Shown here piece after piece: positions 1 through 64,000 of a DNA stretch of 64,000 nucleotides (position 1 is its first letter; each line of letters starts with the position of its first letter). Source of the stretch: Nemertoderma westbladi (Eukaryota > Animalia > Xenacoelomorpha); the NCBI GenBank assembly GCA_032718475.1, contig JAUCBJ010008710.1, forward strand, positions 1 through 64,000. Direction: 5' to 3'. The notes below the pieces were generated by a model. The model worked only from the letters and a program-made list of their open reading frames with translations. It searched no databases and had not been told where the DNA came from. Position numbers and translations under genes: made by a program.

Positions 1-587
1 ATGTTCTTCAATATATTATTGTGATGTGGATGTGCAATATTATTGAATTTATAACGATGCAATATTGAATATTTCTTTCAATTTTGGTATTATTTTTTTA
101 TACTGTAGTTTTGTTATCGTTTTGTTTATTTCTCATATTTTTGTTTATTGAAGTTTATTTAGTCAATACTGTATATAGTACAGTACGTTATGCCGATTTA
201 TATTACCGATATACCGTAAATTTAGCTTTGAATTATTTTTTATTCCGGGCAAAATTTGTTAAATAAGTTCATTTTCGACTGCCAATTATTTATATAAAAA
301 CGGCACTACGTTTATTCAGTGTGAGTGGCTAAATAAAATAAACACAATTCGTTACCATCGTTAAATGATTGGTGAGGTTTGATATACAGTGTAGTTAATA
401 CAAACAATAAATTGGTTTCATTCTACCCCCAGCGTCTGCAAAAAACGCAAGTCTAACGTTAAATGACGTCAGACTCTAAATAGTCATTAATTTCCTATAA
501 TTTAATTTTAAATTATCAATTAAATTGTTTGATAACTAATAAATTTAAATAATTTAATCAAATGATTTATCTAACGTAGAGGCCAAC

Positions 588-2673
588 TGTTAAACAAACT
601 ACCCCGGCCTAACCAATAAAGACACAAAACTGCTCTATTTATTAGACAGGGCAATCAGGAGCGTATTATTGCTAATGTGAGGGGCTGCTAAATACAAAAC
701 CGCTACTTACCGTTAGATGGCGCTAACCTGCCGTCCGCTAATATGTTTTACTAATTTTCTACGGCTCCTGCTAATTTCTTGTTCCTTTCTCTACCAATTA
801 CTCGATAGAGAGCTAACTGTTCGAATATATGAGCCACGCGGGAATAACCAAAACAACAAACCCGAATCGGCTCCCTAAGCTGACTTAAAACGAGTGTGAG
901 AGGTTTTACACTCAGAGTATATTCTTACGCCTAATCTTACTGTTAAAGTACGCCAATGCCTACGTCTTTTCTAATCGCGAATACTGGGGGTTCCCTAACG
1001 GAATGTGTGAATGCGAGAATATTTAAAATAATCAAAGTGGTACAGTGTTTATTAGGGCTAATACCTATAGTGGGACTAAACTTGTCTGCGGCTGGCTTTA
1101 GGCCAGCAAATTACTAATGCGTTTTGCGTACTGAATACTGCTATCTAGCTTATTGCCCGCTAATTCAAATAACCGCTCAGCGTGAATAGTTTACGGTACT
1201 CTAATTATTACCTTAGCTACTCTCCGCTATGCTGCGTACTAATTCTTAATTTTACTAATTAATTACAGTCACAAATATGTAACAGCCTAAAATACTGTAT
1301 TACTTTGACCTAATCAGTAATTATTTACAGTAAACTAAGAGATAGAAATCAATCAAAGGGAAAAGAGCGCCTATCTAAGCATTCGTAATCTTAGGCACAC
1401 TTTAGTAACACACCAATCAGCGTCAGCAATCACAGCTCGCAATGCGCGATTCACAATTGTACAATCCGCAATGCACGCAATTCGCAATTACACAGCACAA
1501 TATAATAATTCGCAATACATGCAATTCGCAATTGTAAAGCACGCAGACCTCTCCCGGGTACATCTAGGCTTCCTAACTAACCCAATTCCTGCCCCCCTAA
1601 TACTAAATAGAGACAAAACCTGGATCATCAGCCCCCTAATTACTGTACCAGCGAGCTGCCCCCACGCTACAATGCAAATTGCCCGACCGCAACGGTGACC
1701 CCCCGCCAGCGTTGCTCGCCTTTGAATCCTCCGCTCCCTTCGTCGCTAACCCCCCGATGTGCCCACCGCCCACTGGCGCCTTAGCCCTCCATTATGCTAA
1801 TAGCTACCGTAGCGGCGCATGCAAATCACAAAGTCTGACAGTCTCAGAAATCCCTTAGGATTATTGCGCAGAAAGGAATCACATAGAACCATTAATCAAA
1901 AGGTAGAAATCATAGTTCCAGTTGTAATTTGCAGTAATCGAAGGAATTAATTGAGAAACACAATCAAGAGTAATCGCACTAGCAAAGCATTTTGAGAAAT
2001 TAATCGAAAATAGCAAATTGCAGAAATACGCTAAAATATCCGTAAAAATGAATATAGACAGCTCAGCAAGTACAAGGTGATAGCAGATCATGTGAGGTGT
2101 CATGTGAGGCTCTACCGGCACACCGCCAATTTATAGGTGATCCGGATGGGGTGATGCAATAGGGTGACTCAATCGCTCTCCTATTGGCTCTCCAGTCCGT
2201 GCTAGCATTAGACCAACCTGGAAGCAGTTAGTCCAATAAGGAGGCCGGATTGTAGCCCTATTGCCTGCCCAAACCTCAAATTATTACCATATATGGTAAT
2301 GGTTCACGTCCCTGGCTGCTGAGTGGCCAGGACAGCGTCCCTATATCTAGCCCTATCGATGCTAATATCAGCAAGCACAAAATCCAGGGTCCGAATAAAC
2401 TCGCTACCCTGGAACTATCTACATATATCCTAATACAAAATTACGTAGGTAGGGCTACATACTATACAAAATGGATGGATTCAAATATATGGGTGTTTCG
2501 ATTTCCCTATCTAAATACTACTGCGTTATTATGCCTTATCTAAAATATTATGCTGCACAACGGACTAATATTACATACAGTATAACGGACTAATATTGTG
2601 TACAGTATAACGGACTAATATATTATACTGCATAATGGCTAATAATGTGGATACAGCGCCATATACCGTAACA
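588..2673 (-). repeat. 3' LTR of family A element
   Basis: Matches 15778-17863 at offset 15190; only one difference seen by eye (1378 A vs 16568 T). Preceded on the minus strand by a short purine-rich run GGAGCGG. Confidence 0.97.
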
Positions 2674-4913
2674 CCGCTCCAAGGGAAATCATATAATGTT
2701 TCCCTCCAATTGTAGAAGAGTATAAGGTGATGTATACAAAACAAAATAAATTTCTTCCAACTAATCTAAATACTTGATACTATAAATCCTACTATTTAAA
2801 AATATTGCTATAGATATTGCATAATGAATTACATACAAATTAAATTTACAAAATATTGTTTCTCGTTCGTACTACATAATGATTACTACATACAAAATTA
2901 AATTTACAAAATTTTACTTCCTTTATTTATTTACAAATTGACGGTCTACCTATTGAAATGGAACATGGCTAGGACAATGTCCCCCATTTCCCATCTCAAA
3001 TTAACGATCAAAATTAACAAGATAAACTAAATATAAACGTATTTGAGGCTAAATTTTTAACTAAATTGCATTAAAGGCCGATAATCAAATTAAATATAAA
3101 ATACGTAATAATTTCTTTCATTTTCGGACTTTACTTAATTTCTTATAAAAAACGCAAATCATATTGGTTTGATGATTGCTCAGGTAAGTGATAGGAGTAA
3201 GCCAAACCCGCGGGTTTGTCTCCCCAATCACTTCCTTTGCCTCTTTCAATAAACTTTAGAGCAAATAAAGTCATATACACAAAATCAAATATAGTTAAAG
3301 TATTTACTATTTCCAATCGGACTACAAAATAAAAGTATTTCCTTTCAATATTTTTCGGCCTTCGAAAATAAAATTCTAAAACATGGATACGACTAGTGTA
3401 TATGAGTCCAGTCGAATGATTGATCAAAACCTACGATATACATCAGAGCGACGATGATGTATATGTCTAGAGTTTGTCGCTCCGTGATATTATAGTCTCA
3501 TCGGCTAGCTCCTGGGTCTCTCGGGCTCGCTCCCCTCTCCAGATACACCAGTCTCGCTTTCGTCCTTCTGGGCTCCTCCCCGAGGCGCACCCACGAGGCG
3601 GACGTGTTTCCACCACCCCTGGGGCCAGTCTGACTGATGTTATTATCAGACCGGGCCGGAGGGTGGCCTGATGCTTCCCGGGTTCTGTTTTCGGTCCCCC
3701 GATCACACCAGCACAGCTCGTCGAACGTGTAGCCAGTCGGGCGGCTACTGTCAACTTACTGTGGCCTGACTGTACATTGAGCCAACTCAAAGTATAACAA
3801 AGAGTCAACCGGCAGGTGGACCAGTCGATAGCGATCGAGCACCAAGGTCGCCCTTGGGCCTAACCGACGGTCTTGTCCCATGTGGGCTTGCGCTACCCAA
3901 CATGGAATTTTGACTCGTTTTCACCTGCCTCGCCGGCAGTATTGAAAAGACAATACTGTCTGTAGCTCAAAAGCTACTGAACAAGTAACCACTTACCAGT
4001 CACTGTACACGTGTACTCAACAGATGTTCACAATATCAAGTACACCAATTGGACACATACCATGCACACACAGAGGACATAATCGGTAAAGACAAAATCG
4101 GGGTCAAAATCGGGAGGGACTAGTTGTATCGACTAGAGAGAACATGAGAGTCGAGAGTACCTTATTTTGCCGTCAGGGCAAAATAACTTTGTGCGCACAA
4201 AGTATGCTGGGGCGCAGTAAAATATGGTCCTACTAATACCAGCGGTGTCTGGGCCAACTGGCAAGGTTTCCCACACTCACTCGCAGTGGCCATACATACA
4301 ATCACGTGTACTCACGCACCCACAGCAACAGAAAACTCAAAGGCCCAAACAAATCCCAAAAACCAATCAGCTGAACATGGAGACAATAACATATAGTATC
4401 AAAAAAACGGAACAGCTGATGGTCAAAAGGAACCCATCCGAGCCCCAAGCAACTGCCACTGATCGCCCACATACAAAACACAATTCACACCACATGACAC
4501 CACAAATCACACCATGCCACCACCCCTACTGTGTACAGGACTGGCAGTACGGCAACATGCCGACTAGACGGTACCACGGCACCATGTTGATTCATGGTTC
4601 GCTAGACACGAGGGCCATCAGTATCTCCCTTGCACTTAAACTCGATTTAACGTGCCCCCAGACCCTCACGAGTCCGCCGCCGCCTGTTACAGTCACCCCT
4701 ATAGAGACCTCACCTCTTTAGGTAACCGTCGAATAGAACTGCTCGTCCTTGGCTTGACGCTTGCCAAGGACTCCTCCTTCTGGTACTTGCCGCGAGCTGT
4801 GAGCTCCGGCTGTTGTCGCTGTGGGCGCGGCGGTCCTGATCCTCCACTCGTTCAGAGGTCAATGACCCCAAACGAGTCTCCTTAGGCCGCCAATTGTGCG
4901 CTGGGTAATAAAT

Positions 4914-5576
4914 CTAGACGTATATATCAGAGCGACGATGATATATAAAGGATTGGACAGATTCGGGCTTAATAATACGTGCGTCGAAACTTCCCGAAAT
5001 AATTTGGAGTAAATATCGTATAAACCGTGGATCGTGGGTGTGGTTAGTAGACGGATGGATGGCGCGAATCTCGTCTGGATACTCAGGCGTGAGTTTCCTC
5101 TCCTGGTGAAGCGAAGTGAACGTGGTCCAGGAACTCGAATCCCGTGCCGCTTCGCGCTGCGCCTCTAGGTCTTTATAGGCTCGGTATAGCGAAATGGCCG
5201 CTGCCGTGTCTATCAAACTGGGTGTCGAACAGGGTTTAATCTCCGTATACGGATCTAATGTCGTAACGGTCGGCGTAATGGGTCTCGGAGGTAGCCTTCC
5301 GCTAAAGTCGATACTGATCATCGGGTCGCTCATCGGGTAACCTCCCTCGTTATATCTAAGGAACTGGTGAGCTTGACAACGTGTTAATATCGGTTCTGGA
5401 TGTTGCTCGTCTAGTCGGTCGGGAATCGTGGGTTTGTATTTCCCATTTAGCTCCATCACTGACCGCCCATGGTAGTAAACGTTCGAATCTTTACATCCCG
5501 GTCGCGCGAATGGTAACTCCGCCTCCTCTCTGGCAGTAAATCCTCTGCGCGGTTGCGCTCTAATATCCTTCTCCAT
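4914..5576 (-). CDS. Accessory ORF (220 aa, unknown function) downstream of pol in family A
   Basis: ATG-initiated, same sense as gag-pol, in the env-equivalent position; no signal peptide or transmembrane stretch visible; no family recognised. Confidence 0.5.
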   Translation of the reverse strand: MEKDIRAQPRRGFTAREEAELPFARPGCKDSNVYYHGRSVMELNGKYKPTIPDRLDEQHPEPILTRCQAHQFLRYNEGGYPMSDPMISIDFSGRLPPRPITPTVTTLDPYTEIKPCSTPSLIDTAAAISLYRAYKDLEAQREAARDSSSWTTFTSLHQERKLTPEYPDEIRAIHPSTNHTHDPRFIRYLLQIISGSFDARIIKPESVQSFIYHRRSDIYV

Positions 5577-6334
5577 TATGCCCCGCGTATATACATATAT
5601 AACCCAATAAGTGTTCCGTTACGCAAACCAATTACACTGTGGGTAATCAGTTAGATGTCGCCGAAGGACAGACTTCCCGAACCCCCCTTCCAGCTGCCTT
5701 CCAGCAGTTCAGGTTCGACTCTCTAGATCCCGTCTCTTCCTAACTATCCTCTAACCTATTCCCATGCATAGCGCAAAAACTTTGGAGATAAACTGGCCGT
5801 GACCAACTCACTTTTTGATGCCCAAACTACTCCCATTACTCGTACTAAACTACAGTAGTTAGAAAGGACTATAGCCACAATACTCGACTATACCAAACCC
5901 ACAGGTTTGATAATCGAACATCACACATCACTGCAAACTACTGAGTGGGGTCCATGTACGCCTCTGGTGCTACTAACCTTTAGCACTTTAGTTGCACTGT
6001 TGGCACCAATCTGTGGAAGTTGCTAAACTCAATTTACACTCCTACGTAATATAGCCGTCACCATGGTTTCTAAATGCTATTTTCCAGGCTTCACGACTTT
6101 TCAAATTACTGTTATCTATAGACGAATTCTAAAACGCGTCTATACACAGCGTCTGGAATTGTCTTGGGTTCACTTCTAATTTTTTAAAATTTTCTAATTT
6201 TCCAAAATTTTGAAATAAAATTTTGTTTTGATACCCACCAGACAAAACTCAACGCAAATCACCACAACCCCGCTCCTATGCATTTCCTTGTATTTGCATA
6301 CGAGGAATGCATACGAAGTGAGTTGCGTCCAACA

Positions 6335-9300
6335 CTAACTCTGTTTTGAGGCAGGAGACAAATTATAATCTCCCGTCTCGATACGTGTCTCCTCTAATAA
6401 CACAATATCTTGGACCGGTCGGTCCAAGGTGTGTAAACCATTAGTTTGACACTTCTTTGGGTGCGGACACTTGCACCTAATTTTCACAGTGACTGTGCGC
6501 ACTATGTTTTGCACGTCTGGGTGTGTGTGCAAGATCACTCCAGTCTCCCAATACTTTCTCTTGACAATGGGTTCGGTTATCAGTACGTAATCTCCCCTTT
6601 GGAGACTCCGAACCGTTTTGTACCACTTTGTTCTGGTGGATATGGTGGGAAGATAGTATTCCCGCCAATATTCCCAGAATGTGTACGCCACAAACTGTGT
6701 CACTTTCCAGCTTTTATGACTATATAGGTCGGCACTAATGGGTTCTGATGCCGGCACAAGAAACGCTGGACTCTGCATTAGCAAATGATTCGGCGTTAAT
6801 GCAACACCGCCTGGCAACATGGCTATCGGCCTCGAGTTTAATGTATGCTCGATTTCGATGAAAGCTGTGACCAGCTCGTCGTCGGTAAGTTGTTTGTTTA
6901 CAGGCAATGTTTTGGCAATGGCCTGTTTTACAGAGCGAACTAAACGCTCCCAACTTCCTCCTCTCCAAGGACTTTCTGGAGTATTAAATCTCCACTCTAC
7001 TCGTTGCGGCAAAAGTGCTGCAGAAATTTCCTTATTCTGTGCCGCTTTATGAGCCGCGTTCAACTCGCTGTTCCCTCCGACAAAGTTTGTACCCTTATCG
7101 GAGTAGAACGCCTTTACTAGTCCTCTCCTGGCCATAAATCTCTTCAAGGCCAGGAGCAGAGATTTGGTCGACATGTCTGCCACACGCTCGATATGTATGG
7201 CTCTACTCGCCATACATGTCAGTAGCAGACCCCATCGCTTGTGGGTCAGCCGTCCACTCTTTGCCTCAATCGGACCAAAACAATCCACCCCTGTGTTCGT
7301 AAAGGGTGGGTCATATGCCTGCACTCTCGCTTCCGGGAGTTCAGCCATCTCTTGTTCCAATACTCTGGCGTTCACCCTCTTGCAAACCAGACAGGCGTCA
7401 TACATGGTGCCGACTGCCCTGCTTGGCTGCAATAGAATGAATCGCTGTCTCGCTGCCGACAAACAGTGTAACTTTCCCGCGTGATGCAACCTCTTATGTA
7501 TATCCCATAGAATCGCTCTTTGCAATTCTATTGGGTGACTAGGGATTATCACTGGGAACCGAAACTGTGAGTTTATGTCGACAGTCTGGATTCTCGATCT
7601 ATGACAAATTAAACCCTTATGGATTAATGGACTCCATTTTCTAAGGGGTTTATAGAGAACTGGTCGTTGAGCCGATAATAGATGGAATTCCTTAGGGAAG
7701 GCACACATCTGATAATGTTTCAAATGCTTTAATTCCGCTTGATCAATCTCATCCTCTGTCAGAGGTTGTTTCAATTTTCGAATTCGCTCACTATTGGTGC
7801 TCGTTCGTTCTCTCAAATGTTTCGAATGTTTTAAACAAAGGTACAAAATGTATCGGCTTAACCACGCAGTTCTTTTACAAATTGTCAGCCAAGAGGCAGA
7901 CGAATTTAGTAATTTGTCATAAATACTACATGGCTCTAATAATGCCAGCGACGGTTGTCCGCTAGTTAATGGAAGTTTCGAATCCAAACCCGCAGGTTTG
8001 GAAACCAAAGACTCCATTTTGTCGGTCATTTTCTGTCCGTCACTTACCAACTGTGACTCCGGTTTAGTCTGTAAGGGTGGTTTGATGTCATAACTTACCC
8101 TTCCGGACCTAGTAGTCACGTAAGTCTGTTGGTCTGACAGGTCTCCGGGCCGCTCCAATAACTCTTCAGGCCGCTCCAATGACTCTTCAGGCCGCTCCAA
8201 TGACTTAAGTTTGGCTTTAGACTTCGATTTAGAGACTTTCTCCACCTTGACTTCTGCATCTTCAGGCATCGGATTGGTCACTATCTTTAGTCGCTCTGGC
8301 CAATGTTCCTGTGTCCTCGTTAGAAAATCAGGTCCATGCAACCAAAACTCCTGCGACTCTTCCTGACAGAATTCCGCCGGCATTGCACCTCTCGAAGTTA
8401 TGTCGGCCGGGTTTAACACTCCCGGACAATGTCTCCATTGTTCCTTCGTCGAAAAGTCGACGATCTGAGCGCGTCTATTGGCCACAAATGTCTTTAGTGC
8501 AATATTGTCGGCCGCAATGTATACTAACACCAAGGATGCGTCCGTCCAATAAAATAAGGTCAATGTCGTGTCTAACTCCTTAGTTATTTGCTTACTTACC
8601 TCGACCGAAACTACAGCCACCTGTAACTCTGCACGAGGGACAGTCATGTATTTGACCGGCATTGTCTTTGATCTAGAAGTCACAAAGGCCGTCTCAAATT
8701 TGTCCTGACTTACCTCTCGGCGTAGGTAGGCTACCATACCAAAGCCGGTGTCACTTGCGTCACTGAACAGATGCAGCTCTAAATCAGCTGGGAATACCAG
8801 CTGATTCGGGAAGTAGGAGCGGGGTACATCTATGTTTTTCAATAGATGTAACTCGGCTTCCCACTCTCTCCACTGCTTTGCATGTATAGGAGATATTGGT
8901 TCGTCCCACTCTACGTCGGACAACCAAATTTTCCTCATGCACGCTCGTGCCTGTAATATAACCGGACTGATAAAGTTCATCGGGTCAAACAGTCTACTTA
9001 ATGTCGATAAGCAAATCCTCTTAGTCAAAACTTTGTCTGGGCTACTGGGCTCAAATCTAACTCTTACCTGGAACTTATCTGAGTTCGGGTTCCAAGCGAG
9101 TCCCAGTACTCGCGCCATGGGGAGTGGTTCTACCCCCAATTCTATGTCTCCGCTCCCGCGATCTTTCACCGGGAACGACTCTAATAGGGCCTCCGAGTTA
9201 GTAGTGAACTTGGTCAGAGGAAAACCCCCTGTAGCCAAGCACTCCTGCAGGCCGTGAGCCACTTCTATGGCTTGTTCCGCCGTGTCCTTGGACACCAATC

Positions 9301-12163
9301 CGTCGTCCATGTAGAAGTTTCTCAAGATGGACTCGATAACCTCTACTGGGTACTTACCAATCTGGGCTGTTGCCGTTTTCTTTAAAACGAACAGCGTGCC
9401 ATTCGGACTATCGCGGGCGCCAAATATCCTAACGTACATTTGGTATGTAACCACTGGGCCGGATAAGTCTTCATTCTCGTACCAGAGAAAGCGAAGGCTA
9501 TCCTGGTCTGCCTTACAGGCTCTTACCTGGTGGAACATCGCCTCGATGTCACAAGTAAATGCGAATCGCCGCTGTCTAAAACGCAACAGTATTCCTATCA
9601 AATAGTTATTCAGGTTGGGACCATCCATCAACTCTGAATTCAGGGACATACCTCTATAGACTGCTGCGCAGTCGTTGACTACTCGGACTTTGTCTGGTTT
9701 GTCAGGGTGAGTCACATAGTGGTGTGGAAGGTAATAAGTCTGGTCTGTCACTAAGTCAGGGTCCTCTACCTTCCCAGCAAATCCCTTGGCGAAATAGTTG
9801 TTGATCTGGGCGCAATACTTCTCCCTAATGTCTGGATTCCTCAACAACCGAGCCCTTACTCCGTTTAATCTTTTCAAGGCTAAGTTGTAGTTGTTTTCCA
9901 ACTTAGGAGGTTGTCGACGCCACAACATTCCAACTTCAAAATGTCCAGTCGGTAGTAGACGTATGGTATCTTCCATCATCTCCAGCGACCGTTTCTCATC
10001 AGTAGACATGGCTAGGTCATATCCACCGGGTTCCATTGCGTCCCTATCCAGCCATTCGACGGTTCTGGCTCCTGTCTCGAGGTCCTGGCGTATCAATTCC
10101 TTCTGTAGCTCCTCCTCACTGTATTGGAAAATGTCTAGGTCTCGATATTTAGCCACTTGACCCTCCACTATGTCTGTATAAGTCAAAACGTTAGTCAAAT
10201 AGGTAGCGTGGGCCGCTGAACCAGACCCACGGGTCTGATAACAGTAGTCCTCGGGTTCACTATCTGTCCGGTCGTTGTGAAGTGGTTCCGACAACCTAAC
10301 ATTATCGGGAATCAACTCCTCGTCCGACTCGCTAAAGTCACTATAGTGGTCAATACAGGTTCTCCTAAACTCGTCTATGTCTGGTGGTTCTACTAACGGT
10401 GGTTGAGTTATAGGCTGTAATTCGTCGTATCTATTCATTGGCTTGTCGCCACCTGTAAACTCATAAGACATGGGTACTCTTGTATACCAACCTAATATAG
10501 TCCTATGGGCATGTGGTCCATTGACATGCGGTTCAGCTGGTCTCGTTTCCCATATTTGGTGTGCGATCAGCTGTTCTGCACCAATCAACATGGAAACATT
10601 CCTATAACCTACCTGATGTCTGGGTATCCTGAGCTTGTCAAAATACTCCTGTGCTATGGGACTCATCGGCGGCACCTTACCTAACTGCCTGCCGAATCCC
10701 TTCATAGCTAGACACTTAAATCCGTCCAATGGCAAAGCTTTCCGTTCTTGTCGAGTGTGTTGGTCTCTCGGAAGTAGGGAATCTAGTTCTACCGAAATTC
10801 TGTGTCCCTTGAGGTCTCCTACCCCGTGCATAGACTTCAACTCTATTTGGATCTCCTCGGCGTCCTGGAAGCTAGAAACGGCTCTCGCCACTTCCTCGTC
10901 GATATACGATAATGTGGACGCAGTGTCCAACATCACATATATTCGCTTCGATCCCTTATCGCCAGTAAGTTTCACCGGAATCACGCTAAATATTTCCGAC
11001 GTGGCCGATGATAAATACGTCCGCGCGCTGGTCGATGAACTATCCGCAGTGAAACCTTGGCAGGTCACTTCTCTTGCGCTCGACTCGCCATCTTCGTCCG
11101 ACGAACCTGGTTGATAACCATCGTCCTGAATGCCGGTGTACGTATTCCTCCTTATCGATACGGGTTCTTTGCTCCCCTTCCTGTGAGGATTTCGCTGTAA
11201 GTAACGGTCCGTTGGGGTATGGAAATCCGCATGTAGCAACTTGTGATGTAGTCTGCCGCATTCCATGCATCCGTCCTTGCTGTTCGGGCACTGCCGCCGT
11301 ACATGACCTGGCGCAAGACAAGCCCAACAGGTGTCCAACGTCCGCACTTGAACTCTTCTCTGTTCCGAATTTAATTCTTTGAACCGTCTGCAACTATCTA
11401 ACTTATGGTCGTCAGATCTTACCTCCTTTAGTAAACAGTATTGGCAACCTACAAATCCATCCGGCAACTCCTGTTGCTTTAACCTAGGTCTATCTAACCG
11501 CTCACCTGACCATACTCGCGAGTCTGATCTAAAGGCTGGGGTACTCGAATTATATCTGTCTACTGAGTTAAATGTCACAGTGGTCCTGTCGTCGTCAAAA
11601 CTTACCATAGACTTACCGGTAACAGGTTTAGACTCCCTCATATTCTCTTCTGAGAAGTTTGATTTCATCTCTGCTACTGCGTCTGTGGCTATCATGTCAT
11701 GAATATGCTGAAGTGTCAATACTTTACCTTGGCCCTCCAACTTATTCTCTAATTTGCGCCATTTCTGTCTGTAACGCATGTTTAGACGTCTTATTACGCT
11801 CTTTAAAACTTCGGCGTGATCACCATGATGAGGTAGATTCACCGTCCTCAAGATGTCCAATGCGTTCGAAATAGCGTTCGCTAAGTTCAACAGCTCTAAC
11901 GGAGTTGTAATCCTTCCGCCCTTACCCAAGTCTTCCACTATCGACTGCGCCATCTTGGTTTTATTCCCGTAGATGTCACTAAGCGTCTTCATCGCTAACT
12001 CGAATGCCCTTTCATTGCCGACGAAGTTATCAGCAATGGCTCTAGGTTCTCGATGGAGCATCTGAAGCAAATAGTTGAACTTCTCGTTGGGAGTAAAGGT
12101 GCTGTTGGTTAGCTGCTCGTCGACATAGGTTTTGAAGGTCCTCCAATGCTTATGGTTGCCCAT
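6335..12163 (-). CDS. BEL/Pao Gag-Pol polyprotein (capsid-like DUF1759 region, 3 zinc knuckles, aspartic protease, RT, RNase H, integrase), 1942 aa
   Basis: Motifs in order: CQYC..H..C / CWACLAPGHVRRQC / CMECGRLHHKLLH; MLDTAS; LPHHYV, FTCDIEAMFHQV, FYMDD; LHLFSDAS, NPADITSRG; HKRLHH..CLVC, GVDCFGP, YSDKGTNF, WERLVRSVK; FWEYWREYYL. Confidence 0.96.
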   Translation of the reverse strand: MGNHKHWRTFKTYVDEQLTNSTFTPNEKFNYLLQMLHREPRAIADNFVGNERAFELAMKTLSDIYGNKTKMAQSIVEDLGKGGRITTPLELLNLANAISNALDILRTVNLPHHGDHAEVLKSVIRRLNMRYRQKWRKLENKLEGQGKVLTLQHIHDMIATDAVAEMKSNFSEENMRESKPVTGKSMVSFDDDRTTVTFNSVDRYNSSTPAFRSDSRVWSGERLDRPRLKQQELPDGFVGCQYCLLKEVRSDDHKLDSCRRFKELNSEQRRVQVRTLDTCWACLAPGHVRRQCPNSKDGCMECGRLHHKLLHADFHTPTDRYLQRNPHRKGSKEPVSIRRNTYTGIQDDGYQPGSSDEDGESSAREVTCQGFTADSSSTSARTYLSSATSEIFSVIPVKLTGDKGSKRIYVMLDTASTLSYIDEEVARAVSSFQDAEEIQIELKSMHGVGDLKGHRISVELDSLLPRDQHTRQERKALPLDGFKCLAMKGFGRQLGKVPPMSPIAQEYFDKLRIPRHQVGYRNVSMLIGAEQLIAHQIWETRPAEPHVNGPHAHRTILGWYTRVPMSYEFTGGDKPMNRYDELQPITQPPLVEPPDIDEFRRTCIDHYSDFSESDEELIPDNVRLSEPLHNDRTDSEPEDYCYQTRGSGSAAHATYLTNVLTYTDIVEGQVAKYRDLDIFQYSEEELQKELIRQDLETGARTVEWLDRDAMEPGGYDLAMSTDEKRSLEMMEDTIRLLPTGHFEVGMLWRRQPPKLENNYNLALKRLNGVRARLLRNPDIREKYCAQINNYFAKGFAGKVEDPDLVTDQTYYLPHHYVTHPDKPDKVRVVNDCAAVYRGMSLNSELMDGPNLNNYLIGILLRFRQRRFAFTCDIEAMFHQVRACKADQDSLRFLWYENEDLSGPVVTYQMYVRIFGARDSPNGTLFVLKKTATAQIGKYPVEVIESILRNFYMDDGLVSKDTAEQAIEVAHGLQECLATGGFPLTKFTTNSEALLESFPVKDRGSGDIELGVEPLPMARVLGLAWNPNSDKFQVRVRFEPSSPDKVLTKRICLSTLSRLFDPMNFISPVILQARACMRKIWLSDVEWDEPISPIHAKQWREWEAELHLLKNIDVPRSYFPNQLVFPADLELHLFSDASDTGFGMVAYLRREVSQDKFETAFVTSRSKTMPVKYMTVPRAELQVAVVSVEVSKQITKELDTTLTLFYWTDASLVLVYIAADNIALKTFVANRRAQIVDFSTKEQWRHCPGVLNPADITSRGAMPAEFCQEESQEFWLHGPDFLTRTQEHWPERLKIVTNPMPEDAEVKVEKVSKSKSKAKLKSLERPEESLERPEELLERPGDLSDQQTYVTTRSGRVSYDIKPPLQTKPESQLVSDGQKMTDKMESLVSKPAGLDSKLPLTSGQPSLALLEPCSIYDKLLNSSASWLTICKRTAWLSRYILYLCLKHSKHLRERTSTNSERIRKLKQPLTEDEIDQAELKHLKHYQMCAFPKEFHLLSAQRPVLYKPLRKWSPLIHKGLICHRSRIQTVDINSQFRFPVIIPSHPIELQRAILWDIHKRLHHAGKLHCLSAARQRFILLQPSRAVGTMYDACLVCKRVNARVLEQEMAELPEARVQAYDPPFTNTGVDCFGPIEAKSGRLTHKRWGLLLTCMASRAIHIERVADMSTKSLLLALKRFMARRGLVKAFYSDKGTNFVGGNSELNAAHKAAQNKEISAALLPQRVEWRFNTPESPWRGGSWERLVRSVKQAIAKTLPVNKQLTDDELVTAFIEIEHTLNSRPIAMLPGGVALTPNHLLMQSPAFLVPASEPISADLYSHKSWKVTQFVAYTFWEYWREYYLPTISTRTKWYKTVRSLQRGDYVLITEPIVKRKYWETGVILHTHPDVQNIVRTVTVKIRCKCPHPKKCQTNGLHTLDRPVQDIVLLEETRIETGDYNLSPASKQS

Positions 12164-14653
12164 AAACTTCTGGGGTTGTTACGTCGGCAGTCCTTGCCTA
12201 GCAGCAAACTTACCTATGTCCCTAAGGGTTGCGTCGTTCCGGGTTAACAAATGGTTTAGTTCTGCAGGGTTATTAAGTCTGGTCCTTTCCCGGTGGTTCC
12301 AACTTACCTGCTCCGCGTCGGTCCTTCTTTCCTTATAGTTTCGGGACTTCTGACGTCTCATTTCTTCCTCTTCATCGCTTGACTCGGTGTCAGTCCTTAG
12401 CGCTCGCGATGGTTTGCGCGCCGAGGCCCTGACCCAAGCATCTTGTATAAATTTCTCGGCCGAATTTTCGAAGTTGGGATTATGAATATTCGGGACAGGC
12501 GTCCTTACCTGAGGTCTATGTGGTATAGTCTCCTCCGATATGCGTACTCGTTGACTAGGCTGGACTTTATCTAACTCAGGCCTGCTGGGATTAGAATTAC
12601 TTCTTACCTGGGCTGCTTCCTTTAACCGTAGGTTGCTAAGCATGTCCGTTATAGGTTGGATGTGCGGCGATATAGCTTGCGCTAAACTAGCACTTAACTC
12701 ATCCCTCGTAATAAATTCCTGGCTAGGGTTCTGTTGTATAGTCGGCTCTATCTGAGTAATCCGCTGTCTCTCATATGATCCCTCTTCCGGTTTAACCCGG
12801 AAGTTCTCCGTCGAACTGGGTCGGCGCTCCGTCCGCGTATTCCAAACCCGCGGGTTCGGTTCGCCCAATACTCGTCCCGTCGGAGTTTCTCTAAACTCTC
12901 CATCGTCGTGTTCGGTGTGTAGTGGTGCGATGTTCTGATGCCGTGGATTCTGCGCGATAGGTGAAGCACTAATACCAACTGGCGTGCGATATGTAGAGAA
13001 CGGTTTAGCGATCCGTGTACTCGTAATAGCTGGACCGGGTATAGGAATTCTGGTCGTCGTCGACTCGCGTATAGTCGGAGTTCTCGCTTCCTGTTCGGCC
13101 TTCTGCAGTGCGAACAGTTCTCACAACTCAGTCCCTACACTCGCCCCACATTCTTCGATCATTCGCATCCCCTTCTCGGCGATTTCGTTCGCCTTCCTAG
13201 TCCGTTCTTCGCTCTCTAAACTTAATCTCGCACTTTCCAACTGCGCCAGTTTACGTTCTTCTTCCTCCCTTGCTCGTCTCGCTGCGCCCTCTTCTTCCAC
13301 ACGCGCCTTCTCTTCATACAATGCCCGTCGCTCCCTCTCGCGCTCAAGTTCGCGCTCCTTGCGCTCGCGTTCGAGTTGGAGTTCGCGTTCTTCGCGTTGG
13401 AGTTGGAGTTCGCGTTCTTCGCGTTGGAGTTGGAGTTCGCGTTCTTCGCGTTCGCGTTGGAGTTGGAGTTCGCGTTCTTCCTGTTCGCGTTCCGCTTGTT
13501 CACGCTTACCTTTCTCTTCCAACTCTCACAACTTTGCGTCTAACTTACGTGTGCGCTCGTGTTCCCGCTCGGCTTCCTTCCGTGCTTCCGATGCACGCAA
13601 AACTTCCGCCTGCTGTTCGTCTAGTCGGCGTCTTCTCTCCTCCGCCGAGTTGTGCGAAACAAGGGATCTAGCACATATAACCTTACCTCGCGCGTGACTA
13701 ACCTGGGAATCGCCGCTGTCTCTGGATGCGTCGTCGGGTGGAGTCAACGTCCTCTGTTGAATGTTCTCCGTCGTCGGTAGCACCTGACCCGGTACCACCA
13801 CTCCATTCTGCATCAGCCAGCTAGTAACTTCCCTCTGATAACGGCGCTCCTCTTTATCCTGGATCTCTTCTCGCTCCACTAAGTCTCTCAACTCTGCGTC
13901 ACTCACCTGAGTCGCCTGCGCTTGTGATGCCCATAGCAGCCAGTTCTCCGTCCTAATTCGTCGGAATCGCTCCGATAACTCGCGGTGCTCCAACAAGGCT
14001 GCTAAAACCCTGTCGTAAATCCTCGTCACCACGTCGCTCGACTGAGACTCTACTGCCTTCTTCGCTAGGACTGCAAGCTCCTCCGTCTGCTTGAATAACG
14101 CTGAGTTATATCCTCTTCTAATCTCTACTAACTCTATCCTCCCGATGTTCGCTGAGTCGGCTAACATTTTCCTTACCTTGTCCGCCGTCCGACTTATATG
14201 TCCGGCATGCGCGCGAAGTTTCTTCTTTATCGCGATATCAAGTTCTCTCTCGCTTACCTGACTCACACTTGGTGGACTTGAAGGATTATTTCGGGAACTA
14301 CGGGTACTTCTAACAGCCGTCGGGACCACGGCACTTACCATACCCACAGGTCTGGAAACCGGGCTCCGGGCTCTCGCTTCTGCTACACTACCCTCCCTAT
14401 CACTCACCTCTGTCCGGGTTGCTGTACAATCCTTCCTTACAGTAGCGGTAGGGGATCCTAATACTATTACCTGAGGCTGCTGTTCTTCCTCACTGGTCAC
14501 TGTCTCATCCTCCTGTTCACTTACGTCAGCGTCGCTCGCTGCGTCGTCATAGTCGGCATTGTCGTCAACAGTAATATTTACGCTATCGTCAGTCGGCGGT
14601 CCAGCCGCCGTCTCATAGCTGTCCTCTAGTGCCTCCTTGTCTGAGACACTCAT
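12164..14653 (-). pseudogene. N-terminal part of family A gag (acidic/coiled-coil extension), in frame with the polyprotein but broken by three stop codons
   Basis: ORFs 13526-14653, 13121-13522, 12179-12868 and 6335-12163 share one frame, separated by TGA (13526-8), TGA (13121-3) and TAA (12179-81). The paralog at 19972-21348 has CGA at the first site. Confidence 0.9.
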
Positions 14654-15766
14654 AGTCTAAATAATGTTTGCCTTCCGGCAAAATATCTCGCAAAAGTTCG
14701 AGATATAATTATAATTTAACCGAAATACGGTCAAATTAATTGTCAAATAATCAGTTGGTCCAAATGTCAAATAAATTCGCAATGCAATATTGTGAATTTA
14801 ATGGGGTATAGTTATAGCAAATACTAGCACAATATTTAAACAAAAATATTATTATATAGCTACTATAGCATTAAATACCGGTATAGCACAAATAACTTTG
14901 AATCTAATACAAAATATTCAAAATAAACTTGCCACCCGAATATTTCTAATTTTATATAGCTCTAATCAACGTAATTTTAATTTCAAATATTATATGTATC
15001 CACTAGCGCGTGGCTACATCTTCGGGTTGCGACTCTCTCTAACTCTCTCTCTAACTTGAGCGATTCAAAAAACCATGGCCGGCTAAACCTAAATATCCTA
15101 ACTAATAAATTGAGTTCAGCTTCGCAGTTAAACAACCGATAATTTTTTACTGCTTCCACAAACACTATGGTGCCAACAGAACAACTAACCTTGTTTGCTG
15201 TGAGATTCCACGTCCGCGTCCAAAGATTCAGGCCCTTCGCTGATTGCAAACCGAACCCGCAGACCCACACGAACCCCAAACTCAGAAGTTCCGTCTTGCC
15301 ATGTATCTCCAGATGGTATAAAATAACTAAGCGGTTACCTAACATACCGGTACAAAACTCTAGAATTTTACAAATAATTTTGACCGAAACTGAATTCTCG
15401 CAAACCTAGCTAAAATTTTCAAAAAACTTACTAATTACAATTTGCCCTAAGGCCTAAGGAACTGCTGTATTCGCAATTAGTAAAAACGCACTACCGTACA
15501 TCCACTGTATGCAGTACAGTAAGTAAAACAGTACACCAACCTAACAGCCTAATTGATACTGTGTGTGTGGTACGGCAAACAAATGTCCTTCTACCGTACG
15601 CAGTAACAGCAATCAGCCTAATGTACTACTGTACTATCGTACGCAGCCAGTGAATACAGTAATCTAAACTAGCCTAAAAATACACTCTCTGTCCTACTAT
15701 ACGCAGTACAGTGCCTAATACAGTAATCTAATTTGTATTTACTGTACGCAGTACAGCAAGCAAATC

Positions 15767-15777
15767 ACGTGCTTTAC
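15767..15777 (-). promoter_or_regulatory. Non-tRNA primer-binding site candidate of family A (GTAAAGCACGT)
   Basis: Directly abuts the 5' LTR end; lacks TGG; complementary to LTR positions 16724-16734 (10 Watson-Crick pairs plus 1 G-U). Confidence 0.7.
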
Positions 15778-17863
15778 TGTTAAACAAACTACCCCGGCCT
15801 AACCAATAAAGACACAAAACTGCTCTATTTATTAGACAGGGCAATCAGGAGCGTATTATTGCTAATGTGAGGGGCTGCTAAATACAAAACCGCTACTTAC
15901 CGTTAGATGGCGCTAACCTGCCGTCCGCTAATATGTTTTACTAATTTTCTACGGCTCCTGCTAATTTCTTGTTCCTTTCTCTACCAATTACTCGATAGAG
16001 AGCTAACTGTTCGAATATATGAGCCACGCGGGAATAACCAAAACAACAAACCCGAATCGGCTCCCTAAGCTGACTTAAAACGAGTGTGAGAGGTTTTACA
16101 CTCAGAGTATATTCTTACGCCTAATCTTACTGTTAAAGTACGCCAATGCCTACGTCTTTTCTAATCGCGAATACTGGGGGTTCCCTAACGGAATGTGTGA
16201 ATGCGAGAATATTTAAAATAATCAAAGTGGTACAGTGTTTATTAGGGCTAATACCTATAGTGGGACTAAACTTGTCTGCGGCTGGCTTTAGGCCAGCAAA
16301 TTACTAATGCGTTTTGCGTACTGAATACTGCTATCTAGCTTATTGCCCGCTAATTCAAATAACCGCTCAGCGTGAATAGTTTACGGTACTCTAATTATTA
16401 CCTTAGCTACTCTCCGCTATGCTGCGTACTAATTCTTAATTTTACTAATTAATTACAGTCACAAATATGTAACAGCCTAAAATACTGTATTACTTTGACC
16501 TAATCAGTAATTATTTACAGTAAACTAAGAGATAGAAATCAATCAAAGGGAAAAGAGCGCCTATCTATGCATTCGTAATCTTAGGCACACTTTAGTAACA
16601 CACCAATCAGCGTCAGCAATCACAGCTCGCAATGCGCGATTCACAATTGTACAATCCGCAATGCACGCAATTCGCAATTACACAGCACAATATAATAATT
16701 CGCAATACATGCAATTCGCAATTGTAAAGCACGCAGACCTCTCCCGGGTACATCTAGGCTTCCTAACTAACCCAATTCCTGCCCCCCTAATACTAAATAG
16801 AGACAAAACCTGGATCATCAGCCCCCTAATTACTGTACCAGCGAGCTGCCCCCACGCTACAATGCAAATTGCCCGACCGCAACGGTGACCCCCCGCCAGC
16901 GTTGCTCGCCTTTGAATCCTCCGCTCCCTTCGTCGCTAACCCCCCGATGTGCCCACCGCCCACTGGCGCCTTAGCCCTCCATTATGCTAATAGCTACCGT
17001 AGCGGCGCATGCAAATCACAAAGTCTGACAGTCTCAGAAATCCCTTAGGATTATTGCGCAGAAAGGAATCACATAGAACCATTAATCAAAAGGTAGAAAT
17101 CATAGTTCCAGTTGTAATTTGCAGTAATCGAAGGAATTAATTGAGAAACACAATCAAGAGTAATCGCACTAGCAAAGCATTTTGAGAAATTAATCGAAAA
17201 TAGCAAATTGCAGAAATACGCTAAAATATCCGTAAAAATGAATATAGACAGCTCAGCAAGTACAAGGTGATAGCAGATCATGTGAGGTGTCATGTGAGGC
17301 TCTACCGGCACACCGCCAATTTATAGGTGATCCGGATGGGGTGATGCAATAGGGTGACTCAATCGCTCTCCTATTGGCTCTCCAGTCCGTGCTAGCATTA
17401 GACCAACCTGGAAGCAGTTAGTCCAATAAGGAGGCCGGATTGTAGCCCTATTGCCTGCCCAAACCTCAAATTATTACCATATATGGTAATGGTTCACGTC
17501 CCTGGCTGCTGAGTGGCCAGGACAGCGTCCCTATATCTAGCCCTATCGATGCTAATATCAGCAAGCACAAAATCCAGGGTCCGAATAAACTCGCTACCCT
17601 GGAACTATCTACATATATCCTAATACAAAATTACGTAGGTAGGGCTACATACTATACAAAATGGATGGATTCAAATATATGGGTGTTTCGATTTCCCTAT
17701 CTAAATACTACTGCGTTATTATGCCTTATCTAAAATATTATGCTGCACAACGGACTAATATTACATACAGTATAACGGACTAATATTGTGTACAGTATAA
17801 CGGACTAATATATTATACTGCATAATGGCTAATAATGTGGATACAGCGCCATATACCGTAACA
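15778..17863 (-). repeat. 5' LTR of family A element
   Basis: Direct repeat of 588-2673, upstream of the gag start on the minus strand; TG...CA termini. Confidence 0.97.
17319..17377 (-). promoter_or_regulatory. Candidate Pol II promoter in family A LTR
   Basis: Minus strand CCAAT (17373-17377), AP-1-like TGAGTCA (17355-17361) and TATAAAT (17319-17325) in canonical order; motif inspection only. Confidence 0.45.
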
Positions 17864-17865
17864 CC

Positions 17866-18373
17866 AACCCTGACGCTACCTCCTACATTCAAACAAACCG
17901 GTCAACAGAATCCCTCCTCGAGCAGAGGGCGCGCCAAAAGAAGGCACACTACCAGCCAGTGTGTGAAGATCGACGGATGGCCTTCACACCACTGGTGGGA
18001 ACCACAGATGGTGTCTGGTGTGCCGAGGCCAAAATCCTCATCGCACACCTCACAGAAGCACTGGTTGCAAGGCGAGAGTCTATGCGAAACCGCGGCTACG
18101 CCTGTGTCTTGGGTGCCGTCCAGCGGAGACTGCAGTTTGCACTACTTCGGTCATGTTCGCTCTGCCTCCGTGGGGGTCGGAGGTCTTGGCGAGGTCTCGG
18201 TTTCGGTTATGGGACCGGGATCTGGGGTGGTTAAGAGAGGGGTAAAGGGGGAAAGGGGAAGTAAAAACTATTACTATAACAAAATTAAAGTGCGCTCAAT
18301 TACTTTACTCACCCCACATTGTTTGTACATTTATGTATTATTGTTTGTTATTATACGTAAATAAAGTTCTTCT
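17866..18373 (+). mobile_element. 5'-truncated CRE-like non-LTR retrotransposon (C-terminal restriction-like endonuclease region plus 3' UTR)
   Basis: Frame from 17866 reads NPDATSY...KKAHY...FTPLVGTTDG...RLQFALLRSCSLCLRGGRRSW, resembling CRE-clade C-termini; AATAAA near the 3' end; 13-bp TSD ACGTAGAGGCCAA at 574-586 and 18374-18386. Confidence 0.8.
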
Positions 18374-18659
18374 ACGTAGAGGCCAAATAGGTATGTGATA
18401 GTATTTTATATAAATCTAAACAAATTTCTTAGCAATTGATCAAAAGTCATCATAATTCTTCTCAGAAATAATCCAATATTTATTTTGCCTAAATGCATTG
18501 AAGGTTCCACTCCTAAGGTGTAGTAGGTGTAGGGGCGTAGGCGTAGGCTGTGTAGGTTAGGGTTAGGTCCCCCCAGTCCCTTGCAGGTCCACCAAGTAAC
18601 TACCGCTGTGGTCCATGAAGTAAATCTCAAACTTGATCTTTTTATGCTTTTGAATCAAA

Positions 18660-18984
18660 AATAACGTATTAGTGACGTATTTTTTTAACGTATTATTGAC
18701 GTATTTTTTTAACGTATTTATTTAACGTAGTAACCCCGGCCAATAATACGTTAATTTAACGTAATGGTACGTTCATAAATAACGTTCATAATATACGGCA
18801 GTTAACGTTATTTTCAGACATGAGTTAATTAGTATGATTTGAGTACAATTTATGTATATTTTTAACGTAGTAACCCCGGCCAATAATATGTTAATTTAAC
18901 GTAAGGGCACGTTAAATAATAACGTTGGAATGGTAGAATATTAACGTAAATTAACGTTAAATTAACGTCAAAATGTTTGCAGGG
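18660..18984. repeat. AACGT-rich repeat region with 140-bp duplication; probable MITE/DNA transposon end
   Basis: TTAACGTAGTAACCCCGGCCAATAAT occurs at ~18722 and ~18862; many AACGT motifs; ends in TGTTTGCAGGG. No partner TIR found. Confidence 0.4.
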
Positions 18985-19027
18985 CAGTGCTGCAGTGCGG
19001 CAGTAATAACGCGCTCCTGATCGCCCC

Positions 19028-21335
19028 TGTTTAACAGTAAAAACCACTTTGACTTACAGTACTGTACTACGTACAGTAAGAACCATTTTTTTTTATTTTT
19101 GCTGTTGCTTTGCAACAGTAAGAAACATTTGTTCACTAATCGCAGAATACAGTAATTTGTTGGGCCGTTAGGGTAAATTGTAAATTAGTAAGTTTTTGAA
19201 AATTTTAGCTAGGTTTGTGAGAATTCAGTTTCGGTCAAAATTGTTTTATAATAAAATCTAGAGTTTTTTTACCGCTTAATTATTTTATAAATATAATAAC
19301 ATAGCGAGACGGAGCTTCTGAGTTTGGGGTTTGTGTGGGCCTGCGGGTTCGGTTTGCAATCAGCGAAGGGCCTGAAACTTTGGACGCGGACGTGGACGTG
19401 GAATCTCACAGCAAACAAGGTTAGTTGTTCTGTTGGCACCATAGTATTTGTGAAAGCAGTAAAAAAATATCGGTTGTTTAACTGCGAAACTGAACTCAAT
19501 TTATTAGTTAGGATAGTTAGGTTTAGCCGGCCATGGTGTTTTGGATCGCTCAAGTTAGAGAGAGAGAGAGAGAGAGAGAGTCGCAACCCGAAGGTGTAGC
19601 CACACGCTAGTGGATACATAAAATATTTGAAATTAAAATTACGTCGATTAGAGCTATATATAAAAATTAGAAATATTTGGGTGGCAAATTCATTTTTGAA
19701 TATTTTGAATTAGATTCAGAAATTATTTTGTGTCATACCGGTATTTAAATGCTATATAATAGCTATAGAATACTATTTTTGTTTAAATATTGTATTGGTA
19801 TTTGCTATAACTACACCCTATTAAATTCACAATATTGCATTGCGAATTTATTTTGACATTTTGGACCAACCTATTATTTGACAAATAATTTAACCGTGTT
19901 TTCGATTAAATTATATATATATCTCGAATTTTTGCGAGATTTTAGCCGGAAGGCAAAACATTATTTAGACTATGAGTGTCTCAGACAAAGAGGCACTAGA
20001 GGACAGCAATGAGACGGTGGCTGGACCGCCGACTGACGATAGCGTTAATATTACTGTTGACGACAATGCCGACTATGACGACGCAGCGAGCGACGCTGAC
20101 GTAAGTGAACAGGAGGACGAGACAGTAACTAGTGAGGAAGAGCAAGAACACCAGGTAATAGTATTAGGATACCCTACCACTACTGTAAGGAAGGATTGTA
20201 CAGCAGCCCGACCAGAGGTGAGTGATAGGGAGGGTAGTGTAGCAGAAGCGAGAGCCCGGAGCCCGGTTTCCAGACCTGTGGGTATGGTAAGTGCCGTGGT
20301 CCCAGCGGCTATAAGGAGTACCCGTAGTTCCCGAAATAATCCTTCAAGTCCACCAAGTGTAAGTCAGGTAAGCGAGAGAGAACTAGACATCGCGATAAAG
20401 AAGAAACTTCGCGCGCATGCCGGACATATAACTCGGACGGCGGATAAGGTAAGGAAGATGTTAGCCGACTCAGCGAACATCGGAAGGGAAGGGTTAGTAG
20501 AGATTAGAAAAGGATACAACTCAGCATTATTCAAACAGAAGGAGGAGCTTGCAGTCCTAGCGAAGAGAGCAGTGGAGTCTCAGTCGAGCGACGTGGCGAC
20601 GAGGGTTTACGACAGGGTTTTAGCAGCCTTGTTAGAGCACCGCGCGTTATCGGAGCGATTTCGACGAGTTAGGACGGAGAACTGGTTGCTTTGGGCATCA
20701 CAAGCGCAGGCGACTCAGGTGAGTGACGCAGAGTCGAGAAACTTAGTGGAGCGGGAAGAAAACCAAGATAAAGAAGAGCGCCGGTATCAGAGGGAAGTTA
20801 CCAGCTGGCTGATGCAGAGTGGAGTGGTGGTACCGAGCCAGGTGCTACCAACGACGGACAACATCCAACAGAGAACGTTAACTCCACCCGACGACGCATC
20901 TAGAGACAGTGGCGATTCCCAGGTTAGTCACGCGCGAGGTAAAGTTATATGCGCTAGATCCCTCATTTCTCACAACTCGGCAGAGGAGAGAAGACGCCGA
21001 CTAGACGAACAGCAGGCGGAAGTTTTGCATGCATCGGAAGCACGGAAGGAAGCCGAGCGGGAACGGGAGCGCACACGTAAGTTAGACGCGAAGTTGCGAG
21101 AGTTGGAGAAAATAAGTAAGCGTGAGCAAGCAGAACGCAAGCGCAAGGAACACGAACTCCAACTTGAATGCGAACAGAAGGAATGCAAACTCCAACTTGA
21201 ACGCGAGCGCAAGGAACGCAAACTCCAACTTGAATGCGAACAGAAGGAACGCGAACTCCAACTCGAACGCGAGTGCAAGGAACGCGAACAAAAGGAATAC
21301 GAACTTCAACTCAAACACGAGCGTAAAGAACGAGT
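19028..21335 (+). mobile_element. Truncated, diverged paralog of family A (last 9 nt of LTR, 5' UTR, 5' gag)
   Basis: TGTTTAACA matches the family A LTR end; the following sequence is an inverted homolog of ~15500-13350. Confidence 0.9.
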
Positions 21336-21348
21336 TGGTACTGTGTAA
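19972..21348 (+). CDS. Truncated family A Gag N-terminal region (458 aa)
   Basis: Near-identical to 13526-14653 (MSVSDKEALED...); reads through the position that is TGA in the full element; ends at the junction with a family B fragment. Confidence 0.8.
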   Translation: MSVSDKEALEDSNETVAGPPTDDSVNITVDDNADYDDAASDADVSEQEDETVTSEEEQEHQVIVLGYPTTTVRKDCTAARPEVSDREGSVAEARARSPVSRPVGMVSAVVPAAIRSTRSSRNNPSSPPSVSQVSERELDIAIKKKLRAHAGHITRTADKVRKMLADSANIGREGLVEIRKGYNSALFKQKEELAVLAKRAVESQSSDVATRVYDRVLAALLEHRALSERFRRVRTENWLLWASQAQATQVSDAESRNLVEREENQDKEERRYQREVTSWLMQSGVVVPSQVLPTTDNIQQRTLTPPDDASRDSGDSQVSHARGKVICARSLISHNSAEERRRRLDEQQAEVLHASEARKEAERERERTRKLDAKLRELEKISKREQAERKRKEHELQLECEQKECKLQLERERKERKLQLECEQKERELQLERECKEREQKEYELQLKHERKERVGTV

Positions 21349-24300
21349 AGGGAATTGAGAGTTAGGTTCTGGGAGCAAAGGTGTCTCTATTAAGGGAGTG
21401 GCTTCGCTAACAGGCCTAATTATTTCTGGCTCATCTACTATAGTAGGGAGTCTTTCTACTCTTATAATTTAGGCTGTTGGTTCTCTATTACTTAAGTCTA
21501 CATTAGCTAGCTCCCTTCTCACCGCAGGGGGTAAGTTAGGCAACTTATGCCTGTGAGGTGCTCTTCTACGTCCGCTTGAACGAGATTTATTACCTTTACC
21601 TTCGGGATCAGTTGTATCACCTTCATCCAAGGAGGTAAATCCCTGTCTTATGGGAGTAGATCGACTCAGTAGTTGCATCTGAGTAGCTGCCCTTTGTTTA
21701 TTTAAGTAATCTTGTTTCACCTGAAGGTTCTCCAACTCTAATTGGACTGTCGTTTCATATGCCCTCCGTTCTGCTTCTGCCACTGCCACTGCTGCTGCCG
21801 CTTTTCTTTCAGCCTCTGCCGCTGCTGCTGCCTCTTTTCTTTCAGCCTCTGCCGCTGCTGCTGCTGCTTTTCGGTCTTCTATTTGCCTCATTTTTATTTG
21901 TTCTTCTTGGTCCATTGTGATGAGAATGCTTTCATCAAATTTAGCCTGCTCCGCAGCTAATATCTCCACATCTAAAGAGTCCAGTATGAATTTGGCTCCT
22001 TCACTATTGGGGTGAAGTCCAGCTAGACGTCTCCTTAGCTCTTTGTCACCTATAAATCGTTGATAATCCGACAAATAGATGTCAATAGCATCCTTCTTCT
22101 GAGGTTTTTTGGATACAGCCTCGCCTTCCACATGCTAAAAGGTTGCATCAGTTGATTCACTGTGGGTTATGCATTCAGTTAGCTGAACCTTCCATTGTGT
22201 TGTTCCCTGGAATTTAGCATTGACTCGTTGGAACCAAGTCTTTACAGCCACCTGCAGCGACGTGTCTTGACTTTTCTTCGAGGCTTATTCAAAGGCTGAA
22301 AGGATTAATCTGATCCTCAATATACGTTCTCTTACTTCGTAAAGCAGCTCTCCCTGCTCTTGAGGTCCCTGTGGTTGTTGAAATAACCGCGTTTCTATTC
22401 GTTCCAAGGAGTTGAAGAAAACCTGAACATAGGGCTGACCTCTTCCATACAGCGGGATCTCGGGTGTCCCTCACTACTCCCATTTGGTATAAGTCTTCCC
22501 AGGCAGCTTCCGATAAGTTAAACGGGAGTCCAGGTCCGGGGAAGTTCCATTGAGTCTCTACAATAGACCTTAGTTCTTCCATCGGGTATCCCGCGTAACT
22601 GTCACTGGTCGATCTTTTATTTCTCATCCAATCCGCTTGATGTTCTTTTACAGCTATAAGTACTCTAGTGAGCACTGCTCCAGGAAGAATTAGAAGTGGG
22701 TCTGGATAAACCGCTTCTTCCATCCTTGTTCCGATCTCGGGCGTTAACTCTTCGGTGTCGGAACTAGAGTTACTACGCAGTTGAGAAATAAGTTCTCGGT
22801 TCGGGCACTGTTGTTGTTTTGCAGCCATCGCTTGGTCTCGCTTAACTTGAGCCCTAGTGCCTATAATAGACCTATGGTGCTTTACTAGCCTAGGGTCCGA
22901 TACTACTACTGTAGGGATAACTTTTCTTACAGTAGGAGGGGACTTAGACTTCGGTCTGGGATGTTCCATACTTTGATCTGGGTCACAGATCTTTCTTTCC
23001 AAGAGACTATCTGACAGTGTTTGTTTTGTGTCAGACATAATTTGTTTTAAAGTTGAATGCCTATTACTATAATAACAGTTAAAGCAAGTCTAGGGGAACT
23101 CAGTATCAACTGTCAGTCTAGTAGTCACCGATATTACTACTCAATGTAACGTGGTAGATATTTAATATTAGAATACCGGTATACACCTATAGTATATATA
23201 TCAGTATTATTACAGTACAGACTATGATCAGTCACAGAATACTGGTATATAAGTTTAGCTTAATTTATATAAATATAATAAGCTTACCGTAAACACCAGT
23301 AATGTCAATTATTTAATAATAACTGATTATCCGAATTTTAGGGATTACTTCCCTTTACTTTATTACTGATATTAAGCAGTAGTTCAACTGATATTAAGAC
23401 CTAATTGATGTATAACAGGCCTATTAATTTATAAATCTGATTGAGTTGATTTATAAATATATATATATATATACCCGTAATGGGTTTTGTCAATATTTGA
23501 AATAAATGTTATTATTTCTGAGTAAGAACTCACTACACAGAGGCTGGACGCTCTCAGTGGAGTGCTACTTGTTAGATACTAATACTGATAATTCTACTTA
23601 ACTAAGTTACTTATCACTACAAATTACTTACGTATCGGGTTGAGATTACACAATCTCTAAATAAACAATAAACACGTTACACGTACAATTTTTAGGGTAA
23701 TTTAACAAAAACTTTACGAACCAGACTAACAAGGAGTTAGAATTTCTGGTTCTTACAAACTGACAGGAAATTACGGTATTTGAAACCAATAAAGTAGTAT
23801 TAAGTACATTGCGTTGTCCAGATAAGGAAATGCCGCCATCTGACGGCTTATAGTCTTACACTATAAGCACTACGTTATGTACCCGGAGTGTCCTATACCT
23901 AGAGGTTAATTATCGAAGCCAACCAGAGCTAACGGACCTATTAACCACGTTACAACACAAATATACTGCCTACAAACTAAATTACTTTCAGGAAAGTGCT
24001 GTACTCTAAACCCTAAATTAGGTACAAGCACTTATACAACATATAACTAGCAGTGAAATATACGTGAACAGCCAAAAGAACCACGGTATCTGCTGGAGTG
24101 ACCAGAGCACAAAATCACCAGTCTGTCCTACGCCAAGCAGTCCTGAAGTAGTACCGGGGATAATTTAACTATAACGGTATGCATAACAAGCATAATTACT
24201 GTAAGGGATAAACTTGGGGAGATGAAGGTTGCAAATACTTGCATAAACTCTGAATAATAAATATCACGCTACCCGTACAGACTATCCAAATAAAACACAG

Positions 24301-24351
24301 ACCAAATGCTGGCAGACTACTGTCAAGCCTAAATAAACCACAGTATATGCA
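21336..24351 (-). mobile_element. BEL/Pao family B fragment (5' UTR plus disrupted 5' gag)
   Basis: ORFs 22289-23038 (MSDTKQTLSDSLLE) and 21469-22131 (DAIDIYLSDYQRF) are homologous to 61679 onward; 23039-24351 is an inverted homolog of ~60270-61678. Confidence 0.88.
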
Positions 24352-27300
24352 ATCTCACGCCACAGGCCAGTGGATGCGGTCTTTAAGGTCTTCTTTGACT
24401 AATACCATGTCGCCAATTGCGACGTTCCGGTATGTATTATTCCACTTCCTCCTTGTCCGGAGGGTTATGAGGTACTCCTGGGCCCAGATTCTCCACCAAT
24501 GCGCCGCCAGCACTTGGGCCTTCGTCCAGTTGGTGTGTCTTGTAATATCATTGGGGTCTGGGAACATTGCCTCCGGAAGAATGATGGTCTTGGGTCTTCC
24601 GAGGAGATGGTTGGGTGTAAGGGGTTCTAGATCGGTTGGGTCATCATGGATGGGAACGATTGGCAGGTTGTTTAAGGTGGCCGTAATTTTGCAGAATGTA
24701 GTGCGAAGTGTGTCGTGAGTGACCCTTGTATCCCCCAACGCAATCCGCATGGATCATTTCACCAAGTCGATAAGTTTCTCCCATACCCCGCTCATATGGG
24801 GTGCTAAGGGCGTCTGGAAGTGCCACTGTATGTGGTGTTCCTTCCAAACTTGGGATGCGGTTTCGTCGGTAAACCATCCCTCTATAGCCTCTCTGAGTTC
24901 CCTTTCTCCTCCCAAAAAGTTCGTTCCGTTATCTGAATACATATGCCGGCATGACCCGTTGTTCGCCACAAACCGACGCAGGGCGTTGATGAAGGCGTGC
25001 TGTGTGAGGTTTACTACGAGGTCCAGGTAAATCGCCCTTGACCTGAGGCATGTAAAGATGGCTCCCCAGCATTTAATGTTGGATCGTCACTCGATAACTG
25101 TAAATGGTCCAAAACAGTCTACGCCGGTTACGTAGAATGGCGGTGAATCGGATTGTAGCCACGTGGCCGGCAGGTCGGCCATTCTTTGAGTGAGCCATGG
25201 CGCTAGGTATTGCCTGCAAGGGAAACACTGTTTCAATACTTTCCGGATCAGTGGCTGGATGTGGGTGATCCAATATCGTTGCTGGATGTTGGCCATGATC
25301 CAGTTTTGGCCCGCGTGATGGTTTTCCTCATGACATTGCTGGATTAACTGCTTGGCTAGTGTAGACGTTCCTGGCAGAAGTGCCGGGTATTTGATTTCGT
25401 ACTCGACCAGGGTGTTTGATGTCCGGGTATTAAGGCGAATCAGTCCGTCGTCTCCCATCGTGGGTCTTAACTGGTAGACTGGATGGGCTGTCGGGTTTCA
25501 AAGTCTTACCCGCGCTGAGCTGCTCCCATTCATCAGGGAAACTTTCCTTCTGGACGTATCTCACAATACATTTCTCCATGATAATGAGTTCTTGTATACT
25601 CCGCCGAATTATTGGTTTGTTATCCTTCCACCTCAGGAAATTACGAAGGGTCAAAACATGGTGGATGAGACGTTTCATCAAGGAGGTCCACTCTATAAGG
25701 AGTTGCAAGGATGCGGCTGGTTGCTCGGTGGTCGCAACATTATAGTGCCTGCCCAAGTCCCTTGCAGGCTCAGTCAGACAACTATAAATTTCCATGGTGG
25801 CACTTCCATGGACTTTGCGAATCTCCTTGTTGTCTTCCGAATATTTCCCGCTATCTAGTTTGGGATCGAATCGGGTGCTCCATAGGTTCGTTGTGGTTGC
25901 TTTAGGAACTCCGGACCCGTAAGCCAAAGTTTACTCTTACCGAGCTGCCGTGGAGTGGCGCCTCGCTCGATAAGTCTGCCGGGTTCTCTTTCCCGTTTAC
26001 GTGATACCACTGTTCTCAGTCAGTACACTGTTTTATTTCCGTGGCCTGGTTCGCCACGAACGTGGTGTGTCGTCGTGATGGTGAATGGAGGTTATAGAGC
26101 ACGATGCTCGAATCGACCCAGAAATGCTGCGATTCGATGGGAATTCTGAGGTTTCGCATGATCATGCAGTTTTATCTTACAGCCCAGACTGCGGCCTGCA
26201 GCTCGAGCCTCGGGATGGTCGCCATAAATTCCCCAGATACCGTCTTTGCTTTGGAGAATAAGAAACTAATATCACCGTTTCCATCTTGACTTAATCTCCG
26301 TATATATGTAACCACACCGATTCCGGTATTCGAGGCATCTGAGAAGGAATGGAGCTGGAATATATCGGTGGGCAGCTTGTTGAGGAAAAACGGTCGAGGA
26401 ATCCGCATGAGGTGGAGCTGTTCGAGTTGCTCCGTCTACTCGATCTAGCTGTATAAGGGTGCGTATTTGGATGATTGTCGGAATCGCACTCTGAGATCGG
26501 TATGCACCAGAGCATTTTTAATAGTTAGTTTGACCTTTTCATAACCTTCCATAACTCCTTCAACCCTGAGTTGTACCTCCCCAGACTCCACTTCCTTATG
26601 GTCCGTTATAGTCTGTATGGGTTGCTTGAGAGGTTCGTATTCCAAGCCCAGCTGTCCCAGAAAATCCCTGTCGATTATAGTTCCGTCTGACCCATTATCA
26701 AGGAACGCGAGTGTGGTTGGGGACTTCCCGATGCCTTGGATCCTTACCGGTATTAGTTTGGCGAAAACCATATAATGTCGGTTTATCAGGTTGACTGAAG
26801 CTGATATGCTGGTCACATGTGATACATCAGCGGTGGTCTTGAACGGGTTTGTTTCTTTCCGCTGGATGGTCCGGGGACCCTTTGAGACGTGGTTCATTTC
26901 CCCTCTCCACTTGGACTCAATACGGAACGGTAGCGTAGTGAAGTCGAAGTTTGCAGGAATGTGGAGGAGTGTATAATGTCGTATATCGTTGCAGACTGCA
27001 CAACATGACCTCTGTTCACAATCCCGCACATAATGGCCTGTACCCCGACACCGGAAGCATCCTCAGTGTTTCATGATTTCCTCAAAGCGCGGAACTAGTT
27101 CGGCGAACTGGAATTTTCTGCAGAATTCCACTTTGTGTTTCTCTCCGCAGAAGAGACATAGAAGGGACGTTGTGGTGCCTTCCCTCTCGGGTGCCCAGTT
27201 CGCCAGATAGCATGCCCATTCCTCTGCTGATGTCGGTTCCTCATTATCTTCGTCGTCCGAATCCTCAGCCATGGTGATGGCCATCATACTCACCGGAGGA

Positions 27301-27992
27301 GGGCGGAATCTCGGCTTTCGAGTGGGTGCCCTGCTCCGAGAGGTGTTCTCTATTCCATCTAACTTGGAGAGACTTTGTTTGGAGAACATGGAACCATTCA
27401 TGGCCTCAGAGATATTATCTAGGAATGCCGACATTTCGAAGAAACTAGGATCCCGATCCGGGTGTCTGCATCTGAGATCCACACATTTATATGCCCATTT
27501 ACTTTGTAACCATCCGGGGAGTTTCCGGGCAATCTGTCAGAGGTTTAAGAAGTTGTTTACTTGTTCCTCTTTATTCAATGGTTTCAAAGTATAATAAGCG
27601 TCCTTCATTGAGTCCGAAAACTCTTGGATTTTCTGTGGGTCGCCTAGGGATCCAGCATCCTGTATCAGTTTTTCAAGTATCTTGTTAATTATGGTCCCAA
27701 TGTTGCCATATCTTTTATCAAGCGTTTTCCATGCATCGCGATATGCCTCGTGGGATCCTCCTTCAATGCACCGAACAATACGGCGTGGTTTGTCACCCAA
27801 ATACTGAGATAAATATACCAGTTTTTGTGCGTCAGTTATGTCCGTTGATCCAATCTGAGCGAAGAGCCCTTTTTTAAACCCGAGGTAGTCAATGGGGTCG
27901 CCCTTGAAGGTACGGATTTCCATCTTAGGCATAGCTAGGCGGTTCTCCAAGGCTCGGATGATGCCGACGTCATCCGAATTTGAATGGCTAGG

Positions 27993-29192
27993 TGTAAAAG
28001 CTTTTGTGGGATATAACTGGCCCTTTTGCTTCGCAATCCAGTTTCCCTCAATGCGCTCAAATACTCTAAAGAAAAACTCCCTAACTCAAAGGATGAAAGC
28101 TACCGGCTGATTGGCTGATTTGCCTAGCGATGGCCTCTTTGTTCTGTTCGATCAACCAACCAGAGCAAGGTCAACCAAGCAGAGTGATTCATCCTGTGTG
28201 TTGGCTAAGGGCTGCAAAAATCCGAATAATTCGGCATTTAGACATTCGTGGAATCTGTGGAATATGGAACTCTGCCAATGAGAGCTTTTCCTTTTTGTGT
28301 TGAAAGCTACCTGCAACAGCTCACAGGGTTCAGTGTATTGGTTTTTCCAGAGCCTAGAAACATCGGCTGTGGAATATTTCTGAATTATTCCAACATTAGA
28401 ACGTCTTTAATTATAAGATCACATAACTGTTACGGCAGGACCAGCACAGGACCGGCACGGTACAAGACACTAAGAACACATAACGGTACGGTACCTGCTG
28501 CTGTATTGCACATTATTTACTGCTATTTACTGTTTGTTATTAATTGTATCAGTGGTTTACATATTGTTATTTGGAGAATAACGATAAACGATCAGAAACC
28601 CCGATCTTCTTGATACACTAAGGTTAGAGAGACCGGTTACATATAGCAATTGCGGCTTATATTATCGTGGTTTGTAGTGAATTGAATGCTATTTTATAGG
28701 CCCTACAAATGTCGGTTGCTATTCTCTTTATATATGATTAAAATCAGTGACTATCGGCAATTCAGTGTGCAGCGGTGTGCAATAGTCTGTATGTGCTTGT
28801 CCGCGTAACAAAGCATCTCCTAAAGAATGCGCCTTATGTGTAACTTATAATCCATTCCGTTGTGTTTAGTGTAAGCCATAGCTCTGTTTATATAGATAGA
28901 GCGCCACGTACTAAAGGAACTGCTAATATTTCCCGAAAGTGAATGATATTTGTCAGGAATTATATTAACGATCAATCGAATAGTACGGTAGGCCTGCACC
29001 GCAAGCAAATTAAAGCATCCGAATCCAGTCTCCCGGGTATATCCAGCGGGTGAATGGTCGCGCATAGACTGGCTTCGGCTAATGTTGGATTTATTTGTGT
29101 CAAATACTTGTCATAGGCTAAAGTCGATTTATAACCTAGAAGACATATAGATTTGGCGGGTTAAACTGCCAAAGGTCTCAAAAGCGCGAACA
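27993..29192 (+). mobile_element. Solo LTR (1200 bp), family B-related, inserted in family C gag
   Basis: TGTAAAAG...GCGCGAACA termini; 5-bp TSD CTAGG at 27988-27992 and 29193-29197; homologous at both ends to 51488-59417. Confidence 0.93.
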
Positions 29193-29589
29193 CTAGGAGG
29201 TCCGTAGTTACTAACGCTCTCTCCCATAGATGATGGGTCAATAAGAGGTGGAGTTTTAATAACAACGCAGTTTCGGATTTTCGGGGTGGACGTGAATGGA
29301 TTAGTTGATTGAGGAGCGGTGTCATGTTCTGAGTCCCTTTCAGGCTCGTACTTGTGAACGCTCGGCGCCGTAGGATTGGATGGGAATAAGGTTCCTCGGT
29401 CTTAAGCGTAACCGGTGGGGGGTGGAACACCAGTGCTTGTGCCGAGAGTGTGGACCGTATGACCGGCGGGAACTCGGGTTTCGGAGGTTTCACTGCCGGT
29501 GGTGTAAATGACATTTCTAATTCCGGGACCGGGATTGGTTCATAGTCCTGTTCTATACCCCTTTCCCAGTCCTCGTACAGTTGAAGGTC

Positions 29590-30513
29590 TCATTCGATGA
29601 GTGCAGCCTCATAGTGTGCGAGTTTGGCGATATCCGCATTCTTTTTGTGAATAAGAATTGCTTGGGCCTCGGCATTTTGTTTACCCATTTCGGCCTCTTG
29701 TTTACGTATTTCGGCCTGTCGTTTGGCTTCCTGTTTGTGCATTTCGGCCTCTTGTTTATGTCTTTCGGCCTGTTGTTCAGCCTCTTGTTTACGTATTTCG
29801 GCCTGTTGTTCGGCCTCTTGTTTACGTTGTTTGGCCTCCTGTCTACGCATTTCGGCCTGTTGTTCAGCCTCTTGTTTATGTCTTTCCTCCGCCAGTACGT
29901 CCTGTTCGATCTGCAGTTGAACGTATTCGTCTTCCATTCGAGCTTTAAGGGCCAGTGCCCTCTGTTCTCGTAGCTGATCTCGGAGTGGTTGACCCCCTTG
30001 GGAACTACGTGCTGATCCGGATATCTCACTTCTGGCGCTGGAGTGCTGGTGCCTCGAGAATCCAATTCTTTTTCTCGGAACCAATGTCCTGGTACTGGAG
30101 GTCCGCACTGATTCCGCGTCCACCCTTTCAGTCCTTTTGTAGTATTGTTCCTCATAATCTCTCTCGAGGCTGAGGGTCCTCCGATGTTGTTTACGGAATT
30201 CTTCCAAATGTATAGTATGTTCCTCCATTCTGGGGTAGTTTTCCAGATCGGTTGTGGGAATGAGCTCCTGATATGCTTGTATCATTTGTTTGTAATGTTG
30301 GAAGATACTTCGGATTTTTTGTAACTGAGTTTGTATGTCGCTGAGGGGGGTCTCGACTCCCTTTAGTTGTTTCTCGATGTGGTTATAGGCTCGAGTGACC
30401 CCGCCTTTGAGACCAATCAACTGACATGCCATGTTTTTAACGTTTGGGACCTCGTCAGTATCTGAGTCTGTATGGGGTTCCTCCCCATCGGTGTCGTAGA
30501 CGTTATCCTCCAT
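29590..30513 (-). CDS. Family C Gag N-terminal coiled-coil region (307 aa; frame continues past an in-frame TGA into 29514)
   Basis: GLKGGVTRAYNHIE N-terminal helix typical of BEL Gag; 11-aa KQEAEQQAE repeats; same frame as ORF 29161-29514. Confidence 0.75.
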   Translation of the reverse strand: MEDNVYDTDGEEPHTDSDTDEVPNVKNMACQLIGLKGGVTRAYNHIEKQLKGVETPLSDIQTQLQKIRSIFQHYKQMIQAYQELIPTTDLENYPRMEEHTIHLEEFRKQHRRTLSLERDYEEQYYKRTERVDAESVRTSSTRTLVPRKRIGFSRHQHSSARSEISGSARSSQGGQPLRDQLREQRALALKARMEDEYVQLQIEQDVLAEERHKQEAEQQAEMRRQEAKQRKQEAEQQAEIRKQEAEQQAERHKQEAEMHKQEAKRQAEIRKQEAEMGKQNAEAQAILIHKKNADIAKLAHYEAALIE

Positions 30514-30704
30514 TATTCTAACACTTCGTTTATCGCTAAGTATGCGATGTTGTAGAACAGTTCGTCATAAGTTTCGTACTCGGCTTGAACTACCCGAACG
30601 GTAATTCTAAATCGTCCCATGTTAGTACCCTGTACCTCAACTTCGATATGCCAGATTCCTGGCTCAACTTGGATTATATCAATAGGTGTGATCGATACTT
30701 CCAT
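30513..30704 (-). CDS. Small upstream ORF (63 aa) overlapping the gag start via TAATG
   Basis: ATG start, protein-like composition; its TAA shares one base with the gag ATG (GAA TAA TG). Confidence 0.45.
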   Translation of the reverse strand: MEVSITPIDIIQVEPGIWHIEVEVQGTNMGRFRITVRVVQAEYETYDELFYNIAYLAINEVLE

Positions 30705-31220
30705 TCCCTGCTAACGACTCTCTGTTAATGATCTGCCAACTCCGAGTTCTAGACAGTTTGGATTGAGTTTGTAAGTTTATTAAACCACGACTTTGTCTCA
30801 AATCAAATACCAGAGTTTCCTTGTAGTGGGTGCTGGTTTAGCAAGGAGAGAGTTTGAAGAATACTTTACTGTTGAATTCCCAACTTCCACCAGTTGAAGT
30901 TGACCGCGTATTATTCTCAATTTTGTTGCCGTTATTCCCGACCCCAGGGGGGAAAACGCCGATGCTGGTGGCGGAATTTTCAGACCACTCGATTCCGGCC
31001 AGTCTCCGGATATTGGGAGTGGAGAAGGAGTTTATTACCTGAGATGCAGAATTGCGGGTAGAGAAAAAGTTTCATTGGTTGGAAATAATCTTTAATTTAA
31101 CTTGAACTCTGATTGAACTCTGATTGAGAATAATTTGGGCTTCCCCACACCAATATACCAAATATTCACAATAATACACGACACGAATATATAAATTCAG
31201 TACATTATTTAATTACCCAC

Positions 31221-32156
31221 TGTTCGCTTTTAGATTTTAACCTAACTAATGATCCCCATTTTACCTCGGTCCTAGTCCCGGTACCGTAGTGTCAGTGTCA
31301 GTCGACCCTGTTGCGTGTCCGTCCCACCCTTCCCAAACCCCGAAGAGATTGGTCATCAGGATAGCGGTATGGCTTAGCTAGGGGTCTGTCAGTTCATCGC
31401 AGGGTCCCCCAACCACCTAAGCTTTCCGAATCCTTTTCAGGCTCGTAGTCGCATCGGTAGCCGAGAAGCTGCTCCGAGTAGTCGGTAGGCCAGTAGATTC
31501 CAGTGCTCTGTCTTTCGACCCCGTTGCGTGTCCGTCCCACCCTTCCCGTCCTTACCTTACCCATCCGGTCATCAGGAAAGCGATACGGCTTGGCTAGTGG
31601 TCTGTCGGCTCGTTGTGAGTCCCAACTGTCACAGCTTTCCGAATCCTTTTGAGGCTCATACTAACGCCAGTCGTGGAACCCATGCCAGGAAGTCAGTCCT
31701 CGTCGAACTCTTCCCTCGTCCGGTCAGTCGATCCTTCGCAAGGCCCTGGCGCAGTCAGCAAGCTTTCCGAATTTTTTTCAGGCTTGTAATCGCTGCCGGT
31801 GGCCAGGGACCACTAAGGTCGCAAATCCCTGGCGCAATCAGCAAGCTTTCCTAATCCTTTTCAGGCTCATAATTGCTGCTGGTGGCCAGGAACTGCTAAG
31901 GGCAGTCCTTGTCCCCAGACCTAGCGGGTTACCAACTACTGAAGTAGAAGGAGGTTGTCTAGGCCTAAATAAGTATCAGGCAACCCTGTCACCTAAAGTA
32001 TCGCTTGATTTTGCCTCCCACCCTTGGCCCTTAAATATCTGATATGAGTCCCGTGCCCCTAAGTCGCCCCAATATTCGCCCATAAATCGCCCCCAGTCTA
32101 TTGAATATGCCCAAATTTTATGTTCCCGCACCCAGTACTGTTATTGGAATATAACA
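31221..32156 (-). repeat. Putative 5' LTR of family C with internal repeats
   Basis: Minus strand TGTTATA...GCGAACA termini upstream of gag; four copies of AGCTTTCCGAATCCTTTTCAGGCTC-like motif. No second LTR or TSD to confirm the boundaries. Confidence 0.45.
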
Positions 32157-32366
32157 AATAACAAATAAATCCAAAAAATATTTAACTCGCGTTATGGCAA
32201 ATTGAAATACCGCGAACAATAAAGTCTTTCATTTGTGCAGATCCACTAATACACCAGGTTATAGAGCATTAATGGATGCATGCGTACACTTATGACATTG
32301 TAGACCCTCTGATAGAAAGTAGAAAACCGTCGTATTATAAACAAACCGTTAAGTGCAACTAAATTT

Positions 32367-32620
32367 GTGACATATCGCAGCGAAATAAATGTGCAATTAG
32401 TACCACACCCGTTGTATACAACCATGAAACCTTTTGTACCGGATTATTTACGAAATGGTTTTACGCGTTTACGGGTAATGTCTCACAATCTAAGAATTGA
32501 AACGGGGAGGTGGTCGAAAATTAGCAGAGAAAATCGTGTTTTTATTTGTGATGGCTTAACAGTTCAAACAGAAACACATCTATTAATTAAATTGCCTGTA
32601 CTTAGTAGAACTACTGTATT
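32367..32620 (+). pseudogene. 3' fragment of a non-LTR retrotransposon ORF2 (L2/Crack/RTEX-like C-terminus)
   Basis: FTRLRVMSHNLRIETGRW...RENR..C...TETHLL resembles the SHxLxIETGR plus Cys/His C-terminal motif; interrupted at a TTAA. Confidence 0.7.
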
Positions 32621-32959
32621 TTAACCCTATTAAACCTGGGTGGGGGGGGGTCAATATGACCATTCCCGTGGTTTTTCTGTTATAACTCTGAAACAAACGC
32701 AGCGGGGAATCTGAAATTTTATGACTTTTCTTAAAAATCTATTGTCTTCCTAATAGTGCAAACAGTTTTCAAAAATATTGGGAAGTTTTCGAGTTATAAC
32801 ACCATTTATTAGCCCTACTTTTGACACTTTTTTGAGGCGTTTTTTGAAAATTACATTATTCATTAAATATAGTTAATATAATTCATCATCTATTTTTTAT
32901 TTAAACCGGTTTTCTGGTGATTGCAATTAGATGGAATTCTTCTAAATAAATTTAGAAAT

Positions 32960-33660
32960 TTCAAACCTCTTTTTTTCGAAGGGTTCCAAAATTGGTGCCA
33001 GCACCAAATTTTGAAATTTATCAATTTCGTAAATTGATTGTATGAACCTGTTTTTTGCGTAATATGGGTTTGTTGGGGCTCTGATTTCGATGGAATATAT
33101 ACGAGTTGCACCAGGAGTATCAATCTTGCATTTTTTGGCGCGGTGTGCAAAATTTGGTGCCAGCACGAAATTTTGAAAATTCATTCAATAGTTAAATTGA
33201 TTGTTAAAACTTATTTCTCGTGTTTTAGAGGTTTATGGCGGTTCTGAATTCAATGAAATAAATAATTATCTAACTATACATCTCAAACATGTATTTTTCG
33301 GAACTGGGTGGAAAATTTGGTACTAGCTCCAAGTTATGAAAACCACCAAATATATCAATTGATTGTATCGTTTGTAATTGTTTGTAAAGGTTCTGAATTC
33401 AATGGAATATGTAAAAATTCCATAAGAGATTCCAAACCTGTATTATTCGCCGGTGGTGAAAATTGTTGTGCCAGCACCAAATTTTTGAAAATAAGCAAAT
33501 TGATCAATAGATAGTATCATCTTGTTTCTTGCGTTATACGATTTTATGAGGGTCTTGAATCCGATGGAATCAATAAAAACCGCACTGGACATCTCAAACT
33601 TGTACTTTTTGGTGATGGGTACGAAATTTGGTGCTAGCACCAAAATTTGCCATATTACGC
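32960..33660. repeat. Diverged ~160-bp tandem repeat (about 5 units)
   Basis: Palindromic core AAATTTGGTGC(C/T)AGCACCAAATTT recurring near 32990, 33150, 33313, 33460 and 33625. Confidence 0.8.
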
Positions 33661-34426
33661 CGAAAATACAATTAGAAGTGCTCTAGCAGATTAGATTTGT
33701 AAGATTCGATTATTATATTAAAATTATTTTTTAGTTTATTACTGGAGGGTTTAAGAACACAAATTTCACATAATATATTCATTTAAATTTGTACATAATA
33801 CTTAATGATAATAATAATTAAAAAAACATAATGACTCTATGTCATTTACATAGGTAGGAATTTATTCACGGTGTTATTATTTGATTATAATGTGTTTATT
33901 ATGTGTTATTATTTGATTATTTGTCAACGGCCCCAAATTCGGTCACTAACTTTTGTAACTCGACATACTTAATTAACAAATTTGTGTTACATTCGAATAT
34001 AAAAAGGCAGAAAACTATAAAGATATATATAGAACTATAAGGCATACGTCATATTCAAATATTATATAAATTGGATAATATGTTTAATGTAATACGTCGG
34101 TATACGTCGAATAATATTGGCAGTGAATAATATAATTTCACAGCTACTCTCTATTTAATGTAACAACTACGGAGTCATTGAGTATACCTGGTTGTTTAAA
34201 CCTGGCCGCTGCATCACAATATTATGTAGTGCGATTGTAATTAATGTGTAATTAATTAAAGTGTAATTAATTAAATTACCAAAATGTATTGTTTGTTTTA
34301 ACAATGACAATGATATTGTATTAAAGTAATTATTTATCATACATGATAAAAAATAAATGCTTACGGTATATAAAAAAAAGTATATTTATTAATATAGACA
34401 CATGACGTGTACGGATATAAGGTGAT

Positions 34427-34590
34427 TCGCTGTTGGAGTACAGGGTGTCTGTTTCTTATGGGGTAAACCGTCGCTGTTGGAGTACAGGGTGTCTGTTTCT
34501 TATGGGGTAAACCGTCGCTGTTGGAGTACAGGGTGTCCGTTTCTTTTGGAGTATCCGTCGGTGTTGGAGTACAGGGTGCACGTTTCTTAT
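34427..34590. repeat. ~44-bp minisatellite (about 4 units)
   Basis: TCGCTGTTGGAGTACAGGGTGTCTGTTTCTTATGGGGTAAACCG repeated. Confidence 0.9.
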
Positions 34591-36371
34591 TTTTTTTGTG
34601 AATTGTTACATATATACATAGTAAAGGTGCTGGTTCTTTAAACCGCCCATGTGAGGAATACCAGGATTTCACTTTTCGGTCGACTTTTTATTGGAATTTT
34701 ATATATGAAGATTTTTAATTTTTTTTATTTATCTTTATTAAGTGATTTATAGCGCTTATTTCTGTCTTATAACCTGTACATATACTAATTCGTTTATTGT
34801 TTTGGTTAGATTCAGCCGTTCTGCAACCTTTTTTTGGTGCAAACCTGGTGGTATTCTTCACATGGGGGTAACTTAGTAAACCGTCACTGTGTTGGAATTT
34901 CCATCGCCATAACTTTAATATACATCAGGACAGAATCTTCTTTCTCGTTTTCTTTCTCATTATAAGTAACACTGCGAGGAGAACTCTTTTACTAACTGGA
35001 CAGTCGACACATCGCAGTTTAGTTCGTTAAATATTGATGGTAATTAGATTATGGTGCAGTTAAATTACAGTAAAACATTTCCAATTGTTAGTTCCAACAT
35101 TTGTTTGTTTGTTTGTTGTGTTGTGGCGTATAATTTATTACAACATTAATAATTGCATTTTGTACAGACGGAAGATTGCCCAATGTTTCGTTTTGCGTTG
35201 TTCATATTAGACTGCCCTGCATAGGCACGTAATTTATTACAACAATATTGATAGCAATGGATCCGTCCATATTGCCAGCTCTCGGCTGGTAAGCTTGTTT
35301 TGAATTGTGTCAATTTTGTTGATTTTTTTCAATTTTGGACGTATCCCTGTGTGCCGCATAGTTAGTCAAATTATTTTTTGCAAGTGTAATAATACAAGAA
35401 ATTATATTTTGTACATTTAATTTGTGATTTGTAATAACTATCTAAAGCAATTTGTAATTTGTAAAAATTGGTGATATGTAATTGTGAGTTTGTGAAATTG
35501 TGATTTCGTCAATAAACATATATATATAGCTAAAGAATGAAAGCAGAAATAAAATTTCTGACTCACTGAGGAGGAGTTGAGTGAAACTATCTCTTTAAGA
35601 TTTCTAGAAAAATTTGGGGGGTGGGCTGGCGCGGATCCACAATAGGGGCGCGTGGCGCCGCGCATAATAGATTTTTTGAGAAAGAAATAAAAAGAGTAAG
35701 ATAATAAATTAATTTTTTTAGAATTACTATTGATAGTTACGCTAAAACATACAAGGGCAATCACTCGCTAACCCCAAACGGAATCCTCATTTATTAACCA
35801 CAACTTCTATCTCCATAACACCATCCCCAAGATAAAATTGATGTAAACCTTCCCAAGGGCGAGGTCCATCATGTAGGCGGGAGGGGGGTATCACCTTGGC
35901 GTAATACAGTAGATCAGCAGTATGGCTTAATGGGCTGGCTATACATTTTATGAACTGTATGCGCGGCCTTTGCTTTACCTACATTATGTGATTATTGGGA
36001 TTGGGTTGGGGTGCGTTATTTGAACTGAAAGACCACTTACAAACAACCTAGGTAATGGTAAAGCATCAACCATGGGACTATTTGTAAATGTCAACGCGGC
36101 AAGAATAACACAAGAAGAGCAACAATATAACCAGCAAGCAGCCCTTATAGCGGCGGGATATCAACCAGAAGCCCTTATAGTGGCGGGAAATCTGAAATCA
36201 AGAGGCGCTTGTAGCGGCAAGTGAAAGAAACTACCCAGTGGGAGCCCTAGAAGTGGCACAAACTGATCAATAATTTGGAATAAATAGGATTAACCAACAA
36301 CCCTATCACGCACCACAGCAAATTTATAATAGGTATGTCTATCAGATAAGGCAATAATGCATATATAAAAT

Positions 36372-36906
36372 ACTAGAAACGCACCGCAAGCGTTGCGGTT
36401 GCGGTAAGGAGCCCTTTTCACAGAGTTATGAAAACCCTGAAATTGGTCTAGTTTTTTTGTATATTTTCGGTTTGTTTACCGTCGATTGGATCAACATTTC
36501 GGAGAGCTTGAGTAGAATTATAACCGGACATCCTGTCGGGTTGTTCCTGCACCTATTTATTAGTATGTATGTGTGTGGATATGTTTGTGGTTCCAATGGA
36601 CTCCAGCCTATTCGAACGTCTCGCAGTATATAAATATATAAACGTAGGTGTAGCGTCGCGCAGCACGAGCAGCTGTTTACTCAAGAATGGTTAACCCGAG
36701 TACTCGTCTTGTGCAGCCCGGAAGGCTCCACGAATATTTACAAAATATTGAAACTTTTCCTCTAGTAGGTCCAAGCAAAATTTGGTTGAAATTAGATAAA
36801 GGATTCAAAAGTTATTAACGATTAAAGTTTTCATTACAGACAGATGGACATGATATTTTGCCCTAGTACTAGTTGTAATTGTGCGCTAGTAGCTTCGCTC
36901 ACTAAT
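36372..36906. mobile_element. Possible non-autonomous Helitron/Helentron-type element
   Basis: ACTAGAAACGCAC with adjacent hairpin CCGCAA-GCG-TTGCGG at the left; imperfect inverted copy GTGCGCTAGT plus AGCTTCGCT at the right, preceded by an ACAG tract. Confidence 0.4.
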
Positions 36907-38719
36907 TGTGGCTCGTTCCACACTAAAAATGACATTAAAAAATCGGAATAGTTATTGTTATCGAGAAATATTAATATCTCGATCTCGACTGACCTTGTTC
37001 GGTAAATCGAACGTAACAGCGAAGCAGGCAAAGATACATGAAATCGGATGTCGAAATTTGACTATCACATTGATGGAACCTCAGTAAAATTTAGTTACAT
37101 TAGAGAGCATTCTACCTAATATTACAATAATACAAAAAATAAAATGATTTACTATAACTTTATCATTTTAATTAAACATTAATTATTATTCAATAATCGT
37201 TCAATCGTTAAATAAAATTAAATTTAACTTTACATAGTTAAATAAGTCGGCCTCCTCTATTTATCAAACACATTTTCGGTAATGTTTGCCTTTTTGAAGG
37301 CACGTGTTTCGTCACGGTCTCTTTGATTATCCACACTTTGAGACTGATGAAATGCAGTAAGCAAAAGCACTGATCTATTTTGTTTATAAATTACTGTAAA
37401 ACCGAGAGAAAGCCGCCCCAATATTAGATTATAACAACAACATTTCCATTGGGTAAGAAGGTGGAGGAGAGCCAGCCCGACTTTTAATTTTTTAGTTTAT
37501 ATTACGCGATCAATTTTCACTCGTCATGAACCCAACATGTATGAACCCCTTGTTAAATTTGTTGGCTATGCGTTTGCTTCTGTTTGGGCGGGCGTGTGGT
37601 ACACTTTTCACACTGAAACATTTTGGTTGTGAAATGTTACACCAATCAGAGATTTTTCATTCATATTTTAGTATGGGAGGAAGAAGAACATAGAACGTTA
37701 TTTACTATATATGTAACAAAATAATTGTTTTCGGGTTTAACTTGGAAGCCTCCCCAAATAGTTGATATACAATTATATTTAAAATTATTTCCATGGTCAT
37801 GGTCATTCACCCGTCTTTAGTTAGAATTTTGTTTGCATGAAAGACAGTTTAAGTTATAAATTACTGATTATTATTATCTCTTATCTTACTGGAGTAATAA
37901 TATAGGATAGGATAAATGGAAGCAAAGTGTGACAGTAACAAATATTTCCCCTTCCCCCAAATATCCACTGTTGAATTAATTTGAAGCGATATAATAAGTA
38001 CAAAATTGTGTGAGTTTTTAATTGTGTGGTACATTTGTTAATTGATCTCTATTTAATGTTTAAAGTGCATTTAATGTCCCACCTGTTCTTTTTTGCCACT
38101 TTTCGTGACTATATTTCATACAGATGTTAAGAATGCAGTTAGAAAACACAGAAAGCAATGTATTGAACTACTTGACCTTATTGAACTATTTTACCTTTTT
38201 GCAAATATTTTGCACTTTTGAACAGTTATTTGTACAAGTGCACTTTAGCGGATCCTAATGGTGGTTCTAATTTAACACACTTATGTTTATCCTCTACCGA
38301 TCTACGATTGTGTATGATCAAGTGTCAGTCGCTAAAAGTGTCAAAAATCAAATTTAATAAATCTCGACATTTGTGATTTTGGACCATATTCATGGACATT
38401 TTAAGTCACTTTATAGACCTAAAAATATAAACAACTGTTAAGATTATAGTTAGAAATCACTCCAAACTACATTTTAATCCAAATAATAACATTCTACGAT
38501 AAATAGAACTGGAAATAATAGATTTTAAATATAGAAAAAATGTCCAATTTTTAAGTGCATTTTGCACTAAGTGCACTTGCCTCTTTTACCAAGTTGTATC
38601 CTATTTCACACACTACAATCTATCCTCTATCCAATGAAAAAAGTTTCAGATTAAACGGCCCATTAGAACCGAAGTTATTGATGTTTAAAAATAGTCACTT
38701 GAAAATTTCAAATTCTCTT

Positions 38720-38793
38720 GGTCACGTAGTCTAGTGGTTATCAATCACGTTAATGAAACCTAAGTTCGCGGGTTCGAAACCCAATATTGACCA
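38720..38793 (+). pseudogene. tRNA-like relic / SINE head
   Basis: 74 nt; A box TAGTCTAGTGG, B box GGTTCGAAACCC, partial acceptor stem GGTCA/TGACC; anticodon stem does not pair. Confidence 0.5.
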
Positions 38794-40116
38794 TTCTTAA
38801 TTTTTTGCAAAAAAAATTATTTTTATTTTTTCACTAAAATCGCTCTAACTTCGGTTCTGGTGGTCCAAATCCAACAAAATTTGTATTTCTTTGCTGTAAT
38901 TTATTTTTCTATCTTTTGAGAGGGGGACATTTTTGGCCCCAAAAAAAATAAAAAAAAAAAGGGCCAAAATTACGCGATATTTTTTGACCCTTAAAATTCG
39001 TAATTTTAATTATAAATGTTAAGAAAATAGATAGCGGAGGTAATTTGCTAAATTTTAAATGTACTTTTGGCGCAATACGCTAAATTATCATAGAGTAGCG
39101 ATTTATTAAAAAAACAAATTTTTTTGTCCCTTTTTTTAAATATTTTATTTCACACGATCGTCTGCCGCACCAGTTGTATAAAAGCTAATGCGCTGTAACT
39201 AACGCTGTTAAATAGATAATTTAACGCACTATAAGTCTGTGTAAACAAATCTCCCGTAAGTTAAGTAGTTTTCGAGCTAGACGCGGGAAATCGTTTTTTA
39301 TTTTTGATTGATTGATTTTGATTGATTGATTTTTATTTAAATCGCGAAATTTTATTTTTGGCCCTCATTTTTTTAATGCAATCCGCGGAGCAAAACCGAT
39401 AGCATATTTGAATTCCCCGTATCGATATTGACCGTATAAAATGTACCTTAACCAACTAAAGTGAAAAATAAAAAATTATTTGATAAAAACTATTTTTCAT
39501 ATTCTGGCCCTCTTTGGCCCCTATTGTCGACATATTTGTTGTACCCCCACTCGATAGGAACGTAGCCCCAATGGTCTTCTACGAGTTTCAAAAAAGAATT
39601 AGTGGATTCCTACCCGCGTTGTCGAATTAAACATTTCGGAAATAAAATTTCGAAAAAAGACGGACAAATACGTACAAATTTACGGCCCCTTTTTCCACCC
39701 GAATTTTTAATAAATATCTTACCCCCATTCGATACGAAGGTAGTACCACTCTTCGATAAATAGTAGCCGAGTTGTTACGGATCCCGCAAAGTCATTTTGT
39801 CCGTTTTTTCAACTTTGACGGACAATAGACGGAAAACAAGCCCGGAGGCGGGGTATTCCAAGAAGTGGAAACGTCTAATTTAGACCCCCTCTTTCGATTC
39901 TCGGTGTCTCTGGATGCGTCAAATCAAATAGAGGTTTTTTAAGAGTCCTAGTGAAAAAAAAAGACAAAAAACCAGACAATTGTCCGTCATGTCCGTCAAA
40001 AAGGAATCTTATTTTTTTGGCATTACGCGTCCCCCCTCGAAAAATCAAGGAAATTGTACCTCAGGAAATAGGTCGAATGGGGGGGGGGGGACACCGTTTT
40101 CGCAGTAACTACGCGT

Positions 40117-40303
40117 CCAGTATGTAGACTGCGTCCTTTGGAGGGGCGGCGAATTCACCTCACTCAATGCCGCCCTTACTGAATGTTTTAAAAAAATGTT
40201 TCTTCCCACCCAGTATGTAGACTGCGTCCTTTGGAAGGGCGGCGAATTCACCTCACTCAACGCCGCCATTACTGAATGTTTTAAAAAAATGTTTCTTCCC
40301 ACC
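40117..40303. repeat. 93-bp tandem duplication
   Basis: CCAGTATGTAGACTGCGTCCTTTGGA...TTCTTCCCACC occurs twice, with few differences. Confidence 0.92.
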
Positions 40304-42079
40304 AAGGAATGTAAGAAATTCCGAATACGAGCGATTTCTTTATTGCGGGAAATTTTGAATTTCTATAGAATACTATTAGTGCACTCTTACTCTGGTTAAC
40401 CGCCGCGTCTGGTGCTGTGCCGTGTGGTCTGGGCCTCATTTCTATTGTAATATGTTATAGAAGCGAAATCTTTGATCTGAAATCCTACTGTTTGATCAAT
40501 TACAATTAATATATAAATCTGTAACTCATTTATTGCTTTAACTGTGAGCTAAACCATTATGGTAAGGCAGCATGTACTAATTATTAGAAGACCGTTAGGA
40601 CTTCTTACTGGTTAATGGTATTCTCTATCAATATTTATTTATGCATATTAGGCTCCTCGGAAACAATAGCTCGTCCGTCAATGAAAGGTATATCAATCGA
40701 CGCAGCTCAACCCCAGGATGTGGAAAAAAGTTTCTAAAAAAATTATTAAAGTGACTTTTTTTTATTTCGCCATAACACGAAAATTGCCATAGACTTAATG
40801 ATAGAAATACCAGCTGGTGCGGATACGCCCAAACTACAGAGAAGTATTTTACTTGCCAAGTTTTAGTAAGGTTGTGTTTACTCACTCACACTATCACAGA
40901 CAGTAATCAAAATCAACTGTTTATAATGTATTACCCCGTCAGCTGAATATTTCTTCCCAGTGAATCCTATATGAATATCTATAATGTTACTCACTGCTTG
41001 AATGATTATAAGCACAGGGCCGTTAATTAATTAATAGGGCTGCATTCAAATGGGTCAGGCCCACCTAATAATGCCCCTAAGCCAACTCTATGAATTCCAT
41101 TGCCACAGCAGTCAATGAATATCTATAAATTTAATTTCGCGACAAAATAATATTAAAAAAAAAAACGAAATATATCGAATACCACACATAGAATCGACCT
41201 GAAATTTTGTAACGCGATTATGAACCACCAAAGCAATGTACTTGCAAAATTTAACCAAAAAAGCTAGGCAGGAAATGTTCGAAACTGCAATTCCGGTATA
41301 TGTACTGTATGATAGCATTGGATAGCATATGGATGGATATATCCCTCACTGACAATTTTTTCTGACAGTAACTACTAGAGACGGGTCTAGCGGCCGTGAA
41401 GCAAGTCGTAGGAGACAGTACGAGTCAGGTAAAAGCTTTTTGTACTGTCTGATAATCAATTAGTGTGAGGGTAGTCCCGGTGGTGTACGAAAAATTTTCT
41501 AGACAACTTCAAACTAAAATTATTATGTTGTAATCATCTAATGAATTAATTATATAAGCTGTTGTGATTATAGAAGATAGAGAGCAGTTAGCGAAATGAT
41601 TATTTTAGCGCAATAATTTTTATTGTCCGTTTAAATCCTTTTTTTGTCCTTTTTTTTTATTTTTTATGTCCTCCAAAAGTCTAATGTTAGGTTCCATGCT
41701 ACCGGTTTCTCTACTGCTGTTCTCTCAGGCTATCAGTACCGGTATTAGTATATATAGCACTATTTTGCTGTATTGTATGTACAGATGTAGGTATAAAGCA
41801 GGTATTTCTGTATTTTAGTACCGGTACCGGCACCGGTACTGCTATAGGCCTACTGTGTAGCCTACCATTTAAATACGGTAATGGTAGGCCTACCGGTTGT
41901 GCTAATAAATTTTAAATAATTGATAGGCCAAACTGGATTGCAGGATTGTGGAAAATGTGGATATACCTTTCACATAATTTAGGCCTTACTGTATTAGTTT
42001 TATAATCAATAATGGATCATGACTACTGTCTGAGTAGTGTTACGGATAGCGGCACCACTACTTCCAACAGCACAGAAGG

Positions 42080-42735
42080 CCCGCCTCTGTAACCTGCCCC
42101 TTTCCCTCAATTAGTTAAATGATCGTTTATTGTTTTGGTTAGATAATCCCGCCTCTGTAACCTGCTCCTTTCCCTCAATTGGTAATGTTATCGTTTATTG
42201 TTTTGGTTAGAAAATCCCGCCTCTGTAACCTGCTCCTTTCTCTCAATTGGTAATGTTATCGTTTATTGTTTTGGTTAGAAAATCCCGTCTCTGTAACCTG
42301 CTCCTTTCCCTCAATTAGTTAAATGATCGTTTATTGTTTTGGTTAGAAAATCCCGCCTCTGTAACCTGCCCCTTTCCCTCAATTAGTTAAATGATCGTTT
42401 ATTGTTTTGGTTAGAAAATTCCGCCTCTGTAACCTGTCCCTTTCCCTCAATTAGTTAAATGATCGTTTATTGTTTTGGTTAGAAAATCCCGCCTCTGTAA
42501 CCTGCTCCTTTCCCTCAATAAGTTAAGTGATCGTTTATTGTTTTGGTTAGAAAATCCCGCCTCTGTAACCTGCTCCTTTCCCTCAATTAGTTAAGTGATC
42601 GTTTATTGTTTTGGTTAGAAAATCCCGTCTCTGTAAACCTGCTCCTTTCCCTGATTTGGTAAAGTGACTGTTTATTGTTTTGGTTAGAAAACTCGGCATT
42701 AACCTGCTCCTTTCCATCAATTGGTAATTGTTTTT
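42080..42735. repeat. ~68-bp minisatellite (9-10 units)
   Basis: CCCGCCTCTGTAACCTGCTCCTTTCCCTCAATTAGTTAAATGATCGTTTATTGTTTTGGTTAGAAAAT repeated. Confidence 0.95.
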
Positions 42736-43439
42736 GGCTATAAAATGAGTGTTTTGCTACGTCATGTGGTAATCGATTATCGACAACAACCACAAACTAT
42801 TAAATATAGAGTCTTTTTACCACAGGCGCATATGGAAATCTATCTCATAGTCTATAAATCATGGAATCATGGAATGTTTTGGCACAGGCATAGTGAAATC
42901 AACTGTCTGACAGTCCAGAAATCAGCAGTCTGACAGTTTGAAGAAATACATACATAAAAAGTCATTAAAAGGACAATAAAAGTCATTAAAAGGACAACAA
43001 AAGTCATTATGCATAATTCGTAAAAAAAAAATGACAAAAAAAGTCAAATAAAAGGACATAAAAAATCACTGCCTTATTTTAATGAGGTACTGTAGTTCCG
43101 TGTCTGCACCGAAAATACGTACAGTAGATAACTAATTAAATAAATAATGTCTGTCGCAGGGGGGGGGGGGGGGGGGGGGGGGGGCTGGTATCTGTGTATT
43201 ATTTAACATGAAAATATAAAAATATTTAAAAAATTAGCACCACATTATAGATTTTACAGTATACGTAAATGTCATTTGGGGGGGGGGGGGGATCTAACTA
43301 TACCGACTAAGGTAAATCTGCACCAAATCAGTATGCGCAGTATCCACTAACGACCAACCAGAGTCGAATTTGTTAACGTATTGTGTGTTTAGTGTGGGTG
43401 TGTCATTTTTAGGTGTACGTGTTCGCTTAACTTCCTATG

Positions 43440-46400
43440 GGCCCAATCCTTGCAGGTCTCCTTCAGGCCACCACAGAAATCATAGGCTATCTCAATCCCT
43501 TGTTAATGCTTTAACTTGTAGAAACATTCCTGCAATGTTGGAGGCGAAGGCGATATAATATTGCCGTGGTCGTAATAATATTCCCAACAAAGATTGGAGT
43601 AAGTTGGGTCCCGGCAACAGTTCTGAGTTTAGGGATTGTCCCATATAAAGGGCGGAGCCGTCGAATACTACCCGGACTTTGTTTGATTTACCGGGCTTAG
43701 GAACGTAATGATGTGTCAAGTAATACATTCTTTCCGTTATGGGTGTTTCCTCCGGCACTCACTCCACTTATCATTTGTCGATGAATTACTTTAGTTGCGT
43801 CTTATACATCTCTTTGGCTCGATCGTTAGATGATAAGCGCCAATGCAATTGTGTGATTCTCTTTTCAGCTAAAGGTCTGTTATTAACGAAGCTGGGTTTG
43901 CTTCGCCTAAAAGGCAGACCAATCTCGTAACGACCCTCCTCCTTTATATAGCATGTAGTTGTCACCTGGATTTGTTTAGCTCTCTCTTCCTCAACAGATA
44001 ACGCTTTGACGTAGGAATTAGGCTCTACAGCTACTTGAGTAAAGAAACGCACTGCATGTTCATCACGTATCTTATCATTATATCGCTCTACCACCTCATT
44101 GAGTTCGTCGTCATAAGTTGATATTCCTTTATTTTGACATATGATATTACACAAATTTACTTGGTCTGTCCACGTTTGATTCTCTGTGAGGAGTTCAATG
44201 GTATTATCCTTGTTGTACAGTGTTTGTATATCGTCATTGTCTGAGGAGCATGAAGTTTCCTCAGCTAGGATGTCCTCGTCTTTCACTCTCCCTTACCTGG
44301 TGGACTTGCCTACCTTTCAACCTCTCTTGCAAAGTCCTGTGGGAAGGTCCCACGAAATACCAACCTACTCTCGTTCTTCCCGCATAAGTTTGCAATGGTA
44401 GCGGTCGAGCATGCCGTTTATCAATAGTTCCGAGCGCTTTGTGCGCGTTCTGACCGAGCAGTATCTGTACCCCTGGGTAATCTGTTCTGAATCTAGGAAC
44501 GTTGTATTGCTGGATAAAATGGTCTTCATCCCAGTTGTAAGGCTCTACTTGGCTAGTAGCAAAGTTCTTTATTGCCACCATTTTAACTGATCTTACACTG
44601 TGCTCGCCTAGTTCATCTTGGGGAGTGGACAACGATCCTATGTAGAAATCCGTGGATACAGTAGATTTCCAAACCTGCATAATCCCGGAAAGGTTCAGTT
44701 TGGTTCGGAACCTTTGTTGACCAGCAAAGATATCTTCGGCCAGTTCTTTATCGATGAAGGTGCCTGTACTACCGGAATCAAGGAGGGCCTTCACTATAAG
44801 GCTCTTACCTTGTCCATGTACTCCAAGTTGCACCACTGGAAACTCTCTGATGCCAACAAATAGTGGCGATACCTTCCATGAAAGCTGTCGATCCGGAATG
44901 GATGGTTGGGGTTCCTCTCCATCCGTCGCCGCCTCATAAGTAAGGGCTCGGTATACGGCTGTGTTGATCATATAACAAGATTCATTTTCATAAGAAAACT
45001 CATCCGTATAGAATCCTTCCATCTCCGAACTATGGTCAGTGTCGTTCACATCACTGAACTGTACATGCAGTTCGGGTTCACTTACCTTGTCAAACTCAGT
45101 GTGCAGTACAATATGATGTTTCGCTCCACACTTAGCACACCTCACGTCTCAGTAACAGGTTCTCCTTTGATGTCCTCTCCTGAGCCAATTGTAACATAAC
45201 CTTTTATCCCAAGTGACACTGCGTCTGTCCTTCAATTCTTTCTTCAAGAAATCCTCTCACCCTCTCAAGCGATGTGGCCCTTCGCACAATAAACACTTAG
45301 GTTTGATGTTACTTACCTTAGCTTGCATTGTAGTTTGTACGCTAGCTCTTTCTTTAGGCTTCCTACCAGGAATTATCTTGGGAGACGTAGGGGGAATTTT
45401 TAACTGTTCTCCCTTGCCACTAGTTTGCACCTTGGGTTTACTTACGTCCTTACCTTTACTCGTGTAGTAAGATCTTTGCCACTATCTTTGTCATAAGACG
45501 TTTGACTCTCATAATCGGTATAACACACTGGTGTTACCTTTCTCCTAGTAATGGGTTTTTCACTTACCTTGGTTTCCAGAGTCTTCTTTCTAGACTGTTT
45601 TATTAGCTGTAATCTTACCTCTCCGTTTAAGAATGACATAAGGTCCGCCATGGTTGGATCTCTCTGTTGTTGGTCCATCAAGTAGAAAACCTTTTTGTCC
45701 TAGCAAGTACCTACTCCGCCCTTTGGCAAAGTTGATGCTACGGCTCCTACAACCATAGAACTCTGCTATTCATGAGACTTACCCAACCAGTCTAACTGTC
45801 TACAGATCTCCTGAATCTAATCGGAAAACTCTATTACCCCGCTGCTAAGAAACTTTCTGGGTGCCACTAATTTTGCATACAGATATCTAGCTAAGTTAGT
45901 CCTATTATCATACCTGATGTTAAGTGTATCCCAAACTTGTCTCAATCCGTCCGGATGTCCAATAAACTTTAACACCATTAACTTGGGAGGTCCTTCCAAG
46001 TACTCAATGAGGAATCGTAGTTTCTCTTCTCTGGATAGTACAGAGTTTTGTATGTTATCTTTGTAATATTCATTAAAAGGTAACCATTTCATCTCATCTC
46101 CATTAATCTTGACGACCTCTCCCACTTTTACAGCTTTACGGGCTTCCGTCCTAGCCATCTGACGTGTTAAACTTTCTTGAGCCATTGTACTATTTAATAT
46201 CAAAGTATCGGTATATAACTTTCTTGGATTATTATCAGATTAGTATGGGATATCATTATCGACAGATTTATTATTATTAATACTATTAATAGGGTTTACT
46301 ATAGGAGTTTCTACTTCACTAGCATTATAGATGCATGTAGGCTCCACACATTGCGCATGAGATACTTCAGGCCTAGAGGGTTGACACATTGTTACAGGGG

Positions 46401-46630
46401 GTGGTGGTATACCCATTTGTATATTGACTAATTTATTGCGTTTGAGAGCAATGTGTTGCTGTACTTCTTGCAACTCTATTTCACTATCTCGTACTGTTCC
46501 CTTTAACAATTGAACAGTGCCTTCCAAGTTGAGGAGCGAGCCTTGGTTTTTTCCAATTGCCCAAGCAGCTCCTCCATCTCCTGTCGCCCTTCCTCCATCC
46601 ACTCGGCTGTGGGTGCAGGTGCGGGAATTT
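43440..46630 (-). pseudogene. Degenerate BEL/Pao family B gag-protease-5' RT fragment
   Basis: 45817-46602 is homologous to 63100-63900 (MAQESLTRQMARTEAR); CAKCGAKHHIVLH knuckle, LLDSGST protease, THHYV...VRVVFDGSA...SLNSELLPGPNL RT start; many stops and frameshifts. Confidence 0.9.
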
Positions 46631-46661
46631 TCTAATTTTGCTAATGCAAGTAACCCCTACT

Positions 46662-48484
46662 TGTATACAGAGAAGACTAGCTACAGTTTTCTCATTACTG
46701 TGCTAGCTTCCTACCAGACAGTTTTCTGGCTCTGCAACAATACCCTACGTATGTACTATGGGCTGTGCGGTACAGTAGTCTATTTTGTGTGGCCTACACG
46801 GTCTATCCTACTGCGCCCACATCCCCCCATCTTCCCTCACGTGGCGCCCTCAGTGCCCACAGGTTTACGGTACTGTGTACCCTTCTGCTACGGTATGCGT
46901 ACATACCCCCCAATTCCTCACATGGCGCCCTCAGTGCCCACAAGTTTTACGGTACTGTGTACCCTTCTACTACGGTATGCGTACATAACCCCCAATTCCT
47001 CACGTGGCACCCTCAGTGCCCACAAGTTTTACGGTACTGTGAACCCTTCTACTTTGGTATGCGTACCTGTACATACCCCCCAATTTCTCACGTGGCGCCC
47101 TCAGTGCCCACAAGTTAACGTATATAAATTAGGTACGTTGGTACATTATTGTACACGTCCAACGTATGTAATGTAATTGTAACTACCTACTTTATATATT
47201 ATGTAAGTTGGTACGTCTGTACCCATCAGACCTACATAATATCTATTATCTACCTAGAGTATACCTTGGTACTAACTACTTATTTTATTATTTTACTTAT
47301 TTTATTTTTATTTTATGTGTGGGAAGGGTGTCTCGCCCTCATTCCCACCCCCCTCAGTCCAATATATTGGACAACTCAACTCTAAGGCGACCCTTCCAAT
47401 AGGCAACACTATCCTACCGCCCTCCTGTCCTCCTATCTTTGGCCCCTATCTTTCCTCCGATCCTCACTTCCACGGATCTAATTCTTCCATCCTTGTCTGG
47501 GTAGGTTTCTACTACACTAGCTAATCTCCACTGGTTATTGATAATCGTGTCATCCGTGACGATTATCAAGTCACCCCTCTTTAGCTCCCTTTGACTGTTC
47601 CTCCATTTACTCCTTTTATGTAGGGTTGGAAGGTACTCTTGCATCCAACTTGTCCAATGGTCTGCGCTTATCGCCTTAGCGGCATTCCAGCGACACGAAT
47701 ATATATTGTCTGGATCCATTCTTCGCATGTCTATCGTCGCTGGTCTCTCCATGAGTAGGTGTGCTGGTGTTAGGACGTCCAGTGATTCTGGGTCGTCATT
47801 CTCGGGATACAGTGGTCAGCTGTTAATAATCCCCTCGCCTTTTGCAAACCCTGTCCTCAGTACGTCCTCTGTGACCATATGATTATTCATCAGCTTGGTC
47901 ATTAGTCGTTTGGAGCTTCCCACAAGTCGCTCTACACATCCTAGTGTATGTGGCGCGTATGGGGTTCTCCTTTCCCACCTTATTAGGTGTTTCCTCATCG
48001 CCGCCCTGACATCTCCTCCCTCCAGGATGTCAAGGGCCTCCATTAACTCGTTCTCCGCGCCGTTGTCTGAGTAGAATACCTCAACTGTTCCTCCCTTGCG
48101 GGTTACAAACCTCTCAAGTACATTAATAAATGCCGACGCCATAGCATCCTGGGCTAGTTCTATCCCCACCGCCCTCATATTATTGCAGACGAAGATAATG
48201 CTGTAGCATTTCTCCGTATATCACCTTTATCTTGATGGGCCCAAACATGTCCACGCCGCAGTGTGTGAACAGTGGGTCATGATGCCTCACCCTGTTGGCC
48301 GGTAATGGCGCCATCTCCTGTACGGCCCTCTCCTTCTTCGTCCGTCGGCAAGTCTGGCACTGCCCCACTACCGCCTTCACCCTCTCTTGAGTTGGATTAC
48401 CCAGGATGTCTTCCGGATTTCGGTCAGGGTTTGGTTAGTACCCCCATGTAATATAGATTTATGGAAATCCAATATGATCTGGTG
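46662..48484 (-). mobile_element. BEL/Pao family D fragment: integrase plus putative 3' LTR (~46662-47408)
   Basis: HKSILHGG..CQTC, GVDMFGP, YSDNG, WMQEYLPTL; purine-rich tract GGAGGACAGGAGGCGGTAGGATAG followed by TGTTGCC at 47408. The lower LTR boundary is a guess. Confidence 0.75.
46815..47115. repeat. ~82-bp tandem repeat (about 4 units) within the putative family D LTR
   Basis: CCTCACGTGGCGCCCTCAGTGCCCACAAGTTTTACGGTACTGTG... repeated. Confidence 0.9.
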
Positions 48485-51400
48485 TGTGCGAAATCCAGGC
48501 CGGTTCTGTAAAAACTGTTCTTTTTCATTGTTTTAAAATCTTTCTTACTTAATAACAATAATAAACTGATTAGCATTTAGGTAAATATGATAATTATAGT
48601 TCAGTACATAATAATTAACGGTATAAGGCACCAGATCACAGTACCGGTAAGTATAACACAGACAGACACAGTCTGTGTATGTAAATGACTGAAAGCCAGA
48701 ACAAGGCAACGACACGTCCTTCTTTAGTTGGATAGTAACAATAATATAATCAGGCAGTCAGCCATATGTATAGAAAAAATATGTGGTACTAAAATATTAC
48801 TTCAATCCTAAATACAGTATAAAAATTATCTGTAATTTAGGACATACTCCCGCCACCGAACAAATAAACGCTTCTAGCTAAATAATTAGGCTCTATAAAA
48901 ATTAATATTTTCAAATTATATATATATATAGCCTTTGTCGAAATAACATGCAAAACAAAATGAACCATATAATGTAACAAAATAATATTTGGTTATAAAA
49001 TATTTCTCAACGGGATAATCAATCATATACTACTTTCACTCTCAGACTCAGATTCATTGCATATCGTAGTGATTCGTTGTTGGGCTTCAGTAGCCGCCTG
49101 GCGTTGTGGACGCTCTGATCTTACTGGGGGCTCTGGTTGAACGAGAGTGCCGGTAGTTGTTTGATCAAGGGGGCCGAGTTCAATATTGTCCGTTTCTAGA
49201 GGATACAACTTCCGTAAAGGGCGTACTAGTGTTCCTAACTGTGTACATAGGATGACAGATCGTACCCATCCATCCTTACCGGGGTGTAAGGTGATCACAC
49301 GACCAAGGGACCATTTAGAACGTGGTAAATGCGGATTATGTATTTGTACTATGTCATTTAAACGGATTTGTGTGGTTGGAAATGGGTTGTCCCATCGATG
49401 GTACTCGCGCAATGCAGTGAGATATTCGTGGGACCAGCGATTTTGAAACGCTTGCAATAAGTTTTGTATGTACAATTGACGGCGATTCAGTGTCGAATGT
49501 GGTACAAAGTCTGGATCATCGAGATCATCTCACTCGATAATTCGATTTGGCAATGTGGTAATACGATGCCCAACCATTAATGTCGAGGGTGTAATGGGAT
49601 TGAGGTCATCAATGTTAGAAGACACGTAGGTCAGTGGCCGGTCATTTAAAATAGCTTCAATTTCAATAACGACAGTCTGGAGCTCCTCCAATGAAATCAA
49701 GGCACGTCCCAATATCTTTTTCAAAATATCCTTTACCATTTTGATTAATCTTTCCCAGAAGCCTCCATACCAAGGACTAGCTGGTGGGATCGTCTTCCAA
49801 ATAGTCCTCTGATTAAGTAGGTAATCACGTACACCTGGATCATCCTGTATAGCTTTTATAATATCATTTGCAGCAGTGAAGTTAGTTGCATTATCGCTTA
49901 GTATCAAAGAAGGAGTAGAACGTCGCCCAATAAAACGTCGAAATGCAAAAAGGAAAGATTCCACACTGGCATATTTTGCTATTTCCAGATGTACAGCGCG
50001 TGAAGTCGCACAAGTAAACAAGATAATATAAACTTTAACTTGTTCATTACAATCTATTACAATGAGTCTACCAGTATAGTCTACACCAGTAGTTTCAAAT
50101 GGTCTCGTTTTATTAACTCTAAAGCTAGGTAATGGAGGTGGAGGAGGTGTTGAGTATGGGAGACCTCTGAGACGTTTGCAAGTAATACATTTACGACATA
50201 TGGATTTAACGATTTGTCGAATTCTAGGGATCCACCAATTCTGTCTAAGGTAAGTGACAGTGTCGCCAATACCGGAATGACAAATACGTTCATGGGCGTA
50301 TGAAATCAGTAGTCGGGTAAATACATGGTCAGGATAAAGTAGGATAGGTTGCTGAGTATTCCATGGTAGATCGGAATATTGTATTCTTCCAGCACATCGG
50401 ATAATACCATCTACTAGAATCAAACGTAACTGTTTTATTATAGCAGGAGAGCGGGACTTGCTCTTATCATTCAAAAGACAACGATATACATCAGGATAAC
50501 AAGTTTGTTGTATGTATTTAATTAAATACAACTCGGCAGTTTTAATATCATTGGAATTTATAGTATCTCTGACATTATCATTTACTATTTGACTATGTTC
50601 ATTAATGGACTTGCGCAAATTTACTCTATATTTGAGTTTGCGAATAAATATAAATACATATGCTGTCACTCGAAGTAGTTTATCATAATTGCTGAATTTG
50701 GAAATGTCTATCAGTTGCTCTGGAACAAATAATATGGATTCAACTGTTGGACACAATGTATTTATTTGTGGTTGATTAATATAATTGTAGTTAACATGAG
50801 ATTGTTTAGGCCAATCAGATGACGTTAGCCAATTGGGACCATGTCGCCATAAATCGGATTTCAGAAGTATCTTCGCCTTTATTCCCCTGGATAACATATC
50901 TGAGGGATTGTCATTCGTTGAAACGTATCGAAAGTCTGCATTTGGTAGAATGCTATGTATCTCTTCAACTCGACGACGAACATAAGGATTAATAATGCCT
51001 TTAGATTTGACCCAATGTAATGCGATTTGGCTGTCAGACCACACCCACAGACGACAATTTGGTAGTTGATGAGATAGTGTATCAGCAACATAACGAATGA
51101 GCCGAGCACCAACTGTTAATGCGGTCAACTCGAGTTGAGGAAGTGATAATTTAGTCTTCTTCTTCTTTTGAGGAGATTCTGATGTTAGAGGTAGTAAGGG
51201 TGCGACTCGTCCCTTAGCCATCACTAACTCGGATTGTTCCGATTGAACTGCATAAACGACCGCACCATAAGCTTTAATGGAAGCATCACAAAACACATGT
51301 AATTTGGAACTGAGTCCTAAAGGTAGTCGTCGAGGTACTTCGAATGAAACTACAAGATTGAAGTCATTAATAATGGATTCCCATTCCTTCATAAATTCAT

Positions 51401-51487
51401 CAGGAATGGGTTCCTTCCATGACAATCCACGTTGCCACAACTGTTGGAGGAACATACGTGATCGGATGGTTACTGGAAATAACCATC
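48485..51487 (-). mobile_element. BEL/Pao family E, 3' half (RNase H-integrase, PPT, ~360-bp 3' LTR at ~48485-48844)
   Basis: PPT GGTGGCGGGAGTA abuts TGTCCTAAAT at 48844; the LTR interrupts the family D integrase; pol is cut at 51487 by a family B LTR. Confidence 0.85.
49023..51455 (-). CDS. Family E pol: RNase H plus integrase (641 aa plus C-terminus after one in-frame TGA at 49530)
   Basis: LHVFCDAS, NPSDMLSRG, HERICH..CITC, GVDYTG, LSDNATNF, WERLIKMVK, WSHEYLTAL. Confidence 0.88.
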
Positions 51488-52534
51488 TGTAAAAGCTTCT
51501 GTGGGATATAACTGGCCCCTTTGCTTCGCAATCCAGTTTCCCCCCAGGCGCTGGAATACTCTAAAAAAGGTTCTCTAACTGTATATATATTCCCCTCGCC
51601 CGCAAGGTACCGTTACAGGTGTTTTAACGGACATAAAAGTCATTCTGCTATACAGTCCCGCTCTCAAAAAGCATTCCTTTGATCAAACATTGATCAAACT
51701 TTGATCAAACATTGATCAAAGTTTGATCAAAATGCGTCCATAGAATATCATTGAAAGTAGCATTGACATTGAAATGACATTGATGGCATATTGAAATGAC
51801 CTTGAAATCGACCCACCGAAATTCCAGACTTTCTGTCTCATATTGAAATGACATTGAAATGATTTCAAGGTAACAGTTTACATCTCTCAACTGCGGCAAG
51901 CCTTTGAACTCAGATTCCCGCCGAGAACTGGCTTTTGTTAATGGCCAAGTCGCTATGTGATTGACAGGGCAGTGGATCGAGCTTGCTTGACTTTGTGGAT
52001 GGACCGCGATTGGATTTACATGGCAGTGTTGTGGTAGTGTCCCAGACTGAGTCTTGTTCTTGTAGGGCCGGGCCTATTATTACACTAACAACTAGTTCAG
52101 AAAAACATCCTTTGGAATATTTTTAAATTATTGTTTTATTAGAAATTAGTTTCAATGCTCCTTAAATCAGAATCAAGGCCAAAGACCTCCATTGACATAG
52201 CAGCGCGATGGCTGCCGTTGCATTGCATTTGCTTATACAGTAATTGTGTAAATTCGGCAAGCTTCCTTCCTGCCCCTGTCTCTAATTATACTAATAAATG
52301 TAAATAAAGAAATAAATAAATCCAAGCGCCAGTGCCAGCGCACCCCCTAAAATACCTTCTAAAAATGTACGTAATTTAATTTTAATACTCTGATAAGGTA
52401 ATAATTATATTGAAAATCTCATTTGTTTTAAAGTAAACTATGTTATGTACATCATTAGTTACGTATTTTTTAATTCAGATTAACGTATTGTAATTATAAT
52501 TTTTTAAATATTAAAAATCAAATTGGGTTAGTAA

Positions 52535-53559
52535 TTAGCAAGTCGTTAGACTTGATTACTGTAAGAATTGTTTGCTGATTGACTGGCTGACTGACTGACT
52601 GACTGACTGACTGACTGACTGACTGACTGACTGACTGACCTACAGCCAAAACTACTCTAACGATTTTGATGAAATTTTCACAGCAGCTAGATACCGCGAT
52701 TCTAAGGTCCCTGGCATGATCGGCTACTCCGTCCATAGCCTCTGGGCTTGAAAAATAGAGATAAACGAAAAAACGCCATAGGCGCTATGGTAAAATAACA
52801 CCAATGACAGCTGGTGTCCTGATGAAAAATGGCTTATGTAATGCATTTCTACACAAAATGTTAGTAATAAATCGATGAGGTTGCCAAGATTATTGTACTT
52901 AGTACACCCATACTGTTTGTTTAGGCCCTACCAACCACTCTCTGCAAACAAACATCAACTGGTTGGTTTGCTATTCTATAGGGAGCCACCTAACAAGGAA
53001 GTACATACAGTGCCAACTTTATAATCATTCACTGGGTTAGCCGGCTATTACAGCCTCAGCTGAATAACTCTTCCCCCTGCTGAATGACTATTAGGTATAC
53101 AGTGTATCGGCTACATTATGCCAACATTAATACTGTGGAGGCTGTATGCTTATAAGGCGGAATGTTTACTCAGCCTGCTACTGATACTCTGTAAGGCTTA
53201 CACTAACATTATAGTTTGAAATATAAAAATAACTGCTTATTATCTGTATTGGGTTAATCACTGTGGCATTCAAAATGTTTTGTTAGGTGAATGACATTTA
53301 GTGGCTAAGATTATTCTCTGTCAGATTCCCTTCACACCATAGGCAAACATTGTTGAGGCTGAGGGAATTTACTTTAGTTTACTCTACTGAGTCATTCAGC
53401 TGAATGGATTTGAGCAATTGCCAAATTACAGAGTGGGATCTCTCTCTGACCATAGATAAATAACACTTCCCTTCTGAACAAAGGTAAACATTGTTGAGGG
53501 AACTTACCTTTGATTGACGACTTCCGACTTGCTTAATGGCGTCTTGACGCCGTCTCTAG
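52535..53559 (+). mobile_element. Non-autonomous Helitron/HINE-type element, unit 1
   Basis: 5' subTIR AGCAAGTCG with palindrome AAGTC-GTTA-GACTT, (CTGA)n tract, 3' subTIR CGACTTGCT, hairpin GGCGTC-TT-GACGCC, CTAG end. Confidence 0.8.
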
Positions 53560-55046
53560 TCAGGAACCGAGAGGTTCATTACTGTAAGAATTGTTGGCTG
53601 ATTGACTGGCTGACTGGCTAATCTATAGCCAAAACTACTCTAACGATTTTGATGAAATTTTCACAGCGGCTGGATACCGCGATTCTAAGGTCCCTGGTAT
53701 GTTCCGCTATTTCGTCCATGAGCCGTGGGCTCGAAAAATAGACATAAACGAAAAAACGCCATAGGCGCAATGGTAAAATAACACCAATAACAGCTGGTGT
53801 CGTGATGAAAAATGGCTTATGTAATGGATTTCTACACAAGGCTTAGTATAAATCGATGAGGTTGCCAAGATTATTGTACTCAGTACACCCATACTGTTTG
53901 TTTAGGCCCTGTCAAAGCAAATATAAACTGGTTGGTTTAGTTTGAAATCTATTATTGCCTCAGCTGAATAACTCTTCCCAATGCATTCTAGTTGAGTATC
54001 CAAGTTTCTCCCTCTGCTAATGTAAGCTGAATGACGGTTTAGTATGCAGTAGTGTGTTGGCTACATTAATGCCAACATTATTGCAAAATGTTTTATTGTT
54101 GGATTACTCTGTCAGTCTCCCCTTCAGAACATTGTATAGGGAATTTACTTTAGTTTACTCTACTGTGCCATTCAGCTGAATGGATTTGAGCGATTGCCAA
54201 GTTACAGAGTTGGATCATTCTCTGACCATAGGCAAAGACATCAAATCTTTTTAAAAAGATACTTTTTCCATGTTTTTTTTTCTGACCAAAAATTTCAAAA
54301 AAAAATTTTTGTAGCCAGTACTGCCAATCGATTCGCCATCAAAAATAACGCAAAAAATTTTTTTTGCAAAATTTTAAATTACTGTAAATTTTTGGCGACT
54401 GGGGGGGGGTCAATTTTTTTCGATCCGCTATAACTCCGGAACGCTTTGTCCAAATTCGATGGGGTTTTTATTTTTCAACTTAATTCGACGTCCTCTTTAG
54501 GCCTATCCATTTTTCGAAACCCCAAACAGCACCGTTCAAAAATTAATTTTTTCTAGTTCTAGAATTTTACAAATTTCAAAAAAGTTGCAGTATTTTATTA
54601 ATGCCTTTACGGAATTTGATAGCGTTTTTGATTTTTATATTAAACGCAATATCCTGAATCTCACTAGCCTAGTTTCGCGTCACCAATGCCAATACTTTAT
54701 ACTTTTTGAGGAAAATTTTTCTAGAATAATTTTTATTTAATTACATTTATCGCGATTTCTTATTACTGGTTGCACATGAATTGATGGAGTTTTCAATTTA
54801 TTAACTAAACACGATATCGCGCATCGCACCAGCGTGGTTTCGAAATTCCAAAACGAGGTCTTCACTAGTTGCATGTCGTTTTTGTTCTAGAATTGAGCAA
54901 CTAATAATTGATTGAATTTATTAATAATTATTGTATGAAATATGATTGTATTTTTACATAATGATTAGTTCTATATTTATTCTCGTTGTCTCTTTTATTT
55001 AAAATAAAAAGTCGGTTCCTTATCGGGCCGCTAGGCCCGTCACTAG
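53560..55046 (+). mobile_element. Non-autonomous Helitron/HINE-type element, unit 2
   Basis: 5' subTIR AGGAACCGA with palindrome GAACC-GAGA-GGTTC, 3' subTIR TCGGTTCCT, hairpin CGGGCC-GCTA-GGCCCG, CTAG end. Confidence 0.82.
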
Positions 55047-55085
55047 TTAGGAACCGAGAGGTTCATTACTGTAAGAATTGCTCGA

Positions 55086-55124
<39 letters not shown>

Positions 55125-57375
55125 TGACTGATCTACAGCCAAAACTACTCTAACGATTTTGATGAAATTTTCACAGCGGCTGGCTGACCTGATTCTAAGG
55201 TCCCTGGCATGATCGGCTACTCCGTCCATAGCCTCTGGGCTCGAAAAATAGAGATAAACGAAAAAACGCCATAGGCGCAATGGTAAAATAACACCAATGA
55301 CAGCTGGTGTCCTGATGAAAAATGGCTTATGTAATGCATTTCTACACAAGGCTTAGTAATAAATCGATGAGGTTGCCAAGATTATTATACTTAGTACACC
55401 CATACTGTTTGTTTAGGCCCTACCAACCACTCTCTGCAAAGCAAACATTAACTCGTTGGTTTAGTTTGAAATCTAGTATTGCCTCAGCTGAATAACTCTT
55501 CCCAATGCATTCTAGGGGAGTATAAAAGTTTCTCCCTCTGCTAATGTAAGCTGAATGACTTAAGTACACAGTGTGTTGGCTACATTAATGCCAACAATAT
55601 TGCAAAATGTTTTATTGTTGGATTACTCTCTGTCAGTCTCCCCTTCAGAACATTGTATAGGGAATTTACTTTAGTTTACTCTACTGTGCTATTCAGCTGA
55701 ATGGATTTGAGCGATTGCCAAGTTACAGAGTTGGATCATTCTCTGACCATAGGCAAAAGACATCAAATGTTTTTAAAAAGATACTTTTTCCATGTTTTTT
55801 TTTTCTGACCAAAAATTTCAAAAAAAAATTTTTCGTAGCCAGTACTGCCAATCGATTCGCCATCAAAAATAACGCAAAAAATTTTTTTTGCAAAATTTTA
55901 AATTACTGTAAATTTTTGGCGACTGGGGGGGTCAATTTTTTTCGATCCGCTATAACTCCGGAATGCTTTGTCCAAATTCGATGGGGTTTTTATTTTTCAA
56001 TTTAATTCGATGTCCTCTTTCAGCCTATCCATGTTTCGAAACCCCAAACAGCGCCGTTCAAAATTTAATTTTTTCTAGATTCTAGAATTTTACAAATTTC
56101 AAAAAAGTTGCGGTATTTTATTAACGCCTTTACAGAATTCGATAGCGATCAACTTAATTCGATGTCCTCTTTCAGCCTATCCATGTTTCGAAACCCCAAA
56201 CAGCGCCGTTCAAAAATTATTTTTTTCTAGTTCTAGAATTTTACAAATTTCAAAAAAGTTGCAGTATTTTCATTAACACCTTTATGGAATTCGATAGCGT
56301 TTTCGATTTTTATATTAAACGCAATATCCTGAATCTCACTAGCCTAGTTTCGCGTCACCAATGCCAAGACTTCATACTTTTTGAGGAAAATTTTTCTAGA
56401 ATAATTTTTATTTAATTACATTTATCGCGATTTCTTATTACTGGTTGCACATGAATTGATGGATTTTTCAATTTATTAACTAAACACGATATCGCGCATC
56501 GCACCAGCGTGGTTTCGAAATTCCAAAACGAGGTCTTCACCCGAATGGAGCCGAGTTGAGCCCAATCAAGCCGAGCAAGCCAGACTGAGCCGAGTCAAGC
56601 CCAATCGAGTCGAGTCGAGCCCAATAGAGCCGAGTTGAGCCCAATCAATCCTAGTCGAGCCCAATTGAGCGGGACCAAGCCAAATCGAGCCCAATCGTGC
56701 CAGACTGGGCCAATTTGAGCCAAATCGAGCCGAGTCAAGCCCAATCAATCCCAATCAATTGAGTCGAATCGAGCCCAATTGAGCCAAGTCGAGCCGGACC
56801 GAGCCGAGTCAAACCCAATCGAGCCGATTGAGCCGAATAAAGCTGAGTCGACTCAGACCGAGCCGAGCAGAACCCAATCGAGCCGAGTTGAGCCGTGTCA
56901 CGCCAAATTGAGCCGGACTGAGTCGAGTCGAGACCAATCAAGCCGAGTCGAGCCCAATCGAGCTGAGTCGAGCCGGACAGAACCGAGTTGAGCATAATCA
57001 AGCCGAGTCGAGCCAGACTGAGCCGAGTTAAGCCCAATCGAATCGAGTCAAGCTCAATAGAGCCGAGTCGAGCCCAATCAAGCCTATTTGAGCCCAATTG
57101 AGCCAAGTTGAGCCAAATCGAGCCGAGTCAACCCCAATCAATCCCAATCGAGCCGATTCGAGCCCAACCGAGCTGAGTCGAGACGAATCGAGCCGATTGA
57201 GCTGAGTCGAGTCGAGCCCAATCAAGCCGAGTCGAGCCCAATCGAGCCAAACCGAGCCGATCAAGCCAAGTCGAACTGAATCGGGCCCAATCATGCCAGA
57301 CCGAGCCGAGCTCGTTGTCTCTTTTATTTGAAATGAAAAGTCGGTTCCTTATCGGGCCGCTAGGCCCGTCACTAG
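55047..57375 (+). mobile_element. Non-autonomous Helitron/HINE-type element, unit 3
   Basis: Same termini as unit 2; (CTGG)n tract, ~150-bp internal duplication near 56000-56300, pentamer satellite; ends CTAG followed by T. Confidence 0.82.
56541..57311. repeat. Degenerate pentamer satellite (GAGCC/GAGTC/CAATC)n
   Basis: Continuous 5-bp periodicity over ~770 bp. Confidence 0.93.
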
Positions 57376-59417
57376 TACAGCAGATAATTGGTTTTACATG
57401 CTGGGGCGGCATAAGCTAAGAGCCATTACACATGCTATGCCATTACTTTGTTAGTGGTCTGTCGCTGTCGGCACCCCAAGCTAATAATATACAGCAAATA
57501 GCACTGAGACCGCTGACTCCTATGACATAATTTGTTGTGACTCGAATCAATTATTTCTCCTTACAAGGAGGCAACGTATTTCCCACTTGTGGCCAGCCAG
57601 AAGGCCACAATGTCAACTGATATAATAATACCAAGGGATATTCTTATATTACCCCCCCCCCCCCCCCCCCCCCCCCTTTAGAAAAATGCTTTTGTTTGAG
57701 AAAATTTGGAATGTGGATCTTTAATATATATAGGCCTATATATTATTTTTTTTCTCATTTCACGTGGAAAGTATTTCAGTCAGTATGCTTTCATATGGCC
57801 TCCCCCTCGGTACGCTAGTACCCCCCCCCCCCCCCCCCATTCTAATGTATTGTAGCCATCCACCCAACACATTGCGTAACTCAGAATTAAACTCCACACA
57901 GCCCCTACCCGCCCTTGCTTTCATTACCACCACACCGCCAAGTGGAGATTCAATTGCGGCTGTTATTTTCTGATAATCGCTGTAAATTATTATAACCTAG
58001 GCTTTAACTGGTTTAAATAACGGCTATAGCTTACAAACCTATGGTATGATATGGAAGTGGTGTCCTATGTGCTCTGCAGACATCCTACAGAGCACATGGA
58101 GCATTACACACACAGAGAGCAGAGAGAGAGAGAGAGAGAGAGAGTTAGGGCTGCTTGATTGACACACAGCTCAGTGGGAGTCTAGACTTTGAAGTGCAGC
58201 GCCTTTGGTAGAACTCAATGGCAGGATTTATAAGCCTGATACATTTCAATATTTGATCAAACTTTGATCAATGTTTGATCAAAGTTTGATCAATGTTTGA
58301 TCAAAGGAATGCTTTTTGAGAGCGGGACTGTATACGTGTTTTAGCGGACATGGTAAGGCAAAAAACCCGCAATACGGCAAATACTTTTACACAGCTTAGC
58401 CGTGATGATTCAGATTACGACATCTAACAGCTGGTTGCTTAAATGGAAACAGCCATTGGACGCATGGTTCTTTGTTTGGCTTCAGCCAATCAGAGCGATT
58501 CTCTCTGTCGATGTGGAGCTTTGAGCCGATCATACTGGGATTGTTCAGTCTTACAGTTTTTTACTGATACTTTGTTGTTATTGCTGTCTAAGCCAGAAAC
58601 AACGGCTCTAGAAAGAAACATTAGTAGGCTTAAGATTATAGAGCGTATGACTGTTATCGGTTCATAACAACTCACATATCGGTCCATATCAGTGCATATC
58701 ATATCTTAACCTACCGTCTTAATGTTTTTACTGTTGTCATATCTTATATCAGTGGATTGAATATTATTTGGAGAACATTTATAAAGAACCCAAATTTCCC
58801 AATTTTCTTGATACACTACAGGTTAGAGAGGCGGGTTATATATATAGCGATTGCGACTTGTATTATTGTGGTGTGTATTGAATTTAATGCTATTTGATAA
58901 GCCCTACATGAGTACGTTGCTATTCTCTTTATATATGATAAAATTCATTGACGGTCGGCAAATTAGTGAGCAGTGTTGTGTGTTACCGGTAGTGTGCATG
59001 ATTGTGGCTGATAACTAAGCATTTCCTAAAGAATGCGCCTCATACGTGAATCATAAGCCTTACCGACTTACCGTTGTGATTAGTATAAGTCATATCTCTG
59101 TTTACTTAGATAGAGCGCCACGTCCAAAAGGAACTGTTAATATTTCCCGAAAGTGAATAATATTAGTCAGAAATTAATTATTAACGATCAATCGAATAAT
59201 ACAATACAATAAGCTTCACTGCAATAATAATCTAAGCCGACAGAATCCAGTCTCCCGGGATTATCCAGCGGGTGAATGGACGCGCACTAGGCTGGCTTCT
59301 GCTAATGTTGTGTTTATAGGTATTAAATATTTGTCTTCTTCTAAAGTATATTTATAAACCAAAAGACATATAAATTTTGGCAGGTTAAACTGCTAAAGGT
59401 CTTCAAAAGCGCGTACA

Positions 59418-59428
59418 ATAACAGTCAT
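59418..59428 (+). promoter_or_regulatory. Non-tRNA primer-binding site candidate of family B (ATAACAGTCAT)
   Basis: Directly abuts the LTR end; exact reverse complement of ATGACTGTTAT at 58647-58657 inside the same LTR. Confidence 0.72.
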
Positions 59429-61678
59429 TGACTTTATTGCAGTAAGCAATAAAGTTGAAAGTACCAGTCAACCGGTAAACCTGAACCGGTACTTCTGTAG
59501 GTCAGTAGGCCCAACTGCCAGAACCGGTACTGCCGTAGGTCCGTAGGTCCAACTGCCAGAACCGGTACTTCTGTAGGTCTGTAGGCCCAACTGTCCTAAC
59601 CGGTACTTCCAGTATAAGTACATTAGTATTATTTCGATTGTGATCTATTGTATATTGTAGGCTGCCAGGGGAATAGGGATTGATCACCCCTCATTCTTTT
59701 GTATAGTTTACTTATTTCTGTCAGTTTTATTTACATGTAAGTTAATATTGAGCTGAAGACGTGTAAGTCTGCTCAGATTGTTCAGATAATTGTAGGCGGA
59801 CTGTTGTCAGATTGTTGTTGGGTTTGGAGAGATTACGGCGTGTGTAGAGTTTGTCTGATAGAGTGCCGTTAGTAAGTTGGGGCAGCCATATGCTGCAAGG
59901 TCAATCCCCTCTTAAAGAATAAGTCGTACTACCGTGTTAGAACGCATACTAACTAACTATTTCAGAATCTGCATATACTGTAGTTTATTTAGGCTTGATC
60001 GTAGTCTGCCAGCGTTTTAGCCTGTGTTTGTTTGTGTGGTCTGTTCAGGTACCGTAATAGTTATTACTCAGATATTTTGTAGGCTGGATTGTTGTCTAGC
60101 TATTATTAGGTCTGAAGAGATTGCTGTGTGTGTAGAGTTTGTCTGATAAAGCTCCGTTAGTAAGTTGGGGCAGCCATAGCGGTAAGGTCAATCCCCTCTT
60201 AAAGAATAAGTCGTACTACCGTGTTAGAACGCATACTAACTAACTATTTCAGAATCTACACGTATGGTAGTTTATTTAGGCTTGGTGGTAGTCTGCCAGC
60301 GTTTTGGTTTGTATTTGTTTGAGTATTCTGTACGGGTAGCGTAATATTTATTATTCAGAGTTTATGCGATTATTCGCAACATTCATGTCCCCAAGTTTAT
60401 TCCTACAGTAATTGTGTTTGTTACACATACCGTTATAGTTAAATTAACCCCGGTACTACACGGGCTGCTTGGCGTAGGTAAAGACTGGTGACTTTGTGCT
60501 TCGGTCACTCCAGCAGATGCCGTGGTTCTTTTAACTGTTCAAGTATATTTAACTACTGATTATTTGTTATACCAGTACTTGTACCTAATTTAGGGTTTAG
60601 TGTACAGTGCTTTCCGAAGTAATTAGTGTGTAGGCAGTATATTTGTGTTGTAAAGTGGTTAATAGGCACGCTGGATCTGGTAGTCCGCGGTAATTAACTT
60701 CTAGGTAGGAACAATCCGTGATACATAACGTAGTACCTATAGCGATACGGTTATAGGTCGTCAGGCGGTGGTATTTTCCTATCTGGACAACGCAGTGTAT
60801 TTACTACTACTTATTATTTTCAAATACCATAGTACCCTGTCCATTGTAATAACCAGAATTCTAACCCTTTGTTAGGCTGGTTTGTAGACTTCCTGTAAAA
60901 TTACCCTAAAAAAAATTCGTACGTAATATTTTGTTGTGTTTAATTAGAGAATTAATCTCACCCATATCGTAAGTAATTTGTAGTATTAAGTAACTTAGGT
61001 AAATTAGAATTATCAGTTTTAGTGTCAAATAAATAGCACTTCACTGAGAGCGCACAGCTTCTGTGTAGTGACCCCAGAAATAATAACATTTATTTCAAAT
61101 ATTGACAAAACCCTTTTAAACGGGTATATAAATATTATAAATCAACTCAAACGATTTATAAATAGTAGGCCTGCCATACAACAACTAGGTCTCAATATCA
61201 GTTGGATTGCTGCTTAAATAACGGTAATAAAGTAAGTTAAAGTAACCAAGTAACCCTAAAATATTCAGAAATTCAATTATTCTAAAATAATTGACATACC
61301 GGTATTTACCATAGGCTTATTATATTTATTTCTATAAATTTGAGCTGAAATCATACCGGTATTCTGTAATTAATTCTAGTAATAATTATACTTATATATA
61401 CTATAAGTGTCAGCTGTATACCGGTATTCACGATAGGCCTATTATATATTTATATATATTTGTGCTAAAATTATATACCGGTACTCTGTGACAAATCTAG
61501 TCTGTAATAATACTTATATATATATTATAAGCATACCGGTATTCTAATATATTATATATATATCACGCTACACTGAGTAGCAGTATCGGTAATTAATTAT
61601 TAGGCTAACAGTGATACTGAATTACTAGACTTGCTTTAACTGTAATATAGCAGTAGGCATTCGACTGTACAATCAAAC

Positions 61679-64000
61679 ATGGCTGATACAAGGCAAACTC
61701 TGTCAGATAGTCTCCTAGAAACAACAGCCTGTTTCTCAGATCAAAGTGTAGAGAATCCCAGACCGAGGTCTGAAACCCCTCATACTGTAAGAAGGGCAAC
61801 CCCTGCAGTGGTTGTGTCAGAACCTAGGTTGGTAGAAAAGATTTCGCAATTTGCGAAGTTAGTGAAGCGCCGTTGGTCTGCCATAGGCACTCGGGCCCAA
61901 GTCAAGCGGGATCAAGAAGAAGCTATAAAACAGCAGCAACCTCCTAGCCAAGAACCTAGTTCTCAGCGGCCCGATAGCTCCAGTAGTTCGGATACTGTTG
62001 AGCGGACGCCCGAACGCGGAGCGAAGATGGCGGATACGGTTTATGATGAGCGGCCAACCTATGAAGAATCAACCGACGCCACTTCTTCTCAAGTGGAAAG
62101 TGAGGTGGAAAGCGAAGTGGAAAGTGAGGTGGAAAGCGAAGTGGAAAGCGAGGTGGAAAGCGAAGTGGAAAGCGAGGTGGAAAGCGAAGTGGAAAGCGAA
62201 TTAACATCAGCAGAGAAGCCGCGAACTAGAGACGCTATCGACATTTATTTGTCCGACTATCAGCGATTCCTATGAGACGAAGAGTTGAGGAGACGGCTGT
62301 CTGGACTTTCCCCTAATAGTGAAGGAACCAAGCTTGTGTTGGACTCAATCGATGCCGAAATGTTAGCTGCAAACCAAGCTGAATGTGATGAAAAACTCCG
62401 CCTCATTAGAGTCCGAGAAGAACAAGTAAAGAAAGAACGGATAGAGAAAAGAAGGGTGGCAGCAGCAGCGGCGGCAGAAGCAGAAGCCGAAAGAAAAGCA
62501 GCGGCGGCAGAAGCAGAAGCCGAAAGAAAAGCAGCAGTGGCAGAAGCAGAACGGAGAGCTTCTGAGGAGACTATCCAACTGGAGTTGGAAAATCTGCAAG
62601 AGACGCAAGACAGTATAAATAAACAGTTTACTGCTAATCAAATGCAGATGATGAGAAAATCTACTCCCAAGCGCCAGGGATACACATCCTCGGAGGAAGG
62701 CGAGACCACCGATCCTGAAGGCGGAGGAAATAGATCTCGTCTAAGCAGGCGTAGAAAAACATCTCACCATCATAAACTGCCTGATTTGCCCCCAGCTGTC
62801 AGAAGACAACTAGCTAGCACAGACTTAGGTAATACAGAACCCACAGAACAAATTATTCAGGTCACAAGACTCCCTACAATAGTTGATGAGCCTGAAATAA
62901 TTAGGCCTGTCGTTCCCAAAGTCACTCCTGTGCTAGAGACCCCTGTACTTCCAGAGCTTAACTATAAGTTCCCTTTACACAGTACTACACTGCCTGTACC
63001 CGGTGGAACAGTCCATGCAAACACCCCTGTCCTGAGCATTGAGAGAGGAATCAAAGATTTGTCTCCCGTCGTCCCGCGTCAGCCCGCTACAATGTTGGCG
63101 ACTCCCGCTTCGGCGGTTGAGTGGGTAGAGGAGGGACGGCGGGGGATGAACCTCCTGCTCGGACAGATGCAGGAGACTGTCCACCAGCTTAAGGGAACAG
63201 TAAGGGAAGGTAGGGCAGAGTTGCAAGAAGTGCAGCAAAGTATCGCGCTGGAACGCGACAAATTAGTCAATATACAAAAGGGCATACCAATACCCCCTGT
63301 AACATTGTATCAACCTGTTAGGTCTGAAGTATTACATGCGCAAGGTGTGGAGCCTACACGCATCTATACTGCTAGTGAAGTAGAAACCCCTATAGCAAAC
63401 CCTATTAAGGGTGATTATAGACCTGTTATTAATGATATTCCTTATAGACCTGATAATGATCCGAGAAATTTATATACCGATAATTCGATATTAAATAACA
63501 CGATGGCCCAAGAAAGCTTTACGCGTCAGATGGCTAGAACAGAAGCCCGCCAAGCGGTCAAAGTGGGAGAGATCGTCAAATTCAATGGAGATGAGATGAA
63601 ATGGTTACCTTTCAACGAATATTACAAAGATAGCATACAGAACTCTGTACTATCTAACGGAGAGAAACTTAGATTCCTCATCAAGTGCTTGGAAGGACCT
63701 CCCAAGTTAATGGCGTTAAAGTTTATTGGACATCCAGATGGATTAAGACAAGTTTGGGATACATTAAACATCAGGTATGGTAACAAGGATAACATAGCTA
63801 AGTATTTGTATGCAAAATTAGTAGCCCCCCGACACTTCCTTAGTAGCGGGATTATAGAGTTTTCCGATGAAATTCAGGAAATCTGTAGACAATTGGACTG
63901 GTTAGGTAAGTCTCATGAATATCAGAGTTCCATGGTTATTGGAGCCGTAGTCTCTACTTTACCAAAGGGTGGAGTATGTACGCGCTGGGACAAGAAAGTG
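61679..64000 (+). CDS. Family B Gag (partial; one in-frame TGA at 62273-62275)
   Basis: The frame continues after the TGA (DEELRRRLSG...) and stays in frame with the DUF1759-like region KFNGDEMKWLPFNEYY...EKLRFL at ~63580; (ESEV)n repeat at ~62093-62200. Confidence 0.8.

Follow-up and report, generated by a model that had tools for sequence, protein, structure and literature searches.

What RNA starts reverse transcription in a BEL/Pao retrotransposon whose 5' LTR is followed by no TGG? The question is raised by element A, which lies in a window of 64,000 nucleotides (contig JAUCBJ010008710.1 of Nemertoderma westbladi), the whole stretch of DNA that was analysed. The best reading is that element A probably primes reverse transcription with its own RNA instead of a host tRNA. 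Support for this comes from sequence comparison: the geometry in element A itself, and the recurrence of an own-LTR match, written with other letters, in distant relatives.

Element A and its primer-binding position

The element and a related copy in the window are laid out as follows.

588-17863, minus strand: element A, a BEL/Pao LTR retrotransposon delimited by an LTR pair and a target site duplication (TSD), total 17,276 nt
15778..17863, minus strand: 5' LTR, 2,086 nt, with TGTTA...TAACA ends
588..2673, minus strand: 3' LTR, with a copy of the candidate primer at 1544-1534
6335..14653, minus strand: gag-pol, one frame of 2,772 codons
2674..2680, minus strand: purine run GGAGCGG before the 3' LTR, a short, weak polypurine tract (PPT)
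18995..21289, plus strand: sister copy A', a remnant LTR end TTTAACA followed by GTAAAAACCAC, the remaining LTR missing

The first-pass annotation had fixed the 5' LTR end by the LTR pair and the TSD, and this was borne out. The LTRs run from TGTTA to TAACA and GTTGG is present on both flanks (17868-17864 and 587-583), so that the end of the 5' LTR is placed at 15778. A single mismatch in 2,086 nt, at 16568, separates the two LTRs; element A is a young, recently inserted copy with near-identical LTRs. The sequence that flanks it at 17864-18300 looks like the last part of the coding frame of a non-LTR element.

The polyprotein carries DUF1759, Cys-His knuckles, a protease (DTAS), a reverse transcriptase (YMDD), RNase H/Peptidase_A17, an integrase and DUF5641. 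Pfam matches were found to PF03564, PF05380, PF17921 and PF18701, and a chromodomain match was absent. The motifs follow one another as DTAS, YMDD, FSDAS, DCFGP and GGSWE, which is the order Gag-protease-RT-RNase H-integrase. Among the matches listed in the polyprotein search, PF05380 was present in all 120 of 120 homologues, the closest protein was at most 44% identical, and the relatives that carry a name are marine invertebrates. Three in-frame stops (13528, 13123 and 12181) all fall within the gag part, and the frame is open from 12178 onward (1,947 codons); decay, copying in trans and readthrough are all compatible with this pattern. A stretch of 3.7 kb separates pol from the 3' LTR (6334-2674, minus), and a 220-codon ORF at 5576-4917 (minus) gave neither a Pfam match nor an atlas match at >=0.9.

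Elsewhere in the window, a BEL-like family C (30870-29590, minus) shows an LTR-end-like TCAACA followed by GTAAAGTATTC; its upstream complement reaches at most 9 of 11, with LTR limits that are not fixed. A solo LTR of ~1.2 kb (29192-27993, minus; TGTTC...TTACA, TSD CCTAG) sits inside family C, and pieces related to it lie at 58727-59420 and 51488-51580. Tandem arrays occupy 42012-42759 (68-nt units), 56542-57310 (10 nt) and 32954-33649 (~160 nt).

The features that bear directly on priming adjoin or lie within the 5' LTR.

15767..15777, minus strand: primer-binding position GTAAAGCACGT, adjoining the 5' LTR end, no TGG
16724..16734, minus strand: candidate self-primer GCGTGCTTTAC, 946 nt separating its 3' end from the LTR end, pairing predicted to ~16743
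15742..15756, minus strand: leader hairpin CTGTAC-TGC-GTACAG, the first of three similar leader units (15756, 15711, 15519)

A TGG had been reported missing from the ~55 nt after the 5' LTR, and it is absent through the 130 nt that were searched. The pairing described in the first-pass annotation was found again: LTR positions 16734-16724 pair with the start of the primer-binding site (PBS) by ten Watson-Crick pairs plus a G-U at 16734, and the 3' C of this 11-mer pairs with the first base after the 5' LTR. Within the LTR, 16733-16724 is the sole exact 10-nt complement of the PBS start. Beyond what had been noticed at first, the duplex is predicted to be longer than 11 nt, since past the 11-mer a one-base bulge is followed by five pairs (two of them G-U) and then by three more. 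The predicted stability of the whole duplex is -20.3 kcal/mol, against -10.7 kcal/mol for the next-best among 86 AC-ending LTR sites, a gap of 9.6 kcal/mol. The chance occurrence of the 10-mer had first been put at ~0.002; when the LTR was shuffled by dinucleotides, the exact 10-mer was recovered in 13 of 5,000 shuffles (39 of 5,000 when offsets of 0-5 were allowed). A duplex of -20.3 kcal/mol was reached in none of 300 mononucleotide shuffles, and the PBS score of element A was matched by the LTRs of none of 17 other elements.

The leader hairpin, which had been pointed out next to the PBS, is indeed present; it is not special to the PBS, however, because three similar units occur in the leader. 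Directly 3' of the candidate primer lies a degenerate TTGCGAA-type repeat (16723-16620, minus). The sequence of this block differs from copy to copy as far as the predicted cut site, as three contig joints end at 16723. A primer formed across a splice junction was considered for element A and rejected, the best junction scoring 9 versus 10.5 for the contiguous site, and no strong splice donor was found between the TATA box and the primer in its LTR. A strong donor match, ACG|GTAAGT, occurs at 15900 (minus) in the U5 part of the LTR and perhaps serves a spliced message. An Rfam scan of 14600-17900 returned one sub-threshold match (E 0.13), which was taken as chance.

The family of element A comprises many copies, as judged from contigs of four sequencing runs. 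Among the 40 listed of 149 variant rows, no variant fell at the PBS or the primer, and contig X3, with a depth of 1,750, covers 16674-16767 without any difference. Two family contigs diverge from the alignment inside the 11-mer, with joints at 16728 and 16733. The single run presumed to be RNA gave no contig across the primer, an absence that carries no information on expression. Sister copy A', which is inverted and ~89% identical to element A over 19132-21289, has a different PBS that scores at most 9 on the LTR of element A, as expected under self-priming or otherwise.

Own-LTR complements in distant relatives

BEL loci were gathered from two sources, 79 from the best 80 of at least 652 and 35 from a prokaryote genome collection. 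The latter (L081-L115) most likely represent DNA of animal hosts within MAGs. Of the 113 loci examined, 48 showed a direct repeat spanning pol; the 3' end of the 5' LTR was defined by the repeat pair in 17, and 31 were dropped as the repeat ran to the contig end or was non-LTR. Scoring covered 11 nt of the PBS, with G-U counted as half, against the contiguous LTR and against junctions of predicted GT-AG introns. Several choices were made after the data had been seen. The offsets were widened from 0-2 to 0-5 after a scan of all loci, with a cross-pair control run at identical settings; after that scan, too, L062 joined the set and 91 was chosen as the end of L039; and the donor pattern was written after six LTRs had been inspected. 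In the first run (21 loci, offsets 0-2) the misses were L029 at 8.5, L028 at 9 and L024 at 9 (wrong LTR end), together with two loci with an incomplete LTR, L036 at 8 and L085 at 8.5.

A TGG site is present in five of the 17 pair-defined relatives and absent in the other 12. It was found that 11 of these 12 score at least 10.5 of 11 on their own LTR, the remaining one (L082) scoring 10; with element A included, 12 of the 13 non-TGG elements reach 10.5 and the thirteenth 10. The relatives with TGG score 7.5-9 on their own LTR, and none of the five reaches 10.5. When the PBS of one element was set against the LTR of another, 4 of 306 cross pairs reached this value. The proposal of self-priming thus gained ground, in that distant relatives keep an own-LTR complement with other letters while TGG relatives do not. 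The best primers listed end in AC in 11 of 13 cases, element A counted.

In most relatives the primer is formed across a predicted intron, a feature that the first-pass annotation did not foresee. Nine of the 12 (L012, L026, L027, L029, L031, L039, L071, L082 and L086) match best at a predicted splice junction, and three (L007, L043 and L062) at a contiguous site, as in element A. The distance from primer to LTR end is 70-244 nt in the relatives versus 946 nt in element A. These LTR introns are predicted, and the support for them consists of consensus sites and of L043. In L043 the upstream LTR piece (145-326) has a splice acceptor exactly where its likeness to the contiguous downstream LTR (6924-7103) begins, the downstream LTR carries the 11-nt primer without interruption, and the two pieces are 88% alike. 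They probably stem from separate copies that share a contig, and L043 would then present intron-bearing and intron-less LTRs of one family, as expected from intron loss.

Further own-LTR matches of 11 nt were encountered after the fact and are uncounted in the test, at junctions in L003, L005, L006, L024, L028, L040, L057, L064, L073/L074 and L077, and contiguous in L075 and L079. A scan over all BEL loci yields many chance 11-mers and was used for leads only. The exact 22-nt LTR pattern had no match in metagenome contigs, and viral contigs held no BEL relative.

In phylogenetic trees element A forms a long branch (best identity 44%). Three of four trees grouped it with self-type elements and with no TGG type, with support of 0.87 (106 rows and a further 11 proteins; L086 was omitted because its coverage was short), 94 (43 rows) and 89 (30 rows). 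The careful 21-row tree placed it in an 84/90 group that also takes in L030 and L078, both of TGG type, and joining element A to TGG types is not rejected by AU tests (p 0.13 and 0.30). Element A is likely akin to the self-type lineage on these trees.

These comparisons also bear on the view that the match in element A is chance or a relic, the element using another primer or being copied only passively. An event of 0.3-0.8% will occur when many elements are scanned, ACAGTAAA-like units repeat in degenerate form in the leader of element A, and AACAGTAAA recurs inside an unrelated solo LTR of the window. Family C has ACA|GTAAAG too (at 30870), yet its upstream complement reaches at most 9 of 11, with LTR limits not fixed, and this copy of element A has the three gag stops. 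However, the match in element A has the register, length and AC end of those of 11 relatives, the near-identical LTRs indicate that this copy was reverse-transcribed recently with its present PBS, and the deeply covered contig X3 leaves 16674-16767 unchanged. Chance or a relic is therefore considered distinctly improbable.

Possible course of priming and competing primers

Another candidate is a host tRNA half: tRNA-Val(UAC), cleaved immediately 3' of the anticodon, would yield a 5' half that could prime element A alone or beside self-priming. Through its 5' half, the tRNA-Val(TAC) of viral contig L001 forms 8 contiguous pairs with the PBS and, past a 2-nt bulge, another 6; the predicted stability is -17.4 kcal/mol, and the 3' end of the half falls on base 1 of the PBS. 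An equal fit arose in 30 of 20,000 random PBSs starting GTAAA and in 1 of 200 sets of 50 shuffled tRNAs, and half-tRNA priming is known from Ty1/copia lineages, according to the accessible text of PMC6317226; in the same text, half-tRNA primers among plant elements are confined to Ty1/copia. Against this, the match was found post hoc, requires a bulge and involves a tRNA from a viral contig rather than from the host, and the self duplex is the more stable one (-20.3 vs -17.4 kcal/mol). This half-tRNA cannot explain the lineage, because it pairs over only 2-5 contiguous bases in 11 of 11 relatives tested and gives just -5.1 with sister copy A'. It would also make the LTR 10-mer a coincidence of ~0.3-0.8%. 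The 64-kb window contains no tRNA gene. On balance, priming of element A by the tRNA-Val half is unlikely.

Under self-priming, which remains the preferred reading, the steps can be outlined by analogy with Tf1. The Tf1 self-primer is 11 nt long, and RNase H cleavage in Tf1 self-priming is said to have been described by Levin in 1996. In element A, LTR positions 16734-16724 of the transcript would anneal in cis to 15777-15767, the RNase H of the element would cut after 16724, and the reverse transcriptase would extend the new 3' end through the 946 nt of LTR that are left. Element A carries the RNase H motif. The signals of the LTR relevant to these steps are the following.

17319..17325, minus strand: TATAAAT, the best TATA box and a candidate, ~590 nt upstream of the 11-mer
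16799, minus strand: TATTTAG, weaker, ~65 nt upstream of the 11-mer
16238..16243, minus strand: AATAAA, downstream of the primer, with a second AATAAA at 15833

As each AATAAA is placed 3' of the primer, polyadenylation at a signal beyond the cut would retain an R region through which strand transfer could proceed, and the 3' LTR would supply promoter and primer anew. In each cycle the PBS would be written afresh as the primer is copied into plus-strand DNA, so that the two sites could stay matched without paired mutations. Most relatives would build the primer by splicing an LTR intron, which element A may lack.

How the primer is released was left between a transcript start at the 11-mer and internal release in the first-pass annotation, whose TATA box is present as described. 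A Tf1-like start at the 11-mer agrees badly with the relatives, in which motifs resembling a TATA box, read by eye, lie ~60-130 nt upstream of the 5' part of the primers. An internal cut is therefore more likely than a transcript start at the 11-mer. The predicted helix depends on the RNA considered. Its probability in element A is 0.98 for RNA from 16734 to 15755, 0.32 for RNA from 16766, and 0 for the TATA-start RNA (17295 to 15700). It is 0.98-0.99 in L007, and in L062, L079 and L075 it ranges from 0 to 0.97 with the bounds chosen. Side duplexes like those of Tf1 were sought between the 60 nt after the primer and the U5 end or the post-PBS leader, and none were found, 562 of 1,000 and 257 of 1,000 shuffles being as stable.

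When the RNA is folded from the TATA start, no long-range helix in cis is predicted. This would be accommodated if the primer came from another RNA, either separate or terminated, that ends at the 11-mer (made from the 3' LTR, with its copy at 1544-1534, or from a solo LTR) and anneals in trans by this 3' end without an RNase H cut. Both LTRs of element A carry the identical 11-mer, and the family has many copies. Nevertheless, the sole AATAAA signals of the LTR are downstream of the 11-mer, and polyadenylation would leave the 3' end blocked; a primer supplied in trans is thus very improbable.

Relation to known priming systems

By its proteins element A is filed as BEL/Pao, from whose ICTV profile it departs in PBS and size. 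It shares with Belpaoviridae/Semotivirus (BEL, Pao, Sinbad, Suzu, Tas, Dan, Flow, Sailor) the set and order of domains, the TG...CA LTRs and a 5-bp TSD. In the ICTV profile the PBS measures 18 nt and is complementary to the 3' end of tRNA-Arg or tRNA-Gly, the LTRs range over 0.2-1.2 kb and whole elements over 4.2-10 kb; BEL/Pao replication is there called poorly understood and is assumed to be tRNA-primed (PMC8742986). Unlike this profile, element A has no PBS for tRNA-Arg or tRNA-Gly, its LTRs measure 2,086 nt and its total length is 17,276 nt. Of the PPT of ~10 nt that is a feature of Belpaoviridae, it shows only GGAGCGG. The element is kept in BEL/Pao because the PBS feature of the profile is taken as descriptive and not as a family boundary.

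Tf1/Tf2 of S. pombe, the Tf1/sushi group and plant Tcn1 lack a tRNA PBS and use a self-primer from the 5' LTR transcript, as stated in the accessible text of two sources (10.1101/2022.12.06.519325, PMC6317226). Like Tf1/sushi, element A has no tRNA PBS and holds an LTR-derived sequence complementary to the PBS. In contrast to these Ty3/gypsy chromoviruses it has BEL/Pao domains and no chromodomain match. Its primer appears to be internal, not at the RNA 5' end as in Tf1, and no pretzel side duplexes were found in it, while its relatives form the primer across a predicted intron. Element A probably works like Tf1, yet it is no member of the Tf1/sushi group. BEL/Pao elements are not known to occur in plants. 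Among plant Ty1/copia elements, self-priming is predicted for the TAR lineage (Houba, Osr-1), and Osser, Bryco and Bianca use half-tRNA priming; non-standard primers have accordingly arisen more than once, these being plant copia elements unlike element A (PMC6317226, in its accessible text). Neither self-priming nor LTR introns were found described for BEL/Pao in the openly accessible literature searched, and the term 'PBS' is absent from the accessible text of the BEL/Pao surveys PMC3118150, PMC554778, PMC6238403 and PMC8556966.

Taken in full, the proposal is that a broad marine-animal BEL/Pao lineage swapped tRNA priming for an internal, AC-ending self-primer of 11 nt, mostly spliced, and that element A is a derived, intron-less member with giant LTRs and a reach of nearly 1 kb, whose PBS may also accept a tRNA-Val half; the chances of this composite being right are judged to be evenly balanced. 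Self-priming predicts an RNA-DNA junction right after 16724. If true, self-priming would extend to a third LTR superfamily beside Ty3/gypsy and Ty1/copia, with a primer that is internal rather than 5'-terminal, and this would explain the failure of tRNA-based PBS searches on such elements. In the relatives, priming would be tied to splicing, so that splicing by the host would act as a licence for reverse transcription. Such elements would also be predicted to escape host control acting through tRNA fragments.

Follow-up and report, generated by a model that had tools for sequence, protein, structure and literature searches.

Nested BEL/Pao elements in the window

The window, by which we mean the whole 64,000-nt stretch of Nemertoderma westbladi DNA analyzed here, contains nested BEL/Pao LTR retrotransposons (Pfam PF03564, PF05380 and PF18701). 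The parts of two families, A and B, are given below by position, strand and content.

51488..51652, plus strand: family B 5′ LTR, piece 1, starting TGTAAAAG and matching the start of the solo LTR
51653..58330, no strand assigned: presumed Tc1/mariner-like DNA element within the B LTR, with ~80-bp terminal inverted repeats and TA on both sides
58333..59417, plus strand: family B 5′ LTR, piece 2, ending CGTACA; 78% identical to the solo LTR over 58719-59420, weaker upstream
58647..58657, plus strand: predicted self-primer 11-mer inside the B LTR, exact complement of 59418-59428, ending AT before C
59418..59428, plus strand: predicted non-tRNA primer binding site (PBS) of family B, the first 11 post-LTR bases, no TGG
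59431..59455, plus strand: 10-bp hairpin with exact arms, burying AATAAA (59448-59453)
59456..61678, plus strand: long non-coding leader of family B with tandem duplications, 80% identical to a second copy at 23171-24341 (minus)
61679..64000, plus strand: family B gag, leaving the window; ORFs, PF03564 (DUF1759) at E 2.4e-12
27993..29192, plus strand: solo LTR of family B flanked by a CTAGG target duplication, found by alignment to the B LTR
43447..46518, minus strand: decayed B-like gag-pol piece, 83% identical to 63176-63999, source of the B-type reverse transcriptase (RT) fragment
15778..17863, minus strand: family A 5′ LTR, 2086 bp, one mismatch to the 3′ LTR at 588-2673; CCAAC duplication
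15767..15777, minus strand: predicted non-tRNA PBS of family A, 10 Watson-Crick pairs plus one G-U
6335..12178, minus strand: family A BEL/Pao polyprotein frame, 1947 aa (PF03564, PF05380, PF17921, PF18701)
19037..19047, plus strand: PBS in another copy of family A, identical to A over its first 5 nt and different over the next 6

The family B 5′ LTR totals ~1250 bp (1248 in our scripts), the length originally predicted, when counted as 51488-59417 minus the inserted element that separates its halves. Its start was placed by a 94-column match to the start of the solo LTR (score 137, against a maximum of 34 in 200 shuffles). The 5′ flank, CCATC, is unlike the post-LTR bases, which leaves the LTR without a target duplication, and its insertion breaks the pol of another BEL element at 51487; on these two grounds the possibility that it is an unrelated solo insertion was excluded. 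It runs via a 2.2-kb leader into a BEL/Pao gag, which is interrupted by an in-frame stop at 62273-62275. The DNA element within it shows an 83-bp inverted match of 100% identity, flanks included, and we presume from its end motifs that it is Tc1/mariner-like; it is 6.7 kb long, rich in internal repeats, carries a 10-bp satellite at 56540-57310 and is without a long ORF. No Rfam match at E≤1 was found over 58300-61700, and no tRNA genes were found within the window.

Family A, a young minus-strand element, has a leader (15480-15766, minus) that repeats a TACTG..TGCGTAC-type hairpin unit several times. In the second family A copy (18990-19047) the LTR is cut to ~45 bp, so the target of its PBS is lost, and the PBS is altered at positions 6-11. 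A third BEL family, broken (24352-31250, minus), carries the solo B LTR within gag and adjoins a truncated B leader; no 5′ LTR was located for it.

Assignment of A and B to BEL/Pao rests on several features. The Pao-type gag domain DUF1759 occurs in both (E 3.8e-9 in A), and a PF05380 pol with the integrase last is present in A, while B's own pol lies beyond 64000; the RT piece of the B-like copy is 43% identical to A. Target duplications are short and the LTRs run TG..CA (CTAGG for the B solo LTR, CCAAC for A). The named best protein matches of A come from marine invertebrates at 38-41% identity, and a search for a chromodomain, as in Ty3/gypsy chromoviruses, gave no hit in A's polyprotein, which has Pao-type domains instead.

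Complementarity between the LTR and the primer binding site

Directly behind the family B LTR comes ATAACAGTCAT (59418-59428), which matches the reverse complement of ATGACTGTTAT (58647-58657) exactly; as originally predicted, this perfect pairing begins at the first post-LTR base and ends at 11 nt. The LTR end at 59417 also holds, since the alignment to the solo LTR (78% over 709 columns, CTAGG on both sides) stops there, and beyond 59418 the contigs from a single DNA run diverge (2 records), in line with this boundary. Both ends being fixed by the solo LTR at 51488 and 59417, we excluded an arrangement in which the 11-mers are the terminal inverted repeats (TGTTAT..ATAACA) of a 766-bp LTR. 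The homologous site in the solo LTR (28423-28433) reads ATAACTGTTAC and is likewise uninterrupted. By composition, 0.0008 matches of this kind were expected in B, and a scan that accepted offsets 0-5 as well as spliced forms found 11 nt in 2 of 400 shuffles. The post-LTR sequence of neither family has the TGG of a tRNA-type PBS. Among 40 of the 213 variants from sequencing contigs over 58335-59900, none fell in either 11-mer, an uninformative result.

The corresponding 11-mer of family A, which had been described as perfect, proved to be 10 Watson-Crick pairs plus one G-U (target 16733-16724 plus G at 16734, minus strand), with 0.002 such matches expected. A spliced primer was sought in family A and none was found, the best candidates reaching 9 nt with GC donors. 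A strong acceptor in the A LTR at 16525 (minus) precedes TTTAC, the second-exon start of the related elements L002, L026 and L035; a search for a matching donor found none. The A and B LTRs, otherwise dissimilar, have a CCAAT..GAGAGCGATT motif in common (17377, minus, and 58486).

A perfect 10-bp hairpin had been proposed to follow the PBS in both families. In B it is exact (59431-59455), and 59429-59470 folds at -12.3 kcal/mol (z -3.2); that of A, with a z of -3.5, is 9 bp with a G-U. As a shared property it did not extend further, as folding of the 45 nt that follow the PBS gave a comparable structure in 0 of 8 relatives (z +1.3 to -1.0). The AATAAA inside the B hairpin lies just past the 5′ LTR, where the hairpin may block early polyadenylation.

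Intron-split complements in related elements

Relatives were retrieved with an alignment of A's RT-RNase H and 25 of 120 listed homologs, giving 15 loci from genome contigs and 79 from metagenome contigs (best 80 of 500 confirmed), to which 12 further regions were added; a search of viral contigs found no relative. Eight loci (L002, L003, L005, L007, L008, L009, L011 and L014) are BEL/Pao elements inside bacterial MAG records, several of them whole with LTRs and flanks, and most likely reflect host contamination of those bins. The set used for testing comprised 12 related BEL/Pao elements whose 5′ LTR end was fixed independently by a second LTR copy (in L070 this copy runs to the end of the contig and L075 backs it, although the 5′ LTR of L075 itself is truncated where its contig begins). 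Ends that were not clean kept L014, L060, L068 and L081 out of this bounded set, and the TGG elements L118 and L119 also lie outside it.

In 8 of the 12 bounded relatives (L003, L005, L007, L020, L063, L070, L075 and L083), representing 6 families, a complement of 10-15 nt is present in the LTR and split by a GTRAG..YAG intron, with 3-10 nt upstream and 4-10 nt downstream of the junction. Among the other four, L008 has 11 contiguous nt, L011 has 8 nt, and the TGG elements L082 and L115 have 4 nt; outside the bounded set, no LTR-PBS complement was found in L014. When no splice rule was applied, the longest post-LTR complement was 6-8 nt, and in 8 of the 10 relatives that lack TGG it started at a YAG acceptor (two of the 8 tie with another site; YAG frequency is 2-3%), and it is the upstream exon ending at a GTRAG donor that brings those 8 to 10-15 nt. 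Of the 8 spliced relatives, only 5 had GT..AG as their top two-part solution without the rule, because chance two-part solutions are many.

Counting A and B, at least 10 nt of complement was present in 11 of 14 bounded elements, compared with 0 of 178 swaps of LTR and PBS between families, and 0-2 of 400 shuffles reached the match of each of the 11 positives. Among these BEL/Pao relatives the match frequency lay above both the shuffle and the swap nulls. In line with the suggestion that the feature is kept as pairing and not as letters, it recurs with different sequences in many related families and is absent from both tested tRNA-type BEL elements. Compensatory change is seen between L003 (CAC|GT, PBS GTG) and L005 (TAA|GT, PBS TTA), in which two exon-end bases differ, as do the two matching PBS bases, with conserved flanks; crossing the LTR of one with the PBS of the other abolishes the match at the junction.

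Looser scans, for which only an LTR start or upstream region was available and the donor consensus was imposed by the search, gave spliced matches of 10-15 nt in 6 of 8 loci and 13 of 44 regions, many of the latter without an LTR and some repeating a family. Contiguous matches were found in L039, L046, L072, L081 and L094, and one in L047 that is probably chance. These loci are not significant one by one, because shuffle maxima in such open-ended scans (7-14) reach 10-14 in many of them. L094 holds the longest contiguous LTR-PBS complement seen, 18 nt (989-1006 with 2007-2024), at an LTR end that is not independently fixed. We tabulated 27 elements chosen as hits (20 spliced, 7 contiguous), with introns of 71-1022 nt and upstream parts of 3-10 nt. 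Their modal length is 11 nt (15 of 27), the length of the Tf1 primer; 19 of the 27 end in AC and 4 in AT, and 19 are then followed by C. The pyrimidine-purine step that had been taken as compatible with an initiator occurs at -1/+1 in only 9 of the 27, which weakens that argument.

On a quick 57-row tree the contiguous forms are scattered, a distribution that fits repeated intron loss, and A and the B-like RT form long basal branches. A clean loss of the intron could not be demonstrated from L039 versus L042, whose LTRs are too divergent. A single origin of the self-complementary elements was neither supported nor rejected (p-AU 0.176, 18 rows). The tRNA-primed (TGG) group of L082, L049, L092 and L089 shares an unresolved basal fork with the self-complementary elements; its position could mean either that this group reverted or that self-priming arose a second time.

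Candidate self-priming, its alternatives and known systems

Because a PBS position without a tRNA signature pairs exactly with the same LTR, we consider it probable, judging from sequence, that family B primes reverse transcription with its own RNA, that a primer built by splicing serves the same role in most of its relatives, and that A and B lack the intron. The transcript would start at or upstream of the 11-mer and fold back, allowing the 11-mer to pair with the PBS, and RT/RNase H would likely cut behind the ...AY that closes the paired stretch to leave a 3′-OH, as in Tf1; the visible sign of such a putative cleavage is the conserved AY end followed by C. Plus-strand synthesis would then copy the primer into the PBS, so that 11-mer and PBS would stay matched while drifting. 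In the intron-bearing relatives, host splicing would assemble the primer, and this is likely the ancestral or common state in the clade. Families A and B are most likely intron-less forms, which could have arisen by reverse transcription of RNA that was spliced in its 3′ LTR too. The model leaves the survival of a strong intron in the 3′ LTR copy unaccounted for. The self-priming originally proposed for A and B is well supported by the lack of TGG, the complement at the PBS and its recurrence among families; the intron split present in most relatives was not visible to that proposal. We lean, with some reserve, towards a broader reading in which the spliceosome joins a 3-10-nt first exon to the next one to form a self-primer of ~11 nt across a large animal BEL/Pao group, with repeated intron loss yielding Tf1-like forms such as A and B.

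Folding predictions place conditions on this model. For RNA that starts at the target, the mean predicted duplex probability is 0.67 in B and ~0.85 in A. The B duplex needs an RNA start within a few bases of 58647, its probability being 0.13 from 58640 and 0 from 58620, and folding a further 200 bases lowers it to 0.16. The loops are 946 nt in A and 760 nt in B, versus 44-243 nt in the spliced relatives. In neither A nor B does a TATA-like site precede the target by 30 nt, and the only TATAAA of family A is ~590 nt upstream of its target.

The long loops of A and B would be easier to reconcile with an own-sequence primer that acts in trans or comes from the other end, whereby a short LTR-only transcript (possibly spliced) made from a 5′, 3′ or solo LTR, or the repeat at the RNA 3′ end, is annealed and cut. 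This arrangement, which we hold to be unlikely, draws further support from AATAAA, which comes straight after the primer end in L003 and L005 and sits downstream in most hits, and from a conserved TATATAT shared by B (58930) and the solo LTR (28729): being downstream of the target, it would assign the 11-mer to U3, which only the 3′ end of the RNA contains. Against it, folding of RNA that begins at the target predicts a cis duplex, and B and the solo LTR have in common a CCAAT 161 nt upstream of the target; moreover, priming from a spliced 3′ copy should cost the progeny the intron, which 8 of 10 non-TGG relatives retain. It is more doubtful still that B itself splices, from a weak donor within the 11-mer (ATGACT|GTTATC, 58653) to an acceptor at 58821 or 59383 (AG|GTTA), for a 10-nt primer and a shorter loop. 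Both junctions would restore 10 nt of pairing at offset 1, the acceptor at 58821 falls within a block conserved in the solo LTR, and a 6+5 split is common among relatives; however, this donor does not follow GTRAG, a primer ending in TA and not AC or AT would result, and no GT-AG joint was among those listed for one presumed RNA run (contigs only).

A host RNA such as a half tRNA cut in the anticodon arm might instead be the primer, with the LTR complement serving as a regulatory fold that hides the PBS. We presume a loose resemblance of the A and B targets to anticodon arms, a point in favor of this explanation. Half-tRNA priming does exist in some Ty1/copia groups, according to the available text of one account (PMC6317226). 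A host primer is nevertheless very improbable here, since the PBSs vary by family and follow their own splice junction, double compensatory changes included, and tRNA-type elements are without the LTR complement. A chance match, aided by the TGTTA/TAACA motif typical of LTR ends, can be given next to no weight: 6 of 2318 ACA sites in the window do have an 11-nt complement within 2.5 kb upstream, and single loci of the open-ended scans are within the shuffle range, but the position in A and B was set beforehand by the LTR end, both families match, and at the level of the clade chance is refuted by the comparison with swapped LTRs and PBSs. Self-priming from the element's own RNA therefore remains our preferred reading.

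The primers described for LTR elements in the available text of PMC6317226 are the whole tRNA, the half tRNA and the self-primer, the last for Tf1/sushi, Tcn1 and TAR elements. We found no report of self-priming or of an intron-split primer in BEL/Pao within the literature covered, which included the available text of PMC3601003, PMC8220671 and PMC6238403 (subscription journals and Repbase Reports lay outside this scope); the terms PBS and tRNA do not occur in the available text of PMC554778 and PMC3118150. If true, self-priming in BEL/Pao would bring the number of superfamilies with this mode to three and would explain missing PBS calls in these elements. A primer made by splicing would, if true, be a fourth kind of LTR priming and a new host gate on retrotransposition, tying replication to the splicing of a cap-proximal micro-exon, and would let these elements escape tRNA-fragment silencing; the split-primer model predicts exact splice junctions.

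Among known systems, the tRNA-primed BEL/Pao elements (L082, L089, L115, L118 and L119) belong to the same superfamily and have their PBS 0-4 nt past the LTR end; unlike A and B, they have TGG sites, and the self-match of L082 and L115 is only 4 nt. The fungal GalEa copia elements, with their "conserved hairpin site", and bivalve TRIMs likewise lack a tRNA PBS and have a post-LTR hairpin, but the available text of PMC6934838 describes no LTR complement, whereas here the complement is conserved and the hairpin is confined to A and B. In plant TAR elements (Houba, Osr-1) of Ty1/copia and in Tcn1 chromoviruses, self-priming was, as here, predicted from LTR-PBS complementarity (PMC6317226); these belong to other superfamilies and hosts, and the available text describes no intron-split primer for them. 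The closest precedent for self-priming by a complement in the element's own LTR is Tf1 (PMC7175516). In Tf1 and Tf2 of Schizosaccharomyces pombe, in Tj1 and in the Tf1/sushi group the PBS complements the element's own LTR over 11 nt, and an RNase H cut has been proposed to free the primer, as we propose likewise (PMC7175516, PMC4600332, PMC5341516, as far as their available text goes). Unlike Tf1/sushi, which is Ty3/gypsy, families A and B are BEL/Pao and the B loop spans 760 nt; the Tf1 primer starts the transcript, whereas a start at the 11-mer is only predicted for B; and a spliceosomal intron interrupts the predicted primer of most relatives, an arrangement that the available Tf1/sushi texts do not describe. 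As we read it, the family B feature works like Tf1 self-priming, outside the Tf1/sushi group.
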